DNA of 63,442 nt, filler included, from Nitrospinae bacterium RIFCSPLOWO2_12_FULL_45_22 (GCA_001803565.1; 6 parts of 6 records of this genome joined end to end with filler, not necessarily neighbours in it); one strand, 5' to 3'; positions 1-63,442 are shown, counted from the whole stretch's first letter. Numbers and translations are program-made. Notes: a model not told the origin generated them from the sequence alone.

Positions 1-2
1 TG

Positions 3-1292
3 AACGACCGTTCGTGGGAGGAGGAGAAACGCGTCCTGTACGTGGCCATGACCAGGGCAAAGGAACGGCTGATCCTTACTGGTGCATTGAAGGATGATGA
101 TAAATCTTATATGGGATTAATTACAAAAGCCGTGAGGGATGCCGCTGGCATTGAGCTTGGAGACGAAACATTTATGAACCTTTTGTCCCCAAAGGATGAG
201 GAAAATTTATCACCCTCCCCTAACCCCTCCCATCAAGGGAGGGGAAATAGCGGAGACTCGACGTCAAGGGAGGGGAAGAAAACAAGTGAGGAAGATAAAA
301 CAATTGCAGAAAAATTCCCTCTCCCCTTGCGGGAGAGGGTCAGGGTGAGGGGTGTTTCTCAAGGAAGTTTTCCTTTAGGAAACGCAGAGATTTTTGTAGA
401 GCATTTCAGGTTTGATGGAACACGCCATCCCTCAAAACCCACAAGAGAAAACAAAATGGATATCGATTGGACGGCTTTTGTCGAAATATGGAAGGAAAGA
501 GAGGCGGCAATGATTGAGGCGACCAGGAAGTCTCTCTTTGTCTCTCCATCGACTATTACCGATGAAGAAACGATTGCGCACGACATGCTCCCTGTCCCGG
601 GTAGAGTTGAAAGAGCTTCGGAAATCCATCCAAACCACGCTGCGTTGATCGGTTCCATCTGCCACCGTGTATTGGAGGAATGGGATTTCCATGGATCTCC
701 CCAAGAGCTTCAAAGGTCAGTCGAGTCTGTTGTAAAATGGGCTATTACCTTTGGAAAAGGTGAAATAGAATCACCTGCTCAATTTCAAGGAGAAAATATT
801 TCCATATCCCCTCCTTGTGAAGGAGGGAATTTGGAAAAGCATCTTCACACCTCCCCTTTATCCCCTCCTTGTGAAGGAGGGGAAGGAGGGGAGGTTATAA
901 AACCCCAATTTACTCCTTTTAATACCTTGCAAATTCAAGACATAGAATTGATAAAAACAGAGGTAATAAAAATACTTTCCAATTTCATTGACTCAGAGGC
1001 TTATAAAGAATTACAGAGCGCACAAATACTCGGACGCGAAATACCCATCCTGCTCAAGTGGAACGGGCAGATCATGAGAGGCACGATTGATATTATCTAC
1101 AAAATAGACAACCGTCTTATCATTGCCGATTATAAAACAGATCATGTTAAACCATCAGACCTTCAGGCAAGGGCGGAGAAATATCAACATCAGAAAGAAG
1201 TTTATGTTGAAGCAGTCAACCGTTGCCTTCAAATTGACAACCCCGAATTCAAACTCATTTTTATTAGGGTAGGTAAGGCTGTATCTATTTGA
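3..1292 (+). CDS. addA: AddA/UvrD-like helicase with C-terminal PD-(D/E)xK (RecB-type) nuclease, 5'-truncated; contains in-frame palindrome insertions
   Basis: Frame open from nt 3: EEKRVLYVAMTRAKERLILTG (SF1 helicase motif VI). Later GSICHRVLE...REIP...GTIDIIY...IIADYKTD...Y..Q...Y, the RecB-family nuclease motifs. Confidence 0.8.
   Translation, partial: NDRSWEEEKRVLYVAMTRAKERLILTGALKDDDKSYMGLITKAVRDAAGIELGDETFMNLLSPKDEENLSPSPNPSHQGRGNSGDSTSREGKKTSEEDKTIAEKFPLPLRERVRVRGVSQGSFPLGNAEIFVEHFRFDGTRHPSKPTRENKMDIDWTAFVEIWKEREAAMIEATRKSLFVSPSTITDEETIAHDMLPVPGRVERASEIHPNHAALIGSICHRVLEEWDFHGSPQELQRSVESVVKWAITFGKGEIESPAQFQGENISISPPCEGGNLEKHLHTSPLSPPCEGGEGGEVIKPQFTPFNTLQIQDIELIKTEVIKILSNFIDSEAYKELQSAQILGREIPILLKWNGQIMRGTIDIIYKIDNRLIIADYKTDHVKPSDLQARAEKYQHQKEVYVEAVNRCLQIDNPEFKLIFIRVGKAVSI
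211..352. repeat. Inverted pair of GC-rich palindromic repeats, in frame within addA
   Basis: Hairpin CCCCTCCC-atcaa-GGGAGGGG (224-244) and oppositely oriented CCCTCTCCC-cttgc-GGGAGAGGG-tcagggtgagggg (317-352). They translate as SPSPNPSHQGRG and PLPLRERVRVRG. Confidence 0.8.
807..895. repeat. Duplicated palindrome TCCCCTCCTT-gtg-AAGGAGGG(GA), in frame within addA
   Basis: Copies start at 807 and 861. The second sits inside a longer hairpin (849-895). Both translate as SPPCEGG. Confidence 0.8.
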
Positions 1293-1333
1293 TACTTCCG
1301 ATAAGGAAATAAAAATATCAACAAATAAAATCC

Positions 1334-1362
1334 TTGAAATATGAAAAGGTTAATAGGATAAT
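1334..1362 (+). promoter_or_regulatory. Putative sigma70 promoter for the type III R-M locus
   Basis: TTGAAA-17 nt-GATAAT, about 90 nt upstream of res. Confidence 0.4.
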
Positions 1363-1453
1363 GCCCTCGTTAAAACTGCCTGAGCAATTATTCCTCTTGA
1401 TAACTATTATTGAAAAGATAAGTTATTTTGCGCAATTTTTAAGTGCATAGCGT

Positions 1454-4444
1454 ATGAAGCAAGTTATCATCGAAAACCCAATTCTAAATTCCCCTTTTGT
1501 AGAACCGAAACGTCATTTCAAGTTTGCTGATGAAGGAATAACTAACGAAATTATTGAGGAACGGCGCATCAGCTCTTATTTCATTCCCATTGCCAGACCC
1601 AAAAAGAAAGGCAACCAATTATCTTTTAATACGGAATGGACAAGAGACCGTATTGAAGAAAATACGTTTGTAAATCAAATTCGCGAAAAAGTATCCTTAT
1701 GGCGAAAAAAGGATTATTACGATATAACAAAAAGAACCAGATTTCTGCTTGATTACTGGAATAATCCTGAGCGTGAGAAGAAACTATTCTTTTGTCAGAT
1801 AGAGGCGCTTGAAACCATAATTTATATCACAGAAGTAGCCGCCAAGCATGGTGATTCGTGGATAGAAAATACCATCCGACAATCAAATCAGGAGGCAAAC
1901 CCACTCCTTTATCGCATTGCCTTCAAAATGGCTACCGGAACTGGAAAAACAGTTGTCATGGCTATGATCATCGCATGGCACGCACTTAATAAGTTTGCAA
2001 ATCCACAGGATGCAAGGTTCTCCGATACATTTTTGATTGTCACCCCCGGCATTACCATTCGTGACCGTTTGAGAGTCCTTTTGCCAAATGACGCAGGAAA
2101 CTATTACCACCAACGTGACATCCTTCCTCAAGATTTACTGGAACAATTGCATAAGGTAAAAATTATTATAACCAATTTCCACGCCTTTAAGCTCAGGGAA
2201 AAATCAGATGCAGCGAGACTTACCAAGGATATTTTGTCAACTAAAACCGGAGCATTTACAGAAACCCCGGATGAGATGGTACGTCGTGTCTGCCGTGAAT
2301 TAGGTTCCAAGAAAAATATTATCGTTATAAACGACGAGTCCCATCACTGCTATCGCCGTCGTACAGAAGAGGCAGGGGCAATTCATGAATTGCCCCTACC
2401 TGGTGAAGAGCGAAAAGAGGCTGAAAAAAGGAACGAAGAAGCCCGTATCTGGATTTCCGGGCTGGAGGCAGTTAAGGCAAAGATTGGTGTCAAAGTTGTC
2501 TACGACCTTTCTGCAACCCCATTCTTCCTTCGGGGTTCAGGATATCCGGAGGGCACACTCTTCCCGTGGGTTGCATCAGACTTTTCCCTCGTGGATGCCA
2601 TCGAATCCGGCATCGTAAAGATTCCCCGTGTGCCTGTAGCCGATGACCAGATGACCGGTAGTCAGCCAGCTTACCGCGATCTGTGGATACGCATCCGTGA
2701 TGATTTACCCAAAAAGGGAAGAAAGACACACGCCGTAAGCGGTGAACCGAAACTCCCCGCAGAACTTCAGGGCGCTATTCATAGCCTCTACGGTAATTAT
2801 GAAAAAGCCTATAAATTATGGGAACAAAGCGGACAGGGAACACCGCCTGTCTTTATCGTAGTCTGCAATAATACCAATGTTTCAAAGCTTGTATTTGATT
2901 ACATCTCTGGCTGGGAGAAGATATTGCCTGACGGCGTTACTATTATTGTCCCTGGACAGTTGCCTATCTTTAACAATGAAAAAAACGGCAGATGGAACGA
3001 AAGACCAAACACAATTCTTATAGACAGCGAGCAACTCGAATCAGGCGAGTCAATGAGTGACGAATTCAAAAAGATCGCCGCTATAGAGATTGAAGAGTTT
3101 AAAGCAGAGTACCGTAAGCGTTATCCCGGACGCGATACAGAAAAGCTTACCAATGAAGACCTGCTTCGCGAGGTGATGAACACGGTCGGCAAGACCGGCA
3201 AATTGGGTGAAAACATTAAATGCGTCGTAAGCGTCTCAATGCTTACCGAGGGATGGGACGCAAATACCGTTACTCATATCCTGGGCGTTCGCGCATTTGG
3301 CACGCAGCTTCTCTGTGAACAGGTTGTCGGCAGAGGGCTTCGTAGGATAAGTTATCGCACAAATGACAATGAGATGTTTAAGCCTGAGTACGCAGAGGTG
3401 TATGGAGTACCATTCTCATTTATCCCATGTTCTGGGTCTACAAATGAACCGGAACCAGGTCCAAAACCTACCCGCGTTTATGCATTGCCAGATCGTATGC
3501 ACCTTGAAATAACCTTTCCGCGTCTTATAGGTTACGGCTATGAGATGCCGGCAGAAAAACTCAAAGCAATCTTCACGGACGACTCTAAACTTATCCTCAG
3601 TACCGCTGATATCCCAACAAAGGTCGAACTTGACCCAATAGTTGGAGAATCCAGCATCCATACACTTGATGACTTAAAAACAAGGCGTATCCAGGAAGTA
3701 GCGTTTCTTCTTGCCAAATTGACGCTGGAAAACCATTTCCAGGACGACAATGGAAATACAAAACCTTATCTCTTTCCTCAGATACTCGACATTACAAGGC
3801 ATTGGCTAAATACGTGTGTAGTGTGTAAGGACAACACCTTTCCACAGCTTTTATTGCTCATTGAGTTTGCCCACAATGCCGCAGAGCGTATCTACAGGGC
3901 AATCGTTCAATCCTCATACGGCACTCAAGCATTAAAGCCTCGTTTGAAGCGTTACGATATTTTAGGTTCCACCCAATATGTCGACTTTGATACGGTGAGG
4001 CCGGTATACCGTACGAAACTAAGCCACATAAGCCATGTGGTTGCAGATACAGACTCATGGGAGCAGAAACTTGCTCAATCACTTGAAGAAATGGACGAGG
4101 TTATATCGTATGCAAAAAACCACAACCTGGGCTTCACCATTCCTTATACATTCAATGGAGAAGAAAAGAACTATGTTCCTGATTTTATTGTCAGGTTGAG
4201 ATTACCTGTAGGGAAGAATAACCATTCGTCCATCCTCAATCTCATTATCGAAGTCACAGGAGAAAGGAAGAAAGAAAAAGAAGCAAAGGTCGCAACGGCA
4301 AGAGACCTCTGGGTACCAGCCGTCAATAACCACGGAGGTTTTGGCACATGGGCATTTCTGGAGATCAGAGACCCGTGGAATGCAAAAACAGAAATCAGAA
4401 ACGCTATAAATACGGTATTGGGAAATGTTAAAACTCTACCTTGA
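1454..4444 (+). CDS. res: Type III restriction enzyme Res subunit (SF2 helicase plus PD-(D/E)xK nuclease)
   Basis: FFCQIEA, KMATGTGKT (Walker A), INDESHHCY (DExH), SMLTEGWDA, EQVVGRGLRR, C-terminal YVPDFIV...IIEVTG; partner methyltransferase downstream. Confidence 0.9.
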   Translation: MKQVIIENPILNSPFVEPKRHFKFADEGITNEIIEERRISSYFIPIARPKKKGNQLSFNTEWTRDRIEENTFVNQIREKVSLWRKKDYYDITKRTRFLLDYWNNPEREKKLFFCQIEALETIIYITEVAAKHGDSWIENTIRQSNQEANPLLYRIAFKMATGTGKTVVMAMIIAWHALNKFANPQDARFSDTFLIVTPGITIRDRLRVLLPNDAGNYYHQRDILPQDLLEQLHKVKIIITNFHAFKLREKSDAARLTKDILSTKTGAFTETPDEMVRRVCRELGSKKNIIVINDESHHCYRRRTEEAGAIHELPLPGEERKEAEKRNEEARIWISGLEAVKAKIGVKVVYDLSATPFFLRGSGYPEGTLFPWVASDFSLVDAIESGIVKIPRVPVADDQMTGSQPAYRDLWIRIRDDLPKKGRKTHAVSGEPKLPAELQGAIHSLYGNYEKAYKLWEQSGQGTPPVFIVVCNNTNVSKLVFDYISGWEKILPDGVTIIVPGQLPIFNNEKNGRWNERPNTILIDSEQLESGESMSDEFKKIAAIEIEEFKAEYRKRYPGRDTEKLTNEDLLREVMNTVGKTGKLGENIKCVVSVSMLTEGWDANTVTHILGVRAFGTQLLCEQVVGRGLRRISYRTNDNEMFKPEYAEVYGVPFSFIPCSGSTNEPEPGPKPTRVYALPDRMHLEITFPRLIGYGYEMPAEKLKAIFTDDSKLILSTADIPTKVELDPIVGESSIHTLDDLKTRRIQEVAFLLAKLTLENHFQDDNGNTKPYLFPQILDITRHWLNTCVVCKDNTFPQLLLLIEFAHNAAERIYRAIVQSSYGTQALKPRLKRYDILGSTQYVDFDTVRPVYRTKLSHISHVVADTDSWEQKLAQSLEEMDEVISYAKNHNLGFTIPYTFNGEEKNYVPDFIVRLRLPVGKNNHSSILNLIIEVTGERKKEKEAKVATARDLWVPAVNNHGGFGTWAFLEIRDPWNAKTEIRNAINTVLGNVKTLP
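2372..2399. repeat. GTAG-family REP-like palindrome in frame within res
   Basis: GCAGGGGCAATTCATGAATTGCCCCTAC, a near-perfect palindrome ending in CTAC; translated as AGAIHELPL. Confidence 0.8.
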
Positions 4445-4588
4445 TGTAAGGGTTGAAATAGAAATGGCTTCCTCTTTAGCAAATAATATAGTGGCTTACG
4501 ATGAGATTGTATATAATATGGCAAAGGAATTTGAAGCAAAAGAGTATTCTGGGAAAAAGCAATTTATGAAAATGCAGAGAAAAACAAA

Positions 4589-6328
4589 ATGTTGACCCGT
4601 ATTCAAATCAGGAACTTTAAAAGGTTAGAGAACGTTGATTTCGACCTTGGTAAATCAGTCGTACTGATTGGCCCGAATAACAGTGGTAAAACTACAGCCC
4701 TTCAGGCCATTGCTCTCTGGGATATAGGACTTCGGTTGTGGAATATAAAGCGTAGCGGAAAGACTTCCCCAGAGAAACGTCCCGGGGTAACAATAAACCG
4801 CAGAGATATTATTGCAATTCCAGTTCCCGTTGCAAATCTCCTGTGGCGTGACTTGCACGTGCGCAATGTTGAACGTGTGGAAGGAAAACCAAGAACTCAA
4901 AATATCTTAATTGAGATCGTTGTTGACGGTGTAACCAACGATAAATCCTGGACGTGTGGTCTTGAATTTGACTATGCTAACGAGGAGTCATTCTATTGCC
5001 GTCCGCTTCGTATAGCCAATGGAAAGCAACCACAAAGGATGCCAATTCCTAAAGAGGCATCCGATATAAGGGTTGCGTTCCTTCCTCCTATGTCAGGTTT
5101 AGCGGCGATTGAACCAAAATTGGAGACAGGCCGAATCAATGTGCTTATCGGTGAAGGCCAAACTGCTCAGGTACTCCGTAATTTGTGTTATCAGATTTAT
5201 GAAAAAACTGATACAAAAAAAGATTGGCAGAAACTAACTGAACACATAGAAAAACTATTCGGAGTAATTCTATTACCACCACAGTATATCAAAGAACGTG
5301 GAGAAATTTCCATGTCTTATAGAGAGGCAGGCAGGACTCAATTTGATATTTCATCTTCTGGTAGGGGATTACAACAAACGTTGCTTTTGTTAGCTCACCT
5401 TTATTCTCATCCCCGTACCGTCCTTCTACTTGATGAGCCTGATGCCCATCTTGAAATTCTCCGTCAAAGACAAATATATCAGTTGTTGACAGAAGTTTCA
5501 GAAAAAATGGGTTCGCAAATAATTGCCGCCAGCCATTCGGAAGTTGTCCTCAATGAAGCGGCTGACCGTGATGTCGTCATTGCCTTTGTTGGAAAGCCGC
5601 ACCGCATTGACGATAGAAGTAAAGGCAGTCAGGTCTTGAAATCCCTTAAAGAAATTGGGTTTGAACACTATTATCTGGCAGAAGAGACAGGATGGGTGCT
5701 TTACCTTGAGGGTTCAACTGATTTGGCAGTTTTAAGGTCATTTGCTGATATTTTGGAACATAAAGATGCACAAAAAGCGCTTGAAAAGCCATTTGTACAT
5801 TATGTAGCTGATCAGCCAGGAGAAGTAAGAAAGCATTTTTGGGGATTGAAATATGCCAAGCAAGATCTGGTTGGAATTGCCTTGTTTGATCGGCTTGATA
5901 AACCACTGCCGGATGACCTGGGTGCGGTTGGATTGCAATGGAAGCGACGTGAATTGGAAAATTACCTCTGTATTGATGAAGTTCTTTTATCTTATGCCCG
6001 ATATGATCAGCCTGATGACCTTTTTGGTAGAGATGAAGCCGCTCGTCGAGGAAAAGCAATGCAAGAATCAATTGCAGAAATATCCTCTGCTTTAAAGACA
6101 CTCAAAAAACTTGATCCTTGGTCATCTGATATTAAGGCTACCGATGATTTTCTTGACCCTTTATTTGATAAGTATTTTGAGAAATTGGGCTTGCCAAATC
6201 TTTTAAGAAAGGCTGATTATCATATCTTAGCACGTTTAGTCCCTAAAGATAAAATCGATCCTGAAATCACCGAAAAATTAGATGCCATTGTTGAAATAGC
6301 AAAAAAAGCAAAGCCAAGAGAGGATTAG
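4589..6328 (+). CDS. ABC/AAA_15-type ATPase with C-terminal TOPRIM-like region (OLD-family-like nuclease)
   Basis: IRNFKR, IGPNNSGKTT (Walker A), SSGRGLQQ signature, LLLDEPDAHLE (Walker B/D-loop), ASHS (H-loop); C-terminal YLEGSTD...LFDRLD...RRELENYL. Confidence 0.7.
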   Translation: MLTRIQIRNFKRLENVDFDLGKSVVLIGPNNSGKTTALQAIALWDIGLRLWNIKRSGKTSPEKRPGVTINRRDIIAIPVPVANLLWRDLHVRNVERVEGKPRTQNILIEIVVDGVTNDKSWTCGLEFDYANEESFYCRPLRIANGKQPQRMPIPKEASDIRVAFLPPMSGLAAIEPKLETGRINVLIGEGQTAQVLRNLCYQIYEKTDTKKDWQKLTEHIEKLFGVILLPPQYIKERGEISMSYREAGRTQFDISSSGRGLQQTLLLLAHLYSHPRTVLLLDEPDAHLEILRQRQIYQLLTEVSEKMGSQIIAASHSEVVLNEAADRDVVIAFVGKPHRIDDRSKGSQVLKSLKEIGFEHYYLAEETGWVLYLEGSTDLAVLRSFADILEHKDAQKALEKPFVHYVADQPGEVRKHFWGLKYAKQDLVGIALFDRLDKPLPDDLGAVGLQWKRRELENYLCIDEVLLSYARYDQPDDLFGRDEAARRGKAMQESIAEISSALKTLKKLDPWSSDIKATDDFLDPLFDKYFEKLGLPNLLRKADYHILARLVPKDKIDPEITEKLDAIVEIAKKAKPRED

Positions 6329-6331
6329 TTT

Positions 6332-8875
6332 ATGGCAAAGAAAAAGAATCCATCAACAAATACTCCTGTAGAAGCACATATCCATAAAAAGGATAAACGC
6401 ATAAACATCCCCACCGCAGAACTAAAGGATTTTGTAAAAGAGGATGAAGCCAAACCAAAAAAGATTCTCTATCCGCGCGACCCTTCCCTTGACCCGCAAT
6501 TGGTGTGGAAGGGGAAAGATGAGCAGGACCAGAAACCCTTAGAAATACCAGCAGTGCCCATTTACATTCAAGAGAAGATACATCCGCAGGTATTGATAGA
6601 AGACCTGCGAAAAACATCCTCAGAATCAAAACCCAATCAGCTTAATCTCTTTGCCGATTTTAACGGCATCGAGTTTGAAAAAGACATTGACTTCTATAAA
6701 TACGAGAAGAACTGGTCAAACCGCATGATCCTGGGCGATTCCCTCCTGGTGATGAACTCCCTTGCCGAAAAGGAAGGTCTGAAAGGCAAAGTCCAGATGA
6801 TCTACTTCGACCCGCCGTACGGCATCAGATTCGGCTCAAACTGGCAGGTATCTACCAAAAAGCGCGATGTGAAGGATGGCAAGGCAGAGGATTTGACACG
6901 ACAGCCGGAGCAGATCAGGGCGTTTCGTGATACGTGGGAATTAGGCATACACTCATACCTTAGCTATCTCAGGGACAGGCTTGTCATTGCAAGAGAACTC
7001 CTGACAGAAACCGGTTCCGTGTTTGTCCAGATAGGCGATGAAAATGTTCACCTCGTGAGATGTCTGCTGGATGAGGTGTTTGGGAGTGAAAATCATATTG
7101 CCAACATCAATTATCGTGTTTTTGGAGTTCGTGCTGGACTTTTTCTTGATAGCGTCTCTGATAACATAGTATGGTACGCTAAAAATCGTATTACTGCAAA
7201 GTATCGCCAGTTATATTTAATACCCGATAATCCAACAATACAGGAATATGAACCTGTCAGATTGTATCGTCCAGGGTCGAGTGCTGGACTTGCATTTGAT
7301 TTTGATTTTCAAGGTAAACAATATCGCCCTCCATCGAATATGCATTGGGCTACAGGTATTGATGGTCTTAGTAAGTTGGCTATTGCAGATCGTCTTGTAG
7401 GTTTCACGGCTGATGTGCGCTATAAAAGATACGCTACAGATTTTCCATACATGGTTCTTACTACTACATGGAGTGACACTTGGGGAGAACAAGAAAAATC
7501 TTATGTAGTTCAAACTTCTACAAAAGTCATCGGACGATGTCTTCTCATGACCACAGACCCGGGAGACCTTGTCCTTGACCCTACCTGCGGCAGTAGCACA
7601 ACTGCCTATGTTGCCGAGCAGTGGGGCAGGCGGTGGATTACCATTGATACGAGCAAGGTTGCCCTGGCCCTTGCGCGCACGCGCCTGATGTCGGCGAAGT
7701 ATCCGTATTACAAACTTGCCGATTCTGAAGACATCAAAAAAGGCTTTACCTATAAAACCGTCCCGCACGTTACCTTAAAATCTATTGCCAACAATCCTGA
7801 CATCAAAGAAGGCATGACCCGTGAGGAGATTGGCGTCGCCATTGCCCGCCATGCCGGAACTGAAATCCTCTACGACCAGCCGGATGAGGACAAAAAGCGC
7901 ATCCGTGTAAGCGGGCCTTTTACCGTTGAAAGCCTCTCGCCCCACCGCATTCTCGCTCCGGATGAGGAACGGCCTAAATCAGAGAAATCTCCTGAAAAGA
8001 CAACAGGAAACGGGCAATTTGAACTAATGATCCTTGAAAATCTGAAAAAGGCAGGCGTACAAAACACGGTCAAGAACGAGCGTTTAAAGTTTGACAGACT
8101 CGAATCCTTTGCAGGTCTTTATATACATGGCGAAGGCGAATACACAGAAAACGGTCAGACCAGACGCGTAGCTATAAGTATCGGCCCAGAACACGGCACG
8201 GTGAGCCCTGAACTGGTAAAAGAAGCGGCAAAGGAGGCAGTCAAGGGAGTCGGCTTTGATCTGCTTATCGTATGCGGTTTTGCCTTTGATCCGTATGCAA
8301 ATGAGGTTGTAAAACAGTTTTTACCTGAATCTTCCCGCAAATCTAAAGACCCTATTATTTCTGAGAGTATACGTCAGTATGGCAAACTTACCGTCCTTCT
8401 TGCCAGGATGAACCATGATCTGGCGATGGGTGATGAAGTCCTTAAAAAAACAGGTGCGGGCAATCTCTTCATGGTATTTGGCGAGCCTGACATTGAAATC
8501 AAAAAAGTCCCTTTAAAAAAAGAAGGCAAAGGGGAATTGCAAATGATAACGGTAGAGATAAAAGGACTCGATGTTTACGACCCAACCACAGGGCAGATAA
8601 GAAGCCACTCCACCAATGACATTGCCTGCTGGTTTATCGACACGGATTACAACGAAGAAAGCTTCTTTGTCAGACATGCCTATTTCTGCGGCGCTGATGA
8701 GCCATACGAAAAGCTCAAGAAGGCGCTCAGGGCAGAAATAGATGAATCCGCATGGACAACCATTTATTCCACCAAAAGCCGTCCCTTTTCAATACCATCA
8801 AAAGGTAAGATCGCCATCAAAGTCATCAACCATTACGGGGATGAGGTGTTGAAGGTTTACGATGTAAAAAATTAA
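6332..8875 (+). CDS. mod: Type III R-M Mod subunit (beta-class adenine DNA methyltransferase)
   Basis: NRMILGDSL, YFDPPYG (motif IV), central TRD, VLDPTCGSSTT (motif I variant), C-terminal KIAIKVINHYGDE; co-oriented with res. Confidence 0.9.
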   Translation: MAKKKNPSTNTPVEAHIHKKDKRINIPTAELKDFVKEDEAKPKKILYPRDPSLDPQLVWKGKDEQDQKPLEIPAVPIYIQEKIHPQVLIEDLRKTSSESKPNQLNLFADFNGIEFEKDIDFYKYEKNWSNRMILGDSLLVMNSLAEKEGLKGKVQMIYFDPPYGIRFGSNWQVSTKKRDVKDGKAEDLTRQPEQIRAFRDTWELGIHSYLSYLRDRLVIARELLTETGSVFVQIGDENVHLVRCLLDEVFGSENHIANINYRVFGVRAGLFLDSVSDNIVWYAKNRITAKYRQLYLIPDNPTIQEYEPVRLYRPGSSAGLAFDFDFQGKQYRPPSNMHWATGIDGLSKLAIADRLVGFTADVRYKRYATDFPYMVLTTTWSDTWGEQEKSYVVQTSTKVIGRCLLMTTDPGDLVLDPTCGSSTTAYVAEQWGRRWITIDTSKVALALARTRLMSAKYPYYKLADSEDIKKGFTYKTVPHVTLKSIANNPDIKEGMTREEIGVAIARHAGTEILYDQPDEDKKRIRVSGPFTVESLSPHRILAPDEERPKSEKSPEKTTGNGQFELMILENLKKAGVQNTVKNERLKFDRLESFAGLYIHGEGEYTENGQTRRVAISIGPEHGTVSPELVKEAAKEAVKGVGFDLLIVCGFAFDPYANEVVKQFLPESSRKSKDPIISESIRQYGKLTVLLARMNHDLAMGDEVLKKTGAGNLFMVFGEPDIEIKKVPLKKEGKGELQMITVEIKGLDVYDPTTGQIRSHSTNDIACWFIDTDYNEESFFVRHAYFCGADEPYEKLKKALRAEIDESAWTTIYSTKSRPFSIPSKGKIAIKVINHYGDEVLKVYDVKN

Positions 8876-8887
8876 TGAGATATTTCC

Positions 8888-9205
8888 ATGCGCGAAAATG
8901 ACATTAAAATCATAGAAAAATTTAAAGTCCTTGTATCCATGAGAGTAAAAGTCCACGAAGTCAGGGTTTTTGGCTCAAGGGCGAGAGGCGATGCAACTGA
9001 GGAGTCAGACTTAGATGTGCTTGTTGTTGTGGATTATCTCGATCATTCGATAGAAAAGTATATAAGTGATTGTGCATGGGAAACAGGTTTTTCTGAGAAC
9101 ATAATCATAATGCCTATTGCAATAACCTTAGATACCTTAAAGAACAGCCCAATCCGTGAATCTGCCTTTATGAAAAATGTTTATCGCGAAGGGATTTGCG
9201 TATGA
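8888..9205 (+). CDS. Minimal nucleotidyltransferase (MNT-type antitoxin-like)
   Basis: 105 aa with VFGSRARGD...SDLDVLVV, the pol-beta GSx10DxD motif. Confidence 0.85.
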   Translation: MRENDIKIIEKFKVLVSMRVKVHEVRVFGSRARGDATEESDLDVLVVVDYLDHSIEKYISDCAWETGFSENIIIMPIAITLDTLKNSPIRESAFMKNVYREGICV

Positions 9206-9222
9206 AAGAAGAGCAGTTTGCG

Positions 9223-9312
9223 GTAGGGTGGATTAAGCGAGAGCGAATCCACCTTTCTTGGAAATAGTATTGGTGGATTCGGCGTAAAAACCAACGCCTT
9301 AATCCACCCTAC
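9223..9312. repeat. GTAG-family REP doublet (REPIN-like)
   Basis: GTAGGGTGGATTAAGCG...AATCCACC, then inverted GGTGGATT...CCTTAATCCACCCTAC. Confidence 0.85.
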
Positions 9313-9466
9313 TCATAAACTTGATTCTTTGCTCAATGCTTATCTGCATGAGTTTGTAATCAAATCTCTCATACATTTTTTCAGCGTCCCCCTTCACACT
9401 TTCAAGTTCATTATGATCCTGAGAGCTTAACAGACTTTATAGAGTTGGTTAAAAAGGAGTTGTGAT

Positions 9467-9849
9467 ATGATAACTACAAAATCAATCAGATATGTGTTGC
9501 CTTTTGCATGTATTCTATTAATTGCTACGGTGTCTAACATATTTGCCAAAGAGGTTCATGAAAATAAGATTATAAGCCACAATATTGAGATTGAGCTTTT
9601 TTTGAAAGAGCACAAGTTAAAGGCCGTTGACCATCTGCTTTTGCCAAACCTTAATGCCGAAAAGGTTACATTTTTTATCAACAAGTCATTTCAAATCCTG
9701 TCAGTTGGCGCTTCAAATAATAAGTTAGACTTTAAGACTACATCGAATGGAGATGGACAGTGCTTGGAGGTTCTTATTCCATCGGATTTGAGGCAATCAG
9801 ACAGCCTGATTCTGGATATTGCTTATGAAGGAATCCTTTTTGAAAAGCC
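9467..9849 (+). CDS. Secreted protein, possibly the N-terminal domain of an M1-type peptidase; 3'-truncated at contig end
   Basis: AAGGAG RBS, signal peptide (VLPFACILLIATVSNIFA), beta-rich HNIEIELF...HKLKAVD...LDIAYEG; runs into the N gap. Confidence 0.45.
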
Positions 9850-9949
9850 NNNNNNNNNNNNNNNNNNNNNNNNNNNNNNNNNNNNNNNNNNNNTTAATTA
9901 ATTAANNNNNNNNNNNNNNNNNNNNNNNNNNNNNNNNNNNNNNNNNNNN
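9850..9949. other. Artificial contig junction (N spacer with TTAATTAATTAA linker)
   Basis: 44 N + TTAATTAATTAA + 44 N; genes are truncated on both sides. Confidence 0.98.
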
Positions 9950-10270
9950 GATTTTTCTCAGGCTTTAAGAAAAGTCTCTTTAATGAGTGATGAGGAATCA
10001 AGACTTATTACCATGAAGCTTCGGCTAAATCAGATCGAGCTTTTATCTATTACACCAGGATTGGGAGAAGCTCATGATGAAATTGATGTGACGTATTCTG
10101 ACGAGGAAATGGAGATATGTTTTAATGCCAGGTATTTAATGGAAGGGTTGGATGTATTTGAAGAAGAATATGTTGTTTGTGAACTGCAGGATACTAATAC
10201 TGCAATAATAATTAAACCTTTAGAAAAGCAATATTGCTTTAATATCATTATGCCAATGCATATTGATTAA
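9950..10270 (+). CDS. dnaN: DNA polymerase III beta clamp, C-terminal part (5'-truncated)
   Basis: Frame open from contig start (DFSQALRKVSLM...), GEAHDEI, EICFNARYLME, terminal IIMPM; directly upstream of gyrB. Confidence 0.92.
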   Translation, partial: DFSQALRKVSLMSDEESRLITMKLRLNQIELLSITPGLGEAHDEIDVTYSDEEMEICFNARYLMEGLDVFEEEYVVCELQDTNTAIIIKPLEKQYCFNIIMPMHID

Positions 10271-10293
10271 GGCTTTTAAAGGGCTACTGGTAG

Positions 10294-12921
<2,628 letters not shown>

Positions 12922-12930
12922 CTAACATAT

Positions 12931-12997
12931 GCTAAAAGCTTAAAGCTAAGGGAGAGAATATTCCTTAGCTTTTACTTTTGCACTTTACGTTTTACAC
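12931..12997. repeat. Short-period (about 7 nt) inverted repeat / hairpin between gyrB and gyrA
   Basis: GCTAAAA GCTTAAA GCTAAGG ... CCTTAGC TTTTAC TTTTGCAC TTTACG TTTTAC; core stem AAAGCTAAGG/CCTTAGCTTT. Confidence 0.55.
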
Positions 12998-13011
12998 TTG
13001 GAAGGAAAAGC

Positions 13012-15441
13012 ATGGCCTCTGAAGAGCAAAGATTAGTAGTTGTTAATCTCGAAGAAGAGATGAAACAGGCCTATATTAATTATGCTATGAGTGTAATTGT
13101 AGGCCGGGCCTTACCCGATGTGCGGGACGGATTAAAACCGGTGCATAGAAGAGTATTATATGCCATGAACGAGTTGTCCCTGACTCGGGATAAGCCCCAT
13201 AAAAAATCTGCCCGGGTAGTAGGGGATGTAATTGGTAAATATCATCCCCATGGTGATGCTGCGGCATATGACTCTATCGTCCGGATGGCCCAGGATTTTT
13301 CTATGCGCTATCCCTTGATAAATGGCCAGGGGAATTTTGGCTCAGTAGATGGGGATCCGCCGGCAGCTATGCGGTATACCGAAGTTAGAATGGCCCAGAT
13401 AGCACAGGAGATATTAGCGGATATAGATAAGGAGACCGTAGACTTTGTGCCCACTTATGATGAGTCCTTAATGGAACCTACGGTTTTACCCACAAGAATA
13501 CCTAATCTGCTCATCAACGGCTCCTCGGGTATCGCGGTCGGTATGGCGACCAACATCCCCCCGCATAATCTCGGGGAAGTAGTAGATGGGTTAATGTATT
13601 TACTTGAAAACCCAGAGGCCACAAGTATGGAATTAATGGAATTTATTAAAGGCCCGGATTTTCCTACGGGAGGAATAATCTATGGCCAAGAAGGGTTAGT
13701 AGAGGCATACACGACTGGGAGGGGTATAATTCAACTCCGGGCTAAGGCTTCAATAGAAAAGTCTGATAAAGGGGGCAAGGAGAATATAATTGTCTCTGAG
13801 CTGCCCTACCAAATTAATAAAGCCAAACTGGTAGAGAAGATTGCCGAGTTGGTTAAAGAAAAAAAGATAGAGGGGATAGGAGAAGTTAGGGATGAGTCTG
13901 ACCGGGAAGGGATGCGGATAGTGATAGAGTTAAAACGGGATGAAATAGCTGATGTTATACTCAATCAACTCTATAAGCATACTAACATGCAATCTGCATA
14001 TGGGATAATATTTTTGGCCTTAAACAACAACCAACCCCAGGTAATGAACGTTAAAGAGCTCCTAAGCCATTATCTTGACTTTAGGCGGGAAGTAGTTACT
14101 CGGCGGGCCAGGTATGACTTAAGAAAGGCGGAAGAGAAGGCCCATATCCTTCAAGGATTGAAGATAGCCCTGGATAATCTTGAGGCAGTGATAGCCTTAA
14201 TAAAGACCTCCCATACCCCGCAGATGGCTAAAGAGGCCCTTATGAGCAATCTTCCTTTAACTGATATCCAGGTCCAGGCAATTCTAGACATGCGTCTGCA
14301 GCGATTAACCGGGTTAGAAAGAGACAGGATCACCAGGGATTTAGAAGAAACCTTGAAATTGATCACTGATCTTCAAGAACTGCTAAAGAGTGAGGATAAG
14401 ATTAATAAGGTCATTAAAAAGGAATTAATAGAAATTAAGGAGAAATATAACGATGAGCGCCTAACAGAGATAGCCGATGAGATAATTGAAACTACCCATG
14501 AAGACCTGATCATAGAAGAAGATATGGCTGTGACAATAACCAAGTCCGGCTATATTAAACGAACCCCAGTAAGACTTTATAGAAGCCAAAAGCGGGGTGG
14601 TAAAGGCATCAGGGCTATGGAGATCAAGGATGAAGACCTGGTAGAAGAGATATTTGTTGCCTCAACCCATGATTATATCCTGTTCTTTACCAATATGGGC
14701 CAGGTTCATCGTCTGAAAGTCCATGAATTACCCCTGGCAGGCCGCTCAGCAAAGGGCAAGGCCTTGCCCAATCTATTATCTCTCAAAGAGGAAGAGATGG
14801 TTACTGCCATGTTTTCTACCCGGGACTTCATAGGGGATAATGACCTTATAATGGCCACCAAAAGAGGCATTTTGAAGAAAACTCCCCTTAATGCTTATAA
14901 CTATACCCGCACCGGCGGGATCATTGCTGTCAAACTGGATGAAGGGGATGAGTTAATCTCCGTCGGGCTATGTTCACCCGCTAAGTTAGTGTTTTTAGCT
15001 ACGCGTCTTGGTAAAGCCGTCAGGTTCAAAGAGGATGCGGTAAGAGAAGTTGGGCGGACAGCCCGCGGGGTCAAGGGTATAAAATTAGGCCCCGCGGATT
15101 ATATTATTGGTATGGAGATAACTGATGGTAAGACCACTATCTTGACCGTAACAGAGAAAGGCTTTGGAAAAAGGACCCGGCTGGGAGAATATCGCATACA
15201 AGCCCGGGGAGGCGGAGGGATAGCTAATATCAAAATAACGGCTAAAAATGGCCCGGTGGTAGGGATCAGGCAGGTAAATGATCAAGATGAATTATTGGTA
15301 ATAACCTCGGAAGGGAAGAGCATAAGGCTTCAGGCCAACGGAATACCAATAGTAGGCAGGAGTACCCAGGGAGTGAAACTGATAAACCTAGACCCCGGCG
15401 ATAAAGTAGTAGGCTTGACCAAAGTAGAAGAAAGTAATTAA
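13012..15441 (+). CDS. gyrA: DNA gyrase subunit A
   Basis: [29 protein letters not shown] (catalytic Tyr), GyrA-box QKRGGKG, beta-pinwheel repeats. Confidence 0.98.
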
Positions 15442-15460
15442 TTCCCCCTGAAAAAAACCA

Positions 15461-15538
15461 GCAAAGCAAGCGTTGCCACTACCGATTGCTCTAGCAATAC
15501 TGTTTTCATGATGCCTGTAGTGGTCGAGCTTGCTCGAC
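15461..15538. repeat. Pair of GTAG-family REP-like palindromes downstream of gyrA
   Basis: GCAAAGCAAGCGTTGCCACTAC (15461-15482) and GTAGTGGTCGAGCTTGCTCGAC (15517-15538), with a small ATTGCT-c-t-AGCAAT hairpin between them. Confidence 0.7.
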
Positions 15539-15644
15539 ACCCCATTTTTTAGTGGCAAATAATTAATTCCTAAAAACCGCATTATTAAAATGAAAATTCC
15601 TATGCAATTAAATTAGGTTGGTCAATGGTTCTGTGTGGGCTGAG

Positions 15645-16475
15645 ATGGTGAAAGAGTATCTTTATGAAGAGTATATAATAAAGGAAGCGCCTTTCTATTT
15701 GCCTATTAGGGATGAGGTAGAGCTGTTTAAGGCGGCCTACTTCTCTAAAATCCCTGTCCTACTGAAAGGACCTACCGGCTGTGGCAAGACCCGTTTTGTG
15801 GAATATATGGCTTATAGTTTAGGGCAGGAAATCTTCCATATCCCCATACCTCTCATAACTGTAGCCTGTCATGAAGACCTGACTGCCAGTGATTTAGTTG
15901 GGCGCTTCTTACTGAAAGGGGATGAGACAGTATGGGTAGATGGCCCGCTAACCAGGGCCGTAAAGATGGGGGCTATATGTTACTTAGATGAGATTGTTGA
16001 AGCCAGGAAAGATACTACCGTATTGATTCATTCCCTGACTGACCATAGAAGGTTCCTGCCTATCGAAAAGCGGGGTCAGATCATAGAAGCTAACGAGAAC
16101 TTCATCCTGATAATTTCTTATAACCCAGGCTATCAGAGTGTCCTAAAAGACCTGAAACAAAGTACTAGACAGCGATTTGTGGCGATAGACTTTGACTACC
16201 CCCCTCGACCCGTAGAGTGCGAAATTATTCAGCAAGAGAGTAGAGTAAGTCCTGATATAGCCTCTAGATTAGCTCAGTTAGGAGAAAAGATACGAAATAT
16301 AAAAAATTATGGCCTCGAGGCAGGGGTAAGTACCAGGCTGTTGATCTATGCAGGTCAGTTGATAAATCAGGGCATCGAATGCAGGAGGGCTTGTCAAATT
16401 GCGGCAGCTAGCTCCTTGACCGATGATTTAGAAGTGCAGCAGGCTATCGGCGAAGTTATATCCACTATCTTTTAA
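15645..16475 (+). CDS. CbbQ/NirQ/NorQ-family MoxR AAA+ ATPase
   Basis: [67 protein letters not shown] 15645 preferred over TTG 15618. Confidence 0.9.
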
Positions 16476-16489
16476 AAAGGGGTTTTGTT

Positions 16490-17116
16490 ATGGAAAGGCA
16501 AGTTTTAGCGCGGATTGCTTTAGGGGTACCTACCAGTAAAGGTGGGGAAGGCGTCTGGGAAGTCATGGAGCGGCGCCGTTCCCAAAGGGTTTATAGCCGG
16601 GAAGGCCTCTCTTTTGATCTCCTCTCTCAGTTGTTATGGGCTACGCAAGGGATTACTGGTCGAGAAGGGCCGTACCTCTTCCGGACAACCCCTTCGGCAG
16701 GCGCCCTCTATCCCCTAGAGACCTATTTAATTGTTCACCGAATAGAGAGACTCAACCCAGGTATTTACCTCCTGGATGTGCCGGAGTTCAGGTTAGAGCT
16801 ATTGAGGGAAGGGGATTTTAGTCAAGAGATTGTCGCCGCCGCCCTGCATCAGTCTATGGCTGCTGCCGCAGCCGTTGTGTTTGTCTGGACGGCTGTTATT
16901 AAGCGCTCTAGCTGGAAATATGGTGAACGGGCCTCCCGATATATCTACCTTGATGCTGGCCATATCGGCCAGAATCTTTATCTTGCTGCTACTGCCCTGG
17001 AGATCGGGTGTTGCACTATAGGGGCTTTTTATGATGATAAAGTAAATCAGCTCATCGGTGTAGACGGCAGGGAAGAAACAGCTATATACCTAGCTGCGGT
17101 TGGAAAGGCAATGTGA
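16490..17116 (+). CDS. SagB/ThcOx-family nitroreductase-like flavoprotein
   Basis: RRRSQR, LSQLLWATQG, RTTPSAGALYPLE, KYGERASRYIYLDAGHIGQNLYL, IGAFYDD. Confidence 0.9.
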   Translation: MERQVLARIALGVPTSKGGEGVWEVMERRRSQRVYSREGLSFDLLSQLLWATQGITGREGPYLFRTTPSAGALYPLETYLIVHRIERLNPGIYLLDVPEFRLELLREGDFSQEIVAAALHQSMAAAAAVVFVWTAVIKRSSWKYGERASRYIYLDAGHIGQNLYLAATALEIGCCTIGAFYDDKVNQLIGVDGREETAIYLAAVGKAM

Positions 17117-17204
17117 AGCATAAACTAAGGCAATCCTTTTTATGAAACGCATAGTTGTTTAACCGTCAGAGGGAAAACTTTAACTATGGATAAATACAGA
17201 TTAG

Positions 17205-17273
17205 GCCACCAAGACACTAAGTCACTAAGGAGTATTAAACAGGTTGCCCTTGGTGTCTTCGTGCCTTCGTGGC
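17205..17273. repeat. CCACNAAG-type 8-mer inverted repeat element
   Basis: GCCACCAAGACACTAAGTCACTAAGG ... CCTTGGTGTCTTCGTGCCTTCGTGGC; related copies at 43607, 47610, 51252 and 63414. Confidence 0.8.
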
Positions 17274-17284
17274 AGAAGAAAATA

Positions 17285-18595
17285 ATGAAACCTATGGTTT
17301 TCTGTTGTTGGCTATTTCTGCTATTGGTTTATCAGCCTACCCTCGCAAGCCAGGGAGATATTGCCGGAAAATACCTCCTTGCCTTTCATGCCTGTGAGCA
17401 GAATACTTGTAACGATCCGAGAAACCACCAGGTCTATTTAGCGGAATCTAACGATGGTGCTATCTGGTCGGTGGTTCCAGGGTGGACACCTCATAATGGC
17501 AGTGTCCCTGATGTCGTCCGCCGAGGAGATAGTCTATATCTTTATTCTACTACGGGCATACGTAGATATCGGTTTCAAACTAAAACCTGGGAAGACCCTT
17601 TACCTGTCACGCTTAAAACAGTATCGGGGGCAGAGGAGATGTATGTTGATCCGAGTCCTATTGTTGATAAAGATGGTCGGATTGTGCTTTTCTATCTGGT
17701 TGGTACTCGAGGATATGACCCTGCGAGATGCGCTCCTGGACAGACAAGCTGCACAAAATACTTCAGGAGCGCTGTAGAAGTTGATGGGAGCGACGGAACA
17801 GACTTTCAAGTGCTGGACGGCAATCGCCTTGAAATACCTATTACCTCGCAGAGTAGTGCCAGTGATCCTGATCTGTTTTCTGATGGATCAAGATATGTTA
17901 TGTATATCTCCCGGGGAAATAGCGTACAAGTCTACACCAGCGCCGAATTGAATGGTGCTTATGCCTTGCTGAGCGGGTTGCCCGAGGGCTATTTGAATCA
18001 AAATACGGGTGGCATACCCTCGGGATTTTACCATGCAGAAACAAGGAAGTATTGGACATATGTCCATATACCCCAGGGAAACATCCAGGTTATCAAACGG
18101 GCGCTACATTCTTCTCTATCAACACCATTGACAGCTACCGATTTTACCACAGTCCTTACCGGGGCTGATGTAGCTGGACTGGGACCCTCATGGTCCGTAG
18201 CCAGCCCCGGGTTTGCAGTCAATGAATCGTCCAGTCCTATTTCAGTCAAGAATATTTTAAATACCAATACCTTTAAACCTGGGGATACCTTAGTATGGGA
18301 AATATTGGTAGATGGTAGTGGTAAGGCCGATATATATCTAGCAATAGTTATTCCGTCAGGGGAGTTTTTCACCATGGAATCTAGTGGCAATTTCGGACCA
18401 GCCAATAAGGCATCACCCATTATTAGCAGTTGGCAAATAACTCCCGGGCAGTACCGAGTATTGGCCTATAGCCTTAGTGGGATAGAACCTCCCGGCACAT
18501 ACTCCTTATATGCCTTGTTAGTGACTGCTGGGAAGAATCCCTTAGAAAGCCATAACTGGCTAGCAGTAGACAGTGTCTCTTTCCATATACCATAA
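17285..18595 (+). CDS. Secreted protein with five-bladed-propeller-like (GH43/GH32-like) blades plus a C-terminal beta domain
   Basis: Signal peptide MKPMVFCCWLFLLLVYQPTLA; repeated VPDVV / VDPSPI / SDPDLF blade motifs. The upstream ATG at 17186 only adds translated repeat DNA. Confidence 0.5.
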   Translation: MKPMVFCCWLFLLLVYQPTLASQGDIAGKYLLAFHACEQNTCNDPRNHQVYLAESNDGAIWSVVPGWTPHNGSVPDVVRRGDSLYLYSTTGIRRYRFQTKTWEDPLPVTLKTVSGAEEMYVDPSPIVDKDGRIVLFYLVGTRGYDPARCAPGQTSCTKYFRSAVEVDGSDGTDFQVLDGNRLEIPITSQSSASDPDLFSDGSRYVMYISRGNSVQVYTSAELNGAYALLSGLPEGYLNQNTGGIPSGFYHAETRKYWTYVHIPQGNIQVIKRALHSSLSTPLTATDFTTVLTGADVAGLGPSWSVASPGFAVNESSSPISVKNILNTNTFKPGDTLVWEILVDGSGKADIYLAIVIPSGEFFTMESSGNFGPANKASPIISSWQITPGQYRVLAYSLSGIEPPGTYSLYALLVTAGKNPLESHNWLAVDSVSFHIP

Positions 18596-18598
18596 AAA

Positions 18599-18772
18599 CC
18601 GTGTCCGGGACCATTCTAATTATACACAGCGTCCAAATTAAATACGCATAAGTCGTCATTCCGGCAAAAGCCGGAATCCAGAAAAGATGCTGGATTCCGG
18701 GTCAAGCCCGGAATGACAGGCAATGTTGGTATGCGCAAATAATTATGTCGCTCTGTATAGTTACGGACACGG
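18599..18772. mobile_element. Three nested inverted-repeat elements (MITE-like)
   Basis: Outer CCGTGTCCG/CGGACACGG; middle 30-nt IRs at 18621-18650 and 18730-18759 (23/30 matches); inner GTCATTCCGG...CCGGAATCCAG...CTGGATTCCGG...CCGGAATGAC (18655-18717). Confidence 0.7.
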
Positions 18773-18805
18773 ATCACGGTCACGAGTCCAGATGGAGGTG
18801 TGGTT

Positions 18806-18924
18806 ATGCAAGATTGTATATTCTGTAAAATAATATCAGGGGAAGTACCAGCTAAAAAAGTTAGAGAGGATCAGCTTATCGTAGTGATAGAAGATATTAA
18901 CCCCAAGGCCCCTATCCATTATCT
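18806..18924 (+). CDS. HIT-family nucleotide hydrolase (HinT-like), 3'-truncated; absent from the supplied ORF track
   Basis: GGAGG RBS then MQDCIFCKIISGEVPAKKVREDQLIVVIEDINPKAPIHY, the typical HIT N-terminus. Confidence 0.85.
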
Positions 18925-19024
18925 NNNNNNNNNNNNNNNNNNNNNNNNNNNNNNNNNNNNNNNNNNNNTTAATTAATTAANNNNNNNNNNNNNNNNNNNN
19001 NNNNNNNNNNNNNNNNNNNNNNNN
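18925..19024. other. Artificial contig junction
   Basis: N run containing TTAATTAATTAA. Confidence 0.98.
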
Positions 19025-19029
19025 AATAC

Positions 19030-19158
19030 ATGACCCAGGAAGAGGTCAAGAAATTATTTGACCAGATCAGAGACAAAAGAGACTGGACTTTCTTTGTCTT
19101 AATCTATCATTATGGCTTGAGGGGAAGTAAGGCTTGCCGGATCCAAAGGACAAATTAA
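19030..19158 (+). pseudogene. Tyrosine recombinase (Xer/Fim-like) remnant
   Basis: (Y)MTQEEVKKLFDQIRDKRDWTFFVLIYHYGLRGSK resembles YLTxEEV..L...RD...L.Y..GLRxSE, then stops 8 codons later. Confidence 0.6.
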
Positions 19159-19160
19159 TT

Positions 19161-19200
19161 CCAAAAAATAAGAGGGGAGCGATCAAAAATCTCCCCCCTC
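19161..19200 (-). terminator. Probable intrinsic terminator of the UbiD/Mrp operon
   Basis: Minus strand GAGGGGGGAG...CTCCCCTC stem followed by TTATTTTTT. Confidence 0.55.
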
Positions 19201-19221
19201 TGATAAATGTTTTTACAAAAT

Positions 19222-19281
19222 GTAGGGGCGAACCTATGTGTTCGCCCGAAAAACAGGACAGACACGCAGGTCTGCCCCTAC
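19222..19281. repeat. GTAG-family REP doublet overlapping the stop codon of the downstream Mrp gene
   Basis: GTAGGGGCGAACCTATGTGTTCGCCC ... GGACAGACACGCAGGTCTGCCCCTAC; its minus-strand GTAG supplies the TAG at 19278-19280. Confidence 0.85.
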
Positions 19282-20261
19282 TTTTCTGCCTCTTCTGCTA
19301 AAGCGGCGGAATCGGTGTTCTTTCTCTGGATATTATCTCCTAATTGCACAAGGATTTTGTCTATGATCTGGTTAACAGACTTAGCGGCTTCACTTTCGGC
19401 GAAGGCATGGACAAAGGGTGTCCCATTATCAGATGCCCTGGCCAGACGGGCATCTAAGGGGATTTTACCCAGGAAGGGGACATCAATCTCTTCAGCCAGG
19501 ATCTCTCCCCCCCCTTTCTGGAATATATATTCTATGCCGCCACATTCTTCACATACGTAACCACTCATATTCTCTATGATCCCCAGGATTCTGATACCGG
19601 CCTTTTTAGCCAGCATAGCCGCCTTATATGCTACCCCCTGGGAGACCTGAGAAGGTATGGTGACAATAACCACCCCAGCAGCATCAGGTAGGAATTGGAG
19701 GGTATTTGTAGTATCAGAGCTAGTCCCGGGTGGTAAGTCGATCAGCAAGAAATCTCGCTCCCCAAATACCGTATGGGATAAGAATTCCTCGGTTGCATTT
19801 CTCCTCATCTCGTGGAACCAGGTCAGTACCTCTTCCGATTTGATGAGATTGGCCATAGATAATATCTGGATCCCCATAGGTCCAGGGATCGGCAGTAACC
19901 CATCAGGGGATATCTGCATCTGTATGCCCATGGTTCCCAGCATCTTGGGGATGCAGGGGCCGTCGAAGTCCTGGTCCAATATAGTAACCTTAAAGTCCCG
20001 CATAGCCAGGCCCATCCCTAGATTGGCCGTAGTAATGCTCTTTCCTACACCACCTTTCCCGCCGGCCACAGGGATCTTATATTTTACCTGCGATAAAGCC
20101 GCCTTGGCCTGCTGCATCCTTCGGCGTTCGTAGATCTTAAACCTCTTGGGATCATCACAATCAAAGAATTTTTCACAAGATTCGCACCACCTGCCACAAT
20201 TGAAATCTACATTTATCTCTAAGATATCTCTCTCTACCGCACTTTCTTTCTTTTCCCTCAT
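19278..20261 (-). CDS. Mrp/NBP35-family P-loop ATPase with N-terminal 4-Cys motif (copy 2)
   Basis: GGKGGVGKS, IDLPPGT, GIIENMS, CEEC, LGKIPLD; N-terminal C-x3-C-x2-C-x5-C. Confidence 0.9.
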   Translation of the reverse strand: MREKKESAVERDILEINVDFNCGRWCESCEKFFDCDDPKRFKIYERRRMQQAKAALSQVKYKIPVAGGKGGVGKSITTANLGMGLAMRDFKVTILDQDFDGPCIPKMLGTMGIQMQISPDGLLPIPGPMGIQILSMANLIKSEEVLTWFHEMRRNATEEFLSHTVFGERDFLLIDLPPGTSSDTTNTLQFLPDAAGVVIVTIPSQVSQGVAYKAAMLAKKAGIRILGIIENMSGYVCEECGGIEYIFQKGGGEILAEEIDVPFLGKIPLDARLARASDNGTPFVHAFAESEAAKSVNQIIDKILVQLGDNIQRKNTDSAALAEEAEK

Positions 20262-20277
20262 AATAACTCCTCCATTT

Positions 20278-21774
20278 TTACTTCTTCTTCCATGAAGCCC
20301 GTTCTTTTCCCTCTTCCCATACCCTTTTCATATCCTGAGGATAACCCCACTCCTGCCATTTATTACATATCTTCTCTATGGTCCTTTCTGCGTACATATC
20401 CCAAAAAGTTCCCCTGACAGGAATATCTCTAGTTGGGGACCATTCTAAGGGCCAGGTACAATCGAAGACCACTTTGGTAGTCCTTCCCAGGAGCCTATCC
20501 TCATAGCTAAGGTGGGGTAGGAGAGGTGTTGCCGGCTGATTATCGTAATAAGTTATCCCTTTTTTAGGATGGCACTTGGTAGCAAAGGCATGCAGAACTT
20601 GCTTGATATCGAATACATCTATATCCTCATCGCAGACGAAGAGCTGCTGAAGATTCATACCGGTATTTTTGGTACCGAATAAAAGGGTAGCTATTCTATT
20701 AGCCACATTGCTATGGGGTTTTCCCACAGAGACTATGGCAGCATGAGAGACCATCTGGGGGGGTATGCTTATATCTACCACCGGGATACCATTAATCTCC
20801 ATGGTGGTAAGCATATCCGACCTAGCCAGGACCGCAGCCATCATATCTGAATCATCTGTGGGGACACCCAGGCACGCAACACAATTGATGGGGTTATTTC
20901 TAAAGGTTATAGCAGTGACGCGATAGGCTACCCGGGGCATCCGTGGTGAAGTCCTATAGCCCGTATATTCTCCCACGGGTCCTTCATAGAGCCGGAGGAC
21001 ATCCGGATCTACCACCCCTTCAATGATAATCTCCGCATTAGCCGGGACGTATAATGGCTGTGAGACGCATTTAACCAGCTCAACGGGCTCCAGCCGCAGA
21101 CCACCCGCCCAGTCTACCTCGCTCTTTCCCCGGCCATAAGGGGCAGCCGATACTATTGTGGTAAGGGGTTCAGTCCCTATGACAGCCGCCCAGGGCATGG
21201 GTTTCTTATTGGGAAGATACTTTCCATAAAACATAATACCTATATCTTCTTGCGGCAATAAAAGCCCCCCCAAAGTCGTCTCATTGTGGACCATAAGGTG
21301 GCACATGCCCCAATTAATCCAATCCGTATCGTAATCAGGAGTTGCTATGAACTGCCAGCTACCCAGGTAGCGGCCCCCATCACCCTCATGGATATAAGGG
21401 GCACAGAGCTCCAAAAGGTTGATATCATCACCAGTAATGACATTCTCCTGGCAGGGAGCCTTATCTACAATTAGGGACTTTATAGGGTGTTTAGACCTCC
21501 TATGATATAGGTTCAATATTTCCGAAGGATGGAGGTCGGGGTCCAGGCCTATGGCAATAGCTGCCCGCCGGTAATTAGAGAATAGAGCCCCGGCTAAGCT
21601 ACAGCCCGGGTAGTCCTTTATATTTTCCATGATAGGTGCTGGTGATCCTAGCTGATTAGCTAGCCTAACAATAGCTGAGGCCCCCAGGTCCCAGTCTATC
21701 TCCTCTTTTATCCTGATTGCCTCGCCGGAATCTACTAATGATGAAATATATCCTCTTATATCTCTAAAGGCCAT
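20278..21774 (-). CDS. UbiD-family (prFMN-dependent) carboxylase/decarboxylase subunit 2; catalytic Arg position is His
   Basis: HEGDGGRY, WINWGMCH, VPANAEIIIEG, EGPVGEYTGY, CDEDIDVFD, FDCTWP. Confidence 0.9.
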   Translation of the reverse strand: MAFRDIRGYISSLVDSGEAIRIKEEIDWDLGASAIVRLANQLGSPAPIMENIKDYPGCSLAGALFSNYRRAAIAIGLDPDLHPSEILNLYHRRSKHPIKSLIVDKAPCQENVITGDDINLLELCAPYIHEGDGGRYLGSWQFIATPDYDTDWINWGMCHLMVHNETTLGGLLLPQEDIGIMFYGKYLPNKKPMPWAAVIGTEPLTTIVSAAPYGRGKSEVDWAGGLRLEPVELVKCVSQPLYVPANAEIIIEGVVDPDVLRLYEGPVGEYTGYRTSPRMPRVAYRVTAITFRNNPINCVACLGVPTDDSDMMAAVLARSDMLTTMEINGIPVVDISIPPQMVSHAAIVSVGKPHSNVANRIATLLFGTKNTGMNLQQLFVCDEDIDVFDIKQVLHAFATKCHPKKGITYYDNQPATPLLPHLSYEDRLLGRTTKVVFDCTWPLEWSPTRDIPVRGTFWDMYAERTIEKICNKWQEWGYPQDMKRVWEEGKERASWKKK

Positions 21775-21795
21775 TCTCTATTCACCTCCTTTGGA

Positions 21796-22173
21796 TTAGG
21801 TTAATACACCGGTCGTATGAGCAACCCACTGCAGATCTTTACTCATCTCCAGTATTTCTATGGACCAATTTCCCGGAAATAGTAGACCCCGCTGGGATCG
21901 TACCAATAATATATCCTTATATTTCTTAGGCTCCTGACTTATCTTGGCCTTTACCATCCGGAAACAATACTTCATGCGCCGATTTTCTGGCGCCAATAAT
22001 CTAATAGAGAAAGTTACCTCCTTATCTTGTTCCCCCAATAGCTTGTCCCGGCTATCGTCAAGGATTATGGTGTCATAGACCTCTCTACCTTCCTTCTTTT
22101 TTATCTCATAGGGATCCTCGCCCCAGCTAAAACCCTTATGGACTGCTAAACGCCTGTTTGGTCTCTCGTGCAT
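21796..22173 (-). CDS. Phenylphosphate carboxylase gamma-subunit-like small protein
   Basis: SIRLLAP..KY.FRMVKAKIS..P.KY.D.L.VR..RG.L...WSI.I.E resembles the Ppc gamma subunit pattern as I recall it; located between two UbiD genes; GGGAGGGAG RBS. Confidence 0.7.
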   Translation of the reverse strand: MHERPNRRLAVHKGFSWGEDPYEIKKKEGREVYDTIILDDSRDKLLGEQDKEVTFSIRLLAPENRRMKYCFRMVKAKISQEPKKYKDILLVRSQRGLLFPGNWSIEILEMSKDLQWVAHTTGVLT

Positions 22174-22226
22174 TATGACTCCCTCCCTTTCTTCCAGTAA
22201 TTAACTTGACAATGAATTTTCTTTTT

Positions 22227-22350
22227 GGACGCCGATGAGCGCAGATTTAGCCGATTTTAGGATAAAAAGTAAGCAGACAACTGGTTACGGCTTACTGCTC
22301 CCTATTTTCACTTTAATTTTATCTGTGTGAATCTGCGGGGCTCCGCGTCC
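22227..22350. repeat. GGACGC.GAT / ATC.GCGTCC-type inverted repeat element inside the UbiD operon
   Basis: GGACGCCGATGAGCGCAGATTTAGCCGAT ... ATCTGTGTGAATCTGCGGGGCTCCGCGTCC. Confidence 0.65.
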
Positions 22351-22373
22351 TATAAAATTTAACTTAGGGTATA

Positions 22374-23867
22374 TTATTCCCAGGAAACCAGCTTTTTGCC
22401 GGTTTCCCAAACCTTCTTCATATCTTCTTTGTAACCCAGCCTCTGCCATTGATGGCATACCCCTTCTATAACCCGCTCCGAGTATATATCCCAGAAGGAA
22501 GACCTAACGGGGATATCCCTGGTGGGAGACCAATCCAGGGGCCAGGTGCAGTCATAGACATTCCTGGCCGACTTCCCCCAGATCCTCTCCTCCATACTCA
22601 GATAAGGGGTCAAGGGCATGCCGACCTGATTATCATAAAAGGTCGTTCCTCTCCGGGGATGCCATTTGGTAGCCAATACATGCAGGACTTGGTCTAGGTC
22701 ATAAACATCAACATCCTCATCACATACAATGACATCACGGATAGCCATGCCGGTATTTTTTGTCCCGAAGAGCAGACTGGCTATAAGATTAGCCAGGTTG
22801 GATTGGGGCTTCTTAATGGATACCACCACAGTATGGCCCACCATTTCCGGGGGGACATGGAGCCCTAGCACCGGAATAGCATTGTCTTCCAGGACATTTA
22901 ACATATCAGAGCGGCAGAGGATAGCGAAGGCCATATGGGAATCATCTACCGGTACTCCTAGAGGCGAGTGGGTATGGATCGGGTTATTCCTGTAGGTTAT
23001 AGCTGTCACGTGGAAGGCGGTTCTGGGTGCCCGTGGAGATGTTCTATAACCGCTGTATTCACCCCAAGGTCCTTCATAAGCCCTATCCTCCAGCGTGGGG
23101 TTAACATACCCCTCGATGATAAACTCGGCATTAGCAGGGACATAAAGGGGTTGAGTGACACACTTTACTAGCTCTACTGGCTCAAGCCTCAATCCCCCGG
23201 CCCAATCTACCTCGCTGCGGCCTATACCATAAGGTGCCGCCGAGACAATAGTCGTTATCGGCTCTGTCCCTATAACAGTGGCCCAGGGCATCGGTTTTTT
23301 ATTGGGCAGGTATTTAGTATAAAACTGGTACCCTATATCTTGCATGGGCATTACCAGTCCGCCCAATATCCTTTCATTTTGGATCATCTGGCGGTACATC
23401 CCCCAGTTTATCCAATCGGTATCGTAATCTGGTGTAGCAATGAATTGCCAGGTAGCAATATAGCGGCCAGCATCACCATCATGGGGCATGGGTGACACAA
23501 TATCAAATAAGTTTACCTCGTCCCCGGTTATAACATTCTCCTGACAGGCGCCACGATTTACTATTATAGGCTTTATAGGATGCTTAATCCTTTGATGGTA
23601 AGCATCCAGGACCGTTGCCCGGTCGGAATCGGGGTCTAACCCAATAGCAATAGCTGCTTTACGGTAATTAGAAAAATATCCCCCCATCATCCTCTGGCCA
23701 GGATAGTCCTTAATATTCTCCATGAGGGGTGCCGGCGCATTGAGTTGACATGCCAGCCGGATAATGCCCCCGGCCTCCATATCCCAATCTACCTCGTCCT
23801 TTATCCTTATTAGTTCTCCATGTCTTTCTAAAGCATCTAAAAAATCCCTTAAATCTCTATAAGCCAT
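22374..23867 (-). CDS. UbiD-family (prFMN-dependent) carboxylase subunit 1 with intact Arg/Glu/Glu catalytic set
   Basis: MAYRDLRDFL, HDGDAGRY, WINWGMYR, GTEP, EGPWGEYSGY, CDEDVDVYD, YDCTWP. Confidence 0.92.
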   Translation of the reverse strand: MAYRDLRDFLDALERHGELIRIKDEVDWDMEAGGIIRLACQLNAPAPLMENIKDYPGQRMMGGYFSNYRKAAIAIGLDPDSDRATVLDAYHQRIKHPIKPIIVNRGACQENVITGDEVNLFDIVSPMPHDGDAGRYIATWQFIATPDYDTDWINWGMYRQMIQNERILGGLVMPMQDIGYQFYTKYLPNKKPMPWATVIGTEPITTIVSAAPYGIGRSEVDWAGGLRLEPVELVKCVTQPLYVPANAEFIIEGYVNPTLEDRAYEGPWGEYSGYRTSPRAPRTAFHVTAITYRNNPIHTHSPLGVPVDDSHMAFAILCRSDMLNVLEDNAIPVLGLHVPPEMVGHTVVVSIKKPQSNLANLIASLLFGTKNTGMAIRDVIVCDEDVDVYDLDQVLHVLATKWHPRRGTTFYDNQVGMPLTPYLSMEERIWGKSARNVYDCTWPLDWSPTRDIPVRSSFWDIYSERVIEGVCHQWQRLGYKEDMKKVWETGKKLVSWE

Positions 23868-23882
23868 CTTTACACCCCCTTC

Positions 23883-24842
23883 CTAATAACCAGCGCCATT
23901 GACTCCTATGCTTTCCAGTACCTTATCAGTAATGATTTTTGTGGCCTTTGCTGCTTCGGTTTCCGGAAAGGCTTTTACAAAAGGTATCCCTTCATCAGCA
24001 GTTTTACTCAAAGAACCATCCAAAGGAATTTTGCCTAAAAAAGGTGCTTCTAACTGCCTGGCAAGGCTCTCACCTCCTCCACTAGCCAGGATATCATTCT
24101 TATGGCCACAAAATCGGCAAATATGGCCACTCATATTTTCCACCACCCCCAGGATCCTGACATTAGCCTTCTTGCAAAGGAGAGCGGCCTTAAGGGCAAT
24201 CCCTTGAGAAACTACTGAGGGGATAGTAACCACTAAAGCACCATCTATGTCGGGTATGAATTCCATCGTATTTACCGAGTCAGCACTAGTTCCTGGGGGC
24301 AGGTCAATGATGAGAAAATCTCGTTCCCCATAATCTACATGGGACAAGAATTCCTCCGTGGCACCCCGCCTTAGATCGGTATACCAGGTGATGACCTGGT
24401 CTTTCTCCACCACATTCCCCATAGAGATTATCTGTATCCCCAGTGGACCTTCCACCGGTATGACCCCCTTATTGCCGATCTTAAGCCTTTCCCCCACAGT
24501 GCCCAACATCTTCGGCACACAGGAACCATCAAAATCAGAATCTAATATACTTACCCTGTATCCCCTTAAGGCCAGGTCCATAGAGAAATTAACTGAAACG
24601 GTTGTTTTTCCCACCCCACCTTTGCCACCAACAATGGCGATCTTGTGCTTTATCCTTTTCATCTTTTCCTTAACCAGGCCCATACGGCCGGCATTATATA
24701 TCTCCCATTTTCTGGGGCTGCGGCAATCGAAGAATCTCTCGCATTTGTCACACATGATGCCCCCAAATTCATTCACCGGGCAAGAGAAATCCACATTAAA
24801 TCTTTCCACCGTTAGAGTAATTTTGTTAGATTCCTTCTCCAT
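23883..24842 (-). CDS. Mrp/NBP35-family P-loop ATPase with N-terminal 4-Cys motif (copy 1)
   Basis: GGKGGVGKT, IDLPPGT, GVVENMS, CRFC; N-terminal C-x9-C-x2-C-x5-C. Confidence 0.9.
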   Translation of the reverse strand: MEKESNKITLTVERFNVDFSCPVNEFGGIMCDKCERFFDCRSPRKWEIYNAGRMGLVKEKMKRIKHKIAIVGGKGGVGKTTVSVNFSMDLALRGYRVSILDSDFDGSCVPKMLGTVGERLKIGNKGVIPVEGPLGIQIISMGNVVEKDQVITWYTDLRRGATEEFLSHVDYGERDFLIIDLPPGTSADSVNTMEFIPDIDGALVVTIPSVVSQGIALKAALLCKKANVRILGVVENMSGHICRFCGHKNDILASGGGESLARQLEAPFLGKIPLDGSLSKTADEGIPFVKAFPETEAAKATKIITDKVLESIGVNGAGY

Positions 24843-24953
24843 AGGTTATCTTTCCTCCTCTTCATCAATCAGCGCAGAAAGCACACCTCTTACACCCTGG
24901 CGTTTTCTGCCATCGGTAAGTGAATAGTTACCACAAAGAATAGCCACACCCTA

Positions 24954-25391
24954 TTAATAAGGGAGTGTTATCATTGGTAATAGAGAACTTAGCACTTCAT
25001 ATGAAGGCTCTTTATGGACAAGGATTGCTTTATACCCCATAGCCGACGCCACTATCCATGATTGCGCCGTGGTGAGCCCCAAGCTAGCCTTTATATCCCC
25101 GGCCTTTATTGTTATCCTCTCATCTATACCCACTATCTCTACCGGTAGCACCTTCATATAGAGGTAAAAATCTCGTGCACTTTCTTCGTTTCCTTCCTTC
25201 AAGATAGAATGATAACCCTCCATGATACTCATAAAAGATGCTAAAACCCTGGCCCTGTTTATATAAGCCTCTCTCAAGATCTTTTCTACCTCATCAGCCC
25301 CTTTTTCATTCTCTATGAAGGTCATTAACGCCGTTGTATCCAAAAGATATAATCTTTCCCTATCTGAATTATCCCTTGCCTTTCCTTTCAA
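24954..25391 (-). CDS. PIN-domain (VapC-like) protein with degenerate acidic motif
   Basis: YLLDTTAL, GADEVE, SIMEGY, LTTAQSWIVA, LVHKEPSY; overlaps the upstream AbrB gene. Confidence 0.8.
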   Translation of the reverse strand: MKGKARDNSDRERLYLLDTTALMTFIENEKGADEVEKILREAYINRARVLASFMSIMEGYHSILKEGNEESARDFYLYMKVLPVEIVGIDERITIKAGDIKASLGLTTAQSWIVASAMGYKAILVHKEPSYEVLSSLLPMITLPY

Positions 25392-25611
25392 TACCTCTCT
25401 CTCCTTCCCGCCCTTCAGATAAGGATTTAGAAAGACCGCGTCCCTTATACATACCCCGCACCATAGCGATAGGATCTTCCGGTACAGGAACTACTATCAT
25501 TACCTTTCCGCCATCTATCCACTCCAGTTGGGATTTGGAGGTGATGTTAAATTTCTTGCGCATCTCTGTGGGTATAACGGTCTGGAATCTGGCTGATACC
25601 TTGGTTTTCAC
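25369..25611 (-). CDS. AbrB/MazE/SpoVT-family DNA-binding antitoxin
   Basis: KVSARFQTVIPTEMRKKFNI...LEW...IVVPVPEDPI...RG; upstream of the PIN gene. Confidence 0.85.
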   Translation of the reverse strand: MKTKVSARFQTVIPTEMRKKFNITSKSQLEWIDGGKVMIVVPVPEDPIAMVRGMYKGRGLSKSLSEGREGERGIERKGKG

Positions 25612-25651
25612 CGGACACCCCTTTGCTTTATCGGTTTTCCAATATTAATAG

Positions 25652-25699
25652 TTGTATACGTTATTTTGCTATTATACAAAGCAAAAATAAATATTGCAA
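25652..25699 (-). promoter_or_regulatory. Sigma70 promoter with overlapping palindromic operator for abrB-PIN, possibly also for the UbiD operon
   Basis: Minus strand TTGCAA (25699-25694)-17-TATAAT (25676-25671). Inverted repeat TTGTATA (25652-25658)...TATACAA (25673-25679) overlaps the -10. Confidence 0.7.
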
Positions 25700-25713
25700 G
25701 ACAAATTAATTTT

Positions 25714-27942
25714 TTATTTTGTCTTGAAGGTAAATATACCATCCCAGTCTGTGGGGGGTGGGGATTGGATAAGCTGGTCACAACGGGATAAATAGAGTTG
25801 AGAGGGGTGGTCCTGGGGGTTTAATTGGAGGGCTTTTTGAAAGAGGGCGATAGCTTCAAGCCAGTTTTTTTGCCGGTAATAGGCCAGGGCCTTATGAAAG
25901 AGAGTTACCAATTCCTGGTCTTTATCAGGAGCGTCTAGCCGGTTTAGTACTTCATATATCCTTACTGGTTTATCTTTCCCTTTTACCCTTACCAGGTCTA
26001 ACTCACGGCAGAGGATCTGGTCTTTAATATTTTCATAGGTAAATTCGCTAATGATAATATTAGTCCCGTATTCTTTATTTAAACCTTCCAGGCGGGAACC
26101 CAGATTGACATTATCTCCTAAGACGGTATAATCAAACCGGCTCTCTGAGCCCATGTTTCCTACTACCATCCAGCCGGTATTAATTCCTATCCCGGCTGCT
26201 AATTTAGGGGTACCGGGTGTTTGCTCTTCTTTCTGCATTTCATATAATTCCTGAGTCATATCTAAAGCGGCCAGACAGGCCCTTAAGGCATGGTCTTGCT
26301 GGGGTAACGGGGCGCCAAAGATAGCCATAATGGCATCACCCATATATTTATCTACCAGGCCTTCGTGGCGGAAGACAAGATTGGTCATCCGGGTCAGATA
26401 TTGATTGAGAAAGTGCACCAGGGCTTCAGGCTCCATCTGTTCAGAGATAGTAGTAAAACCGCGGATATCAGAGAATAATACGGTAAGTTCTTTCTTTTCC
26501 CCACCTAAGCGCAGTTGCTCGGGGTTCTTCAACATCTCGCTTACCACCGAAGGGGCTACATAATACTGGAAGGCCCCCCGGATCTTCCTCTTCTCCCGCT
26601 CCTCAGTCATATAGTTAAAGGCTGTTATCCCCAGATAGACCAAAACTATATTTAAGCCAGGATAGACAATGCCCAACCACTGGTTGAACCGCTGGAAGAA
26701 ATACCGGTCAATAAAGAAATAGGCCAGGAACACCAGGACAACAAATAAGAAGCCCCAGGTTGCCCTTATCCTCCCCAGTGTAAGGGAAAGTATCAAGCCG
26801 GTTAAGATAATGGCTATGATATTAAGGATCGCAGTCCAGTTAGGCCGGGTAAGGTAGTCCTGGTGGAGTAAATTATCAATGATATTGGCATGGATTTCTA
26901 AGCCCGGGAAGACACTGCTGAACGGCATGACTCGTAAATCATAAATACCCACCGCAGTAGCACCAATGAGGGCGATCTTATCTTTAAATAAGGTGGGCGA
27001 GAGCCGTCCTTTGAGTAGGTCAGAGAACGAATAATGCGGAAAGGTCTTGGCCTGGCCCCGATAATTAATCAGTAACCGGCCCTGTTCATTGGTAAGGAGG
27101 CGATGCTGGCCCAGGCGGATCTCCTCTACGCCAAAGTCTGCTACCTGGACCGATAAAGTTTCTTCTTCCAGATATTTTTTCACTATTTCTACGGTAAAAG
27201 GAGAATAGAGTTGGTCATGGTATTTAACTACCAGGGGAATGGAGCGGATAGAACCGTCCTGATCCGGAAAGATATTAAAAAAGCCAGAACCACTTACTGC
27301 AGCCGCTAATGAGGGTAGGGGACTCTCGACGGCAAAGGCCTTTACCAGTGGGAAGTCTTTGGCTCTACGGGATTTGAAGCGTGTAAGTGAATAGCCCGTA
27401 GGGAGGTCCTGGTCTTTTTGGGCTACGGTTTTCTGGCCGGTTAGCTCCTCGGGTGAGGTATAGAAGAAATAGCCCAGCACTACTTTTCCGGCCTTCTTTA
27501 TGGCCTGGGCTAACAACTCATCGGGTGAGCGCTCCTTTTCCCAGGACTCTAACCACTGCTCTAATGACGGTTCCTTTAAGCCTAGATCCCGAACTTTCTC
27601 TTTAAAAGACTGTACTGTCCTTGAGTCGCTTTCTTGCTCGGGCTCGGAAAAAACTATATCTATGCCGATGACCTTTACGCCATATTGGCTCAGGAGGTCT
27701 AATCCCTGGGCTATCACCCGTCTGGACCATGGCCACCGGCCTAATTCATCAAGGCTCTTCTCATCTATGGTTACCAGAACTATCTCGCTGCCTGGCTTTT
27801 CTGTTCCACGGGCCAGGAACTGTAAATCCAGGGCCTTTAACTCGATGAATTCCAGGAAGGGTATCTTGAGTAAGTAGAGGCAAACTACACCCAGGGTAAT
27901 TAAGACCCCTAGCTTAAAGGCATTTATCCGCCATAGCTTCAT
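25714..27942 (-). CDS. CHASE2-domain class III adenylate/guanylate cyclase with C-terminal TPR
   Basis: IDEKSL...GRWPW (CHASE2), PGLEIHA, three TM helices, LFSDIRGFT, DKYMGDAIMA, GDNVNLGSRLEG, VKGK. Confidence 0.93.
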   Translation of the reverse strand: MKLWRINAFKLGVLITLGVVCLYLLKIPFLEFIELKALDLQFLARGTEKPGSEIVLVTIDEKSLDELGRWPWSRRVIAQGLDLLSQYGVKVIGIDIVFSEPEQESDSRTVQSFKEKVRDLGLKEPSLEQWLESWEKERSPDELLAQAIKKAGKVVLGYFFYTSPEELTGQKTVAQKDQDLPTGYSLTRFKSRRAKDFPLVKAFAVESPLPSLAAAVSGSGFFNIFPDQDGSIRSIPLVVKYHDQLYSPFTVEIVKKYLEEETLSVQVADFGVEEIRLGQHRLLTNEQGRLLINYRGQAKTFPHYSFSDLLKGRLSPTLFKDKIALIGATAVGIYDLRVMPFSSVFPGLEIHANIIDNLLHQDYLTRPNWTAILNIIAIILTGLILSLTLGRIRATWGFLFVVLVFLAYFFIDRYFFQRFNQWLGIVYPGLNIVLVYLGITAFNYMTEEREKRKIRGAFQYYVAPSVVSEMLKNPEQLRLGGEKKELTVLFSDIRGFTTISEQMEPEALVHFLNQYLTRMTNLVFRHEGLVDKYMGDAIMAIFGAPLPQQDHALRACLAALDMTQELYEMQKEEQTPGTPKLAAGIGINTGWMVVGNMGSESRFDYTVLGDNVNLGSRLEGLNKEYGTNIIISEFTYENIKDQILCRELDLVRVKGKDKPVRIYEVLNRLDAPDKDQELVTLFHKALAYYRQKNWLEAIALFQKALQLNPQDHPSQLYLSRCDQLIQSPPPTDWDGIFTFKTK

Positions 27943-27991
27943 CTGGCAAAGCGACCGATTGCTAACAGGGCTGTGATCAACCTATTAATAG

Positions 27992-28091
27992 NNNNNNNNN
28001 NNNNNNNNNNNNNNNNNNNNNNNNNNNNNNNNNNNTTAATTAATTAANNNNNNNNNNNNNNNNNNNNNNNNNNNNNNNNNNNNNNNNNNNN
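27992..28091. other. Artificial contig junction
   Basis: N run containing TTAATTAATTAA. Confidence 0.98.
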
Positions 28092-28147
28092 TTAAGTACC
28101 AAAATTTTCATCGTTTTTTATTTTAATGCGAGTTTAGAAATCCTCGC

Positions 28148-29146
28148 TCATGGAGAGTTGAATCCCTTGTTAATGCGGGAGGCATACTTTTTCTTTAGCC
28201 ACCCCCCTATATCTTCTTTGATCCTCCAGTATTCACAGTTCCTACAGAAGGGGACTTCCTCGAGGCAGCCCGCGATATGGGCATGCCGGAGTCCTTCCAT
28301 ATTATGGCCATTCCAGTGTTGATAAAGGGTCCTGTCATTTATTGACCCAAATATCCCCGCTCCGTCGTAATCTATGCAGCATGGTGATAAGCTACCATCC
28401 CAATTTATAACGGCTGTGTACCAAAGAAGAGAGCATGGATACCTCTCACAGACTGGTATCCCATCAGGACTCAGGTCTTCTATAGCCCCCTTCCATGTAT
28501 GAAAAGGTATTACCTCCACGAAATCCGCCACACTCTCCCATTTCTTAAAGAAGGCTTCCCTTTCGCCGCAATTTTCTCTGAGGTCAACCATCCTCACCCT
28601 GATTATGGGTTTTGACCTTCCCAGTTCCTTTCTAAGATTAAGAAGTCCCCTTACGTTTTCCTCTACTTCTTCTAGCGACCCGGAGCTCTTTAGCTGCCTG
28701 TAAGTAGTCTCTTTAGCGGCATCAAGACTAATAGATATATCGTCAATGCCTGATCTTATGAGCTCCCTGGCTCTTTTTGGTGAAAGAAGAACGCCATTTG
28801 TTATAACAGAAACCATTTTTGCCACTCGCTTTGCTTTAGCCATCCTGATCATCGACTCCAGTTCAGGGTGAAGCAAAGGCTCACCATCTTTTTGAAGGAA
28901 TAGCCTGAATACAATACCGAATTCTTTTATATCATTGATTATCTTCTCGAAGGTCTCCATCTCCATATAGCCTATTTTTCTATTGCTGAACCTGCGCGGG
29001 CACATCACACATTTGAGATTGCAGGCGTTAGTTGGCTCCACGTTTATGATCAGTGGATAGTCAAGAGGAATGAGGTTTTTAATAAGCATTACCCTCAGGT
29101 TCATCCACCTTTTAATTCTCTCTGGATCTCTTATGAACTTTAACAT
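28148..29146 (-). CDS. Radical SAM protein with SPASM/twitch domain
   Basis: EPTNACNLKCVMC, GEPLL, TNG; C-terminal PC...PCC...CRNC. Confidence 0.9.
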   Translation of the reverse strand: MLKFIRDPERIKRWMNLRVMLIKNLIPLDYPLIINVEPTNACNLKCVMCPRRFSNRKIGYMEMETFEKIINDIKEFGIVFRLFLQKDGEPLLHPELESMIRMAKAKRVAKMVSVITNGVLLSPKRARELIRSGIDDISISLDAAKETTYRQLKSSGSLEEVEENVRGLLNLRKELGRSKPIIRVRMVDLRENCGEREAFFKKWESVADFVEVIPFHTWKGAIEDLSPDGIPVCERYPCSLLWYTAVINWDGSLSPCCIDYDGAGIFGSINDRTLYQHWNGHNMEGLRHAHIAGCLEEVPFCRNCEYWRIKEDIGGWLKKKYASRINKGFNSP

Positions 29147-29246
29147 TTTATCTACCTAAATAGACGATCCCGGCAAATTAATCGTATTCATCGCATTCTT
29201 TTTGCTCGAGTTTAGATGGCCGATAAGGCCACCTTCGCAGGGTCAC

Positions 29247-30734
29247 TCATCTTTTGCCTCTGCGGAATAAGTAGTTTTCCAATACCACACGCCCTAAACG
29301 CTCCGTTATCCTCGTTGAACGCAGTGCTGAATATGCCCATATCAAAATTGGGTAAATTGATAAAGCAACTGGTTGAGCTTTTAATACTTTGTCAGCAATA
29401 TTTTCTAAAAACTCCCTCCTATGCGGTCCTAAGGAGTATATCCTCCTATAAAGGGCAACAAGAAGAGGGAAGTACTTATGAATAAACAAAATCTGCCACC
29501 TATTTATCCGCCCCACCTTGAGAACTGTATCATGGCCATAGCTTGGAATTTCTTTTCTGGTTATCAATCCACGTTCAAGACTGAAGCGGTGGAGCTGTGT
29601 GCCGGGATAAGGGTAAAATATGGTGCTAACGACCTTATCCACAAGCAATCTTGCGTTGATCTTGACAGTCTCAAGCATATCACTCATGCTCTCATTAGGC
29701 AGGCCAACCATATTGAAAGAGAATGATTTAATACCAGCTCTTTTGCAGGCTTCAAACGCCCCGGAGAGCTTTTCATTTGTGACGGCTCTCCTGAGAAGTT
29801 TTATCCTGAGCTCTTGATTCCCCGTCTCTATTCCCATTTGTACCTGTTCACATCCCGCCTCATGAAGCAGGGCCATAACTTCATCATTAGCCATTGTGGG
29901 GGAGAGATTACAAATAAAAGGGATAGATATCTCATTTTTGTAGACTTTCGTGAATTCTCTAAACCAATTCATCCTCAAAGGAAGTATGTCATCCTCAAAA
30001 TAAACCTTTTTGACAAATGGATGATCTTTGAGTTCCCTTTTTATCTCTTCTATCAAGTAGTCAACTTTTTTAAAGCGGACATATTCATCGACATTACATT
30101 GGTAAACTTTGCGAAGGGCTTGATTGCAACAGTAGTTGCAATTATAAGGACAACCTTTTGAGGCGAGAAAGGCACCCCTTCCCTGCCTTGCATATTCGAG
30201 GTTGCTGTAATCAAAGAGCGCTTTATCTGGAAAGGGAAGATTGCTCAAATCAACAAGGGGTCGAACCGGATTTCTAAAAACACTATTATTCTGAATAGCC
30301 CATATGTTTTGTATGTGCCGCGGATCCGCCTCAGCCTCAAGCGCATTGCATAATTCGGCCATCGGCTCTTCCCCTTCACCAATACAGAGATAATCAAATA
30401 CACCCATGGTAGCGACATTTTCCGCGTCCAAAGTTACATGTGTTCCACCCAGAACCATTTTTGTGGCGGATAAAATTTCTCTTGCCCATCTGGCGAGGTT
30501 GAGGGCCAGAGGAAATTGGTTTGTAGTAGCGGTAAACCCAAGAATGTCAGGGCTCTTTTCCTCCAGCATGCCAAAAAACTCCTGCTTAGTTATTTTACCT
30601 TTCACATGGATAAGGGCTGTGTGGTGGCCTGAAGCCTTAAGCACTGCCGATATGGATGCCAGCCCATGATGATATGAACCGGGCCATCCGCGCCCTCTCC
30701 CAATCACATCAGGATATACGATGACCACCCTCAT
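29247..30734 (-). CDS. Cobalamin-binding (class B) radical SAM protein
   Basis: N-terminal B12 domain (GLASISAVL, LGGTHVT, IGEGE), SKGCPYNCNYC, GIETGN. Confidence 0.9.
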   Translation of the reverse strand: MRVVIVYPDVIGRGRGWPGSYHHGLASISAVLKASGHHTALIHVKGKITKQEFFGMLEEKSPDILGFTATTNQFPLALNLARWAREILSATKMVLGGTHVTLDAENVATMGVFDYLCIGEGEEPMAELCNALEAEADPRHIQNIWAIQNNSVFRNPVRPLVDLSNLPFPDKALFDYSNLEYARQGRGAFLASKGCPYNCNYCCNQALRKVYQCNVDEYVRFKKVDYLIEEIKRELKDHPFVKKVYFEDDILPLRMNWFREFTKVYKNEISIPFICNLSPTMANDEVMALLHEAGCEQVQMGIETGNQELRIKLLRRAVTNEKLSGAFEACKRAGIKSFSFNMVGLPNESMSDMLETVKINARLLVDKVVSTIFYPYPGTQLHRFSLERGLITRKEIPSYGHDTVLKVGRINRWQILFIHKYFPLLVALYRRIYSLGPHRREFLENIADKVLKAQPVALSIYPILIWAYSALRSTRITERLGRVVLENYLFRRGKR

Positions 30735-31873
30735 CTTTCCCGCGCCTTTCTGGATCCAAAAGAGAAAGTTCTGCTAATATGTTTTTTTAAATTAGAAGAT
30801 ATGAATTTGGCATGCCTCTGTATCGAGGGCAATGATTCACAATCGGTCCAGCAGTGACAATTTCCTTTAGCTATGGACTTCCTAATTTCAGCAGCCTTAG
30901 GCGAATTCCATACACTATCAAAGCCATTATCAAGAGCGGAACCGATGCGCCTGTCCAAGCTTAAACACGGGTATACCATCCCGTATGGGTCCATGAAAAA
31001 GGAATGGGTACCAGAATAACAGTTCAGGGTCCTTCTTGGCAGAAACATGTAGTCAGCCATTTTCTCAAAAAAGAAAATGTCTGAGTTTACAATTTTACCC
31101 AGCAAGCCCCGTCGCTTCTGGATCTCTCCGATCACCTTAAATACCCGGCGTTCAGCTTCCGAAAGTTCCTCCACTTTCCATCCATTCCTGGGTCCATGAA
31201 TGCCGTAATAAAAACTATCATTCATTTCAGCAAACCGCATCGTCATTGAAAATCCACGGGACTGAGCATAATAATAGACTTCCAAAAGCTCACGATAGTT
31301 CCAAGGAACCAGGGTAAAAGAGATGATCAACCTTACTGAGGGAGATAGTTCCCTTACCTGATTAAGTGTTTCTTCAGCCGCCTCAAAGGCACCCGCCCTT
31401 CCCCTTACCTTATCATGAGTTTCCCTTAGCCCGTCCAAAGAAACAAGGAAGTTTAGTCGCGAGGGGTCTATCGCGGAAAATATTTTTGCCATGTTCTCTT
31501 TTATCAAAGCCGGATTTTGCCCATTAGTGGTAATGTCAAAAATGGAGTATGGATAATGCCTGGAAAAGAAAAGAAAAATTTCGGCGAAGTCCTTCCTCAG
31601 AAAAGGTTCTCCTCCAATGAACGATATTTTCTCCACCTTGCGCAAAGCCATAGAGTTTAAAAATATTTTTTCAATCTGCTCGAGATTCATCTCCCCTTTT
31701 TGCAATGCTGAATTTTCCCTGTACTTTTTCCATATATGACACATAGTACATTCGCAATTACACATATAAGTAACAGCAAAAGTTAGCTTTTTTATTTTCT
31801 TTGGCGATGGGGCCGTCAAAATACCTGAAGCGAGGCGAAACCCTTTCAATATCGTTGAAGCATTTCCCCTCAT
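30731..31873 (-). CDS. Radical SAM protein with SPASM/twitch domain
   Basis: TYMCNCECTMC, GGEPFLR, VSLDG, CYSG...VYPC...CHCWTDC. Confidence 0.9.
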   Translation of the reverse strand: MRGNASTILKGFRLASGILTAPSPKKIKKLTFAVTYMCNCECTMCHIWKKYRENSALQKGEMNLEQIEKIFLNSMALRKVEKISFIGGEPFLRKDFAEIFLFFSRHYPYSIFDITTNGQNPALIKENMAKIFSAIDPSRLNFLVSLDGLRETHDKVRGRAGAFEAAEETLNQVRELSPSVRLIISFTLVPWNYRELLEVYYYAQSRGFSMTMRFAEMNDSFYYGIHGPRNGWKVEELSEAERRVFKVIGEIQKRRGLLGKIVNSDIFFFEKMADYMFLPRRTLNCYSGTHSFFMDPYGMVYPCLSLDRRIGSALDNGFDSVWNSPKAAEIRKSIAKGNCHCWTDCESLPSIQRHAKFISSNLKKHISRTFSFGSRKARER

Positions 31874-33024
31874 ATGTCACTCCTTTCCCTTTCCGCCCAT
31901 AACTGTCTATAGACCTGCCCAATCCGCTCTGCCATAACCTCCATCCTGTATTCTTCCTCAACCGTTTTACGCGCCATCTCCCCCATCGATGCCGATAATT
32001 CAGCATCTGATAGCAACTTTTCCAATGCGTCAGCAAGTGCCTTATAATCCGCAGGGGGTACAAGATAGCCGTTTACTCCATCTTTAATTACCTCCGGGAT
32101 ACCATCCACAGCCGAGGCCACCACTGGTTTCCCAAGGGCCATCCCCTGAAGCATTGCCAGCGGGATACCCTCCTTTAATGATGGAAAAGCAACAACTGTT
32201 GCAAGAGATAATATGGCCTGAGCATCCCTTCTGTACCCGGTGAATATAATGTTTTCCGCGATTCCTCCCATCCTTCGAGCTGCATATTCCAGATTCTCCT
32301 GTAGTCTACCATCACCTATGATTACGAATTTCACATTTTCAAATCTGGCCAGCACCTCTTTTGCTGCCCGCAGGAGATATATATGGCCCTTTTCTGGATC
32401 AAGCCTGGCGAGGTTCGCCACAATCCGAACCCCATCCGCCAATCTCAATTCTTTTTTCACACGATCCACTTCTTCAACTCCAACGATGCATCGCTCAAAA
32501 GAAACACAATTCCGTATCGTGACCAGCTTTTCTCTCCTTACCCTTGCTGCGGATACTGTCCTTGCTACTGAGTCAGAGCAGGCAATTACCCTGTCAAAAT
32601 AACGGGCTGATAAAAGGGTAATCAAGTTATATGCTCTTGTCCGATAATAGCTTTCCACAAAGCCCGGGATATGACAGATAACCGGAAGCCGAGCTAGCCT
32701 CGCCACAGTAAGCCCCACAATGTCTGCCCTGTAGCCCATAGTGTGTATAAGATCTATCCTATTTTTGCGAATAAAGCTGAGAACTCTGGGGATCATCCAA
32801 AAATTGAACCTTCCCCACGCATCTATCCTTTTCACATCGAGTCCCCTCTTTTCGGCTTCTTCCAAAAGAGGTAATGGATAGCCGGGATTTTTCCAGAGGC
32901 AAAGGAGAATGCAATTGATGTCTTTATCATTCCGAAGTTGGGTAGCCAGATCCAGAATAAGGTATTCGGGTCCAGCCAATACATGGCTTGAGCGGAGAAT
33001 GACTACATTTTTTTTGGTTTCCAT
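31870..33024 (-). CDS. GT4-family glycosyltransferase
   Basis: AGPE, ARLDPEKGH, IIGDG, PSLKEGIPLAMLQGMALGKPVVASAVDGIPEVI. Confidence 0.9.
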   Translation of the reverse strand: METKKNVVILRSSHVLAGPEYLILDLATQLRNDKDINCILLCLWKNPGYPLPLLEEAEKRGLDVKRIDAWGRFNFWMIPRVLSFIRKNRIDLIHTMGYRADIVGLTVARLARLPVICHIPGFVESYYRTRAYNLITLLSARYFDRVIACSDSVARTVSAARVRREKLVTIRNCVSFERCIVGVEEVDRVKKELRLADGVRIVANLARLDPEKGHIYLLRAAKEVLARFENVKFVIIGDGRLQENLEYAARRMGGIAENIIFTGYRRDAQAILSLATVVAFPSLKEGIPLAMLQGMALGKPVVASAVDGIPEVIKDGVNGYLVPPADYKALADALEKLLSDAELSASMGEMARKTVEEEYRMEVMAERIGQVYRQLWAERERSDI

Positions 33025-34508
33025 AAAAAGACCTCACCCGCGGGCTCAACCTTAATTGGATAGCTGAAGGACTTATAAGACCGCTTTATTATCCTTAGCC
33101 AGAGCCAACGGAAAATCGGATATAGACCTGCCATAACCCTTGCAAGACTATTTAGAGACAAAATCTTATCTATCAAATGAACGAGGTATGTGCCCGTAAC
33201 CCCCTTAAATTTATGTGCCGCTCCATAAAGGCGCATAAAAATCCTGAAATACCCTCTAAACATTATGATCTGTTCTCTGCTCAGGTCGGGGAGTGACAGG
33301 ACGGAGTCAGTGAAATAATCGATACTATCCCTCTCTGTCAGATAGTTTCTTTCCACGCAAATATCATAAAGAACTGTACCCTTGTAAGGGTAAAAAATAA
33401 AAATTTTTGTTGAATCCGGTTTCACTCTAGAGTTTAGTTTTATAGTATCTAAAACGGCTCCGGCGGATTCGAGGGGAATTCCTATCATGTTATTGGCATG
33501 AACCTTAATTCCAGATGCCCTGCATAACACAAAAGCCTTAACTATGGTCTCCTCGCTCAGGCCACGGTTAAGCACCCTGTTCCTGATGACCTCATTGCCG
33601 CTTTCTATGCCCATCTGAATCATGTCACAGCCGCTTTCGGCTAACATCTTAACCGTCTTCTCGTTTAGAAGATTAGGGCGCATGTTACAACTATATGGCT
33701 TTCTGACAGCAATATTATAAATTGATGAAAACTCAGAAAACCACTTCATATCGAGAAAGAGATTGTCATCATCAAAATGAAATGAATTTATAAAACTAAA
33801 GTCAGCCAATATATTAATCAATTCATCTATGAGATGCTTAACAGAACGAAAGCGGGTATAATTTCGCACTCCTCCGACTTTCTTAAGGACATGGTTACAG
33901 CAGTAGTGACACTGGTAAGGACATCCCCTTGAGGCCATTACAGTCGCCCTGCCAAGCCTCTCCCACATTAAATTTCGATAATTAGGAAATATCTTACGAT
34001 CAGCAGGTGGCAATTTGTTCACATCAATATATGGGGATAGCGGATTCTTAATAATTTCCCCCCTCGACTTGAGCCATAGATTACTTATTCTTGAATAATC
34101 CTCACCCCTATCAAGTTTAGAACAAAGGCTCCTTAGAGCTTCATCGCCTTCGCCAACGCAAATAATATCTATGTCCTTATTGCTTATCACATCATGGGGG
34201 TTAAGGGTTACATGTGGACCACCACAAATTGTCAAGATACCGAAGTTATGGCGTCTTAGCCATGAGATCATCTTTTTTACCAATGGGAAAGAATTGCTAG
34301 TGCATGTAAAAGCCATAAGATCAGGGTTTTCCGTCCAGACTTGTTGGCAAAACTCCTCCTCAACCATATCTCTCGTTATATGAATAAGAGTAGCCTGGTG
34401 ATTTTCTTTTCTAATAAGAGCAGATAATAATCCAACAGCCTGTGAATAATGGCCTTCATAAAAAGCTATACCTGGTATTATATCTGGATAGATTAGTACT
34501 ACTTTCAT
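33003..34508 (-). CDS. Cobalamin-binding (class B) radical SAM protein
   Basis: GGPHVT, VGEGD, ASRGCPYQCHYC, FDDDN, GIESGN. Confidence 0.9.
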   Translation of the reverse strand: MKVVLIYPDIIPGIAFYEGHYSQAVGLLSALIRKENHQATLIHITRDMVEEEFCQQVWTENPDLMAFTCTSNSFPLVKKMISWLRRHNFGILTICGGPHVTLNPHDVISNKDIDIICVGEGDEALRSLCSKLDRGEDYSRISNLWLKSRGEIIKNPLSPYIDVNKLPPADRKIFPNYRNLMWERLGRATVMASRGCPYQCHYCCNHVLKKVGGVRNYTRFRSVKHLIDELINILADFSFINSFHFDDDNLFLDMKWFSEFSSIYNIAVRKPYSCNMRPNLLNEKTVKMLAESGCDMIQMGIESGNEVIRNRVLNRGLSEETIVKAFVLCRASGIKVHANNMIGIPLESAGAVLDTIKLNSRVKPDSTKIFIFYPYKGTVLYDICVERNYLTERDSIDYFTDSVLSLPDLSREQIIMFRGYFRIFMRLYGAAHKFKGVTGTYLVHLIDKILSLNSLARVMAGLYPIFRWLWLRIIKRSYKSFSYPIKVEPAGEVFLWKPKKM

Positions 34509-36031
34509 TTATTGTTTTCAAAAAGGCGGGTTATATCGCTTTTACCCATAAGTTCCCCCGTCTCCGCGTATAATCTCAATTTCTTTGTAGCGGCTGAAAG
34601 GCCAATAAGGAGCCAGAAATATTTTAGGAACTCCAAGCTACCTCCAGCATGAGCCATAATTAGGCTCCAAAGCGCTACCTCCAGCCCAAGAATCATGGTT
34701 GCAGCCGAGCTATCCCCCATTTGAGAGTACCACTTGCTAACCCGTGATAGATTCCTCAGCGCAAAGACTAACAGGAGAAGGAAAAATGAAAGCCCAACTG
34801 CCCCCATCTCAGTTACAAAGGTAAGGTACGTATTCTCAGGACTGGGGCAAGGGTGAAACCCCCATTCTGTCACATGATCTGGGCGTAGGTATTGCATGTA
34901 GGTGAATTGATAATTACCCACACCAAAACCAAATACAGGATGATCCTGAAACATCTTAACGCTGGCATCAACGAGGTCCATTCTCCAGCGATATGCCACG
35001 TCCTCAGAGAAATGAAATATTGTCCTAAAGCGGTTCATAAATGGGGAGTCCCACCATATCTCCAGCACAAATGGAGAGATTACCAATGCGAGGAAAATAG
35101 CCCCAAAGGCCATAGAGATTGATCGGAGGTTGAGCTTATCTCTTAGCTTCACCATGACATATGGAATAGTGGCCAATATTGCAATTATGGATACACGAGC
35201 GAATGTATATGCCCAGCCTAAGGGAATGATGAAAAAAGTAGTTAAAATCAAAACCGACCGCCTGACGGGCGACTTCTCCGCCAATAACAGAAAAAAGCTA
35301 ATGAAAAAAGCAACCTGTAGTATCAGCCCGCTTTCAACCGGATGTGCCGTTGTTCCCTGAGACCTTGGCACACCTCCAATCACATCAAGTAAGAAGTCTC
35401 CCCCTCTAAGATCACCCCTTTCTACACCCGGGATTGAGAATTGAAACTGTGACTGAAGTACGTTTATAATTGCCAGTAGCGAACCCGTAATAACAATCAC
35501 CCACATAATTTGCTTTATCTGGCGGATATTCCACACTAAGCTAAAAGTGAGCAAATAGAAAATTGCAGCAAACCAATATCGCCGCAGCTCTGTCAAGGCA
35601 TGGCCCAAATACCTCTGGTCATCCGTATATGAACTACCGTAAAGCACAGAGATGGAGGCGAGAAAAACGATTCCCGCCACCAGGATATGAAGTGGGTCAA
35701 AATACATCTTTAACCCTTTCACTAAAAAATAAAAAAAAGCCACGATGAGAGCTACAAACCCCAGCGCGAGGGCTGGAGATATGAACCCAACAAGCTCAAA
35801 TGCTGAAAATGGGATAGAACCTATAAAAATCAGGAGCGCCAGATAAGGTCTTGGAAGCACGAGCGCCGTATAAGCACTTGCCAGAAATGCTGCAACCCCA
35901 AACTTATCTAGAATAGAAAATGAGCAGCCAACCAGAATGCCGATTATTGACCCGGGAACAACTTTTCTCAACATCGCATACCAAACCATTCTTTTCTTAA
36001 TAGTCAGTGTTTCCAATGCAATCAGATTCAT
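34505..36031 (-). CDS. O-antigen ligase / Wzy-like polymerase
   Basis: About 12 TM segments, RSQGTTAHP, TFARV, R..L...S.KMF.DHPVFGFGVGNY, ENTYL.F.TEMG.VG (Wzy_C-like). Confidence 0.8.
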   Translation of the reverse strand: MNLIALETLTIKKRMVWYAMLRKVVPGSIIGILVGCSFSILDKFGVAAFLASAYTALVLPRPYLALLIFIGSIPFSAFELVGFISPALALGFVALIVAFFYFLVKGLKMYFDPLHILVAGIVFLASISVLYGSSYTDDQRYLGHALTELRRYWFAAIFYLLTFSLVWNIRQIKQIMWVIVITGSLLAIINVLQSQFQFSIPGVERGDLRGGDFLLDVIGGVPRSQGTTAHPVESGLILQVAFFISFFLLLAEKSPVRRSVLILTTFFIIPLGWAYTFARVSIIAILATIPYVMVKLRDKLNLRSISMAFGAIFLALVISPFVLEIWWDSPFMNRFRTIFHFSEDVAYRWRMDLVDASVKMFQDHPVFGFGVGNYQFTYMQYLRPDHVTEWGFHPCPSPENTYLTFVTEMGAVGLSFFLLLLVFALRNLSRVSKWYSQMGDSSAATMILGLEVALWSLIMAHAGGSLEFLKYFWLLIGLSAATKKLRLYAETGELMGKSDITRLFENNK

Positions 36032-37347
36032 GAGATTTTTATCCCCTGCAACACCTGAGCATTCTTTAAAAATACAAAGCTATAAACGGAAAGACATATC
36101 AGGGCTCCTTCTACTATCCTCGAAGTCAGGGTGACCCATGCCGCACCAATCTCTCCATATATGGGCACAAACAAGAAATTTCCACAAAGGTTTAAGACGA
36201 GCACAGAACCAAAGATGGCAGCCAGGATCTTTGGCCTGTCAATGGACATGAAAAGTAAATAGAGGGGATGGGTGAATATCCGTATGGCAAAACCAAAAAA
36301 AAGTATGCGGAAGATCCTAACAGACTGATTATAGCTGTCCGAGAAAAAAGTGATCATTAAGGGCTCTGCGAAAAAAAACATCGGGATGATAATGACTGAC
36401 AACATGGAAGATATAATGAGAGATCGTCTGATGTATCCTTTATATTCGTCAAAACACGAGAGCCTGCTTGCAGCAGGGAGTTGGACAACAACCAGCGCAC
36501 TGGTCAGGTATTCAACCAGCACAAGAGCTGTGAAAGCTGCCGAATAAAGCCCAACAGAATCGGGCTCCCTAAAATAATTGAGTATCAATATATCTTGCTT
36601 ATAATAGAGAATGCATATGACCTCAGCTAGGAATATCCATTTACAAAACCCAACCAGGTTCCACCCTATCTTTTTATCACTCGGTCGGCCTCCCAGCACA
36701 CCTCTCGGTAGAGATACAAAACCCAGAACCATATTAAGATAGATAACCGCCGTCACAGCCAGGATAGCATTCGCAAGCGTAAGTTTTCCCACTAAAAGGA
36801 GTCCAAAAATACATATAGCTCTGAGTAGATTGAATACCGCCTCAAGGACCGAATACTTTAAAAACTCTTCTCTGGCCTGAAAAATCGTTAGCGAGAAATA
36901 CCACAGGGACATACCAAAGGCCCCAAGAAAGGCCATCTTCAAAGGGAAAACAAGGTCTGGATTATGAAAGAGAAAAATCGCTATGGAATTCGATAAAAGA
37001 TAGCCCGTAACAACTCCTCCAATACCCGCAACTATTCTTAAATTAAAAGCTACCCTTATGCTGGCCCTGGCAAGGTCAGGATTATTGCCGGAGTAATAAC
37101 CATAAAATTTTACCAGACCTGTATCCAGGTTCTTCCCTAAAAAAAACACCGCTATTACCAACACCGCCATGAAGACTGAGAATAGTCCGTAATCGTGGGG
37201 GCCAAGCACACGCGCGGCAATTATGGTAGCAATAAACCCCATACCTGTAGCCAGGACTTTGCCAGTGAATACTGCCGCCAATCCTTTAAATATCGGCCTT
37301 GAACCTGGCTCTAGAGTGAGCGCGAGTTTTATTTTCTCCAGCACCAT
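36028..37347 (-). CDS. Wzx-type polysaccharide flippase
   Basis: ARVLGPHDYGLF, D.LIL..F...SVGLYSAA, P.YGEIGAAW; multiple TM segments. Confidence 0.88.
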   Translation of the reverse strand: MVLEKIKLALTLEPGSRPIFKGLAAVFTGKVLATGMGFIATIIAARVLGPHDYGLFSVFMAVLVIAVFFLGKNLDTGLVKFYGYYSGNNPDLARASIRVAFNLRIVAGIGGVVTGYLLSNSIAIFLFHNPDLVFPLKMAFLGAFGMSLWYFSLTIFQAREEFLKYSVLEAVFNLLRAICIFGLLLVGKLTLANAILAVTAVIYLNMVLGFVSLPRGVLGGRPSDKKIGWNLVGFCKWIFLAEVICILYYKQDILILNYFREPDSVGLYSAAFTALVLVEYLTSALVVVQLPAASRLSCFDEYKGYIRRSLIISSMLSVIIIPMFFFAEPLMITFFSDSYNQSVRIFRILFFGFAIRIFTHPLYLLFMSIDRPKILAAIFGSVLVLNLCGNFLFVPIYGEIGAAWVTLTSRIVEGALICLSVYSFVFLKNAQVLQGIKIS

Positions 37348-37357
37348 TGTTTAAACC

Positions 37358-39202
37358 TCATTCAATATATCCAAGAGAGCGGAGCTTCTCGCTTGTTGCT
37401 CGATCAAAGGTTGCAGATCTAGCTTTTGTACTCCGAGATGAAACCGAGCTCACCCATCTTGCAAGACTCACACGGAGCTCTGAAAGTTTCAATGGCTCCT
37501 TATTAATGATGTTTTCACTTTCCCGAGGGTCTTGATTTAAATCATAAAGCTCATCACGGCCATCGGACGACCATATATATTTCACCCCATCCTTTACAAA
37601 TGCTTTTATTTCCCTGTCATGGGGCATGCGATTAAATTCAGGAAACCTGGAACGGAAGGCTCTTAATGTAAGCAGTGGTCTTGAATATTCCGCCACAACA
37701 GCCCTTGTTACATTATTATTAGTGTTTAAGATATTTTTGCCGGGAAGTCCCTTCAAATGATTACCAGTTTCATGGTCTTGGAGGATAGAAAATATGGTGG
37801 GCAAAATATCAACAGTCTGCACAGGACTTGAGACCGTTCTCCCTCGGGAAATAAGCTTTGGATACCTTATCACAAGGGGCACCTTGATTAATGAATCATA
37901 AAGGCACAACTGATGGTCCATGAGATTGTGGTCGCCTATATTTTCGCCATGGTCTGAAGTTATTATCAGGAGGGTCTCATCCAGTATTCTCATCTCCCGC
38001 ATTAGTGAGAATATTTCTCCCATTCTTGAATCAAGGTAGGCTATCTCACCGTCATAGAGAGACTTTAATATATCAAAATCCTCCTCCGTCATTTCGACCT
38101 TCCTCGCCATGTATGCAATGGGGTCCTGATTAACCCCTTCCGCCTTTTCCCGGCTTACTTCCAAAAATAGCTCGTTATACGGCGGCGGCGGATAATAGCC
38201 CAGATGAGGCTCGATATAATTCACAAAAATGAAAAATGGCTTTGATCTGTCCCATCGACCGAGCCACTTTTTTATTTTCAGATTTGCCTGGGCAGCACCC
38301 TTGTCCATCTCGCCTGTGTTAACAAGCCTTAGAAGCTTTTCCCCCAGCCGTATGATGCTGGGCATATCTTTTGGCAGCCATATCTCATAAAACTCCTCAA
38401 AACCCTGGTCAAGTCCCGAAGCCTTCCCAACCCATGGGTTGCAGGAAAACCCAACTGTCTGATAACCTATATTCCTGAGAACATCCGCCAGGGTGGTTGC
38501 TTGGGGCGAAAGCTTAAAATTCCTATGGTTCAGGCCATGCTGTGAGGGATAAAGCCCGGTAAACATGGATGCATGTGAAGGCAAAGTCCATGGGGATGGA
38601 GATATGGCATTAGTAAAAATCACCCCTTCCCTTGCCATGGCATCGAGGTTCGGCGAGGTATTCCTGTAGTATCCATAACACGATAGGTGATCCGCTCTAA
38701 CAGTGTCCATAACGATTAACATTATATTGGGGAGGATTGGTCCAGCTTTCCCACCACCATACCTACTCCCTCCAATCGAAAGGCTTGAGGTTATCAACCA
38801 TATAATGTTAACGACGACAAGTATCGCTGAGTTAAAAAAGAAGGCCCGACGGTAGAACAACATAAATGATAGCCGGGCCTCGAACACAGAGTGCATTATC
38901 CATCTAATAATGCAGTATAGCGTGTAGGTAACAAAGAGAAGGACTAATGTGGATAACCAAAGTATCCCGGAGGTCATAGTAATGCCGGATGGCAACCAAT
39001 CAAGGGCCATCTTGACCTCAATGACACCGAAAAAAAATATGGTGAAAAGAAGAACAAAGTACATGATATCAAGGTTTGTCCGTGCCGGACGATATCCTCT
39101 CGTTGAATAAAGAAGGCCAAGGAAAAAACCCAGTATCAAGCCACCCATAATTCCGGAATATCCGTCGGCCATTACGGAAACCCAAATGGTGGATAGATCT
39201 AC
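37358..39202 (-). CDS. Membrane-anchored sulfatase/alkaline-phosphatase-superfamily protein, 5'-truncated, with Thr at the nucleophile site
   Basis: Frame open to contig edge; N-terminal TM helices; PNIMLIVMDTVRAD, SPWTLPSHASMFTG, EPH, YDGEI, TSDHGE, KLRSLGYI. Confidence 0.85.
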   Translation of the reverse strand, partial: VDLSTIWVSVMADGYSGIMGGLILGFFLGLLYSTRGYRPARTNLDIMYFVLLFTIFFFGVIEVKMALDWLPSGITMTSGILWLSTLVLLFVTYTLYCIIRWIMHSVFEARLSFMLFYRRAFFFNSAILVVVNIIWLITSSLSIGGSRYGGGKAGPILPNIMLIVMDTVRADHLSCYGYYRNTSPNLDAMAREGVIFTNAISPSPWTLPSHASMFTGLYPSQHGLNHRNFKLSPQATTLADVLRNIGYQTVGFSCNPWVGKASGLDQGFEEFYEIWLPKDMPSIIRLGEKLLRLVNTGEMDKGAAQANLKIKKWLGRWDRSKPFFIFVNYIEPHLGYYPPPPYNELFLEVSREKAEGVNQDPIAYMARKVEMTEEDFDILKSLYDGEIAYLDSRMGEIFSLMREMRILDETLLIITSDHGENIGDHNLMDHQLCLYDSLIKVPLVIRYPKLISRGRTVSSPVQTVDILPTIFSILQDHETGNHLKGLPGKNILNTNNNVTRAVVAEYSRPLLTLRAFRSRFPEFNRMPHDREIKAFVKDGVKYIWSSDGRDELYDLNQDPRESENIINKEPLKLSELRVSLARWVSSVSSRSTKARSATFDRATSEKLRSLGYIE

Positions 39203-39203
39203 A

Positions 39204-39303
39204 NNNNNNNNNNNNNNNNNNNNNNNNNNNNNNNNNNNNNNNNNNNNTTAATTAATTAANNNNNNNNNNNNNNNNNNNNNNNNNNNNNNNNNNNNNNNNN
39301 NNN
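39204..39303. other. Artificial contig junction
   Basis: N run containing TTAATTAATTAA. Confidence 0.98.
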
Positions 39304-40101
39304 TTTCCAGGAAAAGACCAGGGTAGCCACTACCAGCATAATACCCGAAAAGACCAGGATGAATAGTATGTCTTGATAGAAGGGGAACTCAGGCGCCAGG
39401 GGGGAGTTTCCAGCCTCTCTGAGCAAGACATTCTTAAAGGCGTCTATCCCATAAGAGAGTGGGTTAAAGCTAGCCATGATATGGATAGGAGGAGGTAGAA
39501 GCTTTATGGGATATAAGGCCCCACTGACAAAAAACATGGGCATAATAAGAAAGTTGATTATCAGGTTGAAGCTCTCTAGGGAGCGCATAAGGGAGGCTAT
39601 CAGTACCCCAAAGGAAGAGAGGGAAAAGGATATAATTACCGCTAATAATAAAAGTGCTATTACCTGAGACAATTCTAAAGGAATACGTAAGAAGGGTATA
39701 AGGGCCATAATGAGTACCCCCTGGATAGTCGAGATGATGGTACCACCTATTACTTTGCCCAGGACAATCGCTAAACGGCTGATTGGGGCCACCAATATTT
39801 CCTTTAGAAAGCCAAATTCTCTATCCCAGATAATAGATAGGGAAGAAAACATGGAACTGAACAGGATGGTTAAGCCCAGGATACCGGGCAAGATAAATTG
39901 CATATAAGACACCCCACCCTGAGTCCGAATGATCTGACTCAGGCCACTCCCTACTACTAAGAGCCAAAACAGGGGTCGGGCTAACGAGCCAATAATACGG
40001 CTCTTCTGCCGCAGGAAACGCTTCAGTTCTCGCAGGGTAATAATATATACAGCAATTAGGTTTAAAACCCAATGCCTTATCGGCGGGCTGCCTGACGCCA
40101 T
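39304..40101 (-). CDS. ABC-2 type (DrrB-like) exporter permease; last codons cut by contig end
   Basis: RELKRF, FILPG, WDREFGFLKEILVAP, GALYP, NPLSY. Confidence 0.9.
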
Positions 40102-41051
40102 TTTTTCCAGGTCTCTTTAATATTCCCTTCTTCTGCCCTGATCTCTTTGCCGGTTAGATGAAGGAAGACATCATTGAGGGTGGGCTTTTTGATGCTTATG
40201 GAAAGTATCTCGGCTGGTGATTCCCTAATAAAATGGGGTAGAAATTCCTCAGCATCTCTTACTTTAAATAATAAGGTGTTATTATCCTGGGTTAGGTCTA
40301 GGACGGCTTTGTTGCTTAAGAACTGCCAGACTTGCTGGTTATCCCGGGTCTTCGCTTCGATAATATCGCCCGGTAGCAATTTCTTTAACTCCGCTGGTGT
40401 ATCCAGGGCTATGATCTGTCCTCTATCTATGATCCCTATCCGGTCACATATCTCCGCTTCTTCCATATAATGGGTAGTCAGGAAGATAGTGATGGGTTCT
40501 GTTTTCTTGAGACCAGCGATAAATTCCCAGATATGATACCGGGTCTGGGGGTCCAGACCGGTTGTAGGCTCATCCAGAAAGAGGACTTTAGGGTAATGGA
40601 GCAAACCTCGGGCTAGTTCTAACCTGCGTTTCATACCCCAGGAGAATCTCCTTACTATATCATGCTGCCTATCTTCCAGATCCACCAACTTAAGGACTTT
40701 CTGTATCCGTGCCGGTATTGTTTTCCGGCGTAGTCCATAAAGATAACAATGAAATCGGAGATTTTCCTCCGCCGTAAGCTCATCATCCAGGATGAGCTCT
40801 TGAAATACCAATCCTATACAGGAGCGTACCAGGGCTGGCTGGGTAAAGCAATCATAACCATTAATATAAGCCGACCCAGCAGTAGGTTTTAGCAGGGTAC
40901 AAAGGACTTGAATAGTAGTAGTCTTCCCTGCACCATTAGGTCCCAGAAAGCCAAATATCTCACCTTCTTCTACCTCAAGGGAAATATCATCTACTGCCCG
41001 GAACTTTTTGTAGCACTTAACTAGATTATGTATCTCTATTACCTTACTCAT
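40077..41051 (-). CDS. ABC exporter ATP-binding subunit (DrrA-like)
   Basis: GPNGAGKTT, FSWGMKRRL signature variant, LFLDEPTTGLD, TTHYMEEA, PTLNDVF. Confidence 0.92.
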   Translation of the reverse strand: MSKVIEIHNLVKCYKKFRAVDDISLEVEEGEIFGFLGPNGAGKTTTIQVLCTLLKPTAGSAYINGYDCFTQPALVRSCIGLVFQELILDDELTAEENLRFHCYLYGLRRKTIPARIQKVLKLVDLEDRQHDIVRRFSWGMKRRLELARGLLHYPKVLFLDEPTTGLDPQTRYHIWEFIAGLKKTEPITIFLTTHYMEEAEICDRIGIIDRGQIIALDTPAELKKLLPGDIIEAKTRDNQQVWQFLSNKAVLDLTQDNNTLLFKVRDAEEFLPHFIRESPAEILSISIKKPTLNDVFLHLTGKEIRAEEGNIKETWKKWRQAARR

Positions 41052-41150
41052 AAGCTATACCTTGATTTATCCTTTACCTTTTCACAAAATAAACCATCCA
41101 GCCCTTTTAGTCAAATTGAGATAACCCAAGGGTTCCCAGGTTAGCTAAGA

Positions 41151-41179
41151 TTGACGGCCAAAAGGCCGTATGCTAATAT
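41151..41179 (+). promoter_or_regulatory. Sigma70 promoter with a palindrome overlapping the -35/spacer
   Basis: TTGACG-17-TAATAT with TGn extension; ACGGCC-aaaa-GGCCGT at 41154-41169. Confidence 0.55.
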
Positions 41180-41200
41180 GCTCCGCAAGCGTTCATCGCG

Positions 41201-43573
41201 GTGATCGCAGAAAATACTAATATGGGAGACAATCTAATTACAGAATTTCCTCAAAAATTTGGCATCCTGCAAGGGCCTAATCGGCGGCTATTGCTCCTTC
41301 TATTTATAATAACCCTTATATTCTATACTGTCACTACTAAGAGGATCCATAAGCAAATAGGTGGTGGTGATGAGCCGCACTACCTGATTATTGCCCATAG
41401 CCTCTTATACGATGGCGATGTTAATCTGATGAATAATTATCAGGAGAAAGAATTTGTCCATCTCTTTCCGCCCCATTATGGCTCCAGGTATGGCTATTCT
41501 GCGCATAGTATAGGCCTGCCATTATTAATTGCCCCGTTCTATTATCTTAACGGTAGGCTGGGTGCCCTGTTTGCTATGAATATCATGGCGGCCCTCTATG
41601 GTATAAGCATCTACCTCCTTATCTATCAGATATTTCGTGAGCAGATAACGGCCTTGCTCGCCTGGGTAATAATATCCTTTTCGTTGCCATTACTCCTCAT
41701 TGCCTTTCATGTGTATCCCGATTTGGTGGCGGGCATTATAACCGCCTATGCCTTGAGGAAGATATATCACCAGCCTGAGGGACGGTCTTATAAACGGCCC
41801 TGGCTCGGTCTCCTGGTTGCCTTCTACCCCTGGCTCCACTTCAAATACCTGGTTCTAACTATTATCTTCTCAGCCCTTTTCCTGTACCTGAATTACCGGT
41901 ACAGAAAGCCACTGCTCCCTTTCTTCTTCCCTATAGTCCTCAGCTTATCCCTGCTGACCCTGTTCTATTATTACCTTTATGGTAATCCCTTCTATGAGAG
42001 ATCGGCCCAGGCCTTCAGCAGCATACTGGTGGGATTCCCTGGCCAATTGCTGGACCAGCAATTCGGCTTATTTATCTATTCGCCCGTGTATATCTTCTTG
42101 CCTATAGGCATAGCCCTCATGCTCAAGACCAGAAAGCGTGAGCTTTTTTGGCTCGGCCTTATATTTTTATCCTTATATTTACCCAATTCTGCCTATCGGC
42201 AATGGTATGGGGGCTGGTCACCCGCCGGCCGCTTCCTCCTCCCCCTGATGCCTGTCCTGCTCATACTGTTGGCCTATGCCTTTAGCACCCTGAAGGCACT
42301 ATCCTTTAGGAAGGTCTTTCTTTTACTGGTGTTTATCGGGATCATTAATGGACAGCTCCTGATAAAATACCCCTACCTGATCTATCACCATACCCCACAG
42401 ATGGGCGGTCCATTTATAGATTTTTTTGGCAAAGGGGAATTGTTGAAGAAGTTTGGCTTAGAGGATTATTTTCCCTGTTTTACTATTATTACTGCCGAGA
42501 CCTTCCGCTGGGTTATCTTCTGGGGCCTGTTAATTATCTTTATTAACCTTTTTTATTACCGGTTCTATTACCATGATACAGCCGGAAAAAAGCGGGGCTT
42601 TGTTATAAGATATGCCGGGCTCAGTATAATTGTCCTGGCTATTATCTGGCCTCTGGCCGGCATGGTCTATGGCAAGAAGCCAGAGATATCCAGGATTATT
42701 TATGAGGCCGAGGACTTAAAAGATCAGCCGGGCCAGGTGGTACCGGATGACAAGGCCAGTGGTAAGAAGGCCAGATACCTGGCCCCTTTCTTGGGTAAGG
42801 ACTTGCGCCTGCACTTCGGTCCTTATAAAGAACTGCCTAAAGATAAGTATGAAGCCCGCTTCTTTTTACGGACCCTACCTCAGACCCCACCGGACTTGCC
42901 AGTAGCTACCCTGGAAATTACTGCTAACCTGGGAAAGTCTATCCTGATCAAAAAGGAGCTTACTGGAGTGCAACTGGCCCATACCGACCATTACTCGGCT
43001 ATACCGTTGAATTTTCGGGCCTTCCCCGGGCTAGCAGACTTTGAATTCTTTATTCATTTTGCCGGCAATAGTGAGCTCTGGATTGATCGGGTAGAGATAA
43101 TACCCCTGAAGAAACGTAAGATCACTCGGCTGGGATATGAGGGCGAAGAGCTCTTGTCCATTACCGGGCTCCAGATAGCCGATGCCAGGGCCTGGAATGG
43201 TAAGGCCCGTTATGCCCAAGTCAACCGGGATAAGCGGGGGATAATGGTTTATGGCCCTTATGAGAGCCTACCGAACGGTATCTATGAAGTAGAGTTCTGG
43301 CTACGCTGCCAACCTATCCACCCGGGTCAACCAGATAAAAAAGTGGCTATCATTGATGTAGCCGCTAATGTGGGGCGAAATATCCTGGTGAAAAAGGCCC
43401 TGGTAAGCAAAGATTTCTTGGCCAGCCAGGACTACCAAAAATTTCCTTTAATCTTCGAGGTATCGGATGAAACCTCTGACCTGGAGTTTCGGGTACATTT
43501 TCTAGCGCAAGGCGACCTGTGGGCCGACCGGATCACCCTAAAGCCTTTGCCTTTAATAGCACCTAAGGATTAA
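41201..43573 (+). CDS. GT-C-fold membrane glycosyltransferase-like protein with two C-terminal carbohydrate-binding-like domains
   Basis: GGDEPHYLIIAHSL after TM1, many TM helices, WYGGWSPAGRFLLP; duplicated YE(A/G)E.L...GPY..LP...YE..F.LR modules. Start may be ATG 41222. Confidence 0.65.
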   Translation: MIAENTNMGDNLITEFPQKFGILQGPNRRLLLLLFIITLIFYTVTTKRIHKQIGGGDEPHYLIIAHSLLYDGDVNLMNNYQEKEFVHLFPPHYGSRYGYSAHSIGLPLLIAPFYYLNGRLGALFAMNIMAALYGISIYLLIYQIFREQITALLAWVIISFSLPLLLIAFHVYPDLVAGIITAYALRKIYHQPEGRSYKRPWLGLLVAFYPWLHFKYLVLTIIFSALFLYLNYRYRKPLLPFFFPIVLSLSLLTLFYYYLYGNPFYERSAQAFSSILVGFPGQLLDQQFGLFIYSPVYIFLPIGIALMLKTRKRELFWLGLIFLSLYLPNSAYRQWYGGWSPAGRFLLPLMPVLLILLAYAFSTLKALSFRKVFLLLVFIGIINGQLLIKYPYLIYHHTPQMGGPFIDFFGKGELLKKFGLEDYFPCFTIITAETFRWVIFWGLLIIFINLFYYRFYYHDTAGKKRGFVIRYAGLSIIVLAIIWPLAGMVYGKKPEISRIIYEAEDLKDQPGQVVPDDKASGKKARYLAPFLGKDLRLHFGPYKELPKDKYEARFFLRTLPQTPPDLPVATLEITANLGKSILIKKELTGVQLAHTDHYSAIPLNFRAFPGLADFEFFIHFAGNSELWIDRVEIIPLKKRKITRLGYEGEELLSITGLQIADARAWNGKARYAQVNRDKRGIMVYGPYESLPNGIYEVEFWLRCQPIHPGQPDKKVAIIDVAANVGRNILVKKALVSKDFLASQDYQKFPLIFEVSDETSDLEFRVHFLAQGDLWADRITLKPLPLIAPKD

Positions 43574-43606
43574 TTTAAGCGTATAGGAAATTCCATTTTA
43601 AGATAA

Positions 43607-43690
43607 ACCACAAAGAGCACGAAGAGAAGCTTCGGATATTATTCGAAGGATTGTCAATTAAATTCTTTGTGTCCTTTGTGTCTTTGTGGT
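43607..43690. repeat. CCACNAAG-type inverted repeat element
   Basis: ACCACAAAGAGCACGAAG ... CTTTGTGTCCTTTGTGTCTTTGTGGT. Confidence 0.75.
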
Positions 43691-43704
43691 AACAAATTTA
43701 ATTT

Positions 43705-45648
43705 ATGGCAATAATAGTCGCTGAGACAAAGAGAATCTTATTAACAGGCTTCAGGGCCAGGCTAGATATTGAATTAGACTTCAGGGAGTTAGCTGGCGCT
43801 AGTTTTTGTGTGGATATCTATGGACTCCAGGGGAAGCACCCAGAGACCCATTTAGGCTTTTGGGACTTCGACATTAAGCCCGTCTTTTGCCCGGCTACTA
43901 TCCAGATAGATTTTAGTAGCTTAACCCAAAAATCGGTCCTGTTGGAGATAGGGGAGCAGTTGCTGGTCAGCGAGCGGTACTGGGTAAATGAGGCCTATTA
44001 TTTCCAGCCTCAACAAGAGCTAAAACTGGTAGTATGGAAGAGGGGCCAGGTGGTTGAGCTGCATGAACTCCTGCTAGAGATTCCCCAGAAGAAGGACCTG
44101 AAAAGGCTACAACAAAGACCCTGGGCAAAAGACCTGTCCAATGTAGAGATGTTTTTTGTAGAACTTACCAATGTATGTAATTTTCGCTGCTCCTTCTGTC
44201 CGGAAAGTATCATGACCAGAGAGAAGGGGTTTATGGATTTCGCATTGGCAAAAAAGATTATGGATGATATTGCCCAGATGCGATACAAACGGCCCCACTT
44301 ACGCCAGGTAGTAGAGCTCCGCTACCCGGTTGCCCTACACTTGATGGGGGAACCCCTCTTGTATCCCTACCTTTTTGAGGTGATTGAATATGCTAAGACC
44401 AAAGGCATAGAGCTGATTTTATTTACTAATGGAGGCCTGTTAACCGAACAGGCAATAGACCGGTTGATAGAGCTGGAGCTACGGTTTTTAGTATTAAGCC
44501 TCCAGACCCCTAGCAGGGAATTATTTAGCTTACGGGATGCCCCTATACCATACGAGGCTTATCTGGAAACAATCCGGAAGGTGATAAAGAGAAAGGTTGA
44601 GCGGGGAGCCCTTTATCCCAGGATAGAGGTTCATTTTCTTAATACCAAATTTACCCGGCCTAAAGGGATAAGGGTCATAGATGATAACCGACAGACTAAA
44701 GAAGTAGCCCTCTCCTGGCTCGATTTTGCCCACCAATTAGCCCGGGAGTTTCATATTGTCCCTAAAAATTCCTCTTCCCATGATTTAGAGCACTTGCTGG
44801 ACCTGCGGGGCGGGGAAGAATACCTTGAAATCCTTGAAGGGGTCAACTTAGTGTTTAAGGGCACTACTACCTTTGCCAACTATCTCCTGGAGCCAGGTAT
44901 AGAAATTATAGGCGCTGAAAAGGGCTACTGCCCGGTAGATGCCCCGTATAAGCAGTTAGGTATCCTCTGGAATGGTGATTGTACCTGCTGCTGCCTCGAT
45001 TTTGATGGCCGGATCAATATTGGCAATGCAGCCCAGGAGTCTTTAGAAGATATCTGGTTTGGGGCAAAGATTGAACGGATTCGCCGGGCCATGAATAAAG
45101 GTGTTTTAATAGAACCTCTTTGTCAGCGATGTCGTGGGACACCGCTAAATGCCATGACTCCTGAGAACCCGGCTGACCAAACCAGTCTTCTGCTTACCGC
45201 CCAGGATCATACGGCTACAGTAAGCAGGCTTGCCGACCAATTAAATATGGAGAAGCCCGGTATAGGCCAATTAGGTGAGGGCTGGTACCCGGCTGCTAGG
45301 GATGGTGAGAAGGGGTATAGATGGACGGGCAAGAGGGCTACTTTTTCCCTGCGTAACAGTGGAAAACCGTATCTATATCTGGAGCTTCATGGTTACCTGG
45401 GGCGCTGTGCCAGGGTCTTCCGGGGGAGAGTAAGAGGGGTTGTCAGGGTTAATGGAATAGAGACCGGGAGGTTCTCGCTCCTGAGACGCCGTTGGAAAGA
45501 AATAAGATTGTCCCTCCCAAAGCTCGAATCAGAAATATTAAGGATAGAAATCGAGGTTGATAGGACCTGGAGGGCCACCGACTACCCCTTAGGTAAATTC
45601 CCTTACCCGGTAGGAGTGGCGCTACACCAGGCCACCCTTACAGAATAA
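43705..45648 (+). CDS. Multidomain radical SAM/SPASM protein with N-terminal extension and C-terminal beta-sandwich
   Basis: ELTNVCNFRCSFC, MGEPLL, TNG, YC...GDCTCCC...CQRC; C-terminal LGEGWYP..RDG...RWT motif. Confidence 0.85.
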   Translation: MAIIVAETKRILLTGFRARLDIELDFRELAGASFCVDIYGLQGKHPETHLGFWDFDIKPVFCPATIQIDFSSLTQKSVLLEIGEQLLVSERYWVNEAYYFQPQQELKLVVWKRGQVVELHELLLEIPQKKDLKRLQQRPWAKDLSNVEMFFVELTNVCNFRCSFCPESIMTREKGFMDFALAKKIMDDIAQMRYKRPHLRQVVELRYPVALHLMGEPLLYPYLFEVIEYAKTKGIELILFTNGGLLTEQAIDRLIELELRFLVLSLQTPSRELFSLRDAPIPYEAYLETIRKVIKRKVERGALYPRIEVHFLNTKFTRPKGIRVIDDNRQTKEVALSWLDFAHQLAREFHIVPKNSSSHDLEHLLDLRGGEEYLEILEGVNLVFKGTTTFANYLLEPGIEIIGAEKGYCPVDAPYKQLGILWNGDCTCCCLDFDGRINIGNAAQESLEDIWFGAKIERIRRAMNKGVLIEPLCQRCRGTPLNAMTPENPADQTSLLLTAQDHTATVSRLADQLNMEKPGIGQLGEGWYPAARDGEKGYRWTGKRATFSLRNSGKPYLYLELHGYLGRCARVFRGRVRGVVRVNGIETGRFSLLRRRWKEIRLSLPKLESEILRIEIEVDRTWRATDYPLGKFPYPVGVALHQATLTE

Positions 45649-45833
45649 GCTAGTTTCCATCCATAAATGGCCATTTTCCACAATCTCTGCGTCAATCTGC
45701 GGGATTATTTGTGCGACGTACTAAAGTACGACTCCGCATAATCCCTTGATTTCCTTGACCTTGCGGAAAATTCCTCATTTCTGGATTGGAAACTAATTAG
45801 TGCCACGATTTCATTTATGGATGGGCACTAGCT
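45648..45833. mobile_element. MITE-like element with 22-nt terminal inverted repeats
   Basis: AGCTAGTTTCCATCCATAAATG (45648-45669) vs CATTTATGGATGGGCACTAGCT (45812-45833), 20/22 matches; extra internal end at 45776-45795; internal hairpin GGGATTAT...CGTACT-aa-AGTACG...ATAATCCC. Confidence 0.7.
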
Positions 45834-45880
45834 AAACCCAAGGCTAAAGTTAATGAGCCTGAAGAGTTGTTTTTTTGGGG

Positions 45881-47530
45881 TCAGGCGGGAGGGGGCTCTT
45901 TTTCCAATATCTTAGCTATTTCATCCCGCAGGAAGCGCTTCCAGATCTTCTTGCTGGGGGTCATAGGCAATTCTTGCCGGACTTCTAACCTTTCGGGTAG
46001 CTTATATTTAGCGATCCCTTTCTCGGTTAAATACTCAACTACCTCTTCTAAGGTTAGCTTTTCGCCTGGCTTCAGTACTACAAAGAGGCAGCTACGTTCC
46101 CCTAGCCGATGGTCAGGCATGCCTACCAGGGCTGCCTCCACTATCTTAGGATGGGCATAGATGAGCTCTTCTACCTCTATCGGGTAGATATTTTTCCCAC
46201 CCCGTATGATCATGTCCTTCTTCCGACCCACAATCCTCAGATTTCCGTCCTGGTCAATGTAACCCAGGTCCCCAGTTAAGAACCAGCCATCAGGGCTGCG
46301 GGTCTCCTGGGTAGCCTGAGGGTTTCTGTAGTAGCCGAGGAATAGAGACGCTCCCCGGGCAACTATCTCGCCGGCAATACCGGCTGGTACTTCTTTGCCA
46401 GCCTCATCAAAGATATTAATCTCAAAACCGGGGCCAGGGCGACCTACAGTCTCACTGGCTACCTCTGGCGAATCATCTAACCGGGTATAGGTAACTACCC
46501 CTTCGGTCATACCATATAGGCAACAGACCTGGCAACCAAACCGTCTAGTAGCTTCTCTGACTACTTCTACTGGGCAACTGGCCCCACCGGTAAAGAAGGT
46601 GTGGAGGGAAGAGAGCTGGTATTGGGAAAAGTTAGGCACCTGGAGCAGTGCCACGATGTGGGAGGGGGTGCCAGCAAAGAAGGTTATTTTATGCTCCTGG
46701 ATAAGCTTTAGTGTCTCTTCCGGGACAAAGGCTTCCTGGATAACTATCTGTGCACCCCAATAGATAGCAGCCCATGGCCCCAGCAAGATACCCATGGCAT
46801 GAGAAAAGGGGCTAGGGGTATAGACTACCTCTTTAGAAGAAATCCCTAGTCCTTTTGTGATTGACTCTCCCAGGCTGCCAATAGTATTGTGGCTGTGGAC
46901 TACTCCCTTTGGGTCTGCCTCGGTCCCGGAGGTATACATCAAGAGGAACGGGGCATCGGCATCAGGGTTTTGAGGAGCCAGGGTTGTTTCTAATTCTGGG
47001 CTACTCTTATTTATATTCAGTAACTCTGTGGCAGGAGACATGCCCGTGGGCACTTTGTCTCCTACTACCCATACTTGCTTTAATTTCGGGAGCCGGGGCC
47101 AGATCTCCTGGATCATAGCCGGAAAATCAAACCCACTGAGTTGATCCGGGATGACCATGGCTTTAGAATCAGAGAAGCGCAAGATGAACTCTACCTCCCG
47201 CTTGCGATAAGGGACATGGATAGGATTGAAGGCAATACCAGTTTTTATGCAAGCATAAAAGAAATAGATATACTCGGGCCAGTTAGGCAATTGGACCGAA
47301 AGGACATCCCCCTTCTGCAGGCCAGCCCCTATTAAGCACGCAGCGACTCTATTAACCCGTTCTTCCAGTTGCCTATAAGTTAGCTCCTGGTCTTTATAGA
47401 TAATAGCCTTTTTATGGGAATATCTTTTAACAATTCCATCAAAGTGCTGCCCGAGGGTCTTATCTGACCAGAAGCCTTGCTGACGGTACTGGACAGCCAA
47501 ATCGGGTTTTATAATGGACTCTATCTGCAT
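45881..47530 (-). CDS. AMP-forming acyl/aryl-CoA ligase (cyclohexanecarboxylate-CoA ligase-like)
   Basis: YTSGTEADPKGV, YGMTE, TGDLG, GRKKDMIIRGG, YKLPE, TPSKKI. ATG 47530 follows an AAAGGGGG RBS (ORF track starts at 47587). Confidence 0.88.
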   Translation of the reverse strand: MQIESIIKPDLAVQYRQQGFWSDKTLGQHFDGIVKRYSHKKAIIYKDQELTYRQLEERVNRVAACLIGAGLQKGDVLSVQLPNWPEYIYFFYACIKTGIAFNPIHVPYRKREVEFILRFSDSKAMVIPDQLSGFDFPAMIQEIWPRLPKLKQVWVVGDKVPTGMSPATELLNINKSSPELETTLAPQNPDADAPFLLMYTSGTEADPKGVVHSHNTIGSLGESITKGLGISSKEVVYTPSPFSHAMGILLGPWAAIYWGAQIVIQEAFVPEETLKLIQEHKITFFAGTPSHIVALLQVPNFSQYQLSSLHTFFTGGASCPVEVVREATRRFGCQVCCLYGMTEGVVTYTRLDDSPEVASETVGRPGPGFEINIFDEAGKEVPAGIAGEIVARGASLFLGYYRNPQATQETRSPDGWFLTGDLGYIDQDGNLRIVGRKKDMIIRGGKNIYPIEVEELIYAHPKIVEAALVGMPDHRLGERSCLFVVLKPGEKLTLEEVVEYLTEKGIAKYKLPERLEVRQELPMTPSKKIWKRFLRDEIAKILEKEPPPA

Positions 47531-47651
47531 AATTTCCCCCTTTCCTATAATTGTTTGGAAGATAGCGTTGGGTTCTTTACCAGACACCCGACACGTCTTT
47601 GAGACATCTCTTAGTGCGCTTTGTGGCTTTGTGGTTCATCGCCTAAGGGTT

Positions 47652-48926
47652 TTAACTCTTTTCTTCTAATCGTTCAAAGAACTCTTCTAGTTTCTCCTTT
47701 AACTGGTCGGTAGAGGCGAAAGACGGGTCCATCAGATCAATATCTATAACCCCAAACGGCATACCGGTCTGGTTTTGCAAGGCATCTTTCATACTCCGGA
47801 TCATGGCACAGGCCTGCCGGCAGCCGATATGGGCAAAAAATAACGCGGCATCTACGTTAAACTCCTTAGCATTCCTAAGTGCATCCTTGATAAATACGTC
47901 GCCCGGCCCATGCAACAAGTTAGATGCTGTCCGATAAAAAGCTAACCGGGCTACGCCTTCTACCGGATCATCGGTGTCCAGATGTACCTGGTGGGGCCAG
48001 GAACTCATAGGGTCCATAACAATAGCCGCGCCATATTCCCGCTCCATCCAGTCTAAAAGCTTATTCTCATACATAGGCGGTAGGAAGAGGGAAAGGAGCC
48101 GGTAGCGCTCTTCTGCCACTGCCCCCTTCTTTCTCTTCACATTCTCTTCAATCTCCCCTTTTACTGTCTCAAACCATTCCACCCCCTCGTCAGTACCGCA
48201 ATAAGCCCATTCAATAATCATCTGGTTCATGAAACTGCGGTTACGCATAGGGGCCGGTATAGCCTTCCTTAACTCATAGACCTCATGATAGATATTCATT
48301 ACTCGTAAGGAATTATTGACTATGGCCCTGAGGCGGTCATAATCCATCTTGTTGCCAGTCTTGTCCTCCAGGAAGGCAATAAGATTCTTCATCTGTTTCA
48401 CATAGTAATCTACCTGGTGGGGGACAAAGCGATAAGGCCGGTCCAGAAAAAAACCCGGGATCTGGTAAAGGTCCAGGAGGGCATCACCGGACTTTGTCGT
48501 GTTATCACAGGCCTGTGAGGTCCAGACAATAAAGTCGGGTGGCGGGAGCTCTTTTAAGAAGAAACTGGCTGCCAGAATCCGGTGGGCAGAGCAGCATTCT
48601 GGTGTCAGGCCAAAGGCCCTGGCACCATCCAAAAACTCGGCATAACGGTTCGTAAGAATAGCCAGCGTACCAGAGGTAGATTCTAGATGCATGGGGACGA
48701 TGTCCATAGCAAAGAATATCTCTATGGGCGAGAAGACCGTATGCCCCGCGATGAATTTGCCTTCGGCTTTAGCGGTAACAATTTTGCGGTAGTAGTCAGA
48801 CATATATTTATAATAAAGCTCCTCACTCTTTACTGTGGGCTTAGCCTGGCGATGATGATACATCTTTTCCAGGACAGTAGCCATTTTATCTACATTCTCT
48901 ATGCCCTTTTCATGATTCATACCCAT
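47652..48926 (-). CDS. 2-hydroxyacyl-CoA dehydratase-family Fe-S subunit (HgdA/FldB/BcrB superfamily)
   Basis: PIEIFFAMD..P, PECCS, PPPDF, QACD, FLDRP, L..FLE..TG, GCRQ, IDIDLMDP...LEEFFE. Confidence 0.85.
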   Translation of the reverse strand: MGMNHEKGIENVDKMATVLEKMYHHRQAKPTVKSEELYYKYMSDYYRKIVTAKAEGKFIAGHTVFSPIEIFFAMDIVPMHLESTSGTLAILTNRYAEFLDGARAFGLTPECCSAHRILAASFFLKELPPPDFIVWTSQACDNTTKSGDALLDLYQIPGFFLDRPYRFVPHQVDYYVKQMKNLIAFLEDKTGNKMDYDRLRAIVNNSLRVMNIYHEVYELRKAIPAPMRNRSFMNQMIIEWAYCGTDEGVEWFETVKGEIEENVKRKKGAVAEERYRLLSLFLPPMYENKLLDWMEREYGAAIVMDPMSSWPHQVHLDTDDPVEGVARLAFYRTASNLLHGPGDVFIKDALRNAKEFNVDAALFFAHIGCRQACAMIRSMKDALQNQTGMPFGVIDIDLMDPSFASTDQLKEKLEEFFERLEEKS

Positions 48927-48942
48927 ATTTATCCTCTCCTTC

Positions 48943-49452
48943 CTAAAACCTTCGTTCTCTCAACCGTTTAAGCAATACCTCCGTTCGTTTCTCTCTGAAT
49001 TTCTTTTTAAATTCGCTCCTCTGAATAATTCCTCTCTCTATCAATAACTCCAGGATAATGTCCTGTGCAAGAGGGAGCTTTTCCTCTTCCAGCACAACTT
49101 TTATCTTATTCACTACTTTGTCCAGCTCTATCTTGCCTTTGGGAAGAAATTCGACCGCACCAAGATTTACCGCCCTTTCGATCTGGCCAAAATCGCCTTC
49201 TATAGAGAATACTATCACAGGTATTTCATCCCATTCAGGATGGGCATTCAGGGTTTCTAATACCTGATAGCCATCCATGACCGGCATAAACAGGTCTAAC
49301 AAAATGAGGTCCGGCAGGGTTTGCTTCAGGGCTTCCAGGCATTCCTGACCATTGTTAGCAAAGGAAAGATTGAACCCCTCCATCTTTAACCGTACCTGAA
49401 ACATCTCCTGGAGTTCCTGATTATCTTCAACAATTAAAATACGTTCTCTCAT
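48943..49452 (-). CDS. Response regulator receiver with short C-terminal extension
   Basis: ILIVED, PDLILLDLFMPVMDG, IPVIVFS, FLPK. Confidence 0.9.
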   Translation of the reverse strand: MRERILIVEDNQELQEMFQVRLKMEGFNLSFANNGQECLEALKQTLPDLILLDLFMPVMDGYQVLETLNAHPEWDEIPVIVFSIEGDFGQIERAVNLGAVEFLPKGKIELDKVVNKIKVVLEEEKLPLAQDIILELLIERGIIQRSEFKKKFREKRTEVLLKRLRERRF

Positions 49453-49469
49453 AACAACTCCTCATATTA

Positions 49470-49535
49470 GGTTATTGGGTTATTAAGTGATTAGGCTACT
49501 CAATGACCTAAATAACCCCAATAACCCATTAACCC
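49470..49535. repeat. 8-nt-period inverted repeat
   Basis: GGTTATTGGGTTATTAAGTGATT ... AATAACCCCAATAACCCATTAACCC. Confidence 0.65.
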
Positions 49536-49541
49536 AGTGTC

Positions 49542-51236
49542 CTAATGCTCTTCTCTGGGTGCGATTCCTTGAATGATCTGGATCAATACGTCGCTATCGA
49601 AGGGTTTCTTTATAAAACCATCAGCCCCAGCCTGGAGTGCGGCAATCCGGTCCCCTTCGGCTGTCCGGGCAGTTAGCATATATACCCGCAGCTTTTTAGC
49701 CTCTGGATCATTTTTGATCCTTTGACATAATTCAATACCACTGACCTTAGGCATAGATATATCCAGGAAGACTATATTCGGTTTTTCCTGCTGGATAATC
49801 TGCCAGCCATCATCCCCATCACTGGCCGTCAGGACATTCCAACCGCCCGCTCCCAGAAATAGCTTAACAAATTCCTGGAGCTCTCTATCATCATCAATAA
49901 AAAGGATCTTGTTGGAATTAGCTGCTGGACTTGCCTTGATATCCAGAGGAATTTTTTTCTCCATTAGCAGTGACTCATCCCGAGCAACGGGCAGACTAAG
50001 GGTAAAGGTAGTGCCGCTATTGAGTTGGCTATCTACGGATACGGTGCCCCCGTGACCTTCAATAATGTTCTTAACAATAGCGAGACCTATCCCCGTACCA
50101 CCATAGTGGCGGGTAATTGAACTATCTACCTGATAGAACTGATCAAAGACCCTGGAGCGGTGTTCTTCAGGGATACCAATACCGGTATCCTTTACCTTGA
50201 TCCATAGATAACCCCCTTGCTCTGGCAATACTTCTATCATTATTTTCCCCTGGTGTCTATTAAACTTTTCTGCGTTAGAGAGTAGATTACTAAAGACTTG
50301 AGTAACCTTGTTTTGGTCCCCCATTACCAGTGGTATAGTGGGTGGGCACTTATATTCTATACTAATCTCTTTCTGGATTAACTGTGGCCTGATGGATTCA
50401 ATACAATCCCGGATAACGGACTCTAAGGGAAAGGGCCTCAGGTCAAACCTTGCCCGGCCGGTTTCGTATTTAGTAAAATCCAGCAATTCATCAATAAAAT
50501 AGGCAAGGCGGATACAATTCTTTAAAGAGATACCAAGGTAGTTTTTCTGGGTCTCGGTTATCTTGCCTAGTTGTTCTTTTAAGATCATCTCTAGATATCC
50601 CCTGATCGTCACCAGGGGTGTCCGGAGCTCATGGGACACATTGGACAGAAAGACCGTTTTCAAGCGATCAAATTCCTTTAGCTCTTCATAGGCATTCCTT
50701 AGCTCCCCGGTCCTCTCTCTGACCTCCTCCTCCAGCTTCTTGGAATACCTTTTTATCTCTTCTTCCAGTCTCTTTCTCCTGGTTATATCTGCGACTATCC
50801 CCTCCATCTCTATTATTTCGCCAGTATGATCTCTTATCGCCCTGGCAGAAATACTTATGGGAACCATATCCCCTATCTTGGCCTTCAAAGTGGTCTCAAA
50901 GTCCCTTACTCGACCCTTTTTTCTTAGCATATGGATAAGCTTATCCCTCTCCCGGGAATTTGCCCAGAGCTCCAGGGCCGAGCGGCCAACTAAATCGGAT
51001 ACCTGACATTTTAGTATCCTGGCCAGGGCCCTATTGACAGAAACTATCTCACCATTAACGTTAGAGCGGAAAATTCCTAAGACCGAGTTTTCTACTATTC
51101 CCCGGTATCGCCTCTCCGATTCTTGCAGGGCCTTGGTCTTTTCCTTAAATTTCCCTGCCAATTGGGCATATTTAGCTTTTAATTTTTGGTACTGGCGATT
51201 GAGGTATAGTATCTGCTTCAAGATTGTTGGGGGCAT
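49542..51236 (-). CDS. Hybrid PAS-HisKA-HATPase-REC sensor kinase
   Basis: ESERRYR..VEN (PAS), DITRRK, SHELRTPL, NLLSNA.KF, DTGIGI, GGTGIGL, LDISMP...KPF; no TM helices. Confidence 0.93.
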   Translation of the reverse strand: MPPTILKQILYLNRQYQKLKAKYAQLAGKFKEKTKALQESERRYRGIVENSVLGIFRSNVNGEIVSVNRALARILKCQVSDLVGRSALELWANSRERDKLIHMLRKKGRVRDFETTLKAKIGDMVPISISARAIRDHTGEIIEMEGIVADITRRKRLEEEIKRYSKKLEEEVRERTGELRNAYEELKEFDRLKTVFLSNVSHELRTPLVTIRGYLEMILKEQLGKITETQKNYLGISLKNCIRLAYFIDELLDFTKYETGRARFDLRPFPLESVIRDCIESIRPQLIQKEISIEYKCPPTIPLVMGDQNKVTQVFSNLLSNAEKFNRHQGKIMIEVLPEQGGYLWIKVKDTGIGIPEEHRSRVFDQFYQVDSSITRHYGGTGIGLAIVKNIIEGHGGTVSVDSQLNSGTTFTLSLPVARDESLLMEKKIPLDIKASPAANSNKILFIDDDRELQEFVKLFLGAGGWNVLTASDGDDGWQIIQQEKPNIVFLDISMPKVSGIELCQRIKNDPEAKKLRVYMLTARTAEGDRIAALQAGADGFIKKPFDSDVLIQIIQGIAPREEH

Positions 51237-51251
51237 CTTCTGCTATTCTCT

Positions 51252-51376
51252 GCCACTAAGGCACGAAGACACCAAGCTAGAAATTTGAAATTAGAAAATG
51301 GCCAATTAGGAACATAACAATTTCATTTTCTTTTGGCGTTGAAGGCGGCTCCTTAGTGTCTTAGTGTCCTGGTGGC
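51252..51376. repeat. CCACNAAG-type inverted repeat enclosing a heptamer (GAAATT) repeat
   Basis: GCCACTAAGGCACGAAGACACCAAG - TAGAAATTTGAAATTAGAAAAT ... CTTAGTGTCTTAGTGTCCTGGTGGC. Confidence 0.75.
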
Positions 51377-51394
51377 TAAACGGTTACTGCTTAA

Positions 51395-53701
51395 TTATTG
51401 CAAATAGTGGGAGAGGGCAGTATAGCGGTTTTTTACCTTATCGTTTTTCACGGCAATAGCCGCCGCCCTCTTATCCCCAACTAATACCGCTAGTTCCTTT
51501 GCCCGAGTTAGCGCAGTGTAAAGGAGGTTACGCTGGAGCAGGAGGTAGTGCTGGGTAGAAAGGATGATAATAACGGCAGGATACTCGCTCCCTTGAGATT
51601 TATGCACCGATATAGCATAAGCCAACTCGATCTCATCTAATTCATTATAGTCGTAATCTACTAAACCATGATCATACTGTACTGTTATCATCTGGTCTTC
51701 TGGCTGAATTTTTATGATACGACCTATATCACCATTATATACCTCCTTATCGTAGTTGTTCTTTATCTGCATGACTTTGTCTTGCACCCGGAGCGTCTTA
51801 GCGCCTATTTTAAATTCTCTACCGTGCGAGTTCAAGGTCTCTTGGAGCTCAAGATTAAGGTTTATAACACCTATTAGCCCTTTGTGCATAGGGGTTAAAA
51901 CCTGGATATCATGGATAGGATGGAAATTATAATGTCTTGGTATCCAGTAAGTATATAACCATTTTATTTTAGCCAGGAGTTTTTCGGGCTCCTCTTCTTG
52001 TACAAAATAAAAATCTTTTCTCCTGTCCCCTTCTATAGAAGGGAGATAGGGAAAGATGCCGTTATTTATTTTATGGGCATTGACGACAATGGTACTCTCT
52101 TGTGCCTGGCGAAAGATCTCTGTGAGATAAACAGTCTTTACCCTGCCGGAAGCTATTATATCTTTTAATACATTCCCTGGCCCTACCGATGGGAGCTGAT
52201 TAACATCCCCAACCAGGATAAGATTCGTCCGGGGTGGTATAGCCTTCATCAAATGCTGCATCAGGAAAATATCAATCATAGAGGCTTCATCTACTACCAG
52301 GAGATCGGTTTCTAAAGGGTTTTGCTCGTGTCGCTGAAATCCACCTTTCTGGTAGCTATATTCTAACAGGCGATGGATAGTCATGGCTGGATAACCGGTA
52401 GCTTCTGACATGCGTTTAGCGGCCCTACCGGTGGGGGCAGCCAGGAGTATTTGGGCTTTTAGGCGGCTATAAATTTCAATAAGGGCATTAATCAGGGTAG
52501 TCTTACCCGTGCCAGGACCACCGGTAATAACCATTACCTTATGTTCTAAGGCAGCGCGAACAGCTTCTTTCTGTTGCTCGGCCAGCTTTATCTTCAGTTT
52601 CTCTCCTATCCAGCCCAAGGCCCTTTCTGGCTCAATCTTTTGGAGCTGCATAACGGATTCTGTCAGGGCCTTTATCCGCCTTGCTACCATCTTCTCGGCC
52701 CAATAGTTTTCGGGTAAATATACCGGGGCTTGGGGGTCAGGGCTCAGGGATTGGGCTTCTTGGTTCTTGGTTCCCTGATCCCCGAGCCCCGAGCCCAGAT
52801 CCCCAATAACTACCTTCTTGGTCTGGGTTAAACCTTCCAGTACCCCTCGTACTAATTCCTCATCTACCCCCAATTTTTCTGCCCCGATATTTATTAAACT
52901 ATGAGCAGGGTAGTAGAGATGTCCTTCGTCGGTCATTTCTTTTAAGGTATAAACTATTCCGGCCTGGAGCCTCTGAGGGGATTGTGGGGTAAAGCCAAGG
53001 CTCTGGGCAATCTTATCTGCTGTCTTAAAGCCAATGCCAAAGATATCGGTAGCCAGGCAATAGGGGTTTTCCTTCAGGACATTTATCGCCTCCTTACCAT
53101 AATGTTTATAGATCTTGGCCGAATACCCTGCGCTAATCTCGTAGCTCTGCAGGAAGATCATTACCTCACGGATATCCTTTTGGGTTTGCCAGGATTCTGT
53201 TATCTGTCTTGCGCGATATTCTCCTATCCCCTCCACATCCTTCAGCCTCTGGCTATCCTTCTCAATAATATTTAGCGTTTCAGTACTAAACTTCTCTACC
53301 AGCCGTTTAGCCATAACCGGGCCGATCCCTTTTATTGTACCTGACCCAAGGTATCGCTCAATACCCTGGATAGTAGCAGGGATAAGGGGTAGACAGGTTT
53401 CTACCTGGAACTGTTCTCCATAAGTCTTATGTTGTACCCATTCGCCGGTTACCCTGAGGGTATCACCTGGATTATGAGGGATCAAGTTGCCAGTAATCAC
53501 TATGGTCCCTTTACCACCCAGGAGCCGCAGCTTGGCCACAGTATAATTATTCCCTTCATTAAAAAAGATTAATTTTTCTAGAGTACCTTCGAGGGTCTTA
53601 TCTTTCTTCCCCTTGCTCTTGGCCTCAGCGCTAATCTGGTATGAGTTCATGTATCTCTGGGGGTATGGTAAAGATGTTTTCTGTGAGTCTCTTGCTGCCA
53701 T
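51395..53701 (-). CDS. recD2: RecD2 (YrrC-type) helicase; start may be 53650
   Basis: YGEQF, YLGSG.IKGIG, NPY.L..I.GIGFKTAD, TGGPGTGKT, APTGRAAKR, VDEASM, GD..QLPSVG, YAISVHKSQGSE, YTALTRAK. Confidence 0.93.
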   Translation of the reverse strand: MAARDSQKTSLPYPQRYMNSYQISAEAKSKGKKDKTLEGTLEKLIFFNEGNNYTVAKLRLLGGKGTIVITGNLIPHNPGDTLRVTGEWVQHKTYGEQFQVETCLPLIPATIQGIERYLGSGTIKGIGPVMAKRLVEKFSTETLNIIEKDSQRLKDVEGIGEYRARQITESWQTQKDIREVMIFLQSYEISAGYSAKIYKHYGKEAINVLKENPYCLATDIFGIGFKTADKIAQSLGFTPQSPQRLQAGIVYTLKEMTDEGHLYYPAHSLINIGAEKLGVDEELVRGVLEGLTQTKKVVIGDLGSGLGDQGTKNQEAQSLSPDPQAPVYLPENYWAEKMVARRIKALTESVMQLQKIEPERALGWIGEKLKIKLAEQQKEAVRAALEHKVMVITGGPGTGKTTLINALIEIYSRLKAQILLAAPTGRAAKRMSEATGYPAMTIHRLLEYSYQKGGFQRHEQNPLETDLLVVDEASMIDIFLMQHLMKAIPPRTNLILVGDVNQLPSVGPGNVLKDIIASGRVKTVYLTEIFRQAQESTIVVNAHKINNGIFPYLPSIEGDRRKDFYFVQEEEPEKLLAKIKWLYTYWIPRHYNFHPIHDIQVLTPMHKGLIGVINLNLELQETLNSHGREFKIGAKTLRVQDKVMQIKNNYDKEVYNGDIGRIIKIQPEDQMITVQYDHGLVDYDYNELDEIELAYAISVHKSQGSEYPAVIIILSTQHYLLLQRNLLYTALTRAKELAVLVGDKRAAAIAVKNDKVKNRYTALSHYLQ
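52725..52804. repeat. Heptameric inverted-repeat insertion in frame within recD2
   Basis: GGGGCTT GGGGGTC AGGGCTC AGGGATT GGG ... CCCTGAT CCCCGAG CCCCGAG CCCAGAT CCCC; translates as GDLGSGLGDQGTKNQEAQSLSPDPQAP. Confidence 0.8.
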
Positions 53702-54512
53702 TTTTCCTGGCTAAACGCCTTAGTCTCTTGGCGGCTGCCAGGTTATCCCTTCCCACCGGATCGTATTTTAAGCAGAGGGCCATTTCTTGGTTATTGAGGA
53801 GGTTTATGATCAGGACAATAGATAAATCTAAGAGATATTTAATATACTGAGGGGATAGCCCTCCGGAAGCGTTTTGATAAATATGGGTTACAGATCTTTG
53901 CCATCTACCCAGTTCATGAAGCCTTACCACCCTCAGATATATCTCTTTTTTTGTCCGGAAGGGAATTAATTTATCCGGTATTATTGCCTGCAATAAATGG
54001 TCATTATCATTATTGTATCGCTCTAGCACTTCTCGAGCCAGGACCCAATACTTCTCTGCAATGTATTCATCGGACCTCACTTCCCAATACAGATGTCCTA
54101 ATCGCCTGGTGGAAGGGGTAAGATACAACTGGTTAGGGACATAGAAATTATGGGCTATTATGTCGGCGGCCAAATGGGATAGATAGCCAAAGGTAAAGGC
54201 CTGGTGACTACTTTTTTTTGCCTTGCTTAGCATATTCTGTCCCACAGACCAGTTGTGGCAGTGGTCGTCCCGGCGCTTCTGTCCTTTACCTATAAATATA
54301 TCCGCGCTGATGCAACCATATAAATAATCCCAGGAATACTCGGCCAGTAGCTTTGCCAACCAGGGGGCCAGCAGGTTCAGCCCATTGAGGACATGGGTCC
54401 CATGCAAGATATGTACCCCTGGCCCCCAGCTATATCCGGCATCAGGAAACAAAAGGATATTTAGTATCAGCAGAAATAGGCTCTTAATAAATAGCACCCC
54501 CGCTCTCCTCAT
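53631..54512 (-). CDS. Zinc-dependent phospholipase C / S1-P1-like family protein
   Basis: Signal peptide then WGPGVH, GCISAD, HCH.W, GYLSHLAAD..AHN..VP, H.YWE. Confidence 0.8.
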   Translation of the reverse strand: MRRAGVLFIKSLFLLILNILLFPDAGYSWGPGVHILHGTHVLNGLNLLAPWLAKLLAEYSWDYLYGCISADIFIGKGQKRRDDHCHNWSVGQNMLSKAKKSSHQAFTFGYLSHLAADIIAHNFYVPNQLYLTPSTRRLGHLYWEVRSDEYIAEKYWVLAREVLERYNNDNDHLLQAIIPDKLIPFRTKKEIYLRVVRLHELGRWQRSVTHIYQNASGGLSPQYIKYLLDLSIVLIINLLNNQEMALCLKYDPVGRDNLAAAKRLRRLARKNGSKRLTENIFTIPPEIHELIPD

Positions 54513-54643
54513 GGTTAATAAAAGATGTTAGACAAGAATTCTCTTCGTGCTATCCAGGCCCCGGGTAAATACGTGCCTGGAATATTTTCTCATCGCTAAT
54601 AAAGAATTAGTCTAATATAAGAAAACAACCAGTGTCAATAAAA

Positions 54644-54743
54644 NNNNNNNNNNNNNNNNNNNNNNNNNNNNNNNNNNNNNNNNNNNNTTAATTAATTAAN
54701 NNNNNNNNNNNNNNNNNNNNNNNNNNNNNNNNNNNNNNNNNNN
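54644..54743. other. Artificial contig junction
   Basis: N run containing TTAATTAATTAA. Confidence 0.98.
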
Positions 54744-56207
54744 GAAACAGTTGTTCGGGTAAAACTTCCCAGGTTATTTGCTCCTAAAGAGACAATAAGC
54801 TTACGGATTAAGTTTCTCACAAAGCTTCCCCAAATAGTGCTTAGAACTGGCTATATTGACGATTTTTATTTAATCTCTCTCTGGTATCCTAAATTAGCAG
54901 CGTTTCATAAAGATGAATGGAAATATTATCCCTTCCACCCCAGGAGCGAATTTTTTTCGAATTTCGGAAGTTATAAAGTGTGGGTAACAGTACCAGAGAA
55001 TTTTATAGTTGGCGCTTCTGCGGAGTGTTTAGATAGCACCAACAATCAAGATGGAACGAGAACCCTTTATTTTTTTATAAAGAATATCCATGATTTTGTC
55101 TGGGCTGCAAGCCCAAACTTCAAAATTCTGACCTCTTCATTTGGTAATTCTAAAATAAATTTCCTGTATCAAAGGGCAACTCAAAAAAGGGCGGATGAAT
55201 TTCTTCAGGTTATTCGTGATGGTCTCTTGTATCTTTCAAAGATTATAGCCCCATATCCTTATCCGATATTTACCTTTATAGAACCTCCAAGTGGAATACC
55301 AGGAGCAACTGGCATTGAGTTCCCTCTCCTAATTACTGCAAGCTTAGCCCCTCCTCCATTTCCGTTAAACGATCATATCTTAAAAACTCATCTCTATCAC
55401 GAGATTAGCCATCAATATTGGTATGGAGTGGTTGGGAATAATGAGCTAGAAGATGCTTGGCTGGACGAAGGTTTAGCCTCATACTATGCAGAAAAGTTAA
55501 CTCGCCATTTTCGTGGAAATAATGCCGATATATTGGATACTGGAAAGATAAAAATCGGGTTTACAGACCTTAAAAGAGCTTTCTATATCATGAATTTGAC
55601 AGATGGGCCTACCAAGAAATACCCTTGGGAATTTAAAGATTGGACAAGTTATTATGCCCATAATTATGCAAAGCCGTCATTACTCTTGATGACCATTGAG
55701 AATTATTTTGGTGGAGAAGAATTAGAGTTATTCTTAAAGAAATTTTATGAGAAATGGAAGTTTAACCACCCAGGCACAGAAGATTGGTTTTCTGCATTGA
55801 ATAGAGTTTTTCCTAAATGGGTTAATAATTTGTTCCAATCCATGATCCTAAGAAATGACTACCTGGACTATGAGGTAATTGAAATTAAAAATGTCAGAGA
55901 AGAGAGTGGGGCTGCCAAAATTCTGGTGCGAAATAATGGGAAAGTTTTTATTCCAGTCACTGTCAGAGTATTTTTTGCCGATGGGTCCTATGGTGATCAA
56001 ATTTGGGATCCGCCTGCTAAAGAAAAAGTTATAAATTACCAAGGACAGCAGCAGGTTTTAAGAGTTGTAGTTGATCCAGAGCGAAAGATCATTATAGATA
56101 TCAATTATTCAAATAACCAAATAATGATGGCGGGACAAAATGATATCTTTAAGATCATTGAAGAAAAATATCTAGAGATTGTTAAAGCCTTTTCTCATTG
56201 TTTTTGA
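54744..56207 (+). CDS. M1-family Zn metallopeptidase, 5'-truncated
   Basis: Frame open from contig start; WYPK, HDFVWA, GIEFP (GAMEN-like), HEISHQYW..VGNNE..AWLDEG, Y.K, DPE..I.D.NYSNN. Confidence 0.9.
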   Translation, partial: ETVVRVKLPRLFAPKETISLRIKFLTKLPQIVLRTGYIDDFYLISLWYPKLAAFHKDEWKYYPFHPRSEFFSNFGSYKVWVTVPENFIVGASAECLDSTNNQDGTRTLYFFIKNIHDFVWAASPNFKILTSSFGNSKINFLYQRATQKRADEFLQVIRDGLLYLSKIIAPYPYPIFTFIEPPSGIPGATGIEFPLLITASLAPPPFPLNDHILKTHLYHEISHQYWYGVVGNNELEDAWLDEGLASYYAEKLTRHFRGNNADILDTGKIKIGFTDLKRAFYIMNLTDGPTKKYPWEFKDWTSYYAHNYAKPSLLLMTIENYFGGEELELFLKKFYEKWKFNHPGTEDWFSALNRVFPKWVNNLFQSMILRNDYLDYEVIEIKNVREESGAAKILVRNNGKVFIPVTVRVFFADGSYGDQIWDPPAKEKVINYQGQQQVLRVVVDPERKIIIDINYSNNQIMMAGQNDIFKIIEEKYLEIVKAFSHCF

Positions 56208-56467
56208 AAATAGGCATATTTTTTTAATCTCCAACAAATCTTTCTTATCCTTAACGACCTTCCTTGGTAATAATCCCCAGGGGTAATTTATTATCCCTTT
56301 CGTAATAACCCCTCAAATGCCACTTGCTGGGTTCTTCTTTTGTCTCTTTCCTGATTTCTTATCCAGGGTATTTAAACCTATTATGCCTTTACAGTCCTAG
56401 AAGGATGAAAATCCTAGAGAAGAAACTTCAAGCATAACAGCAATTCTCGGTCAACTTGTAAATCCTT

Positions 56468-56557
56468 GATATTTCTTCGCTTTGCTCACAATGACACTCT
56501 CTTATTATTGCGAAGCTTGTCCGGAGCCAGAACGAGGGAACTCGAGGAAGCAATCCC
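56468..56557. repeat. Degenerate GAGATTGC...GCAATGAC-type palindrome doublet with a nested 30-nt unit
   Basis: GATATTTCTTCGCTTTGCTCACAATGAC and TTATTGCG[AAGCTTGTCCGGAGCC...AGGGAACTC]GAGGAAGCAATCCC; the nested unit recurs inverted at 63211-63240. Confidence 0.6.
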
Positions 56558-56622
56558 GTCCTCTGGGAATATAATATATGCTTCCCTGTAACTGAGGTAT
56601 TACATATGTCCCAAAATTCATC

Positions 56623-56651
56623 TTGACTCTGCTGCTACAACTTGATATAAA
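56623..56651 (+). promoter_or_regulatory. Putative sigma70 promoter
   Basis: TTGACT-17-TATAAA with TGn extended -10. Confidence 0.45.
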
Positions 56652-56891
56652 TTTTTTAGCTATTGCATCCCCTGGAAAAGCACCCTTAGAAGCTAATAAA
56701 GCTATCTGTTTTTAGCGGATATTGGAGGGTAAAAAAGAGTAAGTTCTTATCCCTATAATATCTGTTAAGTAGTGGTGAAGTGTCAAAACACCACCGCGAA
56801 GCCAATGGCAAAGGAGAGCCATTTTACCATGTTAGGATTTCGAAGACAATATTGAATCAATGTTCATTCGAGCGAGGATGATCCTTTATCT

Positions 56892-57128
56892 ATGCCGACT
56901 GTTTTTCAGGACGGTCCTTATAGTTTTGTCTTTTTTAGTTCCGATCAGGGTGAACCTCCTCACATCCACGTTAAACGTGAACGGCAAATTGCCAAATTCT
57001 GGCTCAATCCTACTTCACTCGCCAAAAATCGAGGCTTCAAAGAGCACGAACTGAACGAGATAGGCCGGCTTGTTGTAAAGCATCAAAAACCACTATTGGA
57101 GGCTTGGCATGACTACTTTGGTTCTTGA
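56892..57128 (+). CDS. DUF4160-family protein (predicted TA component)
   Basis: MPTVF..GPY.F.FFS.D..EPPHIHV.R....AKFWL.P; overlaps the next gene. Confidence 0.85.
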   Translation: MPTVFQDGPYSFVFFSSDQGEPPHIHVKRERQIAKFWLNPTSLAKNRGFKEHELNEIGRLVVKHQKPLLEAWHDYFGS

Positions 57129-57417
57129 AAGAGAGCCAGTCGTGATTAACGTCACGATAACGGATGAAAAGCTGACGGTAGACCTTGACGACGGTCGAAG
57201 CCTTATAGTTCCACTTGACTGGTATCCACGCCTCGTACACGCTTCTCCAAAAGAGCGAAACAACTGGCAGTTGCTAGGAGACGGCTACGCCATCGAGTGG
57301 CCTGACCTAGACGAACATATCGGTATTGAAGGCTTACTGGCCGGACGGCGCAGTGGCGAAAGTAAGGAATCGTTTCAACGCTGGCTGGCTTCTCGTCAAA
57401 GTGTAACTCACGCCTGA
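57109..57417 (+). CDS. DUF2442-family protein (predicted TA partner)
   Basis: L.VDLDDGR.L.VPL.WYPRL..A...ER.NW...G.G..I.WPDLDE.I..EGLL.G. Confidence 0.88.
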   Translation: MTTLVLEREPVVINVTITDEKLTVDLDDGRSLIVPLDWYPRLVHASPKERNNWQLLGDGYAIEWPDLDEHIGIEGLLAGRRSGESKESFQRWLASRQSVTHA

Positions 57418-58137
57418 AACATTAAAGCCGAAATGATCCGATCGGGCCAAAATCACAGGTGAGTAGTTTATTACCATCAGGAGAGATACATCATTGGGGA
57501 TCAGATCCGCCGACCCAAGGAATTGACTGAAGCAAGCAGTGACAATAGGAGGAACGATGAATCGGATTATCTGCTTGTAGGTAAGGTTTTCCGGAGAGGA
57601 TTTCATGCCTTCATTTTATTCTAATAATATTTTATCTATGAGGAAGATTTACAAATGAGACCGATATGGGAAGGGTTATTTTAGCCTATATCTGGTAAAA
57701 TCTTAAATCTGGCTATCCGCATGACTACCAATGCTCCAATATGCAGAACATTCGGACCGCGTTGAACATTGAGCCCGTTAAAGGCCAAGACATTTGTGGC
57801 GTTAGTTAGCAAGTTGAGCCCCCAAGATTTAGCCGTAGTGGTACCCAACCGGATAACCAGAATCTTACATTTGCTGGGATAGATTGGTATGTGTAGTCCA
57901 CTCCTTGGGATAATTGGGATAATAGCAAGATTACTGTTTAAAAGCTGTACTCAAAAACTTAGAGGTTATCCCCATTGACAATATAAAGCTTACAGTTTTT
58001 CCTGATGGTTCAATTTCATCGGCATGGGGAGCGGTTTCCCCCGCCGATAACAATTTTTTACCATCTCATTTTCTATAATCTCGAAATATGATAATTATCT
58101 TATTGCCATTAAAAATAACTCCCAAAATGGATTAAGG

Positions 58138-61100
58138 ATGACAATTTCGGTCAAAGACAAGGATTTAAGTCAATTTAAGCTTCAGATTAAAAGAGATAAT
58201 GGCAGATACGCCGTTGTCTCTTCCGCAAGCGGTTTTGAAGCGGAAAGATTTTTTCCTGATCAGGATGAAATCACTAGAATTATGAAGCGTTCCAGGCTGA
58301 TAGATTCTTTATTAATAAACCCCACCGCCCATCGGTTTACAACTGAATTTATAGAGATAGGCAGTGAGATTTATGGGCTATTCCTGAGACCATTCAGCAA
58401 ACTTGAAGAATTTATAAACTACTCTATCTCCCAAAACAGCGCTATCCTGATAAACATCCAGACAAATGACCATGATATAAGCCGTCTGCCCTGGGAGCTT
58501 TTATATTCTCCTGAATATCAATTCATAGCCACATCCCCACGATTTCAGATTATACGAACTATTGAGGATAGCGGCGCTCATAGCAGAGAGCTTTCCGCAG
58601 GTCCGCTCAGGATCTTGTTTATGGCATGCTCGCCGGATGGGACAGAGCCGTTATTAAATTATGAGAAGGAAGAGGAGATAATCCTCAATGCCGTAGCTGA
58701 CCTTAAGAGAAAAAAAGAGCTGGAGATAGACATTGCCGAAGGGGGGACATTAGAAGAGTTAAAAGAGATGCTAGCAAAGAAAGCGTACCATGTCGTCCAC
58801 CTCTCAGGCCATGGGTATTATGACGAACAACAGAATACCGGCTACCTGAGCATGGAAAATGAATCAGGGACTGAAAAAAAGGTAAGTGCAAAGGAGCTTG
58901 CAGACACTCTTATCGGATACGCATCCATTCGTTTATTATTCCTGAGCGCCTGCCAATCAGGAAGAGAAGAGGCGCCAAACACTGGGTTTGCATGCTCCCT
59001 TATATCAAACGGCATTCCGATGGTCATTGGAATGAAACAGGCCGTTAGCGATTATGCCGCTTCATTTATGGAAGAATCATTCTATAGACACCTGACATTA
59101 AAAAGGTCTGTTTCTCATGCATTTCAGTTATCGAGAGAAGAGTTTGCAAAAAAACATAGTGGCAACTTCCAGTGGGCTATCCCTGCAATATTTAGCAGAG
59201 TTGAGGATACGTCAATAGTCGATTGGACTAAACCGTTAATCCCCATTAAAGAGAGGGAGACTTCCATTATCCTTTATGGTGGGGTAGAACATTTAAAAGA
59301 GGGTTTTAGAGGGAGGCGCAGAGAATTACGGGAATATCTAAAAATACTAAGAGGAGGACCGCCATCGACAATATGTATAACAGGGGCAGGGGGGGTAGGT
59401 AAATCAACCCTGGCTAGCAGGCTGACCGATAGGCTCCACAAATCCGGGTACATGGTTATCCCATTAAAGGGCGAAATAACACCTGATAGATTCATACAAG
59501 AGACCATCAACACACTGGTTGCCGAAAAAGAATGGGAGCATCTGGAAATCTTAAAGAGATTGGTAGATTACAATGAAAAGATCATATACATAATATCCAA
59601 CATATTAGGAACAAGAGAGACCATCTACCTCCTGGATAATTTTGAAGACAACCTGAAACAGTCTGCAAGATTTAGAGAATTTAAAAATCCATTCTGGGAG
59701 GCATCTTTCAAGACTATATTAGAGCAACTCCCGCACACCTGCTCAAGGATGCTGATTACCTGTAGATATACTATCCCCCGCATTCCAGAAAACCTTTTAT
59801 TCCAGAGGCCTTTAAAAGAGATGTCTGAAGGAGAGGCAAGGAAGCTTATGATATTCAATAAAGATTATGCAGGGATAGACCTAAAACAGATAAGAGAGGT
59901 CTATCAAGCAATAGGCGGGAACCCAAAGGCAATAAAGGAGTTAGGAAGGCTTCTATATAAAGGAGATATTACCTGGGAATCTTTAAAAGAAAAACTGGGA
60001 AAGGTAACAAAAGAGATGCGGGAATTCACCATCTTTGAACAGCTTTACAACTTTCTAAGCAGGGAAGAACAGGGATTTTTCCGCAGGGTCTCGGTATATC
60101 GGGGGCCCGTGGGATTAGATGGGATAAAGGTTCAAGAACCAGATGATTCTAAGGCAAAAGATTATATAAAGAGATTGGTAGACTACAGCCTGCTCCAGCA
60201 ATATGAGGATAATATCTATGCCAGAGAATATTATCAGGTACACCTGCTAAACCGGGAGAATATCAGGCAAGAGTGGTGGCAGGAAGGAGAGAAAGAAAAG
60301 GCACACCAGAATGCAGCAGGATATTATCTACGTTTTGAAGATAAGCGTTTTAGGATAGAGAGTCTATCTAATGCGGTCTATCAACTTAGGTCCGGGAAAA
60401 TGTATAATCAGATGGCAGAATTGATTACTAAGTATGCAAACCAGTTGATATTAAAGGGCTTTTGGGATGAAGGCATCTATCTCCATCAGTCTATCCTGGA
60501 AGAAAAAGGCTCAGTTGAGAAGAGGTTTTCAGGGATTGCCTACAACAATATTGGAGGAATCTATGACAGCAAAGGCGAGTGGGACAAGGCCTTAGAATAT
60601 TATCTTAAGGCTGAGGAGATATTGATTGAAGTGGGTGACACGGCCGGTTTAGGGTCTACTTACAATAATATTGGATTAATCTATTCAAAGAAAGGCGATT
60701 GGGACAGGGCCTTGCAATACTATCTTGAGGCGGAAAAGATATCGATTGAAGTGGGAGACAGGGCAGGTTTAGCTCCTACATACAACAATATTGGAAGAAT
60801 CTATGATAACAAAGGCGATTGGGACAAGGCCTTGCAATACTATCATAAGGTTGAAAAGATAAGTATTGAAGTGGGAGACAGGGCAGGTTTAGCCACGACT
60901 TACAACAATATTGGATTAATCTATCATAACAAAGGCGAGCAGGACAGGGCCTTAGAATATTATCTTAAGGCTGAAAAGATATTGATTGAAGTAGAAGACC
61001 GAGTAGGTTTAGCTCGCACTTACAACAATATTGGATCAATCTATTCCGAAAAAGGAGAGAGGGACAAAGCCTTAGAAAAATTTCTTGAGGTTGAAAAGAT

Positions 61101-61590
61101 AAGTATTGAAGTGGGAGACAGGGCAGGTTTAGCCACGACTTACAACAATATTGGATTAATCTATTATAACAAAGGCGTATGGGACAGGGCCTTGCAGTAC
61201 TATCTTAAGGCTGAAAAGATATTGATTGAAGTAGGCGACAGGGCAGGGTTGGGGACGACTTACAACAATATTGGAGGAATCTATTCCAAGAAAGGCGTAT
61301 GGGACAGGGCCTTGCAGTACTATCTTAAGGCTGAAAAGATATTGATTGAAGTAGGCGACAGGGCAGGGTTGGCCGTTACCTATTTCAACACCGGTGCAAG
61401 CTATTTAAATAAAAATAATAAGGAAAAGGGAGATAGTTACATCGTCCTTGCAGGATATATTGCCATAACCCTCGGCATGAAGCATGAGCTTTCCCAAATG
61501 CGATGTGCATTAGAACCTATAATTAAAGAGATAGGTGAAGAAGGGTTTATGGAGATCGGAAAAAGACTTTATGAAAGCAAAAAATTATAA
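58138..61590 (+). CDS. CHAT (caspase-like) protease - STAND/NB-ARC NTPase - TPR array (NLR-like)
   Basis: LPWELL, VVHLSGHG (His), LFLSACQS (Cys), FRGRRRE, GAGGVGKS (Walker A), YLLDNFED (Walker B), LITCR, GGNP, 40-aa TPR repeats. Confidence 0.92.
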   Translation: MTISVKDKDLSQFKLQIKRDNGRYAVVSSASGFEAERFFPDQDEITRIMKRSRLIDSLLINPTAHRFTTEFIEIGSEIYGLFLRPFSKLEEFINYSISQNSAILINIQTNDHDISRLPWELLYSPEYQFIATSPRFQIIRTIEDSGAHSRELSAGPLRILFMACSPDGTEPLLNYEKEEEIILNAVADLKRKKELEIDIAEGGTLEELKEMLAKKAYHVVHLSGHGYYDEQQNTGYLSMENESGTEKKVSAKELADTLIGYASIRLLFLSACQSGREEAPNTGFACSLISNGIPMVIGMKQAVSDYAASFMEESFYRHLTLKRSVSHAFQLSREEFAKKHSGNFQWAIPAIFSRVEDTSIVDWTKPLIPIKERETSIILYGGVEHLKEGFRGRRRELREYLKILRGGPPSTICITGAGGVGKSTLASRLTDRLHKSGYMVIPLKGEITPDRFIQETINTLVAEKEWEHLEILKRLVDYNEKIIYIISNILGTRETIYLLDNFEDNLKQSARFREFKNPFWEASFKTILEQLPHTCSRMLITCRYTIPRIPENLLFQRPLKEMSEGEARKLMIFNKDYAGIDLKQIREVYQAIGGNPKAIKELGRLLYKGDITWESLKEKLGKVTKEMREFTIFEQLYNFLSREEQGFFRRVSVYRGPVGLDGIKVQEPDDSKAKDYIKRLVDYSLLQQYEDNIYAREYYQVHLLNRENIRQEWWQEGEKEKAHQNAAGYYLRFEDKRFRIESLSNAVYQLRSGKMYNQMAELITKYANQLILKGFWDEGIYLHQSILEEKGSVEKRFSGIAYNNIGGIYDSKGEWDKALEYYLKAEEILIEVGDTAGLGSTYNNIGLIYSKKGDWDRALQYYLEAEKISIEVGDRAGLAPTYNNIGRIYDNKGDWDKALQYYHKVEKISIEVGDRAGLATTYNNIGLIYHNKGEQDRALEYYLKAEKILIEVEDRVGLARTYNNIGSIYSEKGERDKALEKFLEVEKISIEVGDRAGLATTYNNIGLIYYNKGVWDRALQYYLKAEKILIEVGDRAGLGTTYNNIGGIYSKKGVWDRALQYYLKAEKILIEVGDRAGLAVTYFNTGASYLNKNNKEKGDSYIVLAGYIAITLGMKHELSQMRCALEPIIKEIGEEGFMEIGKRLYESKKL
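60541..61380 (+). repeat. Seven tandem 120-nt TPR-coding repeats
   Basis: TACAA(C/T)AATATTGGA recurs at 60541, 60661, 60781, 60901, 61021, 61141 and 61261; a degenerate unit starts at 61381. Confidence 0.95.
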
Positions 61591-61614
61591 CCCCAAAAAA
61601 GAGAGGTGTGGATC

Positions 61615-61932
61615 ATGAAAGATTTAAAAGAGTTTTCTCTGTCATATTATCTTGACGAACTAAAGAGGCGAGAGGGAAAAAAGGCACAAGAGGAGGTATC
61701 AGCGGCCTTGTCTGCTACCACTGTCAGCATAGAGGTGCTAAAGGCCATAAAAGAGGCGAAAGATCACAAACTTCCCCTTACAACCCTTGCCAGAAAGGTC
61801 AATCTAAAGATAGCCCCCTGCCAGGAGGTCTGCGAACATCTGAGGGATGAGGGGTTGATAGAGATAGAACCAGATCAAGAGACAGGGAATGACTGGATCA
61901 AACTATCAGATAAAGGCATGGGTTTACTATGA
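61615..61932 (+). CDS. Small winged-helix-like protein
   Basis: VLKAI...LPLTTLARKVNL....CQEVCEHLRDEGLIEIE.......I.LSDKG; GAGG RBS before ATG 61615 (ORF track uses GTG 61606). Confidence 0.7.
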   Translation: MKDLKEFSLSYYLDELKRREGKKAQEEVSAALSATTVSIEVLKAIKEAKDHKLPLTTLARKVNLKIAPCQEVCEHLRDEGLIEIEPDQETGNDWIKLSDKGMGLL

Positions 61933-62561
61933 CCTCCGCCTATCTGATAACTATATTCTTGAGTCTTATGGTTGCCTCGGCTGAGCTGGTCACAAAGTTT
62001 AAAGACGAGCCTTTTGCCATCCTTACAAAAAATATAACCGCATGGTTTTATATCCTTTTTAATATCTTAATCGCCTCTATATCTCTATATCTTCTTACCA
62101 AAACCGGTTTCTTTGGAAATACCGAATACGATCAGATAAAGGCGGCATTCACGGCGGGTTTTGGTTCTACAATCCTGATGCGGTCAAAGTTTTTTAAGGT
62201 AAGGATCAATGGAAAGGAGGCGGCAATTGGTCCGGAAATAATCATCAATATATTCCTTGAGACACTGGAAAAGATGATAGACAGGGATAGGGCGTTGGAA
62301 CGGAAAAATATAGTAGAAAAATATATGGCGGATATAGATTTTGACAAGACAAAAGATTATGTAGTAACTACAATCATAGCCTCTCTCCAGAATGCTTCCC
62401 CTGAAACAACCAGGAAATTAATGGATGACACAGATAAGATTGCTATATCGTCAATGGGCGATATAGAAAAGAGCTTTGCCCTCGGCTATTTAATACTGGA
62501 TATCATGGGTGAGAAATTTTTAAAGGGGCTTTTTTATAATAAGGAAAGATTTATACGATAA
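61929..62561 (+). CDS. Uncharacterised protein with about 3 N-terminal TM helices and a helical C-terminal domain
   Basis: Hydrophobic segments at the N-terminus, WFYILFNILIASISLYLL and AAFTAGFGSTIL; ATGA overlap with the wHTH gene. Confidence 0.7.
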   Translation: MTSAYLITIFLSLMVASAELVTKFKDEPFAILTKNITAWFYILFNILIASISLYLLTKTGFFGNTEYDQIKAAFTAGFGSTILMRSKFFKVRINGKEAAIGPEIIINIFLETLEKMIDRDRALERKNIVEKYMADIDFDKTKDYVVTTIIASLQNASPETTRKLMDDTDKIAISSMGDIEKSFALGYLILDIMGEKFLKGLFYNKERFIR

Positions 62562-63198
62562 AAAAGAAATCTTGCTATAACTACACCTGGCAGTTCAGTC
62601 CCGGGTTAAACAGGGCAGGCGACACGATATGATAAGCATGCGAGAATATATTTATTGGTTGGAATAATTCAAGGATATAACCGACCGCTTTCAAAAGCTT
62701 AGTATCTCGGCCTAGGGCAGTAGAATTACAAGAGATATAGAGCATCCGGTTGATCTTCAACCTTTTTATCTCTTTTATAAGTTGGGGATGGCAGCCTGAG
62801 CGGTGGCTAATAGGGCAAGATTGTGCCCTATCCCTTGTGCAAAGAGCTTCAATGGAATCGTTCCCTCCTTGCTAGTACGAAAAGAGTAATTTTTTAGACC
62901 ATTGGATTGGGCATTATTTAGGGATAGGGATAAGATTTAAACCGGTGAGACGTAACATAAGGGATAGATTTGCTGTAGTAATTAACACTCCTGAAAGTAT
63001 CTCATAAAGTAGAGATTTCTACGAGTAATGTTTACTAAACAGTAATAGAGAAAGGAGTATCTCTAATCCCAAGGCTTTTCAAAACCCGCGGGCAATCGCT
63101 CATTCCCGGGGTGCTACCCCGCCTTCCTTTTGCTGTTAACTCCAAACAATTTTTATCCATATTATAATGTCAGGGGAGCATCTATATTCCCGAAGGAC

Positions 63199-63310
63199 GA
63201 GATTGCGTTGTTGAGTTCCCTGGCTTGGGCTCCGGACAAGTCACGCAATGACCGGGAAAGATATGGTAGTTTTATTGCTGGGAGCATTAGTGAAGGGGAG
63301 GAGCAATCTC
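63199..63310. repeat. GAGATTGC...GCAATGAC palindrome doublet with the nested unit also seen at 56516
   Basis: GAGATTGCG[TTGTTGAGTTCCCT...GGCTCCGGACAAG]TCACGCAATGAC ... TTATTGC...GAGCAATCTC. Confidence 0.6.
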
Positions 63311-63413
63311 ATGAAGGTTTTAACTGAGAATTGCTGCAAAGTGAACCGGTGAGCTTGACCTCTGCGTATAGCAATGATATGGTATATAGGTTTAAAATTT
63401 TTGCAACCGTTCA

Positions 63414-63439
63414 GCCACCAAGTCACTAAGGCACCAAGG
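63414..63439. repeat. Left half of a CCACNAAG-type element, cut by the window end
   Basis: GCCACCAAGTCACTAAGGCACCAAGG, closely similar to 17205-17230. Confidence 0.7.
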
Positions 63440-63442
63440 AGA

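What the first reader, a model, noticed from the sequence alone, without database searches (positions are those of the whole stretch)
19278..24842. Symmetrical Mrp-UbiD-gamma-UbiD-Mrp operon: candidate ATP-coupled anaerobic arene carboxylase
Seen: five co-oriented genes in mirror order (P-loop ATPase, UbiD, 125-aa Ppc-gamma-like protein, UbiD, P-loop ATPase). All gaps are about 15-21 nt except one of 200 nt that holds a repeat, and the unit ends in a terminator. The contig has no phenylphosphate synthase, no delta-type phosphatase and no ubiX. Established knowledge, from memory: phenylphosphate carboxylase uses two UbiD subunits plus gamma and delta. The proposed anaerobic naphthalene and benzene carboxylase clusters instead pair UbiDs with ParA/MinD/Mrp-like ATPases and small accessory proteins. 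Inference: this is a compact, possibly undescribed carboxylase for a non-activated aromatic or heteroaromatic substrate, in which ATPases rather than phosphoester cleavage drive CO2 fixation.
Basis: partly seen in the sequence, partly recalled or inferred. Interest (0 to 1): 0.85.

Follow-up and report, generated by a model that had tools for sequence, protein, structure and literature searches.

The report
Compact benzene-carboxylase-like UbiD/Mrp operon
This five-gene operon is a compact, rearranged relative of the still unproven enzyme system thought to attach CO2 to benzene without oxygen, and it helps to define the small set of genes such an enzyme may need.

Summary
The five co-oriented genes are real: Mrp1, UbiD1, a 125-aa gamma-like protein, UbiD2 and Mrp2, on the minus strand at 24842-19278. 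The "window" is in fact six MAG contigs joined by N linkers, and the operon lies on an 8,967-bp contig.

Both UbiDs fall below the PpcA cut-off. With full support they sit in the clade that holds the UbiD of the published Thermincolales abcD-abcA-bzlA-ubiX locus (60% identity). The small protein is AbcD-type.

One Mrp1-type and one Mrp2-type gene flank every homologous locus (7 of 7 rows). Across 98 loci rows, Mrp genes and delta-type phosphatase genes never occur together.

New here: the catalytic subunit is duplicated, and one copy carries His in place of the Glu-Arg-Glu arginine. The Mrp pair is split to the two ends. There is no ligase or ubiX alongside. All five genes are under strong purifying selection.

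Mrp/ParA-type ATPases beside abcAD and in naphthalene carboxylase are already in print. This scan had already noted the sister operon (e1-1063396).

Verdict: a new variant of a known but uncharacterised kind. ATP coupling is plausible and unproven.

The parts
23883..24842 (-). Mrp1: Mrp/NBP35-type P-loop ATPase (319 aa). It has an N-terminal C-x9-C-x2-C-x5-C motif, a GKGGVGKT Walker A and a CRFC motif.
   Evidence: PF10609 scores 238.9 bits. It is below the MrpORP and ApbC equivalog cut-offs (226 against 450; 175 against 348). Invariant columns are C21, C31, C34, C40, G73-K79, C242 and C245 in 25 UbiD-linked Mrps. It lies in the Mrp1-type clade of 6 rows, support 100/99.
22374..23867 (-). [quoted passage not shown]
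   Evidence: All three UbiD Pfam domains are present. TIGR02723 scores 392.4 against 564.6. It lies in the AbcA-like clade, support 100/98. It is 60% identical to the Thermincolales UbiD of L040.
22174..22373 (-). 200-nt intergenic spacer with an imperfect inverted repeat (arms at 22222-22247 and 22330-22355).
   Evidence: The fold z-score is -1.07. The spacer is not conserved in L039. There is no Rfam match and no convincing small ORF.
21796..22173 (-). AbcD-type gamma-like small subunit (125 aa) with an N-terminal extension of about 45 aa.
   Evidence: PF09662 scores 26.9 bits against 25. TIGR02725 scores 31.1 against 135.55. The extension is shared by 5 of 5 AbcA-linked small subunits and is absent from 6 shorter gamma sequences; a seventh (L112) has a different N-terminus. 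In 1.84 billion representatives only 3 clusters match at E <= 1e-10.
20278..21774 (-). UbiD2: paralogous AbcA-like UbiD subunit (498 aa) with Cys158-His159 where UbiD1 has Tyr-Arg. [quoted passage not shown]
   Evidence: It is 64% identical to UbiD1. His159 aligns with Fdc1 R173 (chain offset 17). The same Cys-His is seen in L039, P0004 and P0005; P0003 keeps Tyr-Arg. It lies in the UbiD2 clade, support 100/97.
19278..20261 (-). Mrp2: second Mrp/NBP35-type P-loop ATPase (327 aa). It has a C-x4-C-x2-C-x5-C motif, a GKGGVGKS Walker A and a CEEC motif.
   Evidence: PF10609 scores 236.1 bits. It lies in the Mrp2-type clade of 6 rows, support 99/95, sister to the Mrp1-type clade at 91/94.
19226..19278 (-). 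Two terminator-like hairpins immediately after the Mrp2 stop codon.
   Evidence: stems at 19278-19255 (9 pairs, tail GTTTTTCGGG) and 19247-19226 (8 pairs). The scan as a whole was not enriched over shuffles.

Best explanation
The operon encodes a self-contained prFMN-dependent UbiD-type carboxylase of the AbcA/AbcD (putative anaerobic benzene carboxylase) kind. It would act on an aromatic substrate that is not activated by phosphorylation.

Proposed roles of the parts:
- UbiD1 is the catalytic subunit.
- UbiD2 is a duplicated subunit that has lost the catalytic arginine. It most likely serves as a non-canonical or structural partner in a hetero-oligomer, much as Ppc and naphthalene carboxylase combine several UbiD paralogues.
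- The 125-aa AbcD-type protein is the small subunit.
- Mrp1 and Mrp2 form a dedicated Nbp35/Cfd1-like heterodimer. It would carry [4Fe-4S] clusters on the N-terminal four-Cys motif and on a bridging CxxC motif, and would hydrolyse ATP.

The most likely job of the Mrp pair is ATP-dependent activation or energy coupling of the otherwise slightly endergonic carboxylation. In that role it would take the place that the delta phosphatase and the phosphoester hold in phenylphosphate carboxylase.

Shown here: family membership, clade, motifs, conserved linkage and purifying selection. Inferred: complex formation, Fe-S binding, ATP use, direction of the reaction and the substrate.
For: (1) Clade. A careful IQ-TREE of 43 rows puts UbiD1+UbiD2 (8 rows, 100/98) sister to the Thermincolales-type group (9 rows, 100/100). 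Together they form a clade of 17 rows (100/98). A FastTree of 264 rows agrees.

(2) The Thermincolales locus L040 reads Mrp2-type, Mrp1-type, 126-aa gamma, UbiD512, benzoate-CoA ligase (670.9 bits against a cut-off of 375), UbiX, MarR. That is the published abcD-abcA-bzlA-ubiX order (PMC13101534 and PMC5852087, passages). The MAG is described as carrying putative benzene-activating carboxylase genes (PMC11465651, abstract).

(3) Linkage. An Mrp lies within 4 kb in 7 of 7 AbcA-like rows, 2 of 3 of the next group and 5 of 6 N47-like rows, but in only 1 of 82 PpcA-like rows (1 of the 41 with at least 4 kb on both sides). KdsC/PpcD-type HAD genes lie beside 0 of 16 rows of the Mrp-linked clades and beside 52 of 82 PpcA-like rows. 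No row has both.

(4) Each AbcA-like locus holds one Mrp1-type and one Mrp2-type gene (clades 100/99 and 99/95).

(5) Across 25 UbiD-linked Mrps the invariant residues include the four N-terminal Cys, the GKGGxGK Walker A and the CxxC. The last two are the Mrp/NBP35 signatures. Nbp35 carries an extra N-terminal 4Fe-4S cluster (PMC6345978, passages).

(6) Selection. Against L039 (GC 60% against 45%) the five proteins are 81-91% identical, while third codon positions are only 49-58% identical.

(7) The genome can make the cofactor. RibBA, UbiX and a CTP-dependent riboflavin kinase lie together on C6.

(8) The genome carries aryl-CoA-reductase-type genes: 4 AFOR_N and 10 BcrAD_BadFG matches, a bzdN-like gene at 433.6 bits against 453.8, and a 664-aa FMN/Fe-S old-yellow-enzyme-family oxidoreductase. 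These sit beside other UbiD/Mrp clusters.

(9) Extract data in print show ATP stimulation of naphthalene carboxylation. Whether the carboxylase uses ATP directly or the effect runs through the ligase is unresolved (PMC12016498, passages).
Against: - No benzoate-CoA-ligase-family gene reaches its cut-off anywhere in the 85%-complete genome (best 243.9 bits against 375.25). None lies beside the operon, unlike the Thermincolales locus.
- No biochemical proof of benzene carboxylation exists for any AbcA (PMC13101534, passages).
- 60% identity does not fix the substrate.
- Isotope exchange on naphthoate runs without ATP (PMC12016498), so at least the late steps need no ATPase.
- The cluster holds no obvious Fe-S client or electron partner.
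- The linkage counts are over related loci, not independent events. The 7 AbcA-like rows come from 5 loci, 2 of them near-identical.
- UbiD2's His in place of Arg could equally mean a changed chemistry.
- The position of the AbcA-like clade relative to the PpcA and N47-type clades is unresolved (open forks).
Confidence: 0.5

Rival explanations
1. The enzyme is the same, but the Mrp pair is only an assembly factor. It would be an Fe-S carrier or scaffold, or an anoxic cofactor-maturation helper (for example for oxidising or inserting prFMN where O2 is absent). It would be needed to make the holo-enzyme and would take no part in turnover or energy coupling.
For: - Characterised Mrp/NBP35 proteins are Fe-S scaffolds or carriers, and some are encoded beside their client complex (PMC6345978, passages).
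- The physiological oxidant for prFMN in strict anaerobes is unknown, and accessory maturases exist (PMC13040415, passages).
- In Fdc1, oxidative maturation depends on the same Arg that UbiD2 lacks (PMC5818171, abstract and passages).
- The only four strong PF10609 genes in this genome are the UbiD-linked ones. The next hit scores 65 bits.
- Naphthoate/CO2 exchange runs without ATP.
Against: - PpcA-like UbiDs of strict anaerobes need the same cofactor, yet almost never have an Mrp neighbour (1 of 82 rows).
- Mrp and delta-type phosphatase genes are mutually exclusive. This fits an energetic role better than general maturation.
- The UbiDs and gamma show no Fe-S-type Cys motif. Only 3-4 scattered conserved Cys are present.
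Confidence: 0.25
2. The complex is not a hydrocarbon carboxylase. It is a reversible decarboxylase or carboxylase for some other aromatic, heteroaromatic or phenolic acid, and the AbcA resemblance reflects subfamily rather than substrate.
For: - Most characterised UbiD enzymes are decarboxylases. The closest solved structures are HudA and Fdc1 (E about 1e-67).
- The operon has no ligase, regulator or transporter for aromatics alongside. It sits between toxin-antitoxin modules.
- In the relative G001 it is the only UbiD cluster besides one other UbiD gene (3 matches).
- No AbcA has been assayed.
Against: - All named relatives with the same gamma plus Mrp-pair module are from benzene, naphthalene or 1-methylnaphthalene-type clusters or cultures by record title.
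- The genome holds N47-like carboxylase paralogues and aryl-CoA-reductase-type genes.
Confidence: 0.2
3. It is a phenylphosphate carboxylase (PpcABCD) variant.
For: The best NCBIfam names are phenyl_P_alpha and phenyl_P_gamma. Two UbiD paralogues plus a gamma resemble the Ppc alpha/beta/gamma set.
Against: - All four Ppc equivalog cut-offs are missed: alpha 392 and 403 against 564.6; beta 172 and 184 against 469; gamma 31 against 135.6; delta best 152.6 against 282, on another contig that has no UbiD.
- The S. aromaticivorans control passes the alpha model at 674.6 bits.
- No HAD gene neighbours the operon.
- UbiD2 is a recent paralogue of UbiD1, not a PpcB.
Confidence: 0.02

Closest known systems
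Putative anaerobic benzene carboxylase cluster abcD-abcA-bzlA-ubiX with neighbouring MRP genes (culture BF / Thermincolales; here locus L040, record JAVSMW010000006.1)
   Same: - Same UbiD clade (100/98); 60% identity.
- Same AbcD-type small subunit with the N-terminal extension (51% identity in the alignment; 58% over a 108-residue BLASTP segment).
- One Mrp1-type plus one Mrp2-type gene adjacent.
- A C-terminal UbiD extension of about 20 aa, with Cys471 in 15 of 16 sequences.
   Different: - Here the UbiD is duplicated, and one copy has His for the Glu-Arg-Glu arginine.
- The Mrp pair is split to the two ends (mirror order).
- No bzlA, ubiX, MarR, riboflavin kinase or HAD lies alongside.
- The host is a sparsely sampled lineage, not Thermincolales.
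- I identified L040's genes as abcD/abcA from the record title and the published gene order. I did not compare them with the deposited AbcA sequence.
Naphthalene carboxylase cluster of N47 / NaphS2 (K27540-K27460; loci L046, L065)
   Same: A PpcA-like UbiD, a gamma and two Mrp/ParA-MinD-type ATPases with the same six invariant Cys. ATP stimulation is reported in extracts.
   Different: - The alpha subunit is only 46-48% identical and lies in a separate clade.
- The gamma is short (87 aa).
- The N47 Mrp pair is paralogous, not orthologous, to Mrp1/Mrp2.
- The N47 cluster adds three further UbiD paralogues and linker proteins, which are absent here. This genome does carry such genes on other contigs: C5, C231 and C256.
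Phenylphosphate carboxylase PpcABCD
   Same: Several UbiD-family subunits plus a small Phenyl_P_gamma-family subunit. The chemistry depends on prFMN/UbiX.
   Different: All equivalog cut-offs are missed. There is no delta phosphatase. Mrp ATPases stand in its place, and the two accessory types are mutually exclusive across 98 rows.
Nbp35-Cfd1 / Mrp / ApbC Fe-S scaffold ATPases
   Same: A deviant Walker A, a CxxC motif and an Nbp35-like N-terminal four-Cys motif. There are two conserved paralogues per locus, as in the Nbp35-Cfd1 heterodimer. The motif spacing of Nbp35 and the heterodimer are recalled; the signatures themselves come from PMC6345978.
   Different: The scores are below the MrpORP and ApbC equivalog cut-offs. 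The genes are encoded with UbiD enzymes, which have no known Fe-S cluster. Both paralogues carry the N-terminal Cys motif.
Sister operon in the MAG titled 'Nitrospinota bacterium NC_groundwater_123' (L039; earlier scan note e1-1063396)
   Same: The same five genes in the same mirror order, at 81-91% protein identity. UbiD2 has Cys-His there too.
   Different: - The GC content is 60% against 45%.
- L039 has a sixth gene after Mrp2, a small Zn-ribbon protein (seen as an off-frame tblastn hit to the C69 Zn-ribbon gene). This window lacks it.
- The flanking genes differ.

Membership tests
Phenylphosphate carboxylase (PpcABCD) | The alpha subunit reaches the TIGR02723 equivalog cut-off (564.6 bits). 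| tested here: not met
   UbiD1 scores 392.4 and UbiD2 403.2. The positive control from S. aromaticivorans scores 674.6.
Phenylphosphate carboxylase (PpcABCD) | The beta (TIGR02724) and gamma (TIGR02725) equivalogs are present. | tested here: not met
   Beta scores 172 and 184.2 against 468.95. Gamma scores 31.1 against 135.55. The Pfam gamma domain is only just over its cut-off (26.9 against 25).
Phenylphosphate carboxylase (PpcABCD) | A delta phosphatase (KdsC-like HAD) is encoded with the UbiDs, and a phenylphosphate synthase is in the genome. | tested here: not met
   No HAD gene lies near the operon or near any AbcA-like locus (0 of 7 rows). The best TIGR02726 hit scores 152.6 against 281.95 on C146, a contig with no UbiD. 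Only one PPDK_N ORF is present. The genome is 85% complete, so absence is not proven.
AbcDA-type putative anaerobic benzene carboxylase cluster | The UbiD subunit lies in the same clade as the abcA-position gene of the Thermincolales benzene culture. | tested here: met
   The clade holds 17 rows at 100/98. Identity is 60%.
AbcDA-type putative anaerobic benzene carboxylase cluster | An AbcD-type small subunit lies directly beside the UbiD. | tested here: met
   The 125-aa protein shares the N-terminal extension with 4 other AbcA-linked small subunits. A gamma gene lies within 1.5 kb in 7 of 7 rows.
AbcDA-type putative anaerobic benzene carboxylase cluster | A benzoate-CoA ligase (bzlA) and ubiX lie in the same cluster. 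| tested here: not met
   Neither is on C35, L021 or L039. The best TIGR02262 hit in the genome scores 243.9 against 375.25. UbiX is on C6.
AbcDA-type putative anaerobic benzene carboxylase cluster | Benzene-dependent expression or benzene carboxylation. | not testable with these tools
   No RNA run holding the stretch is listed. No enzyme assay of any AbcA is in the papers read.
Naphthalene carboxylase cluster (N47 type) | A K27540-type alpha plus further UbiD paralogues (K27500/480/460) and linker proteins in one cluster. | tested here: not met
   The alpha subunits of N47 and NaphS2 fall in a different clade. The operon has no further UbiD types or linker ORFs. Such genes lie on C5, C231 and C256 instead.
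Mrp/NBP35 P-loop ATPases | A deviant Walker A GKGGhGK[ST], a conserved CxxC, and PF10609 over its cut-off. | tested here: met
   The signatures are as stated in PMC6345978.
Mrp/NBP35 P-loop ATPases | Binding of [4Fe-4S] clusters and ATPase activity. | not testable with these tools
   Only the motifs were seen.
UbiD family (prFMN-dependent decarboxylases) | The Glu-Arg-Glu active-site network. | tested here: inconclusive
   UbiD1 has R159, E265 and E270. UbiD2 has H159, E265 and E270. H159 aligns with Fdc1 R173. In Fdc1, R173K is inactive and R173A nearly so (PMC5818171). The feature is met for one paralogue and not for the other.

The most novel reading that the evidence does not exclude
Mrp1/Mrp2 is a NifH-like, ATP-driven Fe-S module that docks on a UbiD1/UbiD2/AbcD core. 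It supplies energy or a redox activation step for prFMN-dependent C-H carboxylation of unactivated arenes. That would make this five-gene set the minimal form of a new class of ATP-dependent carboxylase, in which an Fe-S ATPase replaced the phosphatase and phosphoester of phenylphosphate carboxylase. The arginine-less UbiD2 would be the docking or regulatory subunit.
Probability: 0.25. Interest if true: 0.85.

Novelty: new variant of a known kind. Interest (0 to 1): 0.5.

Why it matters
Anaerobic benzene and PAH carboxylation is a long-standing open problem. The genes have been known since 2010, but no enzyme has been reconstituted, and it is unsettled whether ATP is used by the carboxylase itself.

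This operon and its homologues narrow the conserved core to four gene types: an AbcA-type UbiD, an AbcD-type small subunit, and one Mrp1-type plus one Mrp2-type Fe-S ATPase. In this lineage all of them are packed into 5.6 kb with no other pathway genes. They have been kept under strong purifying selection in two genomes of very different GC content.

The Mrp and delta-phosphatase genes are mutually exclusive across UbiD loci. That gives a concrete, testable reason to include the ATPases in any reconstitution. The arginine-less second UbiD suggests that a hetero-oligomer, not a homomer, should be expressed.

Tried and rejected
- Complex prediction. UbiD1 + gamma + Mrp1 (alignments A1, A3, A4) gave no verdict: score 0.02 against a mark of 0.32, and the controls were not run. 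This counts neither for nor against binding.
- Expression. No RNA holder is listed among the 23 runs returned. I did not lay reads.
- Spacer. There is no Rfam match at E <= 0.1 on the whole contig; the two matches had E of 0.61 and 0.76. The fold is no better than shuffles. The spacer is not conserved in L039. There is no credible small ORF.
- Promoter scan. It was not enriched (9 found against 13.1 +/- 3.8 in shuffles), and no hit lies in the 111 nt upstream of Mrp1.
- Zn-ribbon sixth gene. It is present in L039 but absent downstream of Mrp2 here. The only homologue in this genome is on C69.
- Deep placement. The position of the AbcA-like clade relative to the PpcA-type and N47-type clades is unresolved (forks under 80).
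- Koelschbach et al. 2019 (naphthalene carboxylase subunits) is not held. Its content is known to me only through PMC10570749, PMC12016498 and PMC6849830. Abu Laban 2010 and Luo 2014 were not read.
- Contexts of P0002, P0003 and P0005, the other members of the UbiD1 and UbiD2 clades, could not be fetched. Whether they share the mirror order is unknown.
- Recent horizontal transfer as the reason for 91% identity with L039 was considered and rejected. Third codon positions are near saturation, and each operon matches its host's GC.
- One search failed with a tool error and was repeated.

Full report
OBSERVATION

- Mrp1, 24842-23883, 319 aa
- UbiD1, 23867-22374, 497 aa
- a 125-aa protein, 22173-21796
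- UbiD2, 21774-20278, 498 aa
- Mrp2, 20261-19278, 327 aa

The gaps are 15, 200, 21 and 16 nt. Pfam gives PF10609 (Mrp/NUBPL P-loop NTPase) at 238.9 and 236.1 bits, all three UbiD domains in both long ORFs, and PF09662 (Phenyl_P_gamma) at 26.9 bits against a cut-off of 25. UbiD1 and UbiD2 are 64% identical. Mrp1 and Mrp2 are 52% identical. Two terminator-like hairpins begin at the Mrp2 stop codon.

Two points of the observation do not hold up.

First, the window is not one contig. Five N44-TTAATTAATTAA-N44 linkers join six contigs of a MAG. The operon's contig is C35, 8,967 bp, window 19025-27991. What the "contig" lacks is therefore not informative.

Second, the "repeat" in the 200-nt spacer is an imperfect inverted repeat. 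Its fold is no better than shuffles (z = -1.07). It is not conserved in the related operon and matches no Rfam family.

WHAT THE UbiDs ARE

Against NCBIfam the best model is phenyl_P_alpha. The scores of 392 and 403 bits are far below the cut-off of 564.6. Comparators:

| Protein | TIGR02723 bits |
|---|---|
| Syntrophorhabdus aromaticivorans PpcA-type | 674.6 |
| this genome's C5 UbiD | 490 |
| N47 alpha | 463 |
| Thermincolales UbiD | 431 |

The word-indexed search found only about 14 clusters at 55% identity or more. Identity then drops to 52% or below, among proteins that their sources name PpcA-like or UbiD.

The scan of species genomes kept 80 of 249 relatives, in 79 loci:
- The best is 91% identical. 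Its record is titled "Nitrospinota bacterium NC_groundwater_123" (L039).
- The second is 60% identical. It lies on contig JAVSMW010000006.1 of the Thermincolales MAG from the nitrate-reducing benzene culture NRBC (L040).
- All others are 52% or less.

L040 reads Mrp, Mrp, 126-aa gamma, UbiD512, benzoate-CoA ligase (670.9 bits against 375), UbiX, MarR. This is the published abcD-abcA-bzlA-ubiX order (PMC13101534 and PMC5852087, passages). The MAG paper says it holds putative benzene-activating carboxylase genes (PMC11465651, abstract). I did not align with the deposited AbcA sequence itself.

A FastTree of 264 UbiD rows and a careful IQ-TREE of 43 rows agree on these clades:

| Clade | Rows | Support |
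|---|---|---|
| UbiD1 | 4 | 100/99 |
| UbiD2 | 4 | 100/97 |
| UbiD1 + UbiD2 | 8 | 100/98 |
| Thermincolales-type | 9 | 100/100 |
| all together | 17 | 100/98 |

The duplication therefore arose inside this lineage, after its split from the Thermincolales type. How the whole clade relates to the PpcA-type and N47-type alpha clades is unresolved.

THE SMALL SUBUNIT

The 125-aa protein shares an N-terminal extension of about 45 aa with the four other small subunits that sit beside AbcA-like UbiDs. The gamma proteins of N47, NaphS2, S. aromaticivorans and this genome's C5 cluster are 84-91 aa and lack the extension. Read against 1.84 billion representatives, only 17 proteins match at E <= 1e-3 and 3 at E <= 1e-10. 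The AbcD type is therefore rare.

THE Mrp GENES

I examined 98 loci rows of the alpha-type UbiD clade. The table counts rows with an Mrp gene within 4 kb and rows with a KdsC/PpcD-type HAD gene within 4 kb.

| Group | Rows | Mrp within 4 kb | HAD within 4 kb |
|---|---|---|---|
| AbcA-like | 7 | 7 | 0 |
| next group | 3 | 2 | 0 |
| N47-like | 6 | 5 | 0 |
| PpcA-like remainder | 82 | 1 | 52 |

- In the PpcA-like remainder, 41 rows have at least 4 kb of flank on both sides, and 1 of those has an Mrp.
- That one exception, L113, is itself an N47-style cluster.
- No row has both an Mrp and a HAD gene.
- Ten HAD genes were checked against TIGR02726. For 7 it is the best model and for 3 the second best, at 113-246 bits. 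All ten are under the cut-off of 282.

These rows are related loci, not independent events. The 7 AbcA-like rows come from L022, L023 and its near-duplicate L024, L036, L039 (two UbiDs) and L040.

The Mrp tree (36 rows) shows an Mrp1-type clade (6 rows, 100/99) and an Mrp2-type clade (6 rows, 99/95). They are sisters at 91/94. Every AbcA-like locus holds one gene of each type. The N47 and NaphS2 pair belongs to other clades.

In 25 UbiD-linked Mrps the invariant residues include four N-terminal Cys (C-x(4-11)-C-x2-C-x5-C), GKGGxGK and CxxC. The deviant Walker A and the CxxC are the Mrp/NBP35 signatures. The CxxC binds a bridging [4Fe-4S] cluster, and Nbp35 has an extra N-terminal cluster (PMC6345978, passages).

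In this genome the only four strong PF10609 genes are the four UbiD-linked ones. The next hit scores 65 bits.

WHAT IS PARTICULAR HERE

1. Gene order. Other loci have gamma-UbiD-Mrp2-Mrp1 or Mrp2-Mrp1-gamma-UbiD. Here and in L039 the order is Mrp1-UbiD1-gamma-UbiD2-Mrp2.

2. UbiD2 carries Cys158-His159 where UbiD1 and all other alpha-type sequences have Tyr-Arg.
   - The same change is seen in L039, P0004 and P0005. P0003 keeps Tyr-Arg.
   - His159 aligns with Fdc1 R173.
   - In Fdc1, efficient catalysis needs the intact Glu277-Arg173-Glu282 network. R173K is inactive. R173A is nearly inactive and is also impaired in oxidative cofactor maturation (PMC5818171).
   - One N47 paralogue (the UbiD at L046:11008-12522) also lacks this Arg.

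3. No ligase, UbiX or regulator lies alongside. The neighbours are a PIN/AbrB-type toxin-antitoxin pair and a CHASE2 cyclase upstream. Downstream, in L021, lies a MazF-type toxin gene.

4. Conservation. The window's genome and L039's genome are the only 2 of 41 searched genomes with the gene. They share only the order, and the other 39 share only the domain.
   - Their GC contents are 45% and 60%.
   - The five proteins are 81-91% identical, while third codon positions are 49-58% identical.
   - A GyrA C-terminal fragment is 56% identical.
   - All five genes, UbiD2 included, are thus under strong purifying selection.

5. In G001 (68% complete) the operon's two UbiDs and one other are the only UbiD matches. 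This suggests that the unit works on its own.

GENOME CONTEXT

The MAG is 3.67 Mb in 321 contigs, 85% complete. It has 11 UbiD matches:
- On C5 lies an N47-like set: UbiD, 78 aa, UbiD, 97 aa, UbiD476, gamma91, Mrp.
- On C231 lies Mrp-UbiD-UbiD, divergent from a bzdN-like gene (433.6 bits against 453.8).
- On C69 a UbiD lies beside a 664-aa FMN/Fe-S old-yellow-enzyme-type oxidoreductase, HGD-D genes and beta-oxidation genes.
- On C1 lies a menaquinone-type UbiD-UbiA-MqnC group.

RibBA, UbiX and a CTP-dependent riboflavin kinase lie together on C6. The same kinase family lies in the Thermincolales cluster. There are 4 AFOR_N and 10 BcrAD_BadFG matches.

No benzoate-CoA-ligase-family gene reaches its cut-off. 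No PpcD does. There is a single PPDK_N ORF.

The operon occurs near-identically in 20 DNA runs labelled groundwater, soil or sediment metagenome. Two of them may be its own source.

HOW IT LIKELY WORKS

The best-supported reading is an AbcDA-type, prFMN-dependent carboxylase for an aromatic substrate that is not phosphorylated. Its core would be UbiD1, UbiD2 and gamma, with a dedicated Mrp1/Mrp2 Fe-S ATPase partner.

The Mrp genes are tied to the arene-type alpha clades and excluded from the phosphatase-bearing PpcA-type loci. This favours a role in driving or activating the reaction over a role in general anoxic cofactor maturation, which PpcA-type enzymes of strict anaerobes would need too.

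Print data show ATP stimulation of naphthalene carboxylation in extracts, with direct use unresolved. They also show ATP-independent carboxyl exchange (PMC12016498). Any ATP-dependent step would therefore lie early, or in activation.

An assembly or maturation role remains a serious rival. The oxidant for prFMN in strict anaerobes is unknown (PMC13040415).

None of the following was tested here: complex formation, cluster binding, ATP hydrolysis, reaction direction, substrate.

COMPARISON AND NOVELTY

The kind is known:
- abcAD with co-transcribed MRP genes (PMC5852087);
- naphthalene and phenanthrene carboxylase clusters with two MRP/ParA-MinD ATPases (PMC6849830 Table 2; PMC10570749).

Earlier notes of this scan described the sister operon (e1-1063396) and the Thermincola supercluster with its Nbp35-like Mrps (e1-2512292, e1-2512293). 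My results agree with them.

- the Arg-to-His change in the duplicated subunit;
- the orthology of an Mrp1/Mrp2 pair across all AbcA-like loci;
- the mutual exclusion of Mrp and delta-type HAD genes;
- the selection evidence across two GC-divergent genomes.

My literature searches turned up no paper on this compact mirrored form. They were not designed to exclude one.

I rate it a new variant of a known but biochemically uncharacterised kind, with interest 0.5.

Noticed in passing
window 9850-9949, 18925-19024, 27992-28091, 39204-39303, 54644-54743: The window is six MAG contigs (C32, C34, C35, C36, C38, C42) joined by N44-TTAATTAATTAA-N44 linkers. Neighbourhood arguments across these points are invalid.
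   Followed up: yes
window 24954-25611; L021:8600-8989: The operon is bracketed by toxin-antitoxin modules. Upstream lie a PIN (VapC-type) gene at 24954-25391 and a MazE/AbrB-type antitoxin at 25369-25611. Downstream, in the longer assembly L021, lies a PemK/MazF-type toxin. L039 also has a PIN gene upstream (51% identity).
   Followed up: partly
G000 contigs C5, C231, C256, C69 (loci L013, L015, L017, L014): The same genome carries N47-type naphthalene-carboxylase-like genes split over several contigs. They include two more UbiD-linked Mrps, a bzdN-like gene, and a 664-aa OYE-type oxidoreductase next to HGD-D and beta-oxidation genes.
   Followed up: partly
G000 whole genome: The only four strong PF10609 (Mrp/NUBPL) matches, at 237-287 bits, are the four UbiD-linked genes. 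The next match scores 65 bits. No stand-alone housekeeping Mrp/ApbC was seen in this 85%-complete MAG.
   Followed up: no
L046:1922-3811, L065:1447-3450, L043:5372-7288, L047:6029-7981, L049:3673-5598: N47-type clusters carry, upstream of the alpha gene, a 629-667-aa protein whose Mrp-like part forms its own clade (100/100) next to this genome's C5 Mrp. This looks like a fused Mrp with an unexamined extra domain.
   Followed up: no
G000:C6:4192-6574 (L019); L040:3600-4037: UbiX sits between RibBA and a CTP-dependent (archaeal-type, DUF120) riboflavin kinase. The same kinase family lies inside the Thermincolales abc supercluster. This hints at a dedicated FMN/prFMN supply module.
   Followed up: no
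window 45881-48926 (contig C38): An AMP-forming CoA ligase (best model cyclohexanecarboxylate-CoA ligase-like, 422 bits, below its cut-off) lies next to an HGD-D family protein. A response regulator and a PAS histidine kinase are adjacent.
   Followed up: partly
window 15618-18595 (contig C34): A CbbQ/NirQ-type AAA ATPase, a SagB-type dehydrogenase (151 bits against a cut-off of 78) and a 469-aa protein with no Pfam or NCBIfam match follow gyrB-gyrA.
   Followed up: no
window 28148-39172 (contig C36): A run of radical SAM/SPASM and B12-binding radical SAM genes is interleaved with a glycosyltransferase, a Wzy-type ligase, a polysaccharide flippase and a sulfatase.
   Followed up: no
window 19278-24842 vs L039:6987-12517: The proteins are 81-91% identical, although GC3 is 0.48-0.53 here and 0.71-0.81 there. 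Only about half of the identical residues use the same codon. A GyrA fragment is just 56% identical. The conservation is unusually tight for genomes that share only an order.
   Followed up: yes
UbiD1 residues 478-497 and 471; AbcA-like clade: AbcA-like UbiDs share a C-terminal extension of about 20 aa. They also share a Cys at position 471 (15 of 16 sequences) that is Leu, Val, Thr or Glu in the six comparison UbiDs outside the clade.
   Followed up: no
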